Shown piece by piece: positions 1 through 64,000 of a DNA stretch of 64,000 nucleotides. Both the position numbers and the translations under genes were made by a program. Under the pieces are notes generated by a model that made no database searches, was not told where the DNA came from, and saw only the letters and a list, made by a program, of their open reading frames with translations. The first letter of the stretch is position 1. Every line of letters starts with the position of its first letter. The stretch is from positions 47,500,335-47,564,334 of the forward strand of contig JAUZTB010000118.1 in NCBI GenBank assembly GCA_034780895.1, in the 5' to 3' direction. The DNA is from Rhynchobatus australiae. Taxonomy: Eukaryota.

Positions 1-852
1 ATGGTGTCATGACAACAACCTTTCCCTCAATGTCAACAAAACAAAAGAGCTGGTCATTGACTTCAGGAAAGGGGACATGTACATGTACCTGTCTACATCA
101 AAGGTGCTGAGGTCGAGAGGGTTGAGAGCTTCAAGTTCCTGGGAGTGAACATCACTAATAGCCTGTCCTGGTCAAATCATGTAGATGCCATGGCCAAGAA
201 AATTCACCAGCACCTCTACTTCCTCAGGAGGCTAAAGAAATTCAATATATTCACTTTGACACTCACCAACTTTTATCAATGCACTATAGAAAGCATCCTA
301 CCTGGATGCATCACGGCTTGGTATGACAACTGCTCTGCCCAAGACCACAAAAAAATGCAGAGAGCTGTGGACACAGTCCAGTGCAATGGGAATCCAGCGG
401 AAACCAGCCTCCCCTCCTTGGACTCTGTCTTTACCTCTCACTACCTTGGCGAAGCAGCCAGCATAATCAAATACACTACCCACCCGGGTCATTCTCTTTT
501 CTCTCCTCTTCCATCAGTTAGAAGATACAGGATCCTGAGGGCAAGTAACCCCAGGTTTAAAGACAGCTTCTATCCTACTGTAATATGACTATTGAACAAT
601 TCCCTTATATGATGGACTCTGACCTCACCATCTACCTTGTTGTGACTTTGCACCTTATTGCACTGCACTTTCTCTGTAGCTGTGACACTTTATTCCGTAC
701 TGTTATTGTTTTTACCTGTACTACCTCAATGCACACTACTAACTCAATGTAACTGCACTGTGTAATCAATTGACCTGTACAATCAGTATGCAAGACAAGT
801 TTTTCACTTTACCTTGGTACGAGACAATAATAAACCAATACCAATACCAATA
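1..852 (+). mobile_element. Rex1/Babar-type non-LTR retrotransposon, 3' portion (RT C-terminus, 3' UTR, (ACCAAT)n tail)
   Basis: The start reads WCHDNNLSLNVNKTKELVIDFRK. ORF 145-588 reads LSWSNH..QHLYFLRRLKKF..TIESIL..CITAWY..HPGHSLFSPLPS.RRYR..KDSFYP, typical of Rex1/Babar ORF2. The element ends in AATAAA-CCAATACCAATACCAATAC. Confidence 0.85.
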
Positions 853-1076
853 CTTTGATCACTTTGCACTAAAATGGACTTTGTGTTTTTTTTGTTCTAA
901 TTGTGTTCTTTCTTGTAAAAATTATGTTTCATTTATGTTTTAATTTTGTTTTTTCTTGTGATTGCTGCTCATATAATGCTATGTGCCTTTGATGCTACTG
1001 CAAGTAAGTTTTTCATTGCACCTATGCATACATGTACTTATGCATATGACAATAAACTCAACTTTGACTTTGACTT
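853..1076 (+). mobile_element. Short retroposon 3'-end fragment with (ACTTTG)n tail
   Basis: Ends TATGACAATAAACTCAACTTTGACTTTGACTTT. A second copy with similar start and tail lies at about 8020-8247. Confidence 0.6.
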
Positions 1077-1984
1077 TTATGTAGCTTTGAAAACGTTTTT
1101 CTTTACTGTAAAAATTGTAGTGACCTTGTATTTTTACTGCCGTCTTTGATTTTAACCAATTTGATTCCATTGCCATATTCTATGTCCAACAGCAAAGGCT
1201 GTTTTGATTTATTCTGGTACTTGTATTGCTCAGATCACTCTCAACAAGACAGTAAATGGCTGTCAAATGGTACTCATGTTACTATTAAACTGGCTGTCAT
1301 AAAAAAGGCAAAAAAGGCCTTAAGCAAACTTTCTACCTTTTCCCAAGAATGAGAACATTTTGTAATGATAAAGCATATCTGTAAATGACAAGAATTAGAA
1401 ATGTAGAATTTTATAGCACAGAACAAGGCCATTTAGCGCTTTGAGGCTATGCTAACTCCAGAAGAGTAATTTGCTTAATCTTGAACCTACCCTTTCCTAA
1501 AGCATTGCAAACAACAATTTTGAGCATTTTCCCACATGTTAAAATCCCCACAAATTTGAACACATATTTATGGATTCTTAATCTATCACTTAATCCAGAG
1601 GAGAAATTCATCTTTGATTGCTAATACTGAACATGTTCCAGAGTATCAGTATTATTTGTGTTGGTCTCCAAACACTTGAAATACATGCAGAGTTGCACAG
1701 CTGGAACTTAATGCCCTTGCATTCATTCATGCAATAAACTAAAAAAAAGATTTCTCCCTTGAACAACTCTTTGTAACAAGAAGTTAAATTCCAATTCATT
1801 CTTTCATTTTGTAATGGAACTAGTTGTTAACTCACCCACAGTTGAAATAGTTACTCCTTAGTTATATTATCAGTGTCCATTTACATTTTGACAGTGGTAT
1901 CCAATCTCCTTGTAAAAATCTGCTTCTCTGTAAGAACTCTGGTTTCTCTTTATTCAAACCTGAAGTTTCCATCTCTCCAACTAT

Positions 1985-2450
1985 AGAGTCACAGAAAGAA
2001 ATCATTTGACCAATCATGCCTACGCCTGCTCTTTGAAAGAGCTATCCAATTCACCCCACTCCCCTAACCTTTTCTCATGGCTCTGTAACTTGCTCTTTCA
2101 AATATCTATCAGATTCCACCTGTAATGTTTCTCAACTCTGGTTCTTGTCAATTATTTATACTCTGTCCTTTGGTTTATCTGCCCATCTGCAACTGGGAGC
2201 AGTTTCTCCTTATTTAGTCTAATACAATGCTCTCAATTTTAAATGCATCTATTAAATCACCTCTTAGATTTTCCTGCTGTAAAGTGAACAGCCCTAGCAT
2301 CTCTAGTATCTCCATGCAACCAAAGCTCCACATCCCTCATACCATGTTCATAGATCTTCCCTGCATTGTCTCCAAGGCCTTAACATCTTTCCTAAAGTGT
2401 TGATGTCCAGAATGGATGGAATATTTCAGGAGAGGCCTGGATAAATCACC
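1985..2450 (-). mobile_element. Decayed CR1 LINE 3' fragment
   Basis: The reverse complement of about 2370-2440 resembles the CR1 'RPHLEYCVQFWSP' region. The 5' side resembles a CR1 3' UTR. Confidence 0.55.
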
Positions 2451-4019
2451 NNNNNNNNNNNNNNNNNNNNNNNNNNNNNNNNNNNNNNNNNNNNNNNNNN
2501 NNNNNNNNNNNNNNNNNNNNNNNNNNNNNNNNNNNNNNNNNNNNNNNNNNNNNNNNNNNNNNNNNNNNNNNNNNNNNNNNNNNNNNNNNNNNNNNNNNNN
2601 NNNNNNNNNNAGGTAACAAACACATCAACTAACTATTGTTCCATACCCTAACAAAATTATTTTCTTACATTAGTTCATCAACCTTAAATATTGACTCTGT
2701 CCATAGACCCTGCCTGACCTACTGACTACCTTGAACAACTTCTTTTATTATTTCCTATTTATATTATTGGCAATATTTTGCCTCTTAAGTCTTTAGCCAG
2801 GAAGTGTTTCTTCACAGCACTCCTGAGCACCCCCTTTGCTTGAATCCTGCCCTCTATCACTACCATAAAGATTAGCTTGCCAATTCTTCTAATAATAAAC
2901 ACATTGCATAATTTACCCCTTGATATTCTATACTCAAAGCAACACAATCTTAACTGTGCAACCTATCATGATAGCCAGCTTGGTATTATTATAGTGAATT
3001 TGCACTGTGTTTTCTCCAAGGCTATTCGCTGCTTCCTGAAGTGCAGTGCTCAACACTGAGGTTTTACTCCTCCCTACATTGGGCCTGAAATTATCTTTGT
3101 TTAATTGTACCATCACTTAGTTCCTTCATATTCCACCCCTCTTGAGATAAAGCAGAATATTCCATTGGCATTTTTAATGGTTTTTGTATCTGCTTTTACT
3201 GATGTCTGTAACTGGACCCCCTAAATATCTCTGCTCTTTCACAGTACCTAATTTCTCGACATATAGTGAAAACTCCAATCCATCTTTCTTGAGTCAATGT
3301 AGGCAAGTTTACATTTCCTTGTATTGACCTTTATCTACTATAATTATGACCACTTACTTAATTTATCAAACTGCCCTTGCAACTTCTCCCATCTGCACTA
3401 TTTACAGTTGCATACAACTTGGAACTCAACAGGAAAATTGGATATGTTGCTCTCAGTTTTATTATCTAAGTAATTTATATGTACACTGTAAAGCTGAAAG
3501 CCAATGTCGATCTCTGAGGATGTCACCATCTAAATTACATATATTTTATCAGATGTTTTCTTCATAGCATGCTCTCAATCAATTCCCTACCTATGTTAAT
3601 CAGTTTTCTCCAATTCCATGTGTTCATACTTTTGTTAACATTGTCTTATGTGAAACATTAGCGGCCAGGTTGTCATAAAAAATGTTTGAGTGAATAAAAT
3701 ATCATGCAGATGCTGAATGTAAACTCTCTGCTACCTCCCAGCTAGATAATGTAGAACATTAAGCCATTATTCCCTTAAGACATTATCTCCTCTGAAGATT
3801 TTCCACCTTAGCCTCCAATTTTAAAGCCAATCAACTGCTCACTGCCTCTGCCCCCTTTCTACAAATCCCAAATGGACTCACATCTGTAACCTAGCACACC
3901 TGCCTGAAAATCATTGGCTTCTTCCTTGAATAGAAGCCCAATCATTTCCACCCATCACCGTTTGCTCCATCTAGTTGAACAGCATAAAGGTGCAGTTAAC
4001 ACTCATAACTGTACATTTA

Positions 4020-4745
4020 TTTATACCTCAAAATAAAGGTGCAGTTATGGGGGTTCATCAGACTCATAGCTATGACTGTCTTTTTTGTGGGATGGGGGAG
4101 TTCCTCAGTCCTCTCATCATCTTTTCTTCTTGCGCTCTTATGCTGTTTCTGCTTCTGCCTCTAATTAGAAAAATCAATTTTGCTTCCAATTTTCACCTCC
4201 ACTCACTAATGGCCTTTTTAGTTCACGTGAAGTAAAATTATTATTCTAGCTAATCTCAGTTGCAATAATTATCCCACTAGTTAGCCACTTCACATTGATC
4301 TTTATCTGCTTTGCCCTTACTTTTCCAACTGCTCTTTCATAATTTTTGGGAATGTGTTGACCAACATTTATTTTATCAACTTATTTCAATGGTTACCTTG
4401 ATTATATAAGCTCCCACTTCTTTTACTCCCTCTCAGTTTCTGTCTCTCTCATATCAGATTTAATGATGCCGCTTTTTATCCCATCTGAGCATTCCCCTTC
4501 AGAAAAGTTAATAAGGTCCTTACTCCTATCTGTCTCATTTCCTGAGCATCAGCTCTCACCTCTTCCCATCCCTCCTGGTACCATGATGGGGCTCCCTCCT
4601 TCTTATTCACACTTCACTTTCAATGGATTATTTTCCAACATTTTTGCCTCATCAGGGTGATGCTCCCATCAAATACATTTGCCACTTCCCTTCTTTTCAA
4701 CATTCAGCAGAATTCACTGTTCCCTGTGTGGCAACTGATCCACTC
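4020..4745 (+). mobile_element. Decayed Penelope-like element fragment (RT and linker)
   Basis: CAAAATAAAGGTGCAGTTATGGGG...AGCTATGACTGTCTTTTTTGTGGG resembles the PLE RT motif Q..G.AMG....PSYACLF.G. FASNFH follows in ORF 3975-4235. Confidence 0.5.
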
Positions 4746-4754
4746 CTCAATCAG

Positions 4755-6330
4755 CTCAATTTAAATAGAGACAGTTACCTAGGTATGAAGGATGAATTAT
4801 CTGGAGTTGCCTGGAAAAATAGGCTGAAGGAAAGGTGAATAAATGAGCCATGGCAGATATGTAAACAGTTATTTCATAATGCTCAGGAGAAATTTATCCC
4901 AATCCAAAAGAGGGACCCGTTGAGAAAGATGAACAATGTATGGTTACCAAAGCAGGTCNNNNNNNNNNNNNNNNNNNNNNNNNNNNNNNNNNNNNNNNNN
5001 NNNNNNNNNNNNNNNNNNNNNNNNNNNNNNNNNNNNNNNNNNNNNNNNNNNNNNNNNNGGGACCCGTTGAGAAAGATGAACAATGTATGGTTACCAAAGC
5101 AGGTCGAGGAAAATATTAAATCAAAAACTAGAGCATACAAAGTATTAAAAGCTAGTGATGGGCCAGAAGACTAAGAATTTTTCAGGAATCAGCAGCAGAA
5201 GACTAAAAGTCAAGAGCTATAGTGGATATATAAAAAGGAAGATGATGATTAAGGTATGTGTGTGATTCCTGGAGAGTAAGACTGCGGAATTAATAATGTG
5301 AAATAAAGAAGTGTGATGTAAGTTAGGCCAATACTTTGCTTCAGTCTTCACAGTGGAGGACTTTGCAAATGTCGCCAGGATAACAGATGGGTTATTTTCC
5401 AATTGGAGGGAAGAACACGTAACAATCCCTATCACAAGGGACAAAGTATTACAAAAACTAACAGGACTAAAGACAGACAAATCATCAAGACCCAGTGGTC
5501 TACATCCAAGGATTTAAAGGAAGAGGCTGCAGAGATAATAGTGCCATTGATTGAAAATTTTCAAAACTCACTGAGTTCTGGGAGGGTACCTATGGATTGG
5601 AGAACCATAAATGTGATGCTCTTGTTCAAGAGGGAGGGAGACAGAAGGTAGGAAACTCTAGGCCAGTTAACTTAAGCAAGATGCTGGAGTCTACAATGAA
5701 GGAAATAAAAGCTGTTCATGGCTTTGTGAAAGGGAAACTATGTTTTACAAATTAGGTACAATTCTTTGAGAATGTAACAATTGAGGTCAGTAGAGGGGAA
5801 TCTGAAGTTGTAGTGCAACTTGGATTTCCAGAAGACATTTGACAAGATACAGCGTAAAAACTACTGCACAAGGTAAGAGCCCTGTGTCATGGGGTATTGT
5901 GTTAACATTGACTGAAGATCAGTTATCAGACAGAAAAATGAGAGTCAGAATAAATGGATCTTTTTCAGACTGAAAAGACATAACTGATGGAGTGCCCTAA
6001 GGATCAGTCCTTGGTCCTCAATAATTTACTAGCTACATTAATGACTTGGAGTAGGGAGCAGAATGTAAGATATCCAGGTTTACTGATGACACAAAAATAG
6101 GTAGAAGAACATGCTGTGATGAGGATATTTAGACTCTGCAACAGATTATAGATAGACTGAGTGGATAGGCAAAACTTGGCAAATGAAGTTTAATGTAGAA
6201 AAGTGTGAGGTAGGAGTAATCAAAAGGCAGTCTAAATGGAGAGATCCTTCAGAGGAATCTAAGTATTTTTGTGCATGAATCATAAAAGGTTAGCATGCAC
6301 ATTTAGTAAGTAATTAAAAATGCAAATAGC
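4755..6330 (+). mobile_element. CR1 LINE ORF2 (reverse transcriptase) fragment with stops and frameshifts
   Basis: Motifs LKEEAAEI..PL..IFQ.SL..G.VP.DWR..NV..LFK (ORF 5403-5651), HGFVKGK, LDFQK.FD, GVP*GSVLGP and FTDDTK. Confidence 0.85.
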
Positions 6331-8019
6331 ATCATAAGACACAATTTTTCATAACTCTACCATTTACAGTATCTCTTGAATCATCTTTTATTTCTTCGGT
6401 TGTCCTTACCATTCTCTTGCATTGCACCTTCATCCCATTTGTTATTCAAACTCTCCAGCTTTCAACTCTTTCACAGATCTCTCCATTTGATCTCTCCTTC
6501 CCTTCTTCTGTACTTGCATTAATAACATTTTGCAGTTCTGAAAATTGGTCATTGACCTGAAATGTTTGCAAGTACTTTGTTTCTCTCTCCACGAGAAGTC
6601 CTATTCTTTTACAGTAGATCCATGGAGCAGTACAGGTTAAATGAGCCAAATCCATTCCTGTATCTGTGAACATCAGGTGAAATTATATTAAATAGGTGAA
6701 AAGGGAAACATAGGAACCATCAGTTCCCTGTTCCTGAAATATGGCCAGTTTTTGAAAGCCCTGTGGTCCTTAGAGTGTGCAATAATAGAGGCCTTCCAGA
6801 AAAGAAAAACATAAAAGCTATGATTTTGAGAACAAAAGCTAGTTTTTCACAACTTTTTCCTTTTTCTCAGAGATACTGTCATATCAGAAAACTGAAGTAC
6901 CACCATGAGCCTTGAACCCTCTGTAACTCAGAAACATCATTCACCTAAATGTACCAATCTATTAACAGGAGTAAAATCTGAGGGGTAGTCCAATGCATGG
7001 ATGGAATTCAAAGTTTCTTACATCCCATTATGCGTGTGCTAGTATTTTTAAAGAACCCTATGAAATAGCAGTACCTGTGAGACACATCCAGCCACCAGTA
7101 TGCTACTGTATACCCATGTTATGCAGTAAAAGACTTGTACACAGCTGAACTGCACCCTGGTGTAATACAGTGATCTGTGCCCAGCAGCACTGTACCCCAC
7201 TGAATCTATATTAGGATAGGTGGAAAAAGCTGGGTGAAAGAGCTAGATTATAAGGAGCATAATTAGTGGGGGAGTAGGATAGCTTTGTGAGCCAGTATAG
7301 ACTTCATGGACTGAAATGATATGGAAATATGGAATATGAAGCAGTTTAAAGGAGGAAAGAGAAATAGAAAAACCCAGAAGTGTATAAAGGCAATTCCAAA
7401 AGTTTGGGCTGGACAACTGGAGACTGAAGGGCTCCAAACAGTTATAGAATTAGGAGATGTGTCACAAGAAGTCTTGAACGCAATGATAATACCTTTTATT
7501 TGAAATTCTGTTGACCCAGAGACATTATAGGTCAGCAAGCCTTCCAAGAATGGAGAAATGGTTCCATTAAAAATAGGATATAAGCAGTAAAATTACCTTA
7601 AATGTTCATATTAACATGCTAATATGAACATTTTTACAATTCTTTTGAGTTAACATGCTGGTTTGTTCTTTGACAAATCATAAGGATATTGATATAAATG
7701 CTTATGGTTAGAAATGTTTTCAACTAACTGCTTGAAACTCCTGGTTTTTAAAGTCTTGCATGTTCCTCATTAGCAATAAAGAAAAAAACAAAATTAAACA
7801 AAACTTCCTCTGGTTTCTGTACAGAATATATTTATTAAAAGAAAGGGATTCACAAGAGTGATTTCACTTTATGCTTGAGGTAACGTTTATGAACAGCGCA
7901 ACCTTGGCTAGTGTTTGTAGCATCATCTGACAGCTTGATAGATTCTTTATTTCCACTGAGTCAGAAGGGTTCTTGAATCAAACTGCACAACCCTAATCAC
8001 TACCTCAGTATAGCAATAC

Positions 8020-8247
8020 GATGACCACTTTGACCACCCTGCACTACAATATACTTTGTTTTTTTCTTGTTCTAATTGTGTTCTTTNNNNNNNNNNNNNN
8101 NNNNNNNNNNNNNNNNNNNNNNNNNNNNNNNNNNNNNNNNNNNNNNNNNNNNNNNNNNNNNNNNNNNNNNNNNNNNNNNNNNNNNNNNNNNNNNNNNNNN
8201 NNNNNNNNNGTATATGACAATAAACTCGACGTTGACTTTGACTTTGA
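8020..8247 (+). mobile_element. Second copy of the short retroposon 3' end (gap inside)
   Basis: Similar to 853-1076, ending TATGACAATAAACTCGACGTTGACTTTGACTTTG. Confidence 0.55.
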
Positions 8248-9559
8248 AGGTGCGGTCTCAATGAGAAGAGACAAGCGGGTCCAGGTCTGAGTTCTACATT
8301 GTAATCAGCGGGATATTCCTGTTCAGGGGATTTGGGTAATTCCCCATCCTGCACCCTTCTTATCATGTGGATTGTGAGAATTCGTAAACCTTCCCGTTTT
8401 AAACGACAAACCACCCTACTGACTGCTGTAAACTTGGATGATGCAGCGTGAGGAGTGTTCACTTTGCTATCAGTCGGATTGTCAATCACCCAGTGAAGCC
8501 CACTGCGTCACGTTTACTTCCAAGGAAAGAATGCGAAAATACGAAAACAATAGAACAAGTTTGTTAAAGGTTGTTGTCAGATCCGATGTCATTTATCCCT
8601 TATGATCCGTGTGTAAAACAGAAATGGTCCTTTAATAGCAATTTGATGAATAGTAAATTGCAGTAGATTTTATATGTTTATTAAGTTTATATATTTCTGA
8701 CTGCAGAGTGCCAAAAAATTGCGTTTCACCCACAGGTCAAAAGTTAACCATTGGAACTATTTGATTTAGTTTTCCAGCCAGTTGTGACATAAGCCAAATC
8801 GTGTACGGAATACGCTTCGAAGTTAACAAAATATTTTCCCCAAATCAATTCAAATCGGTTACATAATAAATATTTGTGAAATATACTTTCTGTGTTCATT
8901 GAAGCTTACAGGCTTGGGATGAAATCATAGCACACTCCACTGAAATTCCTTGGTCGGTAAGATTTCAAAATGTTTATTTATTGGTCTTTTGTAAGGGGCA
9001 GAGACACTGGTCATACAGGATGATCTTGTGCGTACATGTGCGAATATTAACGATTTTACTGCTGAACTCAAGAAAATGTTGCCTTTGTTCATTTTTCGTT
9101 ACATTTTTTATTAAGATGTTATCATATTGAAACTGAAGGCAGCATGGTGGAGTATTATTACCAATGCTATGAAGTGTTCATCTGTCATTTAGGGCACGTC
9201 ATTCCCAATGCGTTAACGCCACACAAAACAGCGAAGATCGTACGTGTCATGTGGACAACACCAAAGGAGAGAAAAATCAGAGGAAAATCAGGTTTAGGTA
9301 TCTGCCAGCAGTTGGTGCGGAATGCCCTAGAAACGAATTGCTGACCCAGTTTTTTGACCATAACTGTCAGGCTGAGTGGAAAAGGAGAGAAAATAACTGA
9401 AAAACAGAAAGCCAACGTGTCCCATCCCGACAAAGTCTTAGAGATTCTCTATGAGATTAGTGTACTAATAAATTACAATTCAGATTAGTTTAAATTGTGT
9501 CGGACAAAAACCGATTGAATTAGCATTTTGCACAACATCTTCAGGGTAGAGCATCCCTT

Positions 9560-10015
9560 TCGCCCTTTCCTTATTTAAACATCAGTTCAGCGTCTTGCAC
9601 GTTTTGCTACTGGGAGTACTTGAGCATCTAACAGGAATTGTTGGCTGGGATTTCAATACGGCACTGAGATAAAGTTGCATCGTTGGAGGTGGGTTCTCCC
9701 AGAAGAGACGGTGAACTGAGGCACCGACAGTTCTCTCGAACAGACATTAAAGATGCCATGGCACTATTTTGGAAAGATCTGGGAAGTTACCTTCGGTGTC
9801 CCGGCCAACATTTATTCCTCAACCAACATCACAACAAAGAAAAAATAATTGATCATATTGCTGTCTATTGGCGCAAGGTCTGCGTAAAATATCTGACGGA
9901 TTTCCTATACGCATTACTCGTTAAACGAACAGTTTAACTAGCTATAAGGTGTTGGGAGGGGGTGAGTGGTGAAAAGGGAGGTGAAAGGTGCTATATAAAT
10001 GTAGGTCTTTTTTCT
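9560..10015 (+). mobile_element. SacSINE1/DeuSINE-like SINE
   Basis: Deu-domain-like text CATGGCACTATTTTGGAA...CCGGCCAACATTTATTCCTCAACCAACATCAC and tail GTGAAAGGTGCTATATAAATGTAGGTCTTT. Related copies are at 55335-55795 and 59000-59400. Confidence 0.7.
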
Positions 10016-13000
10016 ATTTTTGTATTTCACATACCATCTCTTTCTGTACTGGCAAATGTTCTTGAACATCTATTAGAACATTACTTTAATGGAAAGGTGA
10101 TAATTCTATGAAAGAAAACATGAGGGATTAGCATAATGAAAGATAGTCACAGAAGAAGATTTTTTTGTAAAAAAGTTGAGTATATGGGATTATTTGATAG
10201 TTTGACGATTGCACCTAAGAATAGAACAAGAGCCCATTCTCTCACAACGACTTCGCCATACCACTGTTGGGAGATACAAAGCAGAGGTTATGTGATTCTT
10301 CATGAGGAGGAAAGAAGGGAAAGTCCACCTTGAAAAAGTTTCGGGTAGCCTCTTAACGTGCATTTACATTGTGAACGGGATTCAACTTTTCACATCTTTT
10401 CATAACTTTGGGTTGGAGAGGTTTATTTCTGAATGCAGTATGTACATTTATATCGCGCATTAATACTAATTTCCCATCATTCCATTTACAGTTTCTTTCT
10501 ATGTTTTTTTTCTAGTTCCTGGCACGATTTCTTTTGATGATTGATTGATTGATTGGCGGATCACAATTTAACCAAATGCCTTGATCTGAATGCTCGTGTG
10601 CTTATCTATCTGATATTTATTTGTTAATCTTATTATTTGCCCATGTACTTTATCCATTTGGTATTTCCTTTTAAGTTTCTGTAACATTGTTTTCTAAGAG
10701 TGAATGACATTTATCTTACATTTTCTTCGACAATTTTGTTTTTTTTTGCATAGTTCATCTGCTATCGGTTGGCTTTTTTGGACTTTGATGGACAAGGAAA
10801 ACCTTTTTTTAAGGCACATTATATTTACATCCGAATTGATAGTTTTATCAGAGACAACTTAGTTCCGTTCGTTGTCTCGCAACATTGTACAATATTTTGG
10901 AGCTATTTATGATGGACAATTCACTTTTCTATTCCGTTGCATATTATATGCAACAGATCAGTGACCAGTCGATGTGTATATGTTAATTAGTGTCATCACG
11001 GAAAGGCAACAAATTCAAACATGAACATTTGACTTGACTTCGTCATTGATTCCCACATAACGAACTCTGAGCGCTGAATGTCTCCTTGAGGCTATCTCCA
11101 GCGCTATGTCACTTGAGGCCAAGGAACAGGATGGCTAAATTGTCTGTTTCTGATATGGAGGAAAGATAACATATACACATATATCATTTAAAAAAAATAC
11201 TAGTTCACGTGTTGGGAATATATAGAATTAGGCTTCGATCTACTGCTTACAGTAGATTTTGAGATGTTCCGAGCTTTAACACAAAGACTTATCTTCCTTG
11301 AAACTCTGAGTTCTAATCTCTAATGCGCGAAATGATGACAGGTACCATATTTTAATCGTACTTTTGAGACGTACGTACAACAAAATGTGCAGGTGAAAGC
11401 CTTATGAATCAGTAGATACATCAAATACAGAAAATTCAAAGTCAGCGTCCGTCCACGTGGTATTTAAATTTTGACCAAGGTAAAAGGCTTAAGCAATGAG
11501 CTGCAAATTAATATTCGTTCTGTTTATATATTTCATTACATTAAAGGAATAAATGGTGGTTCAGACTTCCTCATATAGCTTTTCAAAAATATGCTTGCTT
11601 ATAGCTTAAACTGGAGACATTCCAGCATCTATAAATGCAGAGGGTATTCACATTAAAAACAACTTGGGCAGTATATTCCGGTTATTTTGCTTTCACGGTA
11701 CTGAAAATCATCAATTAGACTGCCATTTTCCCTGTCTGTTTATTGACTAGGTGCAAGAGGTTATTCCAGCCGTGCTCTTCAGGTGACTCGGGTTCATTGA
11801 TCTTTTTCCAGGGCGATGTAAATCTATGTATTCCACTTATAATCATCACCTCTGGTTCCGTTCATTATTCCCCCATCAGGAAAAACTCCAGTGGAAACAC
11901 TGCAGCAGATCAAAGGTCACATTAGCGCCTAAATCAGTGGATCGGTGGTAGTACTTGAAATCCTCCTCGAAGTACCGGAATGGGCTTCGATGCGATTCTG
12001 AGAAGTAGCTGAAGATTTATGTGGCAAATAGGGTTGCTGAATTGCAAGTGAAGCACAACCTTTGTCAACCTCTGAATTTAAGACTTTGCAGACTCATACA
12101 GATCGGCCACATTTTCTCTTTAATTGCTCATGCGCCATACTCTGGAATCTTAAAGCCCAGTGTAGTTTTATCAATCATCAGCACTTGGAATCAACAAAGT
12201 CAATCACATAAAAGTAACTCCTTTTAAAACTTTGTTATTTCGGTTTCTCATTTTACCAAATGGCGACACTTGCAAAATGTGAGTACACCGAGATAATCAA
12301 AAGGAATGACAGCTAAATATATTTCCATATCCTTTCAATGTTAGCTGGGGGCTTATTGAGGAATTGATAGCTAAGACCACACAACCGAAGGAAGAACCTG
12401 GACTGCCGATGAATACACACAGCTTTATCGAGCACGATAATAATATTCCTACTTGTGAACACTCACATTTAGACAATTTGGATTATTCTCACCGATATCA
12501 ATTGAAAGTTGTGAAAAGGACTTCAAGAGTATGAAAGTTGTAAACCGTAAGCTGCTGCACTGAAGAAATGTAAAAGCAGAAAAAACTGTGTATATTTAGA
12601 TAATAGAACGACTACTATGATGAATGAAACCAATACTATTGATACAACGATAAATAATGATCGCAAAGGTTAGTTCTGGGTCCTGCTTCACTCGATATAT
12701 TAATGAATAGAAAGGACCAGCGATGGCAATAGCTTCAAATAATTATTGCGCCCTGATATCAGTTAGGGCGTTAATATACACAGTACATTTTAATGCGGTG
12801 TGGGCTAATGATACACGAAGTTAATCACATTGCAGATATTTACAACGCAACATTTTGAATATTTGGCTAAAGCAGGTGATGACAATTAAAGAAGAAACAT
12901 GGCACTCACATACTGAGTGTCAAATTAAAAAATAACTGAGAATTTTGGAATTGAATAAGTTCTGATGGTAATTATATTTATACATGTATAATGTGTGTAA

Positions 13001-15289
13001 AAAGAGGCAGCCTATATGTTCACTTGATCAAATTAATTTTTGTGTTTCGTGAGCAGAACCTAAAATTTAAGAGCTGTTCAAGACCAAGATCTGATTGTAC
13101 TCCATGAAAACGTCTGACTATGGGGAAACACATGGGATTTGTTTCACACATAACGTGGCATTAGAAATGATTATTTAATTTTTATGTTCCGAGTAAGCTG
13201 CGAGGGCTCCAATATAACTTCAAGTGAACACCCCAGCCCCTCCCTTTCATTAAATTGCCTCTTAAGTGAAAACAAACTATTAGCGATCTTCAGCTATTAG
13301 GATCAGAGTTAAGGTTACACCTTTAGGAGTATTGCGATCCTAAGCCAAAGGGCATTTAAATTCTTTTAAATATTTTAGAATGAAGATTTTCAATGTTTAA
13401 CACTGTAAGTTTAGATAAAGTTTATCCGTACTTCTTATTTATCAGCATTTCCAAATTCGGATTTTATAAAACATCCAGTGATCTGAATATGTGCATTTGG
13501 TTTGATGTGTTACATCTACTTTACAGTTGATATTTAGTTGCTTCATAAAGTCGCAAACAGTTCAATTCTGTGTCAATTGTCCAATAGCTATTTTTGATTA
13601 TTTGATTATATTAATTTTCTAATAAAAGCATTTTAGGTAATCAGGATCTAAGCGGCGATCCTGTCTAAACCCACCTGTTTTAGTCTATGAATGAACAAAT
13701 GTTTAAATATACGATTAAGACCATCAACTAAAGCATTTTATCTTAGATCTTAATATATTGTTATTACATGACAAAATATTGGCGACAATATTTCTTCCCT
13801 TAGGCTAAGTTGTATCTAAGGCTATATCATATTGGGCATTTTATATTCTTTGAATTTCATCTCTGACCCGAGTGCTCTTCAGAAACTCGAAAAACAGAAC
13901 ATGTAGCCCACCGGCACATCTCTGCAGAACGGATAATTCATGTTTCCGACTGAAATCCGTTAGGGATGAGTCAAGAATTGTTTTTTTTATCATAAACACT
14001 TCCACGTGTTGTTCTGGCTCTTTCAAGAGCAAAATAAACAATATTTTTAAGTGTTAGAGTAATATGAGTCGAAAACTGATGTTAGATGTGTGCTAGAAAT
14101 CATGCTTTGAGCTTTCCCGTGAGGTTATACCCAGCTAAGGCACTTGATCTGAGTATTGCTTTTATATATAGTGAGTCTGAACGAGCGTTGTTATGGTGTT
14201 ATATATGTAAAACATACTGAAAAAAAATCAAAGTTCCAAGTGTCGTCAAAGTGACCCAGGTTTCAGTAACTCGAGGTTTTTAATGAACTCATTTGCGTTT
14301 TTGCAGGACGATGTAAGCACGCCCAAAGAAATTCGAATTTATTATATAAGAGACACTGACGGAAATGTGTAAATTCACAGACAGTTGTTGGTATTTGAAC
14401 TGCTGCGAGACTTTCCCATTGACACGAATGAATTAGTATTTAAAACTTCCTTAAAGTTGCATTGCGGTCACCGGTTAAAGGTCAAGTGCGGCAGTAACTG
14501 AACATCTGAAATGCCTGTGGAACAAGTGCAATGCTGTGCTAGCAATTGCTGCACATATTTTCTACTCCAATTTTGATACCACTTTAGCTTGTGTTGCAGA
14601 CAGAAATATGGCCGAGTGAGTCCGCTTCGCCAATTTCTAACCTTGGGTACAGTAATCAGTCAATAGTTTCTCATAAAATGTGGTAATAAGATTGTAGCAA
14701 ACATTGTAGCAACATAAAATGTAGCAAATACTATTTTATATTAGAATAATGTCAATTTTGTGTGATAGTACGAGCATGGGGGTTGGAGGATGAGCAAACG
14801 TTTGGTAATGTGCCCCCTCCCATTAAGAGTCAATTCGATACAATTTATAAACAGCGGCGCCGTATTTAAGAAGAAAACCGAAAGCTAAACAAACTCTGAA
14901 TGTACGGCGTCCCCTCTGGTTGGGGGTGGGGTGGGGGCATAAAATTCTGCCCCTGGCTGTAGATAAAACTATCTGATGTGGGTTTTTTTGTGGGTAAATT
15001 GAGGAAGGAGGGTTAGGCAGAGAGTGGAGTGGTGAGAAAAGGCTTTAATTATTCAGAATGTTAGAGTGATGCTTTGATCGGCGTGTGATGCGGTGTTTCA
15101 GAATTCCCGTCCATAGCGATCCTCTGGTGCAAGTATTTGCAAATGCCAGGCATTGTAAACAGGGTGGAATCAGGAGGCGAAAGAGCCAGCCCCAAAGTTA
15201 CCGAGTGCCATAGGTGGGAGTGATTTGTCCGGCAGATGTGAGAGTTTTACTTTCTTTTCGCTGTATCGAGGGACTTGGCGATTTTTTTA

Positions 15290-15456
15290 AGCGAACAGGA
15301 CATGATCTCACATGTAGCGAGCTCTTTTAGTTCCTTAATCATTTCACGGTTTGTTCAGAGCCTTTTCTCCACCTAAAACGTTTAGTTTCGGATCAATGGG
15401 CAGCACCAAAGACGCGACGGGGTAGCGGAAGAGTCAAATTATCCGGAGCCGACAAA

Positions 15457-15498
<42 letters not shown>

Positions 15499-15558
15499 CG
15501 AAAAGGAGAAACTTTTTTTCCAGCCTTTTCACAAAGGATTCGAAATACCACAACTAGT
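15290..15558 (+). promoter_or_regulatory. pax5: Pax5 exon 1A 5' leader / proximal promoter region
   Basis: GAACAGGACATGATCTCACATG...TTTAGTTCCTTAATCATTTCACGGT...CCACCTAAAACGTTTAGTTTC closely resembles the human PAX5 exon 1A leader as I recall it. It lies directly 5' of the 1A ATG. The TSS cannot be determined. Confidence 0.7.
15457..15497. repeat. (CA)n microsatellite in the exon 1A leader
   Basis: Direct reading of about 20 AC units with one interruption. Confidence 0.95.
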
Positions 15559-15598
15559 ATGGAAAAAAACGGCAGCGCCCTCAGGAGTATCCGATCAG
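15559..15598 (+). CDS. pax5: Pax5 alternative first coding exon 1A (MEKNGSALRSIRS + G)
   Basis: Strong Kozak AGTATGG and donor CAG|GTAGGT at 15599. The phase-1 end joins exon 2 as G+GG=Gly-HGGVNQ. It resembles human 1A MDLEKNYPTPRTSRTG. Confidence 0.85.
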
Positions 15599-18500
15599 GT
15601 AGGTTTATAAATCGTTCTGTGAAATGTACAAGTAATTCGCAAGCATGAAGTGGCTGCATTGACAACAATCGGGCGTTTATTTTGTAGAGTTGAACAGTAT
15701 TCAGTGGTTATAAAAAACTATCAAGACTTAAGACAATTTGTTTTTTTAAAGTGAAATATCTTAAATAATCAAGATAGCCTTTATGAACATTCAAGTCTTG
15801 GAAACTGTTTAAAGTAAATTTAATGCTCTATGAAAACTTAAAATGAACATTCAGCAGAAGTAAAAGGAAAGTATATCTCTGTGCATGGATAACGGCGATG
15901 GCACTGACGAAATGTACGGTTTCCAGGAGGTGTCTGGTTTACACTGGATTCAGAGTTTCTCCATCAAAAATGAGCTTTGTAACTTTTTTATTACTCTCTG
16001 TGGGCGATTCCGGGTACAGTGAAGATAGATCAGGGGTCATTTCTGAGGTCCAATCAGTTAATTATATTTTAAAGCAAAATTATTTCACATTTAATTGCTT
16101 TTTGTTGAACATTTTCAAAGTGTTGGTGTCACTGAGCAACAGAAAGCTGTAGGAATCTGGTCTGCAGCCGAAAGTGTTAGGAATAAAAAAAAAGCTGCAA
16201 TTCGCCACAAACTACTGCTTTCGTGTGCGAGGGAATGGGTCTGAGCTCTTGATTGTCTGTGTATATGATCGTGTGTACTTGTGCGCTCGTTGATTGAGGA
16301 TGTTTATCGAATTCTATTTTGTGCTGTTTCGCAACATAAAAATAGCCTAATGGCTGATTTCGGCGCCCTGTCACTGCCTTGTTTGCTTTGTGCATTCTTT
16401 TTTCAAATATGTGTACAGTTCGATTGATTCATTGCGGGTGGGGAGAAACTGGAAATTGCTCATTCTGGCTTCTCTTTGGGAGATTATTAGACAATCGCTG
16501 CGATTGACCTGTGGGTGAATATCTACCTTCCCCCATCCCAGCAACTGCGTTTAAGTTAGCACCGCCACTCTGTCTAAACAAAAACTCGAAATGTGAAATT
16601 AGGGTGTGGGGCGCGAGGCCCAAGGATTAACTGATCCCGTTCAAATTTGTAGATAAGCATAAACGTTCAAATTACAGCATCTTAAAAGGACAAAAGGCAA
16701 AAACAAAAACTAAACTGCCTTTAAAAAAACTGCTCTATCCTTTTCTCTGAAGATCTATGGGCCCGTCTGCCCCTAAAGACGTGTGATCATTCAGATGTAC
16801 GCCCTTGTTTTGTGCAGACGGGTGCCGCTATAGGAAAATGAAACTGAATTAAATTGACTTTTGGATTTTCATTTGCCCCTATTTTCTCTGATTAATATTC
16901 GTCGTTTGAATAATTCTAAACATTTTATCGGCAATTTTAAACCACACAGCTGCCACTTCGAGGTTTTTAACCGTGTGTTTTGAACAGAAGTAGATGGATT
17001 TGCCAATAACTTTCGTCATTGCACCAAGGCGTACTGAACCTTTAGGGTAAATCACGCTCCTTCACGGCCCTCGGATCAATTTGTCAACGCAACACCCAGT
17101 CCCGTTTCCTCCGATAAATCCAGTTTTTTTCGCTTGTAGATATTTCCTATTAAAATGCAATCCGAATATTGAATGGACGGGTGCCATTTTCATGGAACTG
17201 TTCGAACCCCCGTGCTCTGATATAGTCTAAAGTCTAGGAAATAGGACTGCAAGTATAATACAACTGGAAAGTTGTATTTGTGATCTGGTTCTTCTGTGCT
17301 TAGACTGTGAAATATTGTTTTATTTTCTTCGGTTTGTCATCTCACCTGTGGACGCAGCTGATTCCGTAAAACGACGTAATCTCCATTGAGTAGCGTTAAA
17401 TCGTTACCAATATCAATCGCCTCGATATACCGAGCACAAAACAAAACGGACGCTGAGATCTTATTGTTGTGAACAATGAGGAAGAAACAGCTTACATAAT
17501 TAGCGATAAAAGCAGGGGATGTATCGCTGTGTGAAACGGCATATAAGTTTCCGAGAATTTCAAGACACGTTTTTTTTACTCTAATTTAAACATAAATTCA
17601 ACAGGTTTGTTCACCATTCTATAAACCCAGACCAAAACGTCCATTACTTGACTTGTCAAGGATGAGGTCGGAGGATCTTCCCTCAACCTTTACCATTCAC
17701 TGCCTCACACACCTCCCACTGCCCTCGTCTCTTTTAAATATTTAATCCAGATAATAGACGACAGTTTATGTCGAGAGAATCGAGTAATTCAAGGAAACTC
17801 AATCACGAGTTCCAATTCTTAATGCAGGAAGTCCAATGCCGATGCAACTCGGTAACCGATGGCATTCTTAAAATCGCAGTTTGCCCATCACCCCTTCCTC
17901 TATTTAAAATAACACAAGGCCGTCAGCAGTCAGTTGATTTACGGGGCGCTCTTTTAACAGGACAGATTGCTCTTCCTTTCAATGACAATGCGTTAAAATA
18001 AAAGAAACAGAATAGACGATTCGCAGACTGGATCCAAAATGTTTCAATATAAAGGAAAACATCCCACATATTGACCTCAAGTACGCAGCGTATTAATTTG
18101 AAATCTGTCGCATAGTTCACGTGGAATCACCGAAAACAAAGAGACAGGGTGTGAGATCCTGTGCCCTTCACCCCCTGACTGACCCCTCCACCCTTCCCCA
18201 GTTCAACTTTCGAAAGGACCCTGCCCAGTTATCGATCATAAAGGGCACTGGTTGCCGTGCCTGACACAAGAATGAATTTGTGCCATTCTAGGACATTAGC
18301 TGCTTTTCCTGTCTGTGACCCGTGAAATAATCTATATCATTGTTTACTTTCAGCTTTCTGGCTGACAGATGACAGTGTCGAAAGCCTTTGTATCAGCACG
18401 TGCGAGTCACGCTTGTTCGGTGTGGTCGGGCCTGTTTTAAGGTGCTGCCTTTTAGTTAATTAGTTGCCCTTTTGATGATGAACTTTACATCATCTGCGTG

Positions 18501-21437
18501 CATAATCGCAGATTAAATAAACCCTAACTGGGTATCTGTCACGCACTATTTGTGCACATAGACAGACGTTTAAACAGTGTTAGCTTTCAGAGAAGCTGCA
18601 TTACTTGATCTATAATGATAATATTGAAAACAAAACTGGAAATAAAATTAGTAGCTAGAACGGAATAATTACGTTCCATTATGGAACTTGTTCCTTACTT
18701 AAAACAAGTCGGACATCCTTGAGAAATAATTACAAGGATTTCTAACGTGTTGGCTTCAGAACAGATGCCGAAACTGTCCAATTAACAGGGTAAATGCCCA
18801 TTGAATGAACCTAGTCTGGTTTTACAATGATGCATTTTAAAGACGTGGGACAGGTGTTACTATATGATTGAGATTCCTTCATGAAACATTGGAGATCAAT
18901 TCCTATTAGTGAGTTTGGGGCAAAAAAAACACACACCTCACATCTCTGTCAAACTAGACTCAGTGGGCCTTCGACTGCCAGATTTCCGGTCCAGGAAACC
19001 TGCAGCAGGAATGTCCCCCAGAGGATGCAAGGAGAAAAGCTATTCAGTGAAATGAAGCCCATTTAGCACACAACTATCCCCTCTCACCCATCCCTCCCCG
19101 CATCAAAAAAAACCAGAAAACGTGCCAAGGAAACGGGCAGCAGTTCCTTACAATGGAAAAGCAATAGGCTAGCCTTCGCCCCTTGAAGAGAATAGCTTCA
19201 CTTTCTGCTCCTTTACAGCCAAACCCACCAGACTAGGAGGACGTGTGAAAGAAAGAGAGAAGGACTGCAGTTTTCTCATTGCTTTTTAGCCGTTGGTAGA
19301 TTCAGATATTACAACTTGCACGGAAGCACTGTGGTTTGGAGTTTCTAGTGAGGCCCACATCTCCCTGCCTGGATAAAATCACATTTTTGGCCATCTTCAC
19401 ACTCGCAAACAATTCCTAGCTCCTTCTACAATGTCTCCCTTAAATCAATGGCCTTATATGTTTCTTGATGTAGGAAGATTAGATTTTTGAGGCGGCAAGT
19501 GTCAGTCACCTGTCAGTCTGCAAGACAACACAAGAGTTAGCTAGACCTTTCGAAGTACGCTCTATATTATACAAGAGGAATCGATAGATGTGTTATCTTC
19601 CGTCACAATTCTTTCCATAATTCATCCCCTTTACCTGTTCCACGGATCCAAATATGAAATATTGTAAATAGTGAAAAGCAGGTCAGAGATCTAACATCAG
19701 ACCTATAAAGTACACTGCCAACAAGGTTATATAAAGGTACACATTGGTGATTGATACAACTTGTACTTCGCATCGTGCACCTCGTGTAAATCTGAGTGAA
19801 TTCAGGGGCAAGTGGCACTGTCAAAGGTGAATAACCAATCATTTGCAAAAGAACTTTTGTCATTTTCACTGTTAAACTTGGAAGAATAACCGTTTAAAGA
19901 TTATTCCGTTCTTCTGCATCACTTTCAAAATTTTCGGAGATAACAAAATATGCATAAAAAATAACCAGTGAAACCAATGCGTGTGATCATTATCTAAACC
20001 TTAACTCAGCTTTGAATCTCCACCAATACCTAATAACTGGCAAAAGCTCGTTTACATCAACCTATTTACCAGCAATGTATCTTTACATACCATTCCTGAT
20101 TACTAGAGCGGGTTAATTTTGTTCTGAATGCCACAGCCTTAATCCCCGCTTTAAATCGAGGTTCTATTAGTGAAAATAAAGTATCTCAATTAATTTTACA
20201 CAAAATATTTTCGTTCAGGAGAATTTCGGGAGCAAATAACACACATTTATTTGACTGGGCCTCTCACACTGGCCTGTCGGATTCACTTTGGACCTGGGAT
20301 ATGAATTACATCATTAAACAATCTGGGATTATCATTAAATCAGAAATGATATCATGTCATTACATGTCGGGATTGTTGATGTACGAAGGCAACTTCTTAA
20401 ACCAAGGGGTTGACATTTATGGCGGTTCTATGAATAGCTGCCTAAATTTAATAGTACTACTTCCGCATGGTACTCACTTTTGATTATTGATTAGGCCCAA
20501 CGATTAGGTTCAAAAATGTTCATAATCTTAAATTATGTCAAAATTATAACGATCAAAATTATGTCGCCTTTAATTAGTTGACAATAGCAACATCCCTTTG
20601 ATCTCACTGTCATTGCCACTAATCTTCAAACCCTTAAGTGAAGGTTATCGGAGCGACTGCTTTGCTTTCCTGGAGTCCATCCCCAAATGCTAACGAATAA
20701 CGTTTCAAGGACGAATGGTTAAATGCAATTAAAACAACGATTTAGGGTGAACTGGGGAATGATGAAACTATGCAGGAATTATAGAATGGAAAAAGACAAC
20801 GAGCGAAAATTGTGCCGAAGGATAGAGAGAGATATGTCTAGGGAAACACGAGGAGGGGAAGTGGGACCGCGAAAGAGAAAGTGACAACCTGTAGTTGGTG
20901 AGTGTTGGTGCCCTCTGTCGAAGGTTCCAATGTACAGCTCTGCATAAACGCTGTATTCTTCCCATCGTTCTCACCCCACTCCCTCCCCCAGTGTGAGCGA
21001 TTACACGGGAGTTTAAAGGAAAATTCGAGAGGACTCTCTTGATCCCTGCATCTAAACTGGAAACGGAAGTGGCGCAAGAAATGTCTCCCTCGTTCTATTT
21101 TATGTTGTACGCAGGAGCTGCATCTACACCGGGGTGCGGATTAAATTGAAAAAGACCCAGTTCAGTTGAGGATGGGTGTGATGTTCCCCTACTTAGTGGA
21201 ATGCATTGGTTTAAGTTTCAAATATTCAGCGCACAGAAGTTCCTAGGTTATCTGCGGTTGAAGTTACACTAGAAACATGCTCTTAGACCAGTTTGCTCGC
21301 TGCATTATCTTTCAGAGCCCTGTCGCCAATTGCAATGCGTGCTACTCCTAATGACGAATTTAACAAAAGGCCTCTGTGCCTAGGAGTTTGGATACATATG
21401 TGGGTGATTGTTCCCCAGGAAGTTAATCTTAATGTTG

Positions 21438-21443
<6 letters not shown>

Positions 21444-21472
<29 letters not shown>
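21444..21472. repeat. (GA)n microsatellite
   Basis: Direct reading. Confidence 0.95.
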
Positions 21473-21475
<3 letters not shown>

Positions 21476-22124
21476 TTAGAATGTCAGCATTAAAATCCAA
21501 TGAAAAGTTTCTGAAGTCGGAATGACCCCAAATGAATCGCAAGCACTTCTGAAAATTGCTCGGCGGTAGAGTTATACTTCCTCTGTGCTTAATCTGTCTC
21601 AGACGGTCGCTCAGTTCTTNNNNNNNNNNNNNNNNNNNNNNNNNNNNNNNNNNNNNNNNNNNNNNNNNNNNNNNNNNNNNNNNNNNNNNNNNNNNNNNNN
21701 NNNNNNNNNNNNNNNNNNNGTACTAACAGTCTACCATATAGTTATGGACCCAGATCCTTCCGATTTCACCTTTAACCCGGCAACGTACGCGCACGGTTGC
21801 CATTAAAACAGAATGAAGATGCAAGTTGATTGGGTTTGCTCCATCCATTACGCAAACCAAGAGAATTAATAGTATTGAGTAAAATATCTCTTGGGTGGAC
21901 CTTTGGGAAGGGAGACCGACCTCCTGACAGCCCCTCATTGAGCTGGAGCTCTGAGCCACATAGCCGCTTTTCCGGGCTACAACCACAAACCATGTCCCCT
22001 CCCACGCGAAGACGCAAAAGAAATTCTGCGTTTGGCGCTGGATGTTAGGAATTGTCGGGGGGTTATAAAAACAGAACTGTTAAAAGGAGTCGGGGTACGC
22101 AGTATCTGTGGTGAAAGATGCAAT

Positions 22125-22425
22125 TAACGTTTCAGGTCAACGACCTGCAAGCCGTCATGCTGACAATGTTAACCCTGTTTCTTTCTCCACAGATGCTACC
22201 TGGTCCGCTGTGGATTTTCAGCATCTGTAGTTCTTTGCTTTTCCATTGCCGTGGGTTTGTGGGGAGGTAGGGCAGTAGTCGGACACAAAGGGTATCAAGG
22301 GGTATGGAAGAGGGCGGGAATATGACATGGCATTGAGACAGATGAACAGTTATGTTTGTATTGAATGGCGGAGTAGACTCCAATAACCCAATGACTTACT
22401 CCTGCTCTATTTTATAACTTCATAA
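22125..22425 (+). mobile_element. Penelope-type terminal repeat remnant followed by a CR1 3' UTR remnant
   Basis: TCTCCACAGATGCTACCTG...TTTTCAGCATCTGTAG matches the repeat at 38770 and 52741. It is followed by CR1-like GGTATCAAGGGGTATGG...TTGAATGGCGGAGTAGACTC...TACTCCTGCTCTATT. Confidence 0.6.
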
Positions 22426-25400
22426 TTCAGTGGCCAGGACTCATGTTACTGCAACCAGGGCAGGAGAAAGTTTACACTCGGTTTTAAAAATAGAATTTTT
22501 ATTTCTCAAAAATTAAAAAAAAATCAGAAGTCTTCAAGAACAGTTCATGTTATAATTTACAATTGCTTCATTATTGTCTTTTGAAGGATGGAAACAAGTC
22601 CCCTTTCCCGTACGACCTATATACGACCCCCGAACTATTCCAACAAAGGGGGGGGGGGTTAGTTCTCAAATGCTCCCCAGAATTGCCTAGAAACCCAGAC
22701 TGTTACTCTGCCCGAGAAATAATTTCAGTGTTGCCAACAACTCCCTTAAATAAAAACTCAACTCCTCCAAAGCATGGGGTATCTATACATACGCTCATGC
22801 TCTGATCTTTGACAATCAGAGCTAATCGTAAACTCCAAGCACATTTATATACAGGCCGTAATATTTCCTCATTGGTCGCATTGGCTGTGTTTTGTGATCT
22901 GTCTGTCCTCCGTGGTGAATATTCCGTGCATATATGGGGGCACACAAAATCCGCCGCAAACCAGCATCGCAATGCGGGTTAATTGGCCTCTCGCAGTACA
23001 AAGGGGTTGTCCCAACCTCTCCCTTTTTGCCGTCGCTGCTTGTGCGTCCCCAATAAAAAAAACATTCTAGACAGATACACTTGTTAGCTGTTGCTTCGAT
23101 GACACTTAGAATTAAATATTCTTCGATCAATTCAATTTTGTGTAAGGTATTTGGGATTTTAAATTCGTGATCTGGAATGAGTCAGGTATTCTCTTATCAT
23201 GAAATCACGCAAAGAGTTTCCCAACATACTTTCGATATGAACAGGAACAGAAGGGATGGATTTGAACCCGTAAAATGAAGGATGGTCTATTGCTCTTTGA
23301 GGTTTATGCCACCAAATATCCAACACGCGTAGTTTATTACTCAAGAGGTTTTTATGTCAGAAGTTATAAGTTTGAATCACTAATTAGGAAAGGCTTCTAG
23401 TTAACGATTATTGTGCAGTTTAGATAGCTCAGGCGATTGGCTTAAACACAATGGAGGTTAGGTTGACGATTTAAATCGACAATTTTGTGTATTTCTAAAC
23501 TTTAAAATCTTTTTTAACACATGAAAACGTCAAAAGTATTGGGAAAAAGTTTGACTTTTGTCTTCTATCAAGGAGAATTCTATTAGAAATAATTCGAGAA
23601 GCATAACAATTTTCAGAGCCATACAAGCGGCTGGTATTCACTGCCACTGAAGTCGGGAGGAGATTAGAACAATACAACACATTCACATTGTCTATTCCAA
23701 GTGAGTGGTACTAATGGCAAATAAAACTAAATCATAATTTAGTTTGTCCTACTAATTATATAATTTCGCCCCGCGATACCGGCAGACGGATTGTGACCGC
23801 GCAGCCCCTTTCCCGAGCCGTCACAGGATCCTAAAGGGATATGAGCAGTCAGAGCAATCCTCCCATTGAATTTCTGGACTTATGGATGGAGCCTTTGGGC
23901 AGACCCAAAGGCATTCAAGCGAGCAAGTTCCTCATCCTGCCGCCTATTCTCTCTGCACCTGTTGGCCAAAGTGTTTGAGCGTTGGGCTAAAACTTGGTCA
24001 GAAATTGAGCCTCTGTTTATTTGTAGCTGCAGCAAGACTAACAGTCAATGAAATTGGAATAGATAAAACTAATCTCTACTTGTTTGCTTTTGATAGCACG
24101 CAGAATTTTATGAAGGGCATTAACTGCTTTACTTGGATCGTGGTACCACTCCTTGGCTTGTAACACGAAGGCATTTCAAAATTACAGAGATGAATGGGTG
24201 CTTTCTTCAATTCCTTGCAAGAAGAACTAGCGACATAATAGCAACACCTCTGGGTGTCAATGTCAGAGAAAAAAAGGCCAAATTGCCCTTTAATAGTCCC
24301 ATTTGGACCCATTTGAAAACTAGCCTGGTGGACAAGGCCTCGGTTGAAGCCTCATTCACATTTAGAAATAACGTAACTATTTGTATCCATAGCACAGAAG
24401 TCCTTCGAAAAATGTAACTTCAGAGAAGTTCACACTGAGTCTCTGCTATCCAAATATTTACTGTGTTTACTAACACATTACGTCTGGCGTCAGATAGCTG
24501 TTGGAGAGGAAACTGCGAGCTTGCTGATGTGAAAACAAAGTGAGATCTTGAAAATCATTTATGCACAGCCGCAGGTGATAACTGAACACACGGCTTCAGC
24601 GAAAGCACTAAAATGGGGGAAGGGCGGCACCAGAATATTGAAATTATTAAAGACTTGGCTCAGGAACGCTGAATTAGATTAAGGAAAATACATTGAACCC
24701 CACAAAGGGGTTGCAATATCTCACCAAAGGCATTTTATTTATATTTGAAGGGTACGTCCAGTTATCACGCCCTCATTTCAGCAACACCCAGCGTCGAAAA
24801 TTTACCATATTCCTATGGTTCGATTGGAAGTTTCCATAACCCCATGAAATTCAGCCTGCTAGCTATCTCTCTATTTCTTTTATGCTCCGTCGTAACTCGA
24901 GCGTTCCATTAAAACAAAATACGGAATAACATTTTCGTTTATGATTACCCAGGTGTCTTAGAATTGTGGAAATGTTAGAAAGAAAAAAATAAGTTATCCA
25001 GCAGGTCGCGGTTAGTAACGGTGACATTTTATGTCTCTTACGTTAATATTTTACCGTATTTATAAAATGTAAAGAATTGCTGATAAACTATTAACTTATA
25101 NNNNNNNNNNNNNNNNNNNNNNNNNNNNNNNNNNNNNNNNNNNNNNNNNNNNNNNNNNNNNNNNNNNNNNNNNNNNNNNNNNNNNNNNNNNNNNNNNNNN
25201 GCTGATAAACTATTAACTTATATTTGTAGACATTCTTATGTCGATATTAAAGCAGTTGTCTGCTGAGGGGCCGAAGTTATAGTAGTGGTTAATACACAAT
25301 ACGCCATACACAAATTAACTTTTGACTTGAAATATCAAATGCGTTTTAAACATGTTTTTATTTGCTGAGTTTTACAATGAAACCTTTGAAAATTATTTGT

Positions 25401-26589
25401 TGATTTTCAGACTAAAACAACAAAGCGATTTGTTTCTATACTTTTGGCTGGCGGATACATAAGTAGTATGCATCCCACATTGATGAGCTGCTGCTGTTGT
25501 CTATTTGAAATGTCGAATCAACAAATGCAATAATTTATGAAATAGTACTGGAATTGTACGGTTATTGATTAAGAGAAGATTATCCAAAATTATCTAGTAG
25601 CTTCAATACAGACAGAGCTTATGATCCACAAATAAAAAGTACACTGTGCAAATAAGAGCAAATGTATGTGTAAATACAACTCGTACATATATTCCTGTGT
25701 GTGTAAGTACAGATGTACATCTGTGCACGTGCACGTACAGAAAAAAAATCAGCTCCCATGTGGTCTCCAGCTGCAGGTGGAAATTCAACAATAAAAGTGC
25801 CCCTCAGAGCAGGGCTAACCGCGATTACAATTAAGTCTGTGTGAGTGACCATTAAGATATTTTAAATAATGAAAATGGAGCTACGTTGGTTTAGAAGATT
25901 AACTCGTCCTGGGGTGACTTTTTTTCATAAATTCCCGGATTTCGGAGTTGACGATTCCCTAAGTGCCTGTAGTAGAACAAATATTTTATACTCAATTAAT
26001 GTTACATACTTACTAAATGATTAATGCATTTTCACTGCATTCAGCCTAAATAATAACAAAGTATCATTGGATGTGAGGCACGTTGTAAATACATGACACC
26101 TGTTAACTGTCTATAAAAGTGATTCTCTGGCTAAAGTTTTACAAAATGTTTATTAAAAGCGGCGAGTGTTTAAAACAAAATACTCAAGATCTTATATCTA
26201 TATTATAATTCGATATACAGATCGACACTTTACTATTAACAGCATTGCATTCAGTCTTTTCTTAGAATAATTTTGTAAATACATTTTGCAACAATGCCTT
26301 AATTTTGTTGTGACGCAATTGTTTCCTAGCTAATATCGCTCAGCCGTAAGTGTCAACTTTTACATTGCTTTCTTAACTGGTATTACTACTAAAGTCAGGC
26401 ACTAGAATTTTACAGACTCCTTAACTTAGAATAGAAATGAATGACTTATTTATATAAACAAAAAGAAGCAAAAAGGATTTGCTTTGGAATATAATTGTCT
26501 AAAATTATTCAAATGAAAAATTAGATTCCGTTTTGGACATTTGAATGAATTCCCTTTAATAGAGAGACGCTCCTCCAGGGTTTAACAGA

Positions 26590-26930
26590 ATGGACCAATC
26601 AGAATACAACATGAGATAACCAGTTATCAAAACGACCGCCTCGTGTAATCGCTACGACTTGCAGATAATTGGTGAACGTTAAAAAGCAGGTCCGTACGAT
26701 TGGCCAACTTTCGCAGATGAGGATGAGGGTCATTGGTGAATGAATCAGCAGCTCACACGGTGATTGGCCAAGACCTTGAGTTGGTTGGTGCTATTGGTCA
26801 ATGGGAACGGCAAAGATTGCTTGACTGGCTGGTGATGATGTGATTGACAGTAGCCGGGGCCGTGCGTCGTCCCCGCAGGGCTGAGCCTCGGGCGAATCAG
26901 CGCCGAATCACTGTGGGCTCAGCCACATTT
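26590..26930 (+). promoter_or_regulatory. pax5: Pax5 exon 1B promoter: CCAAT-box array, TGATTGACAG decamer, GC-rich segment
   Basis: CCAAT at 26595; ATTGG at 26668, 26699, 26732, 26763 and 26793; TGATTGACAG at 26841-26850; CpG-rich 26850-27000. No ATG occurs from 26941 to the 1B start at 27390. Confidence 0.75.
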
Positions 26931-27389
26931 AAACACTATGGAGGAGACTGAGCGCGACTGAATACAGAGCAGGGGGCCAGCGCACTCCGGGGAAACAGGA
27001 ACCCGCCTTTGCACACACAGCGGACAAATTGCACAGGAAAACGCCAAAAAAAAAGAAGCTGGAATTCTTAAAAGGATTTTTTTCCGGGTGTGAACGATTT
27101 CGAAGTTAAAATTCACTGCTGTCACTGAGTAGCAATTGGATTCATTTTTTGGGGGCATTGCATTGCATCTGACAAACTTAACTTTCACGTTTCTTGCACA
27201 ATCCGCCTGAAACCTTGAGGATCACAAAGCTGTAGAACCTACAATTAGTGGCTGGGATCGAGATCTTCTTCTGGGTTTGCGTGGGGCGCTGCTCACCCTC
27301 TTTTGTTTTTTGGGAGTATAGGTGAAGGGGTTAAATCCAGACCAGAAAATCGAGGTTTTCTCCGAGTTGAAGACCGGCTGCGCCTTTTC

Positions 27390-27432
27390 ATGGAAATCCA
27401 CTGTAAGCACGACCCGTTTGCAGCAATGCATA
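27390..27432 (+). CDS. pax5: Pax5 alternative first coding exon 1B (MEIHCKHDPFAAMH + A)
   Basis: Nearly identical to mammalian PAX5 1B MEIHCKHDPFASMH. Donor GTAAGT at 27433; A+GG=Arg continues into HGGVNQLGG. Confidence 0.95.
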
Positions 27433-29880
27433 GTAAGTAGGCAGCTCCTTCCCTGGCTCGTCTGGCGGTTCCTAGTGAGTGAGAGTGTGTAAGGAGTGCT
27501 GGAGTACCCGGTTTCACAAACCGATGTTCAGATGTCCCTGGACCCGGAGCAACGCGAAGTACTGGAAAGGGAACGTGTTTTGCTGAAAATCACAACCGAG
27601 TCACACGTGCACGGCTAATTTTACTACCATCCCCAATGTTCCTGAATTAAAAGCGAGTTAATTAATCGATTTCTTAATTCTCATAATTAAATATAAAACA
27701 GCAACATTCGAGGACACAGTTACAATATTATTTTAATTGCATATACTTTTACTCAGAAATAAGATATGGTATTGTTGCTTTCTGTGACGAACACGGTTTG
27801 TAGTGAACGTCAGTGTCTTTAGTAGAAGATCATTAACATTCCTGAACCAAAAAAATGATTTAGTTGCCAGTAAGTTGCAAAGGAGTATTAACCAGGGCAA
27901 TAAATAAGGTCGACGCCTAACTGTTTCGTTTCGCATTATCCAAATTGCTTTTACTGTTGTGAATACAATGGCGAGTAATAAGCCGAGGTAAAACAGTGAA
28001 AGTCTTCACTGATGGAGTTGGACCACGCAGAAATCTCCAGCACGTTTGTTTTGGTTGACAGAGTTGGCTGGGACTTGTCCATTTGGTCGATGTTATATGA
28101 AATGACACATCCTATCACGGTGTGTTAAGTGTTATTATACCTACAGCTTGTAAACAGATGCTTTATCAACTCGAACTAATCATATTGTAGAAGGGTCTAG
28201 ACACACTTTAGGAATGGCACCTCGTTGGCCAGGTTTACTGTGTGTAAAACAGGTTTAAGTTTATCCCTCCAACTCAAAACAAAATGTATCGATTTAAAAT
28301 TGTTACAGCACAGTGATGTGAAGCAACTGCGCAGACACTAACTTTAAGATCGAAACAAATATTATTGATTTTATAAAGAGATATTGCTATAAGAGTAATG
28401 TATTTTTAGAATCCTATCCGGTATTAATCTATTTCAAGACTGAATTATATATTTAATCATCCTGGTCCGTTTGCAATAGGAAATAGCCGCAGTTTCATTT
28501 TGAACTTTTTAAAAAAATGGTTAAAATCTCAGAAAAAACTGGGCAATGAAAAGGAATTTATTCTGATCTGGCGTGAAATCGGATGATTTTCTTTTGAAAA
28601 AAAACACTTGCAAATTTTCTAGTTCGCAATTTTCAGCTCCAGAGACTGAAATGAGGTACCATTTCACTGACAACGAAACGGAAGTAATACATATTTTTGC
28701 CTCATTAGTAAGGCGTTAATTTCACTTAGTGCTAAATCCGGTAAAAGTAGCAACGAAAGAGACTAAGTACCTCCCGGCGCAGATTACCCCTCTGCTGCAG
28801 GTATCAATCCATTCTCGTTATAACTTTCCTTCCCTCCGGCTGTGACACAGACTAATAAAAAAAAACCCTGGAGATTTATATGGGACGATTTATGTCAAAC
28901 ACTCCAAGTTTTGCATAAAACAATTTTGTTGCCGATTTTCATTTATTAACACTTAGGGACGTATTTTAATTCCGAATGTAGATCCCCTGAATCCAAATTG
29001 GAATGCTGTTTTTTTTGGAAATCATTATCATCCCGAATTAGGATTTATTATTTCCTTTCCCATTCTCGAAAGCCATCGAAATTTACTATCCCCTTAGGAT
29101 AAAAATATACTGTTTTCTTTTGCAAGATAACGTGCGAGCTACCACTAACTGTGTGGTAAATATCCAAACATTCTGTTACATTCGCTGCGAGAATCCAACC
29201 GTTCGCAATTCTGCAGCCGATTACTCAAAAGAAACATGTCTTGCTCCCAGAAGACTGAACGGGACTAATATCTGTCCACAAATCTCCGAGCGACAGGAAG
29301 CTGAAGTTTCATCGAAAGGGGCGCTTTTTCTGTTCCGAATTCAGTGGGTCACTTTCACTTTCAGTGAACATCTCGCGTGCCTCAGCCTCACAGCAACGAT
29401 CTTTACTGTACATTTTTAAAGCTGCTAACTGTAACTGAAGGGACTGTTGGCGTATATTGCGTTAATTTTATAATCCACTAGAGTGTTTAGCTGCCCCTTT
29501 CCTGAGGGCAGTTGTTGGCTGAGAGCGTGTGGACGTGATGTGAGGGGTGTTCCAGAAAGCCACTTTGTCCTTGCCTCCTTGGAAGTGTTCCCCTCTAACC
29601 AAATGCGGCGGGTTGCTCACCCCATTGCTCTTCTCCTAACTTCTCCAGCCCGTGTATTACTCCAAAACCACTGTGCCCCCTACCCCGTCCCCACGCCATC
29701 CCAATCCTACCCTTCCATAACTGTGTAGAGGAAAGGGTTCTGAACTCCTCACCCCCCTATATTTTTTTTTGCTGGCCCGTGCATTGCCGATAATTCTACG
29801 TGGGAGACACGGACTAAGTGCTTACTGTATAGCTGCAGTGTTTCTTTTCTTTCTCTCTCTGTTTTATGTATTGTATACAG

Positions 29881-30046
29881 GGCATGGCGGGGTGAATCAG
29901 CTCGGAGGAGTCTTTGTGAATGGCCGCCCTCTCCCCGATGTTGTCCGGCAGCGAATCGTGGAACTGGCCCACCAAGGAGTGAGACCCTGCGACATCTCCA
30001 GACAGCTCAGAGTGAGCCACGGCTGCGTTAGCAAGATTCTGGGCAG
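29881..30046 (+). CDS. pax5: Pax5 exon 2, paired domain N-terminal part ([55 protein letters not shown])
   Basis: Polypyrimidine tract with TACAG acceptor, donor GTAAGA at 30047, 166 nt. Confidence 0.98.
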
Positions 30047-33000
30047 GTAAGAGGCAAGAGGAAAGAGAAATGTCAAACATGGTATCTGCCTGAAACCAAA
30101 TGGGGCCCAAACTGATAATTACAGTTCAGCAACAATAACATCTTAGAGGAAATTCAACCCTGAATGGAGCATGAATTTGAAAATTCCTAGAAATTATACA
30201 CAAGGCCGAATTCCGAGGGGGAAGCGAAAAGCCTAAATAAATCAGAAATTATAGTGCAAACAGGAAACGTTCATCATCGGGCAGTGTGTTCAGTGGAATA
30301 GTAATAATGGAAACAATCTTACAGGCAAGAAAGTAATAATGAGAAATAGTGTTAGAGGCAAGAGAATCAGAAGTAATTCAAACCTAACATTACAGATATG
30401 AGGAGAAGAAATAATCCAGGAGCGACATATCCCAGACAAAGCCTTTCCTGCAGGTAATCCATCAGAAAGGATATAACAACAAGGTAATCCTTAAATTAAG
30501 AGAATCAGATATCGGAGAATAGCAGAAAACGATTCGCCAAAACCCCAGCAAGTAAAAGCCATGCATAATACAGAAGAAATCCCTAGGTTATAAGAAAGCA
30601 AAATAATCCTTTAATATATGTCAGCCCTTCCAAACAGACAGTAAATAGCTGGTAGGTACAAAGATAAATATTAGAAATGCCTAGGAAACGCATAGACACA
30701 GTTAACACATATTAATGTGCAGGGCAATGATTATAGACACCGCTGCTGCTGTTTCAGTGTCAGTCTCTGCAGTCACTTTTTTTTTAGCAGAGACTAGAGT
30801 GACAGCGAGAGCACATTCTACCCCCACATTCTGCTCCCTCACTTTACACGGCAGCCCTGACCCCTGGCAGCCTTTAGAAGGACTTACATTCACGCTGCCT
30901 GGTACAAAAGATGAGGGCGTCGAATCCAGGTGCAGAGGGTACATAAACATGTAATATCATACCTATACACAGAGGCGAACATTTCGAACAAGGCTCTTTG
31001 CCTCGAAATTAAATTATGCCAAGTGGTATGTGCACCCAGAAAAATGTGTATTTGCACATATCGGCACCAGAACACGCGGCACTCACCCCTACATGAAACC
31101 AACAAGCTGAACACTACTTATTTAAACAGACGAAAAACAAACCGGCATACAAATTCACAGCTAAAAAGTGAAACCTAAACATAACACTTTATATTGTTCC
31201 TTCTCTTAGTCTCGGACACTCGCGTTAATTAGGTTTATTTGCGTTGATATTTCATATATTTTGATGATGTCGCGTTTTGTAGAAGAAATAGTTCAATTGC
31301 ACATTAAACTAAGAAGTTCCTTTATGAATCATTTGCTTAATTATTAATGTTAGGAAATAAAATTGATAAAGTTCCACCGTTTATACTTGTGGGATGGGAG
31401 AGGAGTAACCATTACATGCTATAGTGGAGAAATATTAATGCAGATGTTGTGTGAGACGATGGGGTTTTGGGCAGATTAAACCCTTCTATCATCTTATAAT
31501 ACCACGATTTAAAATTGCAATTACACGTGCATGAACGCTGGGCCTGGGGTACAGATGGGATGTCATTACCCAAGTCAGATCAATTTATCAAAGCACAAGC
31601 GGGAGCTGAACTTTTATTTTTATTGATGCTCTGCCAGAGTTTGGGTCAGTGATCATCGGAAACTTTTTTTTACCTTAGTAAGATAATTCTTATTTTCCTT
31701 TGCACTTGGACGAGCTCCATTGTATTTTCAAGGGATTTGAAATCACCAGGCTTCCAGTGATTTTGTTCCCCTAGGAGAAGCGTGACTGACCTATCACAGG
31801 CCCCGGTGAGACAATATTGTTTTTAAAATTAATTGACTTATTGGAAGTTCGAAAACTAGAGTTTAGGGTTAAACCGCAATTTTAAAAAATCTTAGCAAGG
31901 CCAGTAATCAGATGAATCAAACGAAATGTTAGAGAAATCTGCGCCAGTCGTTTTGGGGGTCCTTGGATCTGAAAAAAAAATTCCACTGAGATCAACTACG
32001 GTTAGAGCCAGGCCTCCTGCCATAATTGATCAAACTTGGGGAACACGACTCTTTCTCTGTGAATTAAACCCGATCACAGTTCCCATTGTACCGTGCACCC
32101 CTTTTTGCACATTTGCTTTGTTCTTGCACAATTTCTAATTCACTAATTGACGCATAGTTAAATAGCAGACAGTTCATTTGACTCTCTTACCAGGCTCGAA
32201 AGTTGGCCAAACGAATAACGAAACACTTTCTAAACAAGGTTACACACCAGGGCAGAACGTTTCTTATTTGAAAGTTATGCAATCTTGGAGAGTTAATACA
32301 GGCAGGAGCTAGAATAAATTCCAGTGACCAGATTAATAGACCACTGCAACGCTTACGTTGCTAACGGCTCGGTTTGAGTTATAAATCTCAATGAATTTGA
32401 CACGACTATAGGAAGACTGTCATTTACTAATTAATTTAACAATTAACTGAAAGTTACCGATTGTCTTCTCTGATGATGAAAATCTGACATGTTCCTAGCC
32501 AAGTTTCACGTTTCAACTACAAGGAAAAATGATTTGTTCGAGCAAAAAAAAACCTCGGAATATTCTCTAATTTCCCATTTTCTCGCCGCCACTAACTTCT
32601 CTCGGCCAGACCCTGAGTAGTAATGGAAAGCTGCTGGCTTCAGATCAGTCTCAGCAGCAACCGCACGTCCATAGAAAGAGAAATTAAATGTTCAGGAAGA
32701 AGCAAAGCGTGTGGAGGGAAGGGCGGTCGGAGCGCAGTGAAGCAGGGATTAGCATTCAGGTCCCCACTGACTAAGCTTTAAGCACAACCAGCAGTCCATC
32801 GTTGCCACCAGTCATTCTCTCCCCCTTCTCTATTACACACATTTATTCCCTGCAAGGTTTGTTAAGAGGCTCACGATGCTATTGCATTCAATTCCACTCC
32901 GCTTAAAACAGATCGGAAGATCCACTCCAATCGCATCTTGCAGGAATAGGAGCAGTTCATATGTGAGTGTCTTTGCCTCTTGATCCTGTTTAGCGAAGGT

Positions 33001-33505
33001 GCATAATTTTGAATTAAACTGTAATTGTTTTGTCAGAAATATTTGGTGATTTATTGATCTATTACCCAGTGTGAAGGGCAATGTACATAATTGCTTTAGT
33101 AAGCAAAAAATTGTCTTTTTAAGCGTTACTTTGGAAACTTCCTCTATTCTGCTTCGCTAGCAGTTTGACCGCTCGCCACATCTACTCTTAGGAGTATAGA
33201 ACGTAGCACATGGAACACAAGAACATACCTAAGATCTTCTTTTAAAATTTTCCCGAGTTTCAATGGCTTCATAAAGGCAATTTTTATTCTAATTACCCCG
33301 CTGGACAAATATGGGTCTCGAATTCAGAGATAATTTGTTTCATTTTGGGATCTATCTGCGTTGTTGTGGAGTTTCAAAGGACATCTTCCACGCCTTCTCA
33401 TTACACAACAGGGATCTCAGTTTAAGACTCTTCACTGTCGACTTAAATCAGTAATGCGGAAACCTGTCCTTGGACAGTGCTTCACGGAGAATAAGTCTGA
33501 CCTTG

Positions 33506-33508
<3 letters not shown>

Positions 33509-33536
<28 letters not shown>
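33509..33536. repeat. (GA)n microsatellite
   Basis: Direct reading. Confidence 0.95.
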
Positions 33537-36500
33537 CGGCGGCACACAGACAAAAAGAGAAAGACAGTGAATAACGCCAAGAGGGAGATTGAGACAGAGA
33601 GAACGACAGGNNNNNNNNNNNNNNNNNNNNNNNNNNNNNNNNNNNNNNNNNNNNNNNNNNNNNNNNNNNNNNNNNNNNNNNNNNNNNNNNNNNNNNNNNN
33701 NNNNNNNNNNNNNNNNNNNNNNNNNNNNNNNNNNNNNNNNNNNNCGGTAATTTAGCCAGCTTGATCCACCCGGTTTAAACAAGAATGGGCGTTTTTTTGC
33801 CGGAAGTGATTAGGTGGATGTCCTGGGCTGTGCTGTGGCCGGCTCATGCTCGGAGCAGTAAGCTAAGGCTGGAGATTCTAACAGGCACCTGACTTGGTTC
33901 TGGGAAGCAGTTGTTGTAAGCTATTAATAGGAGCATCCTGAAGGTGTCTCTGTTTGGTGAATCGTCTTTCTAGCCAGCTTTTAGTCTTTTGAACATGTTT
34001 CAGCCCCTTGTGGAGGTTCCCAGCTTTGCTTCCACTGACAGGAATAAACATTAAAAAAGGGAAATCCAAGTAACTACTATGCAAGTCTTGCCATGAATAT
34101 AATCAGGTTATTGGCCACTCTACATTTCTTTTTTTTTGACTGAATATGTCCAACGTATTTGTCAACCATTATTCATGTGGGTGATCTGTTCTGAATGGGA
34201 AGCGTGGGCTGGTTGTTTTTGTCCCGTCGTCTCCCCTGATCACTTTTCCTCTTTATTACCTATCGGTTTCTTTCCTTTTTCATTCCCTTTCTTCGTCTTT
34301 TTCACTTCCCCTCGACCAGGTTCTATCTTTCTGCGTCTGTTTTTCTGCTACAGAGGTTCTTTACATCCTTGTACTGGAATCTAGCCCACCACCATGTTCA
34401 GGACCAAGGACAGGTTGATCCCTGCTGATAGTGGAAGTCCGGGTTTACTGTTCTAAATCAATGCCCAGGATTGGGCAAAAGGCCAAAATTAACAGGATTT
34501 TTGAGACTGTCGCTCAAATTAACACCACTTTGCTGTCAACAGCGTAGACAAACTCATAGGACGCAGATTTCAATAATATTAACAGAAGAAACTCAAACAG
34601 AGAGACAAAACTAACAAGAAGTGACAGGATCTCGTGGGTGCGGTGATGAATATGACGAAAAAGTGCCATCTTAAAGGAAAAACACACATAAGCAGGGAGA
34701 AGAATGGCGGAAGGGATGTGTTTACAGTTAGGAAACCCTTTTCTAAAAGTAAAAGGTAATCAAAAGATTGAAACGCAATAACCATAGTCATTTTTGTCGC
34801 TTATGTGTGTTGCTGCCTCACGTAATGCACGCCCATTCCTTACCAGCATGAGTTCCCCATGCTTTTTTGACTCATTAAAATTAAACACTAAATATTTCCA
34901 TTCCTTTATTCGTTACATTTTATTTTAAACCTTTATCTTTGATTATTTAACTACACTGGAACGGTGTGAGATTTAGGGAGGAGAACATCATCATCAACAA
35001 CTATAATAAGAGCAACTTGCAATTATATAAATCAATCTTTCTAAACGATTACTAGATAAAGCCGTTCGTGCACGAAACGATGCAAAGCATGTATCAGGGA
35101 TAAGAATAAGCAGGACATTAAATCTTTCTTTATTTTTAGTGAAAGGCTTCCGTTGTCCTATTCACCCCAGCAATGTGAGGTGGTATTTGCAAGGTGTTCC
35201 ATGGGGATCTGAAGGTGTAGGGTTGTAGCTGGAAACGTACGGTGCATCCCATTATTCCACAAGACAGAACAATGGTCATTGGTCACCGGTCAGGTGAAGT
35301 ACGATGCTGGTTAATTCTTCAGGAAACTTTTTTACCTACCTTCTATGATTGATAGATGAAAACATTGGTAACGTGTCACCTTGGTCAAAACCTTGCTTGC
35401 AATGCAGTTAATTTCTGTGATGATTTGAGTATAATAGTTAATTGTGACCATAGTTCTTTTTAAAGAAAAGTTTATCTCTTTTTGTCCCTTTCCCGGATAT
35501 ATATTGTTTCTCGTTTGATGCTAAGAATTAAAACAGAAAATGAAGTTTTAAATTTGGCAATGGTTTCCCAAAGACAGTCCTCCATAGACTTGACTTGATA
35601 ACAAGTTTTCTAAGAGAACTCGCGTGGAATTTTATTATTCTAATTAAACACGTAGATGAAATGTACAAAATAAATCTTAATGGCAAAAAGTTTGTTCTGG
35701 CCTTCCCTTTATAGGATACATCTCCAAGACACAGCTGGAGCTTAGAGATCCACATGACGATTCTCCTGGGATTAACTGTCATAATAACTTCGAGTATATC
35801 CCACCCAGACATAGTATTGTTATTTTTCATAATTCTCTCCCAAAATTTTTTAGTCTGCTGACAAACGAAAATCGCAACGCTCACCGAAACCGTGACTGGG
35901 CGAAAGTGTTTTACAGAATCATTTCAAATGGAAAACACCTTCTACACACAAAAAAAAATGGCGTGGTGGTGGGACAGTGGGAGTGGGACGGGAAACTTGC
36001 ACTTAAAACTGCATCACATCCCTCAGAAATGTCCCCGAACTCCCCACAGACAACGTATTACTTTGAAGACCATTTACTGATATTATGTACATAATTTTAA
36101 TACATTAGAAACAATATATNNNNNNNNNNNNNNNNNNNNNNNNNNNNNNNNNNNNNNNNNNNNNNNNNNNNNNNNNNNNNNNNNNNNNNNNNNNNNNNNN
36201 NNNNNNNNNNNNNNNNNNNNTTTGTGCCCCCCCCCCCCCCGTTTATGGCGTCGTTCTCCTTAAACTCCCAGTATCTGCACGTCCTTTCAACCTCTGTTGT
36301 CCTCCCAACCCCATCCTCATTTTTCCAAATTTTGCCCCGGCTGCTTTAGTTCTCTCTTTATATTTCTGCTTTTTCTCTGATATTACAGAAATCTCAATGT
36401 CCCCCCCCACCTCCCACCATAAGTTTTGGTCATTGATGCCTGTGTCAGATATGGAGACGCAAAGGTTAAATAATCCAGACAACCGAATGACAACAGAATA

Positions 36501-37533
36501 AAGAGCTTTAGAAACATTAAAATCAAAGTATTAATAATTGTAACACTGAACTGACATAAATAATTCTACATAATAATAAAAAATAAAATAATTGATCCAT
36601 TATGGCAAAGCAGACGTCAAATCAGGTTATAACAGTAACATTTTTGAAGCAAATGCAACCAGTTAAGGTACCTCAGGCGAAACATTTCTCGACGTTTTCG
36701 ACCTGGAAGTGCATCATTTCAATTATTTGCTGCTACTTTTTTTCAGAATAAAATTTAACAAAACTTGATTATTGCATTTAGTTCTTCAATATTTTTTTGC
36801 GATGACAATACAAATGTTAGGGCTCAAGTGTATTATCACAACCACCAGACCTCTCCGGCAAACTTGAAATAAGAAAGTTCTTACCTACCCCCTCAAGGAA
36901 CTTGCTGTGTCTTGGAAGTGGCCACTGTGCAAGTGATTAACTCAACATTTCATTGTTAGGAAAATTATTGAGCGATAATGGTTTTTAGCACAATACACAA
37001 ACATACTTAAAACACGTTATACATCCCATTGTGCAGATACCCACACATGTGCACGCACGCATGCACGAATACACACAGGTGTACTAACACACAGGAAGGG
37101 TTACGTAGTCAAGCGCCTGTGGATAGAACGAGTCCACCAGGAACTGGCGCCAGTTGACTGGGAACTATCCTGTCAACCGCCCTCAGAATCTTTTCTGTTT
37201 CGATAGGATAACCTGTCATTCTTATATATTCCAGGGAATGTAGGCCCATTCACACCAACGGTCANNNNNNNNNNNNNNNNNNNNNNNNNNNNNNNNNNNN
37301 NNNNNNNNAACTAAAGTTTTTTATTGTCTTTAGAATTAGACGAACGTTTTTCTACTTCTTATTCCAATAGAACATAGAATTCTGTTCAGACAATTGATCA
37401 GATATGGCAGATTAAAAATGATTAGAGTTAACTCTCTGATCAAATTCTGTTTGCGACCTCATTCCGTTTTTTTCCCATTATTGTGCTCAATCTCAAGTAA
37501 CACTCTCAATATTTTTCTCTTTTGGTTTATTAA

Positions 37534-37773
<240 letters not shown>

Positions 37774-38228
37774 TAATTGACCCTCAGCCTTCACAACACG
37801 GCGGCCTCAAGCCGTTTTTAAAAAAAAACTTTACAAACGATATTTGGAGGAAGTAAACAAGAGGATAAAAAAACCTCTGAACACTTAACATTTAAAAGTA
37901 ATATTTAGTTTCCTTCATTTTGTTTTCTAAAGAGTTGGACCCCCTAACCATGGGGTAGCTCTCTAAGTGCAGGACAAATCTAATCTCCCACTGGAGCAAT
38001 TATTTCTTAGGCTGTTACCCCTTTGATCAGTCATTGACCTCTGTTTTTACTATGTTCCTTTTTCCTAAGGAACCTCTTTCTCTCATCCCCTAATCTGTTG
38101 GCTCTTTTTCTGCTACATTTATCAGCTTCCTTCAAATTGACTGCTTTTAGTGTACAATATTTCTTTATTTCACAATCTTTGTCCTGTTGTTCACTTTGGA
38201 GATCATAAAATGTAGTTCTTTTAATTCC

Positions 38229-38853
38229 TTATTTGCACCTCTTCCACCCTGGTCTGCTGCATTCAGTGCTCACAATGTAGCCTCCTCTGCATCGGTGAAA
38301 CAAAGTGTAGACTAGGCGACTGTTTTAGCAGAGTACCTGTGCTCAAGCTTCCATTGCATGTCAGTTCAACTCCCCTTCCCACTTTCACACTGACCTGTCT
38401 GTCCCCGGCCTTCTCCATTGCCACAGAGAGGCCAAATGCAAATTCAAAGACCAGCATCTCATTTTCCACTTGGTTAGCTTAAAACCCAATGGTAGAAGCA
38501 TAGAATTTTCCAATTCCAGGTAACTGTGTTGATCTCCCACACACATTCACCTGTCCATCTAGGTTTCTCCTGCCTTTGTTCAGCTTTCCCATTCCACTCC
38601 CCCACCTGGTTCTATCTGCCTATCATCTGGAGCCTCATCTGGTTCCACTTATCACCTACCTGCCTCTATCACAGCTTTCCCTTGTACTTATGTCTACTGG
38701 CACCCTCTTCTCTCCCCTCACCTGTTGTAAGATCTTGACCTGAACCATCTACATGCACCTTTTGCCTCCACAGATGCTGTTTGACCCATTGAGTTCTTCC
38801 AGTGTTCTGTGCTTTGTTCCAGATTCCAGCATCTGCAGTCTCTTTTGTCTTCA
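38229..38853 (+). mobile_element. Penelope-like element 3' fragment: decayed GIY-YIG endonuclease plus terminal repeat
   Basis: From 38231 it translates ICTSSTLVCCIQCSQCSLLCIGETKCRLGDCF (compare VYCI.C..C...YIGET.R.L..RF). Later come GLLHC..EA..K...QHLIF.L...PNG..IEFSN and then the CACAGATGCTG...CCAGCATCTGCAGT repeat. Confidence 0.8.
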
Positions 38854-40474
38854 ACTAGATTTTCCCCATGTTGAACATTTGGCTTCTTGCATTGCCCTTA
38901 TTCACACGTATGGCCAAATTATCAGGCAGGACTTCAGATGGAACACTTACTTCTCTTGCTCAATTGGGTCCAAGACCAGTTTACCTTCTTATGACATTTT
39001 CTCATCAATTACTCTTCATTCCTGATTGCCTGTATTTGTTTAGTGAATCAAATACTGCTCCTAAAGCCTCTCATCATTCNNNNNNNNNNNNNNNNNNNNN
39101 NNNNNNNNNNNNNNNNNNNNNNNNNNNNNNNNNNNNNNNNNNNNNNNNNNNNNNNNNNNNNNCATCATGATACCCTTTAACTTGTCTGAATTTGCACTGT
39201 TGAAATTTAAAATATATAATACAGTGCATTTCTCCAAATGATTCCTTTGGTTTCTCAAAACAATAAAGTTGTTACATTTCTCCTACTTTTCTCCTTTTAT
39301 ATCTATCACTTTCAAAATCCTGGTTTGGGATCACTGATTTTAATTTCAATGCTTCTGTGCATTTTCTATACCTCTTTGCCTCATGATTTTATCTTCACTT
39401 TTAAGATCCTCCTTAAAAGTCACCCCTTTAACCATCCAGCCTAGACCTCATCATATGTTTTAGCATCTTTTCCTGTTTGATTATACTTCATGAAGTGCCT
39501 TGGAGGATTTTTATTTATGTCTGTGTGATATAAATGCAAATCATTGTTGAGTTGACCTGTTCTGTGGAGTCAGTTTCTACATTTTTTATTCTTGGTTTGG
39601 AGAAGCAATAATCTGCAGAAGGAAAACAATGGTATTTGTAGCGCATTCTTGATAAAAACCTCAGAGCAACATTGATGGAGAAATCCTAGGAACCACCCTC
39701 ATATTCTAAAATATTGTATTGAATAACTTTTCTTTTCCTATCCCAGGACAAATGAGATCAAATGGAATGTCTGCCTTGTTTACCTTCACTAACTCAGAAT
39801 AAGGGATTAAAGCAGGGACCTAACCCAACTCTGATCATAATGGCTTCCTGTTTTCAATGTTTAGATTTGATATGCTAAACTAACAGGCACCTCAAGCTAG
39901 GCTTTTCCTTTCACCAAAATGATGATCTACACCAACGTGAGGAGTTCTTAATGAAATTAAAGGTTTTACATTTGTAACAGATATGAAAAACACTGAAATG
40001 CACTATGCTAGACATACTTCAATGGCCTAGAGAGTAACAGAGGAAAGAAAACAAAGCGATTGAATCTCCCAGAAACTTTACATCAGTTGAATGTCATTAA
40101 AAAATAGTGTTGAAGCAGTCGTATACAACAGGCAGAACACGTATTGAAGGTAAATCCCAAACCTGGTTCACTGATGAAAGCAGGAGTAGTTTCACCGCTG
40201 TAACATCTTCCTGTAACAGTGGCGGCTATGATTTAGTTTCATTAATTGAATAAGAGCTACATTATTCAGCAGCATTAATAGGCCATTCTTTGTAAAGTGC
40301 TGATTACAAAACTTGTCTGCACATCAAATTGTAATAAACCTTTTATTATTAAAGAAAAGTAACATCAAATTGCATCTCTGTTTAAAAGACAAACATATAT
40401 TGCATATTCTTTGAAATCCTGGATTTGGAGTTCCCCAAACCCCTCAAAAATGTAGACTCATTTTAAAAAAAAAT

Positions 40475-40805
40475 CTGGGCATTACTAGCAAGGTGAGCAA
40501 TTATTGTCCTTTCCTAATTGCCTTTGGGAAGGCGGTGGTAAGCTGCCTTCCTAAACCACACCAGTTTATCTGATGAAGCTCCTTTCACAATGGTATTATG
40601 AGAAAATTCCATAATTTAGACCCAGCACCAATGAAGGACCTGCAATATATTCCCAATCAGGATGTGGTGTGACTTAGAGGGCAACATGCAGATAGTGGTG
40701 TTCCCATGCTCCTGCTGTCCCTTTCCTTCTGGGTGTTGGGGGCTGCAGATTTAGGAGGTGCTATGGGAGTAGCCTAGGCAAGTGACTGCAGCACATCTTG
40801 TAGAC
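40475..40805 (-). mobile_element. LINE (CR1/L2-related) 3' end
   Basis: The minus strand resembles an elasmobranch LINE C-terminus (..FRKAAYHRLPKGN*) with tail GGCAATTAGG..CAATAA.TGC. A related + copy lies at about 51101-51195. Confidence 0.55.
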
Positions 40806-40999
40806 AAGGACCGTATACCACAGAGATCAATAGCCCGGATCAATGTATCTCACAATTAGGCTGTCCCCTACCTTAAGAGACACTCAAGAAATAATGTCAC
40901 AAAGTTTACATTGAGAGTTAGAACCTTGGATCAGTGGTATTACAGTTGCTTCTGAAACTGCTTATTGGCTTCTGCACCACTCCAGTATTTGAGCACAGA

Positions 41000-43085
41000 A
41001 GGATTTTAGAATAGGTGCAGGAGCAGGCTAGGTCCTCTCATGCATGTTCCGTGATTCAATGAGTTAATGACTGAAGTGATCTTGGCCTAAACTCCACCAA
41101 TGCTCAATTCCTCGAAGGTTTAAAAAATCTATCCAAGTTCTTGACTCCCCCACTAGAGAAATCATTCTCCTGGTATCTATACTGTGAAGCCCCTTTGGAA
41201 TCTTGTTTCTTTCTAAGTTCCAGAGTCAACCCATTCTAATTCATCTTTTCTCATAATCTCTCTTCTTTACATGGAATCAATCTAGTTAACATTCTCCACT
41301 CTGCTTCCACAAAAAGCATAGTCTTACGTAGGTAGTGTTCCAGGTGTGGCATCAGTAAATCCTATCCAGCTGAAGCAAAGCCTTCCTACCTGCGTACTGC
41401 ATCCTCCTTGCGAAAAACGTCAACGTCCCAATTTGGAAATTAAGTCTCAATGAGCACCAGTATTCAAGAATAAGTTTTCTTAACTAATACTCTGCTTTTT
41501 CCACCACAGTGAAGAACTTTTAATTTCTCCATATTTGACACTATTTGCCATGGTACTCATAGAGTCATAGAGTCATACAGCATGGAAATAGGTCTTCCAG
41601 CCCACCAAGTCTGCACTGATCATCAAGCATCCATTTATACTAATCCCATTTTATTCTCCCATATTCCTATTAACTTCCNNNNNNNNNNNNNNNNNNNNNN
41701 NNNNNNNNNNNNNNNNNNNNNNNNNNNNNNNNNNNNNNNNNNNNNNNNNNNNNNNNNNNNNNNNNNNNNNNNNNNNNNCCCATATTCCTATTAACTTCCC
41801 CAGATTCTACCAGCCACCTATACTAGGGGCAGTTTCTGGTGGCCAATTCAATTACCACCCTGTACATTTTTGCGACATCAGAGGAAATTGGAGCACCCAG
41901 AACAAACCCGTGCAGTCACATGGAGAATGCACAGACAGCATCTGAGGTTAGGATTGAACCTGGGTCACTGGAGATGTGGGGCAGTAACTCTACTTGCTGC
42001 ACCACTGTGTTGCCCATTTGGTCTTTGTAAACTATTAGTGTCCTTTTCACAATTTATTTTCCATCCACCTTTGTAACATCAGAATCTTTTTTGATACAAT
42101 GTATCCAATCCCTTTGTCTATTCTTTAATATAAATTGTAAACAGATGAGAATCCAGCATTGATCCTAAAGGCACCCTTGTACTTATAATTTGCCAACCTA
42201 AAAATGAATGGTATCCCTCCTCTTTGCTTTCTGTCAGTTAACTTATCTCCTACCCTTACCAACGTATTGCTGCTAATACAATGAATCCATATCTTGTGCA
42301 GTAACTTAATGAATATCTTTTGGAAACTTAAGTACGCTACATCCACTCGTTCCCAAAGTCCATCCTGCAATGAACTCAATGAAATTTGTCAAACACAATT
42401 TCTATTTCATAAAAAAACATGTTTTCTGTGCTTAATCAGATAAGTTCCTAATTATCTGGTTACTAGTTCGCTAATAATAGATTTCAGCAATTTTTTAATA
42501 GCAGATAATAAGCCTGTAGATGATAATCCTACTTTCTCTCTCCTTCCTTCCTTGGATACATTATTATATTTCCAGTTATCCAATCTGTTGGGACTTTTCC
42601 TAGTCCAGGGAATTTATGAAGCTTATAGCCAATGCATCCACAACCCCTACAGTCAACTCCATTAGAATCCTGTAATGCAGGCCATCGGGTCTAGTGCACT
42701 TGTCAGGCTTTAGACTTATTAGTTTGTCTAGTACTTTTTCTCTCATGATGATAATGCTTTAATTTATTGCCTTCTGATATTTCTTTTGATTTTTGGCATT
42801 TTTTTCAGTATCAATCCTGAAAACAGATGCAAAATATTTATTTAACATCTCTGCTATTTTCCCATCCCCCATTATTAATTTACCCATCCCACCGTCTCAG
42901 AGGCCAATGTTTATCTTTGCTCATTGCTTCCTTTTCAAATACCTGTAGAAGCTCTTGTAATGTTTTTACTTTTCTTGCTAGTTTACTCTGATATTTCATT
43001 TTTTGCACCTTTACAAAATTTTTAATTAGCTTTTGCTGGTTTCTTATAATTCTCCCAATCATCTGGTCTACCAGTATTTTTCACA
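41000..43085 (-). mobile_element. Decayed CR1 LINE interrupted by a SINE
   Basis: Minus ORF 42125-42379 (VDVAYLSFQK.F..LL.KI....DRKQR) is RT-like. CR1 3' UTR-like text lies at about 41000-41100. Confidence 0.7.
41558..42015 (-). mobile_element. HE1-like (V-SINE) tRNA-derived SINE
   Basis: The minus strand has a tRNA-like head (GGGCAACACAGTGGTGCAGC...CAGGTTCAATCC), a V-domain-like GGTTTGTTCTGGGTGCTCC and a CR1-type tail (..GTATGACTCTATGACTCTATG). Confidence 0.8.
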
Positions 43086-46000
43086 TTGTAAGAAACATAA
43101 CCTCAGCTGATATTTCAGCACACCAGATGAAACAAGCAAAATTGATCTGCCTCTTTTGAAATGAACTTAAAAGAACCATGGACTTTTTGTGACAAAGATC
43201 TTGTGGTTCCCTTGGTGGACTGACCAACATTCATATTTTAACTCTACAGAAAACAATGAATTCCATTTCTTGTTTGTGAACTTAGTAAGAGTGCAAAATG
43301 CTGCTGGATTTACTGACATTACAAGAGTGACTACATTTGAAAAATACTTCATTCATTTTTAGGCACCATGAAGATATGAAAGACTTTTCTCTAGTGGTCA
43401 ACTAACCCTTACTCGTCCTTTACAACTAGCTCAAAAGTACTGAAGATAGGAGCCTATGACTGGATGGGCTCTATCAGCTGTCACATGATTTGGGNNNNNN
43501 NNNNNNNNNNNNNNNNNNNNNNNNNNNNNNNNNNNNNNNNNNNNNNNNNNNNNNNNNNNNNNNNNNNNNNNNNNNNNNNNNNNNNNNNNNNNNNNNNNNN
43601 NNNNNNNNNNNNNNNNNNNNNNNNAAAACATACATTGCTCTAGATCTTGAAGAAATGGCATTTAATCTGAGGACTAACTGCATCAAAACATCTGTTATGA
43701 GTAGAAGTTAAATTTTGCTCTCTCTGTCAATCCCTTCCTGAACTGTTATTTGTGATTTCCCAACCTGTAACCCCTCTGCTCCTACCCATATTCCTGTCCT
43801 TTCTCATTATAGCAATTTATTCTGGTTGGGGTTTGTGGAGGGTGCCCATTCTTCACATGAAAGTTAGGCTGCTCTCAAGGGTTAGATTTTTTTCTGGGAA
43901 AATTGTGAGCAGACCTGTAGATCCTTTGAAGCCTCCAACGTTCATTGTTGTGCATGTCACAGACTTTGTTCTCTTTGTTCAGTTGCAATGATAATATCGT
44001 GAATGTAATTGATTCTTAGTGAACTGAGTTTAGCATTTGATTCTCTCCAATGTTTGTATGATTGAGATATTATATCTGATCCAACATAAGAATGATTTTA
44101 CCCCACCCTTAAAATGCCACTGTGATTCCCTTCTAGAGTTGATAACTTTAAATCTGTCCAAATGTCAAAGGGCCACATCCTTTAATATACTTACTGAACA
44201 AAGAGAGCATGAAATAATTTGGTTAACCTCATCTCCTGCTCCTGGGCATGCCATGCTTTTATATGAATATACATCAGGCTGCGATTATATTCACTCTTGA
44301 TCAGTTTATAGCTGAGCTCAAACAGGATAGAGGATTAACCTCTAATTAGTTACCACTCATCTGGGCAATAACTGTAATGTANNNNNNNNNNNNNAAAGGT
44401 GCATTTCACTGTGTGTTTCAAGGTACATGTGACTAATAAAGATATCTTCCATCTTATTTCCAAGTCTAATGAAATGAATGGGTCTTTTGTTTTTAAACTC
44501 AATAGTTTCCATTCCAACAAGTCCCAAAATAACAGGTTATATTGAAAACTTTGCCAGAATCTTTCTGTCTCAGTTGCTTCAAATTTAATGCTACCAGTGT
44601 TTGAATTATGTACCTTGCAGGAGAATATGCGAATTTATGTTCTCATAACCCCTCTGACTCTAATCAAGCTTTATTTTGCTCTCATTTTCTCTCTTCACTT
44701 GTGTAATTAATTTCCTGGTTCTTTTGAACTCTTATAACTTAATATCCTTTCTAAATTGGGTGAACTGGACGTGTCCACGGTATGGCAAATGCAGCCTCAA
44801 CATTGAAAGGTAATTTTTGGATTGTATCTCTTGAATTCACATTTACATTCCAAATGGAGCATCTCAATGTGATATTTGGTTTCTTAACTACCATGAAATA
44901 CTGATGGTTTTAATGTGCTGTCCAGGCAAACTTAACACTGAATTTTACTTGCATTTGGCACACAATGGAACCAGGTTTCTGTTCCCACTGTTTCACTGAA
45001 ATGACTCTAACCAAAGTCAAATGGCAACTTTTGTGACTAACTTTGGTACACCATCTCCTCAATTTGTCAACCTGTGAGGAGTTTTTGAAATGGACTTCTA
45101 CCCCATCATTCCCTGTCCACCTCACCAACACGTTTCCTCCATTTCCCAGTTCAAAGAAATTTGAGTCCATTTTTATGTCCATACTTCCTCATCTATGTGT
45201 TAGATTTCCAAAACTCATCCACAGGCATAGGATCAATTTCCATATGTTTCTTAGGGGTTAAGTGGGCTAATATCCAAAGGCTTCTTTTGGATTCAGTGAA
45301 CTAATACCCACAGAGTTCTGATAGATTCATTCAACCAATACCCACTGGTTTGTGATGAGTTCAACCAATACCCACAGATTTCCAATATTCATTGGACAAA
45401 TAGCCACACTTTTTTAATACTTTCAATTGACTACGCTGGGTTTTGTGTTCAATTAGGTGAAATGATGGAATGTAAACATTACTGTAGTGACCAGACAGAG
45501 ATATGGGGACAAGAGTAAAATAGCTGCAGATTTTGATACCAAAATATACTGTATGTATGGGGACTGCAGAGACCCTTTGTTAATTCTTTGACTTTCAGGT
45601 ATGTTCTTTTGGGTGGTCTGTCTGCTGCGTCATTGAGGTGAGAAAATGTGCTCTGTGATGCATGGCCGGTCACAAGTATTAAGGGTCATTCATACCCTTT
45701 GGCTTTGGACCTTGAAGAGACACATTTCTCCTTACTGAAGACTTAGTGCGTAAGAAAGGGTACATACTTTACAAGCACCAACTTCCTTGGATATAGCATC
45801 GTTAATATGACAGAATGTCCCAATGTACTTGACTGACTATACACCGTGAACCAATAAATAATTTGGTTAGAATTGAAATTGCCTATATGGCTGCAGTTCA
45901 GTGTTACTTCTTCCCTCCCCTAATGTTGAACATTCACAGTCCTAGTCAGGAATTAATTATGATCATGCCAAGCATGACAAATGAACTTGTGTGTTCCTTG

Positions 46001-46132
46001 TCCTTGAAACTCAATCCTTCTTGGAAAGCCAGCAATGACAGATCCAGATTGATTTTCCACAGGAGAATGTTTTGCATCTTGGTTTACAATGTCTCTAAAC
46101 TAACTAATCCTTGTTGTCATTGATACCCGTAG

Positions 46133-46264
46133 CACCAAGCACTGTGCCAGTGACTCCAATTCCTTCTGCTGCCACAGATTCAGCGGGATCTTCCTACTCC
46201 ATCAGTGGAATTCTGGGAATCACACCATCTAATAATGAGAATAACAAGAGAAAACGCAATGAAG
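46133..46264 (+). CDS. pax5: Pax5 exon 5 (octapeptide exon: [44 protein letters not shown])
   Basis: Branch-like CTAAC/CTAAT near 46100, acceptor CGTAG|C, donor AAG|GTAAGT at 46265. [17 protein letters not shown] and NKRKR match Pax5. Confidence 0.93.
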
Positions 46265-46356
46265 GTAAGTGCAAATGTGATGGATTAAAAGAAGATGCAC
46301 TTTATGGGAATCTAGAAACAAGTGTCAGTAATCAGTGAAAAGAAAACAAGCACTTT

Positions 46357-46688
46357 GGGGTGGTTCAATGGTGCAGCTAGTGGAGCTGCTGCCCCAACGC
46401 TCCTGGTTCCGACCTGACCCCTGGTGCACCTGCTCATTATCCATGTGATTGCATGGGTTTCCTCTGATGTTCTGGTTTTCTTCCATATTCCGAAGATGTG
46501 CAGGTCAGTAGGTTAATTGGCCACTGTACATCACCCCTGGTGTGGTGAGTGGTAGAACCTGTGAGGAGTTGATGGGAATGTGGTGAGAATAAGAATGGAA
46601 TTAATGTAAGATCAGTGTAAATAATGCGCTTGATGGTTGGTGCGGTCTCAGTCGCTGAGGGGTCTGTTTCCATACTGTATGACTCTCT
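46357..46688 (+). mobile_element. HE1-like (V-SINE) SINE
   Basis: Head TGGTGCAGCTAGTGGAGCTGCTGCC, V-domain GCATGGGTTTCCTCTGATGTTCTGGTTTTCTTCC, AGGTTAATTGGCC and tail CTGTTTCCATACTGTATGACTCT. Confidence 0.8.
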
Positions 46689-46837
46689 GGTAAAACTTCT
46701 ATTTTTTNNNNNNNNNNNNNNNNNNNNNNNNNNTGCATCATGTTGACATTGACAAAATATAGCAAAGTGAAAATTAACGTTCAAATTTCTTATCATTTAT
46801 AAACAACAACTTCAAAATCCAATCCACAATCCAGACA

Positions 46838-48268
46838 AAGATCCAAAATTGACTTGGTCATAGAAGACAGAATATAGTGGTGGAGGGGTGTTTCTCTGAC
46901 AGGAGGTCTGTGACTGGTGATGTTCCGCACAGATCAGTGGTGGGACCTCTGTTGTTTGTGATATGTATAAATGATCTGGACGAAAATGTAGGTGTGCTGA
47001 TTGGTAAGTTTGCAGATAACATAAAAATTGGTGGAGTTGTAAATAGTGAGCAAGGTTGTCAAAGGATACAGCAAGATATAGATCAGTTGGAAATTTGGGG
47101 TGGAGAAATGGTGCATGGTGCTTGCTCCAGATGTGTCAAGTGTTGCATTTTTGGGAGGTAAGAGGAAATTATACAGTAAATGGCAGGACCCACAGGATCA
47201 TTGATGGTCAGAGGGATCTTGGGGTGCAAGTCCATGGCTCCCTGAAGGTGTCTACACAAGTGGATAGAGTGGTAAGGAAGGCATACGGCATTCTTGCCTT
47301 CTTCAGTTTGGGGCATTAAATATAAAAGTTGGGAAGTCATGTTGCAACTGTATAAAATATTGGTTAGGCCACATTTGGATTATTGTGTGCAGTTTTGGTC
47401 ACCGCACTATAGGAAGGGTGTGGAGGCTCTGGAGCGGGTTAGGGTTAGGAGAGGTTCACCACCAATCACCTAACTCTCCTCTTACCCCTTCCCTTCTCTA
47501 CCCAGCTCCATCTGCCTATATTTTTTTCCTTAAGTGTTTTCACCTGTCACCTACAAGACTCTGCCTACCCTCCTCCTCCCCTACCGGCTCCATCTGCCCC
47601 TCATCCAACCTCGTCTGGTTCCAGCTATCACTTCCTGGCCTCTTGTCTCATCCCTCATTCTTATTTCTATATTCTCTCTACACTCTCAGTCTTGATGCAA
47701 AATTTTGACTCAAGATGTTGACCATCCCTTTGCCTCCACAGATATTGCTTGACCCATTGAATTCTTCCAGCAGTTTGTTTATTTGCTCCAGATTCTGGCA
47801 CCTGCAGTCTCTTGTGTCTCCATCCACCAGGATGTTGACTGGATTGGAGAGTGTTAGCTATAAGGAGAGGTTGGACAAACTTGGATTGTTTTCTCTGGAG
47901 CGTCAGAGGCTGAGGGATGACCTGATAGAAGTTTACAAGGTAATAAGTGGCATAGATAGTCGGAGTCTTCTTCCCCAGGGTGGAAATATCAAATACGAGA
48001 GGGGATAGGTTTAAGGTGAGGGGGGAAAGTTTAAAGAAGAGTTGTGAGACAAGTTTTTTACACAGGGTGTGGTAGGTTCATGGAATGCATTGCCATAAGC
48101 AGATATGAAGGTAAAGTTTAAGAGACATTTGTACAGATACATTAACAGGCAGGGAATGGACAGATACAGATCTTGGGCAGGCAGATGGGATTAGTTTAGA
48201 CTGACATCATGGTCAGTACAGACATGGTGGAACGAGGGGCCTTTTCAGGTGATGTGTTGTTCTATGTT
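46838..48268 (+). mobile_element. 5'-truncated CR1 LINE (RT C-terminal half and 3' UTR)
   Basis: ORFs 46877-47161 (VP..SVVGPLLFVICINDLD..KFADNIK), 47056-47319 (QRDLGVQVH) and the end of 47715-48008 (SYKERLDKLGLFSLE..RLR.DLIEVYK). Tail TTCTATGTTC. Confidence 0.9.
47461..47823 (+). mobile_element. Penelope-type terminal repeat nested in the CR1
   Basis: Similar to 38530-38853. It splits the CR1 text AGGTTCACC|AGGATGTTG. Confidence 0.75.
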
Positions 48269-51200
48269 CAAGCAGACAGATTATATAAAGGACNNNNNNN
48301 NNNNNNNNNNNNNNNNNNNNNNNNNNNNNNNNNNNNNNNNNNNNNNNNNNNNNNNNNNNNNNNNNNNNNNNNNNNNNNNNNNNNNNNNNNNNNNNNNNNN
48401 NNNNNNNNNNNNNNNNNNNNNNNNNNNNNNNNNNNNNNNNNNNNNNNNNNNNNNNNNNNNNNNNNNNNNNNNNNNNNNNNNNNNNNNNNNNNNNNNNNNN
48501 NNNNNNNNNNNNNNNNNNNNNNNNNNNNNNNNNNNNNNNNNNNNNNNNNNNNNNNNNNNNNNNNNNNNNNNNNNNNNNNNNNNNNNNNNNNNNNNAGTTA
48601 CCTCGTGATCATCTTTAAAACTCAGTTCTTATCTGCAAACACCAAGTCTGGTTTACAAACACAAGTTCCTGCTCGCTCCCTCTCTCTCCCTGTACATGTG
48701 TGTGGTGTTTCTGGAGTCATTTCAAGTTGCAAAACTCTGTAGGTGTGTGGCAAGCACTGAAGGACACCGCTGACTGCACAAATCAGTTGCTGCCAAACAT
48801 TGGTGCAATAGTAGGCATTTGCCATGCAATTAGGCATGATTGGGAGAATGAGTGGCATGGATAGTTGGACAAGACACAGGAAATAAGGAGGAGGATTTGA
48901 GTATTACAGCCTTCAGCGACAGTCCGTAACTGCCTATGTGTTCGGGGAATTGTTGTCTCACCTGAATCTCAGGCAAGGATCAAAGAGTGAACATCAGTAT
49001 AGATATCTTTACAAAAATCTTTCATCAGCTGCAGTTACACTTTGACTTTGGAGCAATGCATCACCACATTGCTCCTGACTTCAAGATGAATGGGATCAAA
49101 GGACATCTTCTCAAAGCATCTTGCTCCTGCCAGGCTGGGACTGGAGATAATTGCAAAATCTCATAGTTCCCCACCTGCTGATATGTAAAGAAGGTCAGGA
49201 ACACTCTCTTGGAAATAATTACATTTAATTTGTTCTTATAAGAGACCAGTAGACAGTGGGAGCATACTTTTGCAAATTACAGCAATTAATACACTTTTCT
49301 GCAATTTTATCTGCCCCATCTACAACTCAGCCAGCAGTTTTAGAACTTCATTCCACACTTTAGGTCGGCCATTACTTTATATTTTATTTGATTTTCATTA
49401 CACATCATAAATTACTTGGTTTAGTGAGCCTGGTGATATTTCTCATAACTGGTTGTCGATTGGAGCTAGAATGAAATCTGAATGTTCTGGACATAGAGCT
49501 TTTTAAAATTATGTTGTTTTATTATTGATGTACAAATGCAAATGGTTTTCCATGCCCCTACCTTCCCTTTTGCAGTTTGCACTTTCTATGAGATTTTATA
49601 GTCTGGAAAGTTTGCAAAGTACTTTGCCATAACAGNNNNNNNNNNNNNNNNNNNNNNNNNNNNNNNNNNNNNNNNNNNNNNNNNNNNNNNNNNNNNNNNN
49701 NNNNNNNNNNNNNNNNNNNNNNNNNNNNNNNNNNNATAACAGATGTGTATGCCTGGGCATATTCATTGTGACATTGTTTGCATTACCAGTTAATTGAAAG
49801 ACTGCTGTAGAGCAGGAGTGAATAGGGTGATAGCAATGGCAATCTAGAGACCTGTAGTTGTTAGTCCGTTTACTGAATTGTTCAAGACTGGGAGTGGGAA
49901 GGTGATATGCAATTCGGTTCCAATTCATATTAGAATGATTATCATTTTACAGAATACATGGAGTGTGTGATATTTTTCTGACATTCAGCTTTTGTATATT
50001 TCTGTTACCAAACCGTATTTGGCCATTGTGTTGTGTACTCTACACTATCAGTGGATTTCATAATGCTTGGCATTGCATTATTCAAAAATCTAATATATTA
50101 TTTCTCCAAAATAGTCCTCCACTTAGATATTTCAGGTAAAGGCTGCTTGACTATTGAATGATTCTTTTTATATTTCATTGTGCTGGATAATCAGAATATG
50201 TAGTACTGCCCAACATGATCTATAACAAAGACTGGTACATATTTTCTAATAACATTGTAATTATATCCCAATAGCATAAATACCAAATGCCCTCTCTCAA
50301 GAGTCACCTAACACTATTTTAACCATGCAATTAGATTGCATAAATAATTACAGTCTTTCACAAGCACATGGATTAAAAAAGTACAATTTCACAGTGGTAT
50401 GGTTGAAGTTTAATTGTGCTTGAATTGAAAGGAAGGGATTTATAATCCTTGAATAATATTTACTGTATATGCTGCTGCTGTTCTGGGTCAGGGGCTTAGT
50501 TTTGTGTATTTTCACCATTTTAATAGAATTCTAGACAACCTTTTCATGGTTTCTGTATGATGAAAACACATCACTATCAATATTCAAAAACAAAGAAATT
50601 TATGGTACCTTATGTAACTTCAGGTCATCCAAAAGTATTTTACATCCAATAAAGTACTTTCAAAATGTAGGCAATATTGTTATGTAAGAAATAATTTACA
50701 GATAACATGGACCTTCNNNNNNNNNNNNNNNNNNNNNNNNNNNNNNNNNNNNNNNNNNNNNNNNNNNNNNNNNNNNNNNNNNNNNNNNNNNNNNNNNNNN
50801 NNNNNNNNNNNNNNNNNNNNNNNNNNNNNNNNNNNNNNNNNNNNNNNNNNNNNNNNNNNNNNNNNNNNNNNNNNNNNNNNNNNNNNNNNNNNNNNNNNNN
50901 NNNNNNNNNNNNNNNNNNNNNNNNNNNNNNNNNNNNNNNNNNNNNNNNNNNNNNNNNNNNNNNNNNNNNNNNNNNNNNNNNNNNNNNNNNNNNNNNNNNN
51001 NNNNNNNNNNNNNNNNNNNNNNNNNNNNNNNNNNNNNNNNNNNNNNNNNNNNNNNNNNNNNNNNNNNNNNNNNNNNNNNNNNNNNNNNNNNNNNNNNNNN
51101 ACTGCAGCCATTCAAGAAAAAAAAACACTTTTTCAAAGACAATTAGGGTTGAGCACTAAGTTCTGGCCTTGCCGACAACCCTCACATCCTGAAACTAAAG

Positions 51201-52179
51201 TGACCTAGGGCTAACATATTTGGCTTCCAAATAGCTTAAAGAGGGTCACTTAACAGCAATGAATGTGCAATAAAGAAATTTACTGTTTATGAAGTATGCC
51301 TGAAGATTTGGAAATTATCTGAATGTTATCTCTCCCAGATCAGTGTGTGTATAATCATTGTTGGTTAGGGCAGGAATTCTAACTTGAGGAGTATGAGATT
51401 TGTGTGAAAGAATGGATATTGTTATTATTTTGCCAAAAAACTTTTCCCCTAATTGTCTCCACTTCTCTTGTTTGAAAGCTGTTGACTACTGAGAGGAAAT
51501 ATTTGGTGGTTGGGGTGGAGATTAATGGCAGGGGTAATTCCACAGCAGCTTTGCACTAATGGCACCTCTCTAAAGTTGCTATCCTTCACCAAGAGTGAAC
51601 CTGGAAAGTGAATGATTCTGCCCATCGCTCTGATGAGAAACTCTGAGGTCTTTAAAATGCCATATAAGTATTATATTTCCAACAGATGAGTTAACAAAGA
51701 GTTGTGCTTTCAGATCAACCTTGATTTGGTAAATAAAAATGATGCTAAATTTAAGAAATTGTAGCAAGACAATGATAAAAATCAAGACTACCTCAAAGGC
51801 TGATGTTCTGGAAGGAATTTGAGAGACGGTTTTCAAGGCTTTTGGCAGCATGCAGCTCCTTGTGCACTTAAATTTGGGCTGTTTCATTTTTGAGACTTCA
51901 TCTTATAGCCTTTGCTTAAATAAATAAAAACAACCCAGTCCTCCAATTGTAAATAGATATATGTTTGGGTATGTACATGTGCCACTCATATTTGTATATG
52001 CACCTGTCTGTGTGTGTGATGTGGATTGCAGGTATAGAATAGGGTGGAATTATGATACCCCGTGTGACCAAATTGCCTATAAAATACCCAGTTCTTTAAG
52101 TTATTCAATTGATGGGAAACAGAAGGAGGTGCACAGGATGGCCATCCATTAAGCCCCTCCCTGAATAAGAATCAATGCA

Positions 52180-52590
52180 GTCAGGGGACACGAGAGTGAG
52201 TCAGCGCCTTCAGAGGTGGTTGCAGAGAGGGTCAGCACCTTCAAGGGGTGGGAGAGGAAGTCAGCACCTTCAGGGACTGCAGGAGAGAGTCAGTGCCTTT
52301 GGGGCATGGGAGAGAGAGAGTGAGCACTTTCACAGAGTGGAAGAGAGGGTCAGCACCTTCAGTAGTTGGAGAGAGAGGTAACATCTACAGGGATAAGAGT
52401 GAGTGAGTGTAAGGATGTAGAGGGTAGGGTGGGGTGGACTCAGCACCTTATGGTGTCAGCACCTTTTGTGACGTGCCAGATAATCAATAATTTCATGGAT
52501 TTGAGAGAGGGTCAGCAGCTTCAGGGGGTGGGAGAGAGTGTTTACACCTTCAGGGTTATAATAGAGTCTAAAGGGGAAGGGAGAGAATGT
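52180..52590. repeat. Degenerate ~30-bp minisatellite (GTCAGCACCTTCAGGGGTGGGAGAGAG-like)
   Basis: TCAGCACCTTCA-type units recur near 52200, 52231, 52260, 52289, 52320, 52349, 52440 and 52512. Confidence 0.85.
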
Positions 52591-52639
52591 CACTTTTAGT
52601 GAGAATGAGTAAATTAACATCTTGAAGGATTATGCAGAC

Positions 52640-52820
52640 AATGCAATAAATACTCAGCAGTTCAGGCAGCATCTGTGCAGATGGAAGCTGAGTTAATGTT
52701 TCAGACTGATGAGCCATTAACACCTGAAATATTAATTCTCCACAGATGCTGCCTGACTTGCTTTGTATTTCCAGCATGTTCTACTTTAATTCAGATTTCC
52801 AGCCTCTGCAGTGTTTTGGT
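52640..52820. mobile_element. Palindromic (inverted) copy of the Penelope-type terminal repeat
   Basis: TCAGGCAGCATCTGTG (52662-52677) is the exact reverse complement of 52741-52756. The inner arms TTAATGTTTCAG and CTGAAATATTAA also pair. Confidence 0.75.
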
Positions 52821-53329
52821 TTTAGAGCACCTTAGGAAATTGGAAGAGAGAGAACCTCATCACCATTAGGGGAGAGGAGAGAGAGCCATCTCCCATGGGA
52901 GAGGGTGGAGGAGACCAGAGGTTGAATCTTGCTGGTTGAAAGTTTTAATGGACTCAGATTAATGAGCAGTGAGAATTAAAGCTCATGTTTGATCAAATAA
53001 GACAGGCTCAATTTATTCAACTCTGTTTTACAGATTAGGATTTCTTAGTTATAAGTTTCTTCATATATACATGGACTTTATAAGAGGAAGTATGAGATTT
53101 TAATTAACTTTTTTATCATCAGCTTAGATAGCTTCACAGTATCAGTGAGTAACATTTAAGAAAGATTGCAGGCATTGGGTCCAGTATATAGTAAAAGCAG
53201 GCTGTGATCTAAATAGCTTCAGGGACCTTGACACTCCTTTNNNNNNNNNNNNNNNNNNNNNNNNNNNNNNNNNNNNNNNNNNNTCTGCCCTTAAATTTGT
53301 TACTCGTGAACTTCAAATGTCTATTTTCA

Positions 53330-53915
53330 AAAGAAGTACAGAGTGATAGGATTAGGCCATTCAGTCCCTTGAGCCCGATTCCTCATTCAGATACATCATG
53401 GCTAAAATGTATTTCAGCACCATATTGTTTACTTGAACCCAACAAAACTCTATCAGTCTCAGTTCCATAATCTCTGATTGCCCTGTTATATTACAAAGTC
53501 TTTAGAGGGTAGAGAACATCAACTTCTGTGAAAAGAAGTATTTTCACAATCCCCTCCCAAATGGTATAACTCTAAGTTGAAGGTGACATCTCCTGGTTCT
53601 GACTTCCTTCAATAGAGGATGCTTTCCCTCTATGTACCGTAACTGAGTCCTTTTTATATTTAAACTCTTTAACATGCTCAATTTTATACAAGAATCTCAG
53701 TTGGATACCTTTCAGATGATGTGCTGTACCCCTGCAAGGCTCGCCACAGGCATCAGGATGAGGTATAATCAAGCCTTTATATAACTGAAGCATAACTTCT
53801 TCTACTCTTGAGATAAAGGTTGACATTCAACTAGGTATCTAATTGCAATTTGCATTTGGCTATAGGCTTTACATCATTTATGTCTTTGGACTCGCAAATT
53901 TCTTTACTCTTGTGC
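53330..53915 (-). mobile_element. Decayed CR1 3' fragment
   Basis: Minus ORF 53572-53826 FISR..EVMLQLYKGLI.PH is a CR1 RT C-terminal motif. Confidence 0.65.
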
Positions 53916-54444
53916 AGTCCCNNNNNNNNNNNNNNNNNNNNNNNNNNNNNNNNNNNNNNNNNNNNNNNNNNNNNNNNNNNNNNNNNNNNNNNNNNNNNNN
54001 NNNNNNNNNNNNNNNNNNNNNATTCAACCAAGAAATACTGAATGACACAAGTGAAGGTTTGTCAACTGAGACAAGTGAAGGCCTATTAAAGTTTGTTAGT
54101 TTTTGTTCACTCTCAAAAGATGTGTTTCTGTAATATATGGTGTACCAAGTAGGAGTCATTTTGGCATCCAGGATCATGATTAACTGCTGCTTTTGTGATT
54201 TTAATCTGTGGCATCTCATTTATTAGGAATTGCAGAACATGCCAGATTAGAGTTTGCAAATCAGAGGTACAACTGGGTGTGGACAATTTGCATGATTGTT
54301 TCAACAGCATCTATGACAAAATGGCATCAACCAGTGAGTCAGAGGTGCAGTGGGGCAGATGATTAACTGTCCAGCCAATAGTCTATTGTACAATTTAATG
54401 TGCTTACATTGATGACACTGCAGTTGCTAACAGACTGGTAAGCA

Positions 54445-54715
54445 GAAGGCTGCTCCAGAGGTCTGATTTCAAGTCCCACTATTCCAGCTGTGGATTTGAA
54501 ATTCAGTTAATAAACTGGAATTAAATCAAAACTAGTAGTCAGTAATGATGGCAACAAGACTATTGGATTGTTGTGAAAGCCTATCAGGGGAGAGGTCTGC
54601 CATCCTGACCTGCCCCATGTGTGACACCAGACCTGCAACAATGCAGTTGATTCTTAAATGCCCTCAGCAAGCAGCTCCATTTCAAGAAAGTTAGGGACAA
54701 GCAATAAATGCCCAA
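54445..54715 (+). mobile_element. SINE-like element sharing a 3' tail with the LINE at 40475-40805
   Basis: B-box-like TTTCAAGTCCCAC, body TCTGCCATCCTGACC..GTGACACCAGACC, and tail AGTTAGGGACAAGCAATAAATGCC. Confidence 0.55.
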
Positions 54716-55334
54716 ATCTTAGGGAAAAAAAAACACACAAAGTCAACTTACTCAGAATTATTTAAAGAGCAGTAGAAATAGAAACTACAGCAACTTCTCC
54801 CAATAAAAGCAGCATGCAGTCACTAATAATTTATATGCATTAAATGAATTTCAGTCAAATACAATGGTATAGTCAGCAAGCTTGATTTATGGTGGAATTA
54901 TCCAGTCATTTCCAAAGTGCCAGTCCATAGTGTTGTCACAGTGCCAGCTTGTTTAAAATTTACAATTGATGACTATTTATTCACACTGTATAAAGAACAG
55001 TGAGTACAGAAATGTTCTTACAGCAGCCAGAAAAGATAGCAATATGTGCCTGAGGCATCCATGTTTAGAATCCCATTGGGATCAGTGCAAGCAGTTGAAC
55101 CCACCTCTTTCAGTAGGTGTCAACAACTCTGGAGGCAACAGGATTGCATTATTTATTTTAACTTAATGCCACCTATAAACTAAGATAAACAATGGTCAAT
55201 TCATTTATTCACATCATTCATAACGGGTGACATGATGAGTCTGCAGAACAGACCCATTGACGCACCATGTCACACTCAACTAATCAGAATAGCTACCCTT
55301 TCACCTCAACTATTGCCTCCTTGGTATCAAATAT

Positions 55335-55795
55335 GCCACAGTTGGTAGCACATTTATGCTTGAGTTGGAAGGTTCTGGGGTCAAATGCCACATGAGAGAC
55401 TTGAGCACAAAAGGCCAGTACTCCAGTGCAGTGCAGACGGAATGGTACACTGTTGGAGGTACTGTTTTTTGGATGAGATTATAAATTGAGGTCTGTCTGG
55501 TCTCAAGCAGTTGTGATGTGTCTTTCGGCATTACTGTTTTTTGAGCAATGGGAGTGAATTAAGCCTGATGCCCTGGCTAATATTTATCTCTTAACCAACG
55601 TCACAGAATAAAATTATTTGGTCATTAATACTATGTTATTTATGGGAGCTTCCTGAATGCAAATTATCTGCTGTATTCCCTTCATTATACAGCACATCAG
55701 AAAAGTATTCATTTTTAGCTTTTATCCAAAACTGTAACGTGGTTTTGGACATTGTAAAAGGTGCTACACAAATGCAAGATTTTCTTTTGAACTCT
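55335..55795 (+). mobile_element. SacSINE1/DeuSINE-like SINE
   Basis: tRNA-like head (CAGTTGGTAGCAC..GGGTCAAATGCC), Deu-like CCTGGCTAATATTTATCTCTTAACCAAC and tail AAAGGTGCTACACAAATGCAAG. Confidence 0.7.
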
Positions 55796-58700
55796 TCTTT
55801 GTTTCTCATTTCTTTCTTTCCCAACCGAATTAAAACATACTGTAAGTCAAAGCCTATTTCCTATTTTGTTCAGTGTCATTGATTCCTGGGCTTTACAAAA
55901 TATACAGCAACGTATACACATATATGCATTTGAACAATAAAGTAATTGAGTAGTATAAGCAATAAAATAAAAAATAATAACAATGATTTAAAAAGGAGAA
56001 ATTTTATTTGTAATATAGATTTTGTTATCTCAAGCATTGCAAAGCTCATTACAGTCAATAAAAAAACTTCTGAAGTGTAGTCCCTTGTATGAATGAAAAG
56101 CTGCATGGTGCTGTGCTGCTGGATGTGTAAGCAGAGGAATGAATGGCCTGAGTTGGCTGATCCAGTTAGGGAAATGATGGGGATCATTATAATTTAATCT
56201 GATGGGAATGAGAAACCCTCACCAGCATTTCCATTCTTGCATCACTTTCCAGTGGAGCCCTTCTGGAAACTGAATTTATCCAGATACTCTGAAGACAGGA
56301 TTAGGGCTTTCATAGTTGAAAAGGTAGCTCGTTTTCACATGAGGATTGGGTGGATGGAAATGGAAGTGGAGACTGCAGTAGCCTGGCAGAAGTTACCAGA
56401 TCCAGGAGACTGAAGCAAGGCAGACGAGTGAAAGGATGTCTGTGAGTTGGAGGATTTTGCTTTAATAGCTAATGATGTCTGAAAATCTAAGATTCCTGTT
56501 TGATGCTGACTTTTTTTATTCATTCTCTAATAGCCTGCTTATATACATCTTTAATGTTTAATGTTAATCCTGATTTCCCAATGTGCTTGCAGGAAACGTT
56601 GGTGTGCATGGCAAGTCCTTGATGTGTTGCTAAATTCACAGGAGGTTAATAATGTCTTGTGATGCCAGTATTGTAGATTTATCAAGGAATAATCTGCACC
56701 TGACTACAAAGAAATTCAGTATCCATTATAGATGTATATTGTTCTGCATTGGGAATAACAAAAATGTAGAGAGCAGAATCCTGATGAATTGCTTGATTGT
56801 CAGAGGAAGTGAAAATTTTATATTGTTGTCCTTGTGAGTGGGTGTATTGATTTGATTTGCATATTTTATGTTCAACATAGTTGGTTCTGTTACTGCAGCT
56901 TGACTCAATGATAACACCTTCAGTTCTGTTGCAGAACTACTCCAGGTTCAGGGCACAGCCTTCTGAATACTGCTGATGGGATGTGACATTGCTGGAGACA
57001 CTATTGTTTGAAGAGATCATAAACTGTGGTCCTCCTCAGGTGGACATAACAGGTCCCTGTTACAATCCAAAGTGCAGGTTTTTTTCTCCAGTGCCCTGGG
57101 CAATAGTGATTCCTCAACAAACATTGCTATACCATATTACACTGCTGTTTTTGGGCAAATTTGCAACTGCCTTATAACAGTGACTATACTTTCAAGTATA
57201 GGTGATAGGTGATATATAAACACAAGGGATATTAAATTGAGGTTCCATCTCCCTCGTCAGATATTTGTCAAAGTCGCCTTGGCACGATTTTAAAGAATAA
57301 CAGATGAAGCAGTGATGTATCATATTGCCTTTAATTGCAGTGTTATTGCTAGCAATCTGCCTACAAAATGTTCTTATAAAATGATTTGGTGAAGGTCTTG
57401 GGAAAGTGAAGGAGATGGATGGAACTATATGAATGGAGGTTTTTCTATTACAGACCTGAGATATACTTCAGCAATTGTTTTGCTTCTGGACTTTGTAATT
57501 TGACTTTTGTGCTAGTTCAACTAAGTGTCACTTACACTAGTGCTAGCTGTATATTCTCACAATGTATCGATTTCCCCAGTTCCATCTGACCTGCAGAATC
57601 TGTTTATTCTTGCCCCATGTGGTTTAACCTGAAGAGTTCAAAAAACAATCTACTGTTCTTTCCATATTAACTTGCATTTGATTGTTAGGACATTAGCTTT
57701 ATGTTTAACCTAGTGGGTCACAGAACATTGGTTGACAGGGATAAATGGAAAGCAATGTCTGTAGGGTTTATGCATGAATTAGAGAGCCGTTTTTCTTCCT
57801 CCATTTCTTGTATTAAATGGACTTGCAGCAGATGTTGTGCCTTGGTGGGAGGTATATTGCTGAGTCTTAGTGTGAGTACATCTGTTGTGGATTGTTATAC
57901 AAAGGAGGGAGCCTTAACCCCTTGTCTCACAGTTTAGGAGTGACTTTGGAATTACTTGAAGGAAGCTATCTGCAGATTAATGCAAGCAATTTACCCCTGA
58001 CTATCTGGGTGACCATAGGCGTTCCCTCTTCTACACTTCAACGTAATTAATATAGCAGCATGACCAGAAACACTTTGGTTAAAGAGTCCCATTTGCACTC
58101 TTTGATAACAGAGGCTATAGCCCCTACTGAAAGTTTATTTTACAAAAAAACATGCAAAGTGCCTTTGACTTTGAATAGAATCCCTGCCGTATGCAAAAGG
58201 CTTATCGCTGCATTGAATTCAGTCTCATTGTGTCCACTCTCCCCAACAAGTTTTCAGTTTTCATTTCATTCACAAGAGGCTTGGAGGTGAAGCTGTTAAT
58301 CACCTGCTGTGTGAAATACTGGGATACACACAAGGACAACGTGGTCTGCAGGCCAGAAATGCCTTGCTTTGACTTAGCAAAGCTGGCCAGAGCTTTTGAA
58401 TAGAGTTTTGTTTGTCTCAGAGTCTGGATTTGTAAAGGACTGATTAATGGAAGTTTTGGGTGATAGAAACATTGGCGGAAACCCATTCATTGTTCAAGAT
58501 CCGGGCCTGCTGCATGAACAACTGGGTGGCAGACTATGTTCTCACTGTCAGTCGTGCTGTTGTTACTTTGATCTCCCCATGTGCTTGCTTCCACTCACTG
58601 ATGCTGCCAGGGCAGTCAGGCAGCACTTTCTTGAAAGACCAGAAGACAATTGAATCCTCTTCACTGAGGAATTGGCATTTGTTTGAGACACCATCTATTC

Positions 58701-58999
58701 TGGGACAGTATTTGAAATGTTTAACCTCAGTGATTTTTGCTATGCCTTGTATTTTAATCTGGGTTTGTTAGAATGATACTGACTCCTCATAAAATACTCA
58801 CCACATCCTACTGTCCAGNNNNNNNNNNATTAGTCCCACCAAAAAGTTACAAATATTCTTCCTGCTTTTTAATGAACCAGAATTACCTGAAAACTGTGCT
58901 CTCATTTTATAACTTAAGAAAGTTGTTGCTGTTCTTTGAAGGCAGAAAGGTGTGTAATAAAGATTAAATCAAACACACGGATTTTCATGAGGAAAGGAA

Positions 59000-59400
59000 A
59001 AGCAATAACTTGTATTTACAAAGTGCTTTAACTGACCTCAGTACATCCCAAAGTACTTTAGAGCTAATTAAGTACTTCTTTGGTGTGTAGTCACTGTTGT
59101 AATGGAAAGTCAATTTGCACACAGCAAGCTCGACAAATGAGATAGTGAATAGTTAGTCTGTTTAAATGATAGTGTACGAGGGGTAAACATTGGCAAAGCC
59201 ACTATGGAGGATTCCCTTTCTCTTCTTCAAATAGCGCTTTAGAGATTTTTACATCCATCTAAGGGATCAGATGGGGCCTCAGTTTAATAATGTAAACCAC
59301 CCTTGTCAGAACACCAATCCCTCTGCAAAGCACTGAAGTGAAAGACCGGATTATGTAGTGGAACTTGAAGCTAAAGTTGTCTGAAATCAGATGAGGGAGC
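59000..59400 (-). mobile_element. SacSINE1/DeuSINE-like SINE, reverse orientation
   Basis: ACTTGTATTTACAAAGTGCTTT..CATCCCAAAGTACTTT..GTAGTCACTGTTGTAATG..TTTGCACACAGCAAGCTC is the reverse complement of the tail and Deu domain. Confidence 0.65.
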
Positions 59401-59574
59401 CACTGGAGCCAACAACATGGTACGAATTTAGCTCCTTTTTCTCTCTGGAAAAAGAACAGATCATGATTTTGAAAATTTTAAAAGATATTAAGAAAACTAA
59501 TTAAAACAAATTGCTCAGCACATTGAAAAAATCATACATTGAGAGACAGGCCAGCAAATTGAGGAAGGAAAGCA

Positions 59575-59720
59575 GACAATGCTGGAAGTGCTTAGATGAA
59601 CCGATGAAAAGTCCTTGACCTGAAACATTGATTCTTGATTCTCCCCCCACAGATACTGCCTGACCTGTATCCTGCATCTTTTATTTTTGTTTGGATTTCC
59701 AGCATCTGCAGTTTTTTGAT
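59575..59720 (+). mobile_element. Penelope-type terminal repeat remnant
   Basis: CGATGAAAAGTCCTTGACCTGAAACATTGA..CACAGATACTGCCTGACCTG..GATTTCCAGCATCTGCAGT. Confidence 0.65.
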
Positions 59721-60164
59721 CTGATACAAATGAGGAAGCTCGGGAAGGAATTTTACATTCAAAGGGTGATAGACCATTGGGTGATTATTCAGGATGGTCT
59801 CAGAAGCACACTAGTGTATGTGGACTCAAGGAATAATTAGTTACAATTCTGGAAGGGGATCAGATGAGAAGGTGGGTTTCATGCAGAGGATCAATCAAGG
59901 TCTTATTGAANNNNNNNNNNNNNNNNNNNNNNNNNNNNNNNNNNNNNNNNNNNNAAAGAACTATTCAATTAGTTCCTTTCCCCTTGTTCTTACTCCATAA
60001 ATGGTGCCATTCCAATGAAGACTCTCGTTTTTTGTTTAACATCTACATTCGATTCCAGTGATCCTGACTTAAAAGGGCCCTAGTTAATCCTCTGCATCCC
60101 TAGAGAGCAGCACAGGTCTGCTTTCACCACCAAGAAGATGACCTCACATCTGACAGCAGAGAAT

Positions 60165-60455
60165 AGAGGGTGTGCTTTAAAGGTGAGGGGGGTAAGTTCA
60201 AAGGAGAAGTTTTTCACACAGTGGTGGATGCCTGGAATGCGCTGCCAGGGGTAGTAGTGGAGGCAAATACAATAGAGATGTTTCAGAGGCTCTTAGATAG
60301 GCGCATGAAAATGCAGAGAATGGAAGGATATGGACGTGTAGAGAGAAGGGATTAGTTTAGTTAGGAGTTTAATTACTAGTTTAATTAGTTTGCTACAACA
60401 TCGTGGACCGAAGGGCCTGTTCCTGTGCTGTTTTGTTCTATGTTCAATGTTCTAT
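60165..60455 (+). mobile_element. CR1 LINE 3' end
   Basis: ORF 60170-60355 (VVDAWNALPGVVVEA.TI..F.R.LDR) and tail CCGAAGGGCCTGTTCCTGTGCTG..TTCTATGTTC. Confidence 0.85.
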
Positions 60456-62689
60456 TTAATAGATCAAAGGAAGTGAATTAGGACCATCCTCTCACCCAAC
60501 AACCCCCCCCCCCCACCACCCCCAACCACTGATGATCATCTTCCAATAGCTAACCCCAGGNNNNNNNNNNNNNNNNNNNNNNNNNNNNNNNNNNNNNNNN
60601 NNNNNNNNNNNNNNNNNNNNNNNNNNNNNNNNNNNNNNNNNNNNNNNCTGAGCAAAGGGGTCTTGGTTGTCAGACGCTGTAAAATAACACAATCGTTTCA
60701 GAAAAAATTCTTTTTGCAAGCACACCATGTTCATATTGGCACCACTATTACATTAAATTACAAAGCCACAGATCTTGAATCATAACTGTGGCACAACAGG
60801 GTCTGTTCATGCACTGTGCTATCATCCTGTGGTGGTGTGGGACAGGACCAGCTCCTTTAGCGGGTATGTCAAGTGGCAGCAAATTAAAAAAAGTAATTGC
60901 CACTGTGTTCAGCTCCATCTGAATTGACACAGTGGTCGGCAGCCAATAATTCCACTCTGGAGACAGTCTAGTAATGGCAGAATGCCACGCTTCACAAATT
61001 ATTTTACTAAAGCATGTGTTTCTGTCCTTAATGATGTTGGGGAGATGAACAGACTTTTCCTCTGCAAGTTTAGAAGTATCTTTTGGAATTACTGGGTAGG
61101 GATGAATTGGGGAGGGAAATGGGGGGATGTCCCTTTAAATTTCCTGCACTATATGTAGCAATTCCAACCATGCATATGACAAAAAGTAAAGGCAGTTGTT
61201 GATTTGTTTGAGCATTCATACAATGGTGCTGGTCTTCAACTTTTGTCTGGTATTCACCATGCCTGCACTATTCATAATTACCTGTTCAAGTGTGAGTAAC
61301 ATTAATTCAATTGGTTCTGGAAATCTACCTCTATACTTTATTAGCCCCTTCAGCATGATGCACTTAATAATCAGAAAGAAGCTGAATCATTTTCTCTTCA
61401 ATCAAATGAATACATATTTATGCATTGGGAACATAAACTGAGAACAAAAGTGGGGCCTATTGTTTGCAGCTGATCTAGCTTTTCTTTCAGAAATTGGTGA
61501 CACGTTAGTTGAATTATACATCTTAAAGATAGTGTGATTGTTAAACAGGTTTCTGTGAAGCTGGAAGTTTAAATAGAACACTTGCCATTTGGTACCATTT
61601 TATTCTCAAGATGCTTCAGTTCCTTACTTGAGCGCTACTGCTGAGTATACCGAAACTGGGACATCTGTTTTATTTTATATCTCTGTGTAAACTACACACT
61701 TCTCAGATGAATCGCATCATTGAAGTTGAAGTTCAACAGTGGTACTGTTGTCATTTCCCTGTAAATACTGAAAATCAGAAAAATGGCAAAATCGCATCAT
61801 ATTCCAATGGTTCAGAGAATGAATGGTCATGAGAAAGACAAAAAACACTGATATTTTTTGTTTATTCTTTGCGCAGATTTTTAGTTTGTGAAGGAACTGA
61901 TCCACATTTGTCTTTGATAAGTGTTCCTTGGGTTTCTACCTTTGAGTACAAAGCTACACAATGATGCAAAAGTGCCAATGTGTGTGTGCATGTTTGTTTT
62001 CAGTGTTCTTTGTGGCTGCACTTCTGTTCTTAGTTTTCTTCCTGATTGGTTAAGTATTTAAGTCCCTGCTTTCTCCATTTATATTGCTCATTCCCTCCAT
62101 TTACACACTGCAGAAAGCTCTCTCTTTCTAAAAGTTGCTTGTTTTCTTGCAATTGCACACAACCAAAAATATTCACATTACAGCCGAACACATCTTTCAG
62201 AGAGAGTACACATGAGAAAAGAAAATCAGCAACAATAAAATATTACACTTGTTCCAACAGCACGGTGCACTGCACAGGGACTCTGAAAGTGCTCTGCATT
62301 CCTAACCTGTGGTCCTTTTTACTGTACCCTAGCCAGTAGAATTCCCATAGTTAGAAGAGTCCAACTGAATGTATGAGCTCAGGATTCTGGTTCTGGTGTA
62401 AAAGCACTCCAATTTCAATAAGTAGATATGTAGTCCTCCTTCTTGCACTGTCAGATTGTTGTTCAGCTGTTTATTCTCCTGAATAGGTCTTTATCTGTCC
62501 AGGATACTAGCTTTGAAATTCCTCCATAAACCTCACCACTTCTGTAGTTCTCTCTTTCTTTTAAGATGCTCCATAAAATTTACCTCTTTAACCAAACATC
62601 GGCATTAATTTCTTCCTTTGTGGCTCATTTCAAATTTTGTGATAATGCTTCTATGATGTGCTTTGGGCAATTATNNNNNNNNGGCGATT

Positions 62690-64000
62690 GTAGGGGGTTA
62701 TTTATGTGATCACTCTTACTGTTCTTCCATTGATTGGCTTTTGATTGCTGTTCTGCTGCCTGTTCTCTGATTGTTGTTGCTTCACCCTGCCCTCCAGTTG
62801 GTGATCCACTTACTGCTCTCTGATGCTTGCTCATTTAGTCAATTGCCTGTTCCGGGAGCACTATCTGCAATCTGCTTTTCGTTCCATTGCCCAAATCTCT
62901 GCTTCTTGCTCCCTTCTGCGCTGTTTTTCCATGGCTCACTCCTCTAACTGCTGTTCCATTGCCTCCTCTCCCTGACTGTTGTTCAACTGCTTGTTCTCTG
63001 GACATTGTCTCGTCAGCCATACTCTGTTGCTTCAACACTATGTTGTTACATTGATTCCCTCTGGTTGTTGCTGCATTGCTCAATGTCTCTGAATATTTCC
63101 GCACTGCAATTTTTTCCTCTAATATTTATTACCACACACACTCTCAGAATGTTGTGCGGTTGCTTGCTCTTTTGTTGGTTCTTTTAATTGATTGTTGCTC
63201 TGTTACCCGTTCTTTGATTGTTAGTTTGATGTTCACTCACATAACTGTTGCTCTGTTTCCTCATGTTACTCCTTTTCCTGATTTCTGATTGTTGATCCAG
63301 TCAGTCCTTTCTTTGCTTGTTGTTCCACTACCCTCCACCACTTCATTGCTAGCTATTCACTGTTGCTACATTGCACACTCATTCTAGTTGTTACTATTTT
63401 GCTGGCTATTTAGACTTGTTTCTTTGCCCATTCGTTGCCTGTTATTCAAATGTTGCTTCATTGAAGACTCTTGTTGTTCTTTTGCCTGATGTCTCTGATT
63501 ACTGCTGCACTGTGTACTCTGCATCATTGTTGTTCCATTACTCACTCTGTTATTTTGCTGTGTTGCTTGATCTCTCTTTGTTGCTTTATTGTCCTTTCTT
63601 TCTGCTTTGTTGATTGTACACTCTCTCCTGTTTATTGGTGGACTCAATCTCATTATTGGTTTCATTGTCCAGTCAGTCTGACTGTTGCATCACCACAATG
63701 CTGTCTGTTCCTGATTCCAGTCCATATTGTCCCTGATTGTTGCTATCTTTATGATCCTTGTTATTTTGCATAGTAACTCTATTTATTCCTTTGCCTCTTT
63801 TCTCTCCTTGCTTCTTCATTATCCTCTATTTGATTGTTACTCCACTGTCCGCTCTCTGAAGGTGCATTTCTCACTGTCTGGTTGCCATAATGTCTACTGT
63901 AACATTGCTGAGCCACCCTTAATGTTGCTCCAGTGACTGAGTGGTCGGAAGCGTTGTTCAGTTGTCCGTACCCCAATTGTTCAGCCTCTCTGATTGTTCC
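62690..64000. repeat. Low-complexity T/pyrimidine-rich degenerate repeat (TGATTGTTGCTCTG-like)
   Basis: Recurrent TGATTG, TGTTGC and TGTTCC words with a strong T>A strand skew. Confidence 0.6.

Follow-up and report, generated by a model that had tools for sequence, protein, structure and literature searches.

A Pax5 exon 1A orthologue in the ray Rhynchobatus australiae and the age of the two-first-exon design

The Pax5 locus and its two first exons

The window, that is the whole stretch of 64,000 nt of Rhynchobatus australiae DNA that was analysed (GCA_034780895.1, JAUZTB010000118.1, 47,500,335-47,564,334; coordinates are window-relative), carries Pax5 exons 1A, 1B, 2, 3 and 5 on its plus strand. 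The coding part of exon 1A (15559..15598) is 40 nt long and consists of MEKNGSALRSIRS and the first base of a Gly codon. Its ATG at 15559 stands in the context AGT-ATG-G, position -3 being A and position +4 being G, and the 13 codons and 1 nt that end at 15598 are followed by the phase-1 splice donor GTAGGT (15599..15604). The coding part of exon 1B (27390..27432, 43 nt, donor GTAAGT) has its ATG 11,831 nt downstream of that of 1A. Exons 2 (29881..30046) and 3 (37536..37733) encode the first and second parts of the paired domain, the former being 55/55 identical in all 19 proteins compared, and exon 5 (46133..46264) covers the octapeptide region. Both 1A and 1B are in frame with exon 2, at whose acceptor (29880/29881) the split codon restores the frame from 1A into the paired domain. 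The first-pass annotation of this DNA had described a 40-nt coding exon with a strong Kozak context and a phase-1 GTAGGT donor, 11.8 kb from 1B and in frame; each of these sequence facts holds.

The host gene is Pax5 and not Pax2 or Pax8. Among the best 120 of 130 matches to exon 5, all those to named Pax proteins are Pax-5, the others being generic, hypothetical or unnamed. Identity over exon 5 reaches 39-42/43 in rays and skates, 36-38/43 in sharks, 32/43 in the chimaera and 29/43 in bichir, as expected for the gene of a ray. The exon 3 peptide is identical to PAX5 chain 1k78 at 64/66 positions and is closer to it than to PAX8 chain 2k27. Neither exon 4 nor exons 6 onward were found in the 64-kb window; since four N gaps lie within 37734-46132, exon 4 is probably located in an assembly gap.

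Both first exons, and the locus through exon 3, lie in a CpG-undepleted domain (8500..37750, no strand assigned). The CpG observed/expected ratio is 0.71-0.82 over 10001-30500 and 0.54 over 30501-40000, against 0.26 for 1-10000 and 0.17 for 40001-64000. This domain of ~29 kb has an ordinary GC content and resembles the methylation canyon of a developmental gene. Outside it, open frames at 61-585, 4839-5648 and 46853-47316 (+) were noticed, which resemble fragments of LINE reverse transcriptases. A search of Rfam over 8000-38000 returned 0 matches.

Orthology and distribution of exon 1A

All stop-free candidates running from an ATG to a phase-1 GT over 8-24 codons were collected from both strands of the window (n=866) and scored against 1A peptides from named database records, in one set of 7 mammalian and another of 22 bony-vertebrate peptides. 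The 1A candidate ranks 1/866 against the mammalian set (score 23.0; runner-up 19.1) and also 1/866 against the bony-vertebrate set, and residue shuffles reached its score in 6/5000 and 13/5000 cases, respectively. The ray peptide scores 29 against mouse 1A and -2 against 1B; with alignment scores of -5 to 6, an origin of 1A as a duplicate of 1B was ruled out. In an HMMER alignment, residue 1 of the Narcine N-terminus falls on residue 3 of PAX5 chain 1k78.

Like mammalian PAX5 exon 1A (PAX5A/BSAP, promoter P1a), the ray exon is a short coding first exon upstream of 1B, has a predicted phase-1 splice to exon 2, starts with Glu-Lys-Asn, ends with Arg-x-x-Arg-Ser/Thr-Gly and has conserved DNA at its start. 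It differs from it by its 13 codons instead of 15, by the distance to 1B (11.8 kb, against ~7 kb in mouse according to the accessible text of PMC6132355) and, in comparison with P1a, in that the scans found no canonical TATA or EBF site at ray 1A. Between the two stand intermediates that form a graded series, from chimaera MEMETHSSSYRSSRSG through bichir MDLEKSNLANRTGRSG and crucian carp MDLDQKGPSLRIGRSG to mouse MDLEKNYPTPRTIRTG. Among the matches listed, 111/234 named records containing the start of exon 2 begin with an N-terminus of the 1A type, of which 47 distinct versions occur. The filter that defines this type constrained the length, the two opening residues and the final one, and nothing else; Arg nevertheless occupies both -6 and -3 in 47/47 distinct N-termini, and both are present in ray 1A.

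N-termini were taken from the exon-5 matches (best 120 of 130, of which 16 unnamed records were dropped and 104 examined), with cluster members added. The 1A N-terminus occurs in RefSeq models of at least 13 of the 18 cartilaginous species among the matches listed, chimaera included. That of our ray is identical to Narcine XP_069782013.1 (14/14 residues) and matches Pristis XP_051875476.1 at 13/14. These two records and Callorhinchus XP_042192453.1 contain the same exon, with nothing of substance to set them apart; like all the RefSeq support for 1A they are predicted XP models, and they bear no exon 1A label. The expectation in the first-pass annotation that automated annotation could miss so small an exon is thus not borne out. 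A 1A-type N-terminus was not among the matches listed for Mobula hypostoma, Leucoraja, Carcharodon, Hemiscyllium and Heptranchias. The five-residue N-terminus that opens the Heptranchias model belongs to neither the 1A nor the 1B type; it may represent a third first exon or an artefact of the model.

The exon is also annotated in bichir, reedfish, sturgeon, paddlefish and gar, in otophysan teleosts (cyprinids, characiforms, electric eel), and in frogs, turtles, lizards, alligator and birds. To judge by the type of its accession, the crucian carp record BAG66241.1 seems to be a submitted cDNA. The models of Xenopus among the matches listed are 1B-type or other; zebrafish, Fugu and lamprey do not figure among those matches, and no 1A form was seen for them. 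1A-type N-termini are present in every jawed lineage sampled and chicken 1A is already published, so that the epithet 'mammalian-type' first given to the exon has to be dropped. Since N-termini of both the 1A and the 1B type are annotated in chimaera, sharks, rays, bichirs, sturgeon, gar and teleosts, the accompanying proposal that the two-first-exon design already existed in the jawed-vertebrate ancestor, if not before, gains support. All elasmobranch 1A models seen have an N-terminus of 14 residues, compared with 16 in chimaera and bony vertebrates, the shorter form most likely reflecting a loss of two codons in sharks and rays.

The DNA upstream of the ATG provides a second line of comparison. 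A chicken primer pair labelled TSS, ChIP (PMC4301804 Table S2) matches the window at 15292-15313 (+, 20/22) and 15366-15391 (-, 24/26), each primer once and the two facing inward, while 0/100 shuffles gave any match. Identity to chicken is ~91% over the 48 primer bases (44/48), and by these matches the 5′ part of the interval 15290-15604 is conserved non-coding DNA, with a block at 15292..15391 (+) at the exon 1A start as the putative TSS/leader region. The mouse position-0 primer (PMC6132355 supplement) gave no match at <=3 mismatches; by eye it aligns at 16/20 positions with 15338-15357, between the chicken primers. A third chicken primer of the same Table S2, which has an engineered restriction site, aligns by eye at ~20/27 positions with 15423-15449 and would extend the conserved leader.

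Within the putative leader lies a 24-codon upstream ORF (15302..15376, +), separate from the main ORF, whose ATG and TAA both fall on bases matching the two chicken primers. Further upstream ATGs are seen at 15312 and 15396. A (CA)n microsatellite (15456..15498, +), read directly from the sequence, lies in the putative 1A 5′ UTR between the conserved block and the ATG. Relative to chicken 1A (PMC4301804, PMC5737561), the TSS primer pair falls on ray 15292-15391 in the right order and orientation. The arrangement further downstream is different: going by the primer labels in the accessible text, the chicken ATG is ~1.2 kb from the TSS amplicon and both first exons are within ~2.8 kb of the TSS. 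Because the chicken 1A ATG overlaps the primer labelled +1.2 kb (PMC4301804 Table S2), the spacing between block and ATG is not conserved and the length of the leader differs.

Could the 40-nt ORF be a chance pairing of ATG and GT, or an exon that resembles tetrapod 1A by convergence without being related to it? Direct identity to mouse 1A is only 7/16 aligned positions with a two-residue gap, and the window offers 866 candidates of this kind. Against this, the candidate tops all 866, matching peptides are carried by at least 13 cartilaginous species with intermediate forms known, and independent DNA matches lie 170-270 nt upstream of the ORF. We regard this explanation as having next to no probability, since it is effectively refuted by the cartilaginous 1A models together with the chicken primer matches. 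Judged from the sequence, the 40-nt exon is a true orthologue of Pax5 exon 1A. The same identification had been made in the first-pass annotation, and it is upheld by the first rank among the candidates, the related N-termini of other species and the matching chicken TSS primers.

Splicing between the two first exons

The 1B ATG is preceded, at a distance of 68 nt, by an acceptor (27321/27322) that has a polypyrimidine tract and opens a stop-free stretch in frame with 1A; this stretch defines a candidate internal extension of exon 1B (27322..27389, +). Over 27321-27401, 26/27 residues are identical to the Scyliorhinus canicula X2 model, and the RefSeq catshark models X2, X4 and X5 splice 1A into 1B by way of this acceptor. 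Promoter A transcripts could then mostly splice to 27322, 1B being internal and the main product having a composite 1A-linker-1B N-terminus. The open frame, its near identity to catshark and its use by three models of catshark and an ab initio one of bamboo shark speak for this, as does a vole model with an equally long linker of 22 residues. The vole linker has no clear similarity, however, and the conservation seen in catshark could stem from the 1B promoter or UTR rather than from the protein. Moreover, residues ahead of the 1B start were present in only 5/277 named proteins scanned (among matches listed), and each of the 13 cartilaginous species in which 1A was seen has a model that joins it directly to exon 2. 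A search with the catshark composite N-terminus gave 3 candidates and 0 matches; it also missed the known catshark models and is therefore uninformative. We consider it improbable that the composite form is the main product, and retain direct joining of 1A to exon 2 as the probable principal splice.

Exon 1B itself possesses an alternative donor, GTAAGC at 27402/27403, giving a short 1B form with a five-residue N-terminus. This form is annotated in Mobula, Heterodontus and Scyliorhinus models.

Promoter use, origin and significance

In our preferred reading, which we hold with considerable confidence, exon 1A descends from an exon already present in the jawed vertebrates' last common ancestor. 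Transcription would start from a distal promoter near the conserved block, at ~15290. The transcript would comprise a leader of ~270 nt and 13 codons and would be spliced from 15598 to 29881, bypassing the proximal promoter and exon 1B. We infer that 1A is very likely transcribed and spliced in Rhynchobatus australiae, with indirect support from the models of at least 13 of 18 related species. The 1A protein would differ from the 1B form in its first 14 residues, with the invariant Arg-x-x-Arg just before the paired domain, and would otherwise be the same. As the difference is confined to these 14 residues, the main job of the exon is presumably regulatory: with two promoters, a single transcription factor would receive two inputs, each under its own control. 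This agrees with the accessible text of PMC6132355, where the PAX5 1A and 1B isoforms drive nearly one programme.

It is a separate matter whether promoter A provides the B-lineage input here as it does in mouse. Mouse and human use 1A and 1B as alternative first exons under two promoters, and 1A is B-lineage-restricted (PMC6132355 and PMC2504290, as far as accessible). In chicken DT40 cells 1A and 1B usage is described as comparable in the available parts of PMC4301804/PMC5737561. Promoter elements known from mammals were sought in the ray. Human promoter A is described as TATA-containing in the accessible part of PMC2504290; there is no canonical TATA in the ray after 14850, the nearest TATA[AT]A being at 14846, ~450 nt ahead of the conserved block. 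An EBF1 site ~1.1 kb upstream of the TSS is another feature of P1a. A consensus scan of 13.3-15.6 kb, insensitive at such a distance, yielded no EBF, Blimp1/IRF or octamer site, and STAT5, E-box, Ets and RUNX motifs upstream of 1A occurred about as often as chance predicts. Two primers placed at -1.2 kb in mouse, near the EBF1-bound region, gave 0/2 matches at <=3 mismatches, 20-mers being likewise insensitive at this distance.

Alternatively, the exon may be ancient while promoter A is general or neural in cartilaginous fish, the B-cell restriction having come later through the EBF1 site and the intron-5 enhancer. The missing EBF motif and -1.2 kb primer matches upstream would fit this, although consensus scans and 20-mers say little over such evolutionary distances. 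Intron-5 enhancer DNA is scarcely conserved even between mouse and chicken, according to the accessible text of PMC4301804/PMC5737561. From what is available of PMC11372145, a bamboo shark single-cell atlas, pax5 is named as a B-cell marker of bony fishes only, and not as a shark B-cell marker. On the other hand, splenic B-cell clusters of the nurse shark express Pax5 (measured as total) and plasma cells lose it (PMC10529500, accessible part), which corresponds to the mammalian timing, and the 44/48 primer bases shared with the chicken TSS block also speak against this alternative. We find a later B-cell restriction the less probable course, with some weight left to it, and lean moderately towards promoter A serving as the B-lineage input in the ray as well.

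A still earlier origin is conceivable. The end of ray 1A (15583-15598) has five consecutive residues in common with PAX8 chain 2k27, placed there too directly before the exon-2 peptide. With 9 residues ahead of exon 2, the PAX8 N-terminus is shorter and has no Arg at -6, and the likeness falls short of established homology. Scored against all 47 1A peptides, the PAX8 hexapeptide surpasses 79/79 other phase-1 exon ends in the window, and against the 38 non-elasmobranch 1A peptides 78/79, in a comparison made after the match had been noticed and with one PAX8 chain. In PAX8, a non-coding first exon precedes the coding one, which is internal. For exon 1B, a resemblance to the Pax2 first exon is reported in the accessible text of PMC6132355. 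With 1B resembling Pax2 and the 1A end resembling PAX8, both exons may date from before the genome duplications: the Pax2/5/8 ancestor would have had both, Pax2 keeping 1B, Pax8 the 1A type and Pax5 both. The PAX8 match, its score relative to the other exon ends and the published 1B-Pax2 link favour such a history. The case consists, however, of six residues from one PAX8 sequence, in which Asn stands at the invariant -6 Arg of 1A, the donor consensus accounts in part for the last two residues and the score test is post hoc. We treat this earlier origin as rather doubtful; it is compatible with inheritance of 1A from the jawed-vertebrate ancestor, our preferred explanation. A wider conjecture, just as tentative, adds to a design older than Pax5 an upstream ORF that might be conserved from rays to birds and tune Pax5 dose, and an overlooked 1A-1B splice that sharks and mammals might have in common.

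These comparisons bear on published views of the gene. In the accessible text of PMC6132355 (2018), PAX5A is said to have appeared later, with mammals, and no hits are tabulated for Xenopus, zebrafish, Fugu or lamprey. At the level of sequence annotation, a mammal-only origin is contradicted as a general claim by 1A annotated across jawed vertebrates, and chicken exon 1A had itself been published (PMC4301804, PMC5737561, accessible parts). RefSeq already has the exon for many sharks and rays, and the exon itself is thus no discovery. A fish 1A-type cDNA may moreover have been described already, in a skate (PMID 15128764) or in a trout splicing paper (PMC3932526). Among the titles and abstracts listed in the literature searches, none reports a jawed-vertebrate origin of 1A, a Pax8 link or a PAX5 upstream ORF. 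The origin of 1A in jawed vertebrates is not addressed in the accessible portions of PMC4488758, PMC9456430, PMC4034164, PMC13670022, PMC9141580 and PMC10884147. What seems not yet to have been spelt out in print is the evolutionary meaning of an orthologue known to the databases.

Since the ray has the same alternative first exon as mammals, exon 1A would be as old as jawed vertebrates, which corrects the claim of PMC6132355 that PAX5A arose with mammals. For a leukaemia gene that is dosage-sensitive, the conserved leader block would narrow down the candidate core elements to a few. With the exact junctions 15598/29881, 27432/29881 and 15598/27322, existing shark RNA-seq can be used to ask whether the B-cell promoter is as old as B cells. 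Promoter A would be placed at the node that marks the first B cells bearing immunoglobulin and, if the design predates Pax5, B cells would have co-opted an existing promoter when they arose.

Follow-up and report, generated by a model that had tools for sequence, protein, structure and literature searches.

Results

PAX5 and its exons in a batoid ray

The window, by which we mean the whole stretch of 64,000 nucleotides of Rhynchobatus australiae DNA analyzed here, carries PAX5 on its forward strand, with two alternative first exons and with exons 2, 3 and 5, which encode paired-domain and octapeptide regions.

15559 to 15598, plus strand: PAX5 exon 1A, coding part (13 codons and one base; donor GTAGGT)
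27390 to 27432, plus strand: PAX5 exon 1B, coding part
29881 to 30046, plus strand: PAX5 exon 2, paired domain (55/55 residues identical to PDB 1K78)
37536 to 37733, plus strand: PAX5 exon 3, paired domain
46133 to 46264, plus strand: PAX5 exon 5, octapeptide region (42/43 residues identical to Narcine and to Pristis)

The protein in PDB 1K78 to which exon 2 is identical is human PAX5, with PAX8 and PAX6 more distant. A protein search with exon 5 returned 130 relatives with rays on top, and all 104 named proteins among the best 120 were Pax-5, paired-domain, hypothetical or paired-domain-bearing proteins, a count that omits 16 unnamed matches. The 14 residues read from 15559 are identical to the Narcine bancroftii model at every position and to Pristis at 13/14, and these matches, together with those of exon 5, identify the window as a batoid ray's PAX5 locus. 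The preliminary description of this DNA had placed a short open reading frame (ORF) in the leader of exon 1A, and the matches of exon 2, exon 5 and the 1A peptide bear out its gene identity. Its statement that the factor is dosage-sensitive agrees with passages in the published literature, where half the normal dose is described as promoting leukaemia. Exon 4 (about 20 residues) was not found in 37734–46132 by tblastn or by an acceptor–donor scan and may be hidden in an N gap; the exons beyond exon 5 fall outside the window.

Several other features of the locus were observed. A 30-kb CpG-rich domain (8001–38000; observed/expected ratio of 0.6–0.95 against 0.08–0.23 outside) spans both promoters and exons 2 and 3, ending near exon 3, and looks like the unmethylated valley of a developmental regulator. 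At exon 1B, an AG acceptor (27320–27321) opens an in-frame extension of 23 codons before the 1B ATG (27322–27432), and 36 of 37 residues of the extended exon match catshark models in which exon 1A is spliced onto a longer exon 1B; this is either a real 1A–1B spliced elasmobranch isoform or a 1B leader conserved at the nucleotide level. A donor-like GTAAG within exon 1B (27402–27408) would yield the short N-terminus of the Mobula and Heterodontus models. Frames at 61–588, 4839–5651 and 46853–48008 resemble decayed reverse-transcriptase fragments, which we take to be of the LINE type that is presumably common in shark and ray genomes.

Exon 1A is older than mammals

In mammals, exon 1A is the first exon specific to B cells and provides the main B-cell form of PAX5. 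Its counterpart in the ray (15559–15598) is a short coding first exon that lies upstream of exon 1B, has a phase-1 donor and is spliced to the paired box, and its ATG at 15559 lies in a strong context (A at -3, G at +4). The text and Table 1 of PMC6132355 place the appearance of exon 1A with mammals. This is contradicted by the 1A-type N-terminus of named non-mammalian proteins from chimaera to birds: it was found in rays, sharks, chimaera, bichirs, amphibians, reptiles, birds and mammals, a distribution across named proteins which shows that exon 1A predates mammals and is common to jawed vertebrates. Compared with human and mouse (PMC2504290, PMC6132355, as far as these sources describe them), the ray has the same gene with two alternative first exons joined to exon 2 and a homologous 1A peptide (5/12 residues identical to Pan and 6/12 to mouse), and its leader would be of similar length if transcription starts at 15310–15341. 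It differs in a peptide that is two residues shorter and in an AC repeat in the leader.

The upstream reading frame occurs at chance frequency

The sequence upstream of the 1A start codon contains several short frames and one repeat.

15302 to 15376, plus strand: 24-codon ORF MISHVASSFSSLIISRFVQSLFST, from ATG to TAA (G at -3, A at +4; adequate context)
15312 to 15317, plus strand: start-stop ATG TAG in weak context, nested inside the 24-codon ORF
15236 to 15241, plus strand: start-stop ATG TGA in the same frame as the 24-codon ORF
15396 to 15425, plus strand: second upstream ORF (uORF), 9 codons (T at -3, G at +4)
15463 to 15496, plus strand: (AC)17 microsatellite in the leader

The 24-codon uORF with a purine at -3 that the preliminary description had reported is thus present in the sequence. 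Its ATG (the uATG) lies 257 nt before the main ATG and in a different frame, and it closes at a stop of its own before the main ORF begins, with 182 nt between the two. The 9-codon uORF lies within the mRNA for all candidate start sites and may be a better uORF candidate than the frame at 15302.

Frames of this kind (an ATG preceded by a purine at -3 and opening at least 24 codons) were found in 79 of the 177 gap-free 300-nt tiles on the plus strand, and in 22%, 53% and 82% of dinucleotide shuffles (5000 shuffles) for leaders of 300, 450 and 684 nt, respectively. As this is chance level, the ORF alone carries no weight, and everything hangs on the conservation claimed for it.

Two ways of joining this region to the PAX5 protein were rejected. 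The ORF peptide is not a mis-annotated PAX5 N-terminus: it is out of frame with the main ATG, and among the 154 named PAX5 proteins there is none that starts with it. Ahead of the main ATG, the frame of this ATG is itself open from 15331 (76 codons, 15331–15558). It contains no ATG, CTG, GTG or TTG, its only near-cognate starts being ACG, AAG, AGG and ATT, and it is absent from all named PAX5 proteins; HMMER returned 19 weak matches (E of 5e-6 to 1e-3), and in every one of them the best stretch overlaps the part encoded by the repeat. An N-terminal extension from 15331 was rejected on these grounds.

The peptide and a PAX5 1A uORF in databases and catalogues

The ORF peptide is hydrophobic (GRAVY 0.97). 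Protein searches used the stop-to-stop frame that encloses the ORF (44 residues), which is a weak query for its shortness, and found no relative among 5.8 billion proteins at 24–77 residues and, at 78–2000 residues, six candidates of which none had an E up to 10. The exact 24-residue peptide had no protein match, none of three queries matched Pfam, none matched PDB, and the best ESM Atlas score (0.85, against a recognition level of 1247) was below recognition. In the literature, no report of a PAX5 1A uORF was found among titles and abstract openings, "uORF" does not occur in a PAX5 review, and a 17-nt motif from the window was not found in the texts searched.

Genes in the catalogue of Crowe and colleagues were looked up by accession numbers that we assume to be right. 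Among its 204 human–mouse conserved uORFs, in the part of the source available (PMC1402274), PAX5 is absent and the control DDIT3 is present; the list depends on 2004 RefSeq leaders. The human and mouse tables of Mackowiak (9 of 16 files) hold three PAX5 rows, none of them a uORF, and only the mouse row is informative because the leader of the human transcript is 10 nt. Ribosome profiling of mouse lymphocytes (PMC8504629, available in part) gives two Pax5 rows among the matches listed, both for one uORF of 21 codons that belongs to the 1B leader and lies 6.7 kb past the 1A ATG; with both LPS B-cell sets present, no row for a 1A-leader uORF is among these matches. The accessible tables of 7,264 ORFs had no PAX5 match in a run that had no positive control, and those of Raj 2016, as far as available, lack PAX5 and the control as well and are hence uninformative. 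Absence from any such catalogue depends on which leader was annotated. Further sources cited, each available in part, are PMC9456430, PMC4301804, PMC5737561, PMC8894207, PMC10032668, PMC4940163, PMC13010147 and 10.64898/2026.08.06.743305.

Transcription probably starts inside the reading frame

The annotated 5' end of human PAX5 presumably rests on CAGE, and we assume an offset of +3 between hg19 and GRCh38 at this place. The human gene region ends at chr9:37034268 in the accessible part of a preprint (the assembly, by inference, being GRCh38), and exon sizes in a table of PMC4568590, likewise seen in part, put the human 1A ATG at hg19 37034028. The annotated human 1A leader accordingly measures 237 nt with the offset and 240 nt without it. 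Mapped onto the window without gaps, the human end falls at 15319–15322, inside the ORF and 17–20 nt past the uATG; if the 34-nt AC repeat lacks a mammalian counterpart, it falls at 15285–15288, upstream of the uATG, and because of the repeat any distance carried over from mammals has a margin of about 34 nt. An annotated mouse 1A exon, with a leader of 277 nt, would reach 15282. In chicken, multiple start sites are reported in the title of a cited work, and PMC2504290, in the part available, describes a TATA-containing promoter for human 1A.

The following candidate core promoter elements lie in the region.

15284 to 15291, plus strand: weak TATA-like box (2 mismatches to TATAWAWR)
15307 to 15312, plus strand: initiator-like BBCABW (+1 at 15310, eight bases past the A of the uATG)
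15327 to 15345, plus strand: two initiator-like YYANWYY (+1 at 15329 and 15341)
14844 to 14870, plus strand: better TATA matches (1 mismatch), with no initiator at the expected distance

These were defined by the general TATA and initiator consensus motifs. The box at 15284 precedes the motif at 15310 by 26 nt and predicts a +1 near 15310–15316, and the human end, mapped ungapped, falls between the initiator-like +1 sites 15310 and 15329. TATA sites with two mismatches occur at 4.1 per 100 nt in the window and number 27 in 14700–15560; after 14740, only that at 15284 has an initiator 25–33 nt downstream, and it is the only TATA-like site of the ray that gives a leader of human length (245 nt). 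Pairs of a relaxed TATA motif, which was written after the sequence had been seen, and an initiator number 16 on the plus strand (0.26 per kb). The YYANWYY pair lies inside the longer of two blocks quoted as identical in human (see below); two initiator motifs are found in 202 of 799 75-nt tiles, which makes the pair weak evidence alone.

A start directed by the TATA sites at 14844–14870 would produce a leader of 666–685 nt with 10 uATGs, and with another 1-mismatch site at 14960 the upstream sites together would give leaders of 570–685 nt. An EBF-type palindrome, sought as an anchor for the start site, was absent from 13000–15600. Overall, the annotated end of the human gene makes a start downstream of 15302 the likeliest geometry for the ray, which is the case that the preliminary description had named as speaking against its own proposal.

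Constraint appears to act on nucleotides and not on a peptide

The claim of deep conservation goes back to two blocks of the human 1A leader that the preliminary description quoted, subject to verification. As quoted, they are identical to 15302–15313 and 15326–15349 of the window (36/36 bases), and the human leader presumably does read this way, with the reservation that the quotation may have been primed by the window itself. The agreement with human presumably runs on for some 20 nt beyond the stop of the ray ORF, and the length of a T run would determine whether this stop falls in frame. The claim of a leader more conserved than the coding part of exon 1A stands or falls with these quoted blocks.

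Within the blocks, which were hand-picked because they match, 0/11 degenerate third positions had changed, against 7/14 in exon 2 (Fisher p = 0.008), and four-fold sites alone gave 0/4 against 7/9 (p = 0.02). The exon 2 reference was a comparison by eye of the window with published Pax5 primer and probe sequences, from sources available in part, over which the protein is invariant. If the quoted blocks are right, the wobble bases look frozen, which points to constraint on nucleotides and not on a peptide. Coding exon 1B is frozen too (7/7 third positions), so nucleotide constraint is compatible with translation.

Near parallels include conserved-peptide uORFs of animals (CPuORFs; ESUCA, PMC7530721; Crowe, PMC1402274), which in the accessible parts of these sources are AUG uORFs of at least 20 codons in regulatory genes, with conservation claimed across orders as here. 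They are defined by a Ka/Ks below 0.5 (PMC7530721), whereas the quoted blocks show zero synonymous change and PAX5 is not in the list of Crowe as far as available. The conserved peptide that the preliminary description had entertained is disfavoured by the frozen wobble positions, if the quoted blocks are right, and by its absence from three uORF lists of limited coverage.

Folding was also considered. The segment 15260–15440 folds worse than its shuffles (z +2.09; 195/200 shuffles fold as well or better), 15329–15561 is unremarkable (z -0.98), and Rfam gave no match at the gathering score and one match at E 0.14, on the AC repeat. A structured RNA element, the other form the proposal had taken, fares poorly on both the fold and the Rfam search. 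The results that bear on the proposal of the preliminary description, in which the leader may tune translation, lean against it. The position relative to the annotated human end points to a promoter.

Discussion

The reading that we prefer, and to which we give about an even chance, is that 15284–15349 is the core promoter and start-site cluster of exon 1A, conserved as DNA letters, and that the reading frame across it is incidental. On this model the weak TATA-like box at 15284 and the initiator-like motifs would be bound by TFIID, and most initiation by RNA polymerase II would fall between about 15310 and 15341. Starts at 15310–15341 would place the uATG at 15302 outside the mRNA: it would lie just before the cap site and be missing from the majority of 1A mRNAs. 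These would have a leader of 218–249 nt with one or two short uATGs in weak context ahead of a strong main start. A minority of transcripts starting further upstream would include the uATG and so acquire an ordinary leaky uORF that damps PAX5 output whatever the peptide.

Unlikely, yet deserving of serious attention, is the reading in which the uORF is conserved and translated and represses PAX5A regardless of its peptide, with the main start upstream of it and with leaky scanning or reinitiation; in a sharper form, the choice of start sites on either side of the uATG would switch the repression on and off. Under the scanning model of translation initiation, the purine at -3, the 24 codons and the 182-nt gap suit leaky scanning and reinitiation. 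The quoted human match covers the ATG and the next 9 bases, and a leader of mouse length (277 nt) would contain the uATG. PAX5 is a gene for which dose matters, and B-cell mRNAs bearing uORFs are translated less well (PMC8504629, in the part available). However, the annotated human end maps within the frame, the uORF is not called in LPS-activated mouse B cells among the matches listed in the accessible part of that study, and the frame occurs at chance level.

Hox mRNAs offer a comparison here: those with conserved inhibitory uORFs reportedly have main starts in poor context, whereas the main start of ray PAX5 is in a strong one and its uORF is a putative one. What the two would share is a dosage-sensitive developmental transcription factor and a uORF that is regulatory and not peptide-coding (PMC8892498, available in part).

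Distinctly less probable is a sequence-specific element of another kind, which could be a transcription-factor site just past the start or an unstructured site for an RNA-binding protein at the 5' end of the mRNA. It would explain constraint at the nucleotide level as well as the promoter does, if the quoted blocks are right, and the region shows an unusual lack of structure (z +2.1), a property of single-stranded binding sites; on the other side, no Rfam family was matched. A 2001 study reportedly found that the leader of human 1A contains a repressor element; this study does not appear in the three reference lists checked. In the accessible part of PMC7484617, the 5' hyperconserved elements resemble the present case as short blocks conserved at the nucleotide level near the 5' ends of transcription-factor mRNAs, and they do not overlap uORFs. 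They differ in that PAX5 is not among the table entries available, which argues against such an element here, although PAX2 and PAX6 are absent from that table too.

We consider it quite improbable that there is no deep conservation at all, the quoted human match being an artefact and the ORF a chance frame in an ordinary leader. The chance rates of 22–82% would fit, and the human match does rest on a quotation that the window itself may have prompted. Against this, the human leader presumably does read as quoted, and since exon 1A is common to all the jawed-vertebrate groups sampled, a shared promoter is expected.

The least credible reading, to which we attach hardly any weight, is a uORF or microprotein conserved for its peptide, in which the hydrophobic 24-residue product stalls the ribosome or acts in trans: the peptide is indeed hydrophobic, its identity to human on the quoted sequence (12/24 residues) compares with 5/12 for the 1A coding part, and 39 novel human sORFs date to the gnathostome ancestor (PMC4568590, in the part available), but the quoted blocks show no synonymous change, no relative was found in protein collections, Pfam, PDB or ESM Atlas (searches that are weak for a short query), and the available parts of the Crowe and Mackowiak lists do not contain it.

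Taken together, the analysis treats the ORF as real and ordinary and favours promoter DNA over a peptide. At long odds, the uATG may have been kept since the jawed-vertebrate ancestor at the 1A start cluster in such a way that a shift of the start by 20–40 bases gates a repressive uORF. If that were true, PAX5 would have a so far undescribed translational control, a built-in dimmer of its dose as old as B cells, and the site would be one at which non-coding lymphoma or leukaemia variants could act. On the preferred reading, in which this stretch is promoter DNA, the case warns that sequence conserved close to a start codon may be promoter DNA, in which an ORF has little meaning. For the B-cell form of PAX5, the stretch would then point to a candidate core promoter of ancient origin.

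Follow-up and report, generated by a model that had tools for sequence, protein, structure and literature searches.

A row of five NF-Y-type CCAAT boxes at three-turn spacing with an inverted PBX-PREP decamer upstream of Pax5 exon 1B in a ray

Promoters with several same-orientation CCAAT boxes placed about three helical turns apart have been described for cyclin B2, with three boxes ~33 bp apart (PMC3287175), and for AURKA, with two boxes ~30 bp apart (PMC9448500). Four NF-Y boxes are present in the bidirectional Mrps12-Sarsm promoter, and NF-Y reads CCAAT in either orientation (PMC1802594). The mouse Sp2 promoter combines five CCAAT boxes in 150 bp with PBX-PREP decamers (bioRxiv 10.64898/2026.02.16.706105). 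According to the available part of the same preprint, the cooperative DECA-CCAAT element carries GAnnGAC, 11 bp and CCAAT on one strand (10-12 bp being tolerated), and flipping the half-sites turns the TALE dimer round; NF-Y has a footprint of ~30 bp, bends DNA by ~80 degrees and acts in excluding nucleosomes and choosing start sites. Across the human genome, the distances within CCAAT pairs have their maxima at 19, 24-28, 35-37 and 43 bp and not at 30-33 bp (PMC4889920, available part).

The human PAX5 1B promoter is TATA-less (PMC2504290), with expression in brain, testis and B cells (PMC2504290, PMC9456430). In the mouse, Pax5B is low and constant across B-cell stages, and the drivers of this broad, low-level promoter are poorly known (PMC6132355). 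The available portions of PMC2504290, PMC9456430 and PMC6132355 do not describe a CCAAT array or NF-Y at mammalian PAX5 1B. Our literature search found none at Pax5 1B either; two papers on the human 1B flank (PMC39201, PMID 12513807) may already describe boxes there.

Here we analysed a stretch of 64,000 nucleotides from Rhynchobatus australiae (the window). Judging by exon structure and peptide matches the gene that it carries is Pax5, with the following parts:

15559 to 15598, plus strand: coding part of Pax5 exon 1A, start codon at 15559, 11.8 kb 5' of exon 1B
27390 to 27432, plus strand: coding part of Pax5 exon 1B, 14 codons with a GTAAGT donor, start codon at 27390
29881 to 30046, plus strand: Pax5 exon 2, first half of the paired domain
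37534 to 37734, plus strand: reading frame of Pax5 exon 3, second half of the paired domain, best solved-structure match PAX5
46133 to 46264, plus strand: octapeptide-containing Pax5 exon, best matches ray and skate Pax-5

Exons 1A and 1B both have a GT donor and splice in frame to exon 2. The exon 1B peptide is identical to the N-termini of ray and shark Pax-5 and to the rows for Xenopus, zebrafish and Fugu in Table 1 of PMC6132355. Over 43 residues of the octapeptide exon, identities amount to 39 with ray and skate Pax-5, 37 with sharks, 32 with chimaera and 28 with mouse. The sequences of the paired domain and the octapeptide exon, with the alternative exons 1A and 1B, identify the gene as Pax5 and not as Pax2 or Pax8. 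A short exon corresponding to approximately residues 137-150 of ray Pax-5 was not detected by tblastn between exon 3 and the octapeptide exon (37740-46130); it may fall below scoring length or into an assembly gap. Exon 1A matches an annotated bamboo-shark isoform in 11 of 13 residues, and 1A-type N-termini are also found in frog, turtle and emu proteins. Exon 1A has been said to appear with mammals only (PMC6132355), which these sequences and the present one, taken as they read, contradict. Elsewhere in the window, a 29-bp tandem repeat of 5.7 copies lies at 52193-52362. Reading frames at 61-585 and 46800-48100 resemble what we take to be decayed LINE reverse-transcriptase fragments.

Upstream of exon 1B the following elements are found:

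26595 to 26599, plus strand: CCAAT box in the orientation opposed to the array, 73 bp 5' of box 1, flanks 5/6
26668 to 26672, minus strand: CCAAT box 1 (ATTGG on plus), flanks 3/6, the weakest
26699 to 26703, minus strand: CCAAT box 2, flanks 5/6
26732 to 26736, minus strand: CCAAT box 3, flanks 4/6
26763 to 26767, minus strand: CCAAT box 4, flanks 5/6
26793 to 26797, minus strand: CCAAT box 5, flanks 4/6
26822 to 26831, either strand: ambiguous site 6 (ACTGG at 26824), CCAGT on minus in register with the boxes or a two-mismatch PBX-PREP decamer on plus
26841 to 26850, plus strand: exact PBX-PREP decamer (DECA) TGATTGACAG, inverted relative to the canonical DECA-CCAAT composite
26801 to 27000, no strand: GC- and CpG-rich stretch, 58-61% GC compared with 25-37% upstream of 26600
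26938 to 26961, plus strand: seven-codon upstream reading frame, its ATG being the only one from the decamer up to the start codon of 1B

The original prediction, made from the sequence of the window, had listed five same-strand ATTGG pentamers and a degenerate ACTGG with gaps of 31, 33, 31, 30 and 31 bp, and had read 26841-26850 as a PBX-PREP decamer. These positions, gaps and the match to the decamer consensus all proved exact; the strong reverse CCAAT box at 26595 had been overlooked. With five boxes in one orientation and one reversed, the locus exceeds the at least two boxes within ~200 bp that define a multi-box element. The ATTGG pentamer is not enriched in the window as a whole (157 observed, 186 expected).

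To estimate the chance level of the array we shuffled the window 300 times in blocks of 1 kb, preserving dinucleotides. In 96 of the shuffles the longest same-strand ATTGG chain at 30-33 bp was a single box, in 203 it was two boxes and in one it was three, and a chain of four or five at this spacing never occurred (0/300). Allowing any 4-bp spacing band from 8 to 63 bp yielded a chain of four in 1/300 shuffles and a chain of five in 0/300, and five ATTGG boxes inside 130 bp were not seen in any of the 300. Given five boxes over 125 bp, gaps as even as those observed came up in 79 of 322,427 draws. When all pentamers of the real window were considered, only three chains of five were obtained, namely the ATTGG array and two simple repeats.

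The NF-Y flank consensus is YRRCCAATSRG. Scored against this consensus, the six perfect boxes reach a mean of 4.33/6, and the remaining 151 pentamers one of 2.50 (P 0.00065, 20,000 draws). This is further reflected in a purine at -1 in 6/6 perfect boxes and in 67/151 other pentamers. By the same consensus the flanks of the perfect boxes are thus of the NF-Y type. The weak flanks of box 1 and the non-CCAAT site 6 would point against NF-Y reading the full array. Site 6 appears not to be a CCAAT box as such and is ambiguous, its alternative reading being the decamer with two mismatches. Two ATTGG boxes 9 bp apart, with flanks of 6/6 and 5/6, lie in intron 1 at 22871-22884, too close together for two NF-Y trimers, and a short ACCAAT triple repeat occurs at 834-853.

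The array gaps correspond to 2.86-3.14 helical turns, and boxes 1-5 deviate by at most 34 degrees from one helix face (at 10.5 bp per turn). At 30-33 bp the gaps have the spacing of the cell-cycle class, compatible with joint NF-Y binding. As 31 bp is three turns and also one NF-Y footprint, sequence alone cannot tell phasing from packing, and either helical phase or the ~30-bp footprint may account for the spacing. The analogy to cyclin B that had been drawn for the array holds for the spacing and nothing beyond it: compared with cyclin B2 and AURKA the ray locus has five boxes, not two or three, belongs to a developmental transcription-factor gene, has no convincing CDE/CHR and carries a TALE decamer at its downstream end. 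Like the Mrps12-Sarsm promoter, it has NF-Y boxes of differing strength arrayed on one strand; unlike there, no divergent partner gene was found in the window, and regular spacing is not reported in the available text of PMC1802594.

The sequence TGATTGACAG is the sole exact TGAnTGACAG in the window on either strand, and an exact decamer would fall by chance within 200 bp of any chosen position with a probability of ~0.0014. An exact decamer beside a five-box cluster within ~150 bp is also a property of the mouse Sp2 promoter. However, unlike in the canonical DECA-CCAAT of that promoter, the Pax5 decamer shares its strand with ATTGG, at a distance of 12 bp from site 6 and 43 bp from box 5. A decamer core 10-12 bp 5' of CCAAT on the same strand was found at 0/7 boxes (the best case having two mismatches), and no CCAAT-like sequence is present 9-13 bp 3' of the decamer. 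Its orientation is the reverse of that in the published DECA-11 bp-CCAAT, so the Sp2-bridged element is not what is present here, and the NF-Y/PBX-PREP composite implied by the original prediction is unsupported on both strand and distance. As far as its letters tell, the locus has the ingredients of the composite yet is not a member of the Sp2-bridged class. Within the window, the canonical DECA-CCAAT geometry is matched exactly at a single site, 63678 (minus), and two decamers relaxed to TGAnnGACAG lie in later introns at 34507-34516 (minus) and 59540-59549 (plus).

The 1B start codon follows the five boxes at a distance of 722-597 bp, and the array is at the upstream edge of the GC- and CpG-rich stretch, which is likely the core promoter. 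The earlier placement at a Pax 1B promoter is borne out as to the gene, Pax5, and to a position upstream of exon 1B, both given by the exon structure; the proximal promoter would be a tentative reading for elements 540-720 bp off the start codon. TATA[AT]A is absent from 26500-27400, so that the ray region and mammalian PAX5 1B, the downstream promoter at the same exon of the same gene, are both TATA-less (PMC2504290). ERSE, E-box, GC box, full NFI site and CRE, by their usual motif definitions, are likewise absent from 26500-27400. No CCAAT box occurs within 900 bp upstream of the 1A start codon. The upstream reading frame has A at -3 and G at +4 and would be relevant only if transcription begins 5' of it. 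An RNA hairpin search of 26855-26965 gave a z of -1.15, with 24 of 200 shuffles equally stable, and a bacterial promoter scan, irrelevant here, was at chance level. A 9-bp perfect inverted repeat is located 3' of the decamer at 26879-26925; the 111-nt segment around it folds no more stably than shuffled sequence. Across most of a ~30-kb span that takes in both first exons as well as exon 2 (8000-37500), CpG is not depleted, whereas it is depleted in the rest of the window, a pattern resembling a large unmethylated domain.

Published binding data provide a partial check. In mouse ES cells a 50-fold Prep1 peak maps to Pax5 intron 1 (chr4:44,716,862-44,717,939, mm9; PMC4395233 S1 Table), at a distance of 5,894 bp from the Pax5 start position that the study adopted. 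Acetylation at the mouse 1B promoter peaks at +7 kb, resolved to 1 kb (PMC6132355), which together with this distance places Prep1 within ~1 kb of 1B. Pax5 is silent in these cells and unchanged without Prep1 (RPKM 0.069 and 0.077; PMC4395233), which fits poising. Neither Pax2 nor Pax8 has a row among the 3,902 peaks of the same table. For NF-Y the outcome was negative: among the matches listed from mouse fibroblast NF-YA, -YB and -YC lists (1,204, 4,156 and 1,790 rows) there is no Pax5 row, nor is Pax5 among those listed from the Sp2 re-expression peak lists in mouse fibroblasts (PMC4368557, available part). The matches listed from the fibroblast data also contain no chr4 row at the coordinates tried, where the build of the lists may differ and one coordinate set rests on an assumed offset (PMC4368557). 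Pax5 is probably silenced in fibroblasts. The supplements of PMC4694823 (22,584 characters) do not contain Pax5.

Among zebrafish TALE/NF-Y elements at developmental genes, a Prep peak assigned to pax5 lies 4.4 kb from the annotated start (PMC6023610). As in the ray, a decamer and CCAAT occur near pax5 (PMC6023610; bioRxiv 720102). The 200-bp zebrafish peak, inspected by eye, has one CCAAT and no ATTGG, and the CCAAT is on the strand of the decamer, 83 bp upstream (PMC6023610). With this single box and no array it differs from the five-box row of the ray and is a putative counterpart only. Eight elements including this one were cloned; the five with activity in fish do not include it (bioRxiv 720102, available part). 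One 12-mer is common to the zebrafish peak and to 26948-26959 of the window, inside the upstream reading frame, and occurs once in ~4 Mb of peak text; the chance of such a shared 12-mer for a random 200-mer is ~0.9%. It is upstream of the decamer in zebrafish and downstream in the window, and as it was picked post hoc and is non-colinear we do not count it as orthology. Four zebrafish pax5 primers placed at the array gave a score of 58, equalled there by 55 of 150 shuffled primer sets. Their best joint placement, at 17550-17890 on the minus strand, scored 78, the maximum of the null, and has no decamer.

Taking these data together, the array is real, and it is likely a functional NF-Y-type multi-CCAAT promoter element. 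We put the probability at roughly 70% that the five boxes and the decamer form the upstream part of the Pax5 1B promoter, where several NF-Y trimers and PBX-PREP would keep the region nucleosome-free. NF-Y as the binder is suggested by the flanks. Gaps of 30-33 bp would let trimers with ~30-bp footprints pack without clash, and would place the bends, ~80 degrees each, on almost one face of the helix. Because the decamer is inverted, PBX-PREP is proposed to bind it independently, without an Sp2 bridge. Both factors are ubiquitous and could hold the upstream border of the promoter open, poise 1B and fix the position of the downstream start, while tissue-specific input would come from enhancers. 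Such poising would fit a 1B promoter that is active more broadly and at a lower level (brain, testis, B cells), with 1A, boxless here, as the B-cell promoter.

A bolder version of this arrangement, which we consider improbable, is that NF-Y trimers bound in phase at the five boxes bend ~155 bp round into a closed, nucleosome-sized loop that replaces a nucleosome at an ancestral 1B, with box 1 meeting site 6 and the decamer. PBX-PREP and NF-Y would then contact each other across the loop, not side by side. In a rigid-kink model with 80 degrees per box and six parameter sets, in which protein bulk is ignored, the ratio of end-to-end distance to contour is 0.05-0.20 for the observed gaps compared with 0.76-0.79 for gaps of 26 or 36 bp, and none of 400 random gap sets (25-38 bp) is equally compact. 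Adding 5 bp to one gap opens the modelled loop (0.44-0.53), and adding 10 bp recloses it (0.07-0.28). The DNA collides with itself in 5/6 parameter sets, so full occupancy may be impossible.

Several other explanations were weighed against the reading as a 1B promoter element bound by NF-Y and PBX-PREP. The spacing could be the relic of an ancient tandem amplification of a ~31-bp unit with one CCAAT, the phase itself having no role; this concerns origin, is compatible with NF-Y binding and is possible, if unlikely. All five perfect array boxes share the 9-mer ATTGG[CT][CG]AA, TT stands at -4/-3 in 5/5 of them compared with 17/151 elsewhere, and the 9-mers of boxes 1 and 3 and of boxes 2 and 4 are identical. 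Owing to this common 9-mer, the spacers show a weak likeness when their flanks are included (equalled by 128 of 3,000 shuffles), and the original statement that they are unrelated applies once the flanks are removed, when 2,098 of 3,000 shuffles score equally well. That the array is not a tandem repeat is corroborated by these flank-less spacers and by TRF, which reports none at the array. A second copy elsewhere within the window was not found (best E 0.61), so that neither related units nor further copies, as expected of a repeat or repeat-borne array, are seen in the window. We also tried a 64-bp dimer unit and rejected it, as 947 of 3,000 shuffles were as good once the cores were fixed. 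Even under a tandem origin, cores and lengths that stay intact while the spacers diverge fully would imply selection.

It is rather improbable that the NF-Y-bound element is an intronic enhancer or an antisense or non-coding promoter instead of the 1B promoter. The distance from the 1B start codon and the orientation of the boxes away from Pax5 would suit such a role, for which there is precedent in NF-Y/TALE elements that work as zebrafish enhancers (bioRxiv 720102) and in bidirectional promoters biased by CCAAT arrays (PMC1802594). However, the GC- and CpG-rich stretch lies on the exon 1B side of the array, with the GC-poor DNA upstream, NF-Y is functional in both orientations (PMC1802594) and Rfam families have 0 matches in the window. 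The boxes might also be read by other factors, such as TALE dimers on TGATTGG variants, NFI at half-sites or other homeodomain proteins. A validated Prep1 site at Fgf4 includes ATTGG (PMC4395233), site 6 and box 4 are two and three mismatches from the decamer, and TTGGCCAA is present in boxes 2 and 4; as boxes 1, 2, 3 and 5 are 4-6 mismatches away, the full NFI palindrome is absent and the flanks match the NF-Y type, we find this decidedly doubtful. A cell-cycle promoter of the CHR/DREAM kind, to which the spacing similar to that of the cyclin B class and a TTTAAA (the cyclin B1 CHR variant) at 26928 would correspond, is very improbable: this hexamer occurs 73 times in the window, TTTGAA/TTCAAA is absent between the array and exon 1B, and the low, constant level of mouse Pax5B across B-cell stages (PMC6132355) does not fit. 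A functionless chance cluster is extremely improbable, despite the single genome, the single window and the post hoc spotting of the pattern, considering that 0/300 shuffles reproduced it with any spacing band included and that neither flank quality nor position depends on the spacing.

The Pax5 1B array is not a new kind of system: multi-CCAAT promoters, including a five-box one with decamers, are already known, and what is unusual here is the length, the regularity and the inverted decamer. Its near-perfect phasing over five boxes makes it a good natural substrate for separating helical phase from footprint packing. For Pax5, the array would name NF-Y and PBX-PREP as candidate factors at 1B and would connect the 1B region with a mouse Prep1 peak that had been overlooked; it also suggests that 1A and 1B may differ in their basic promoter design.
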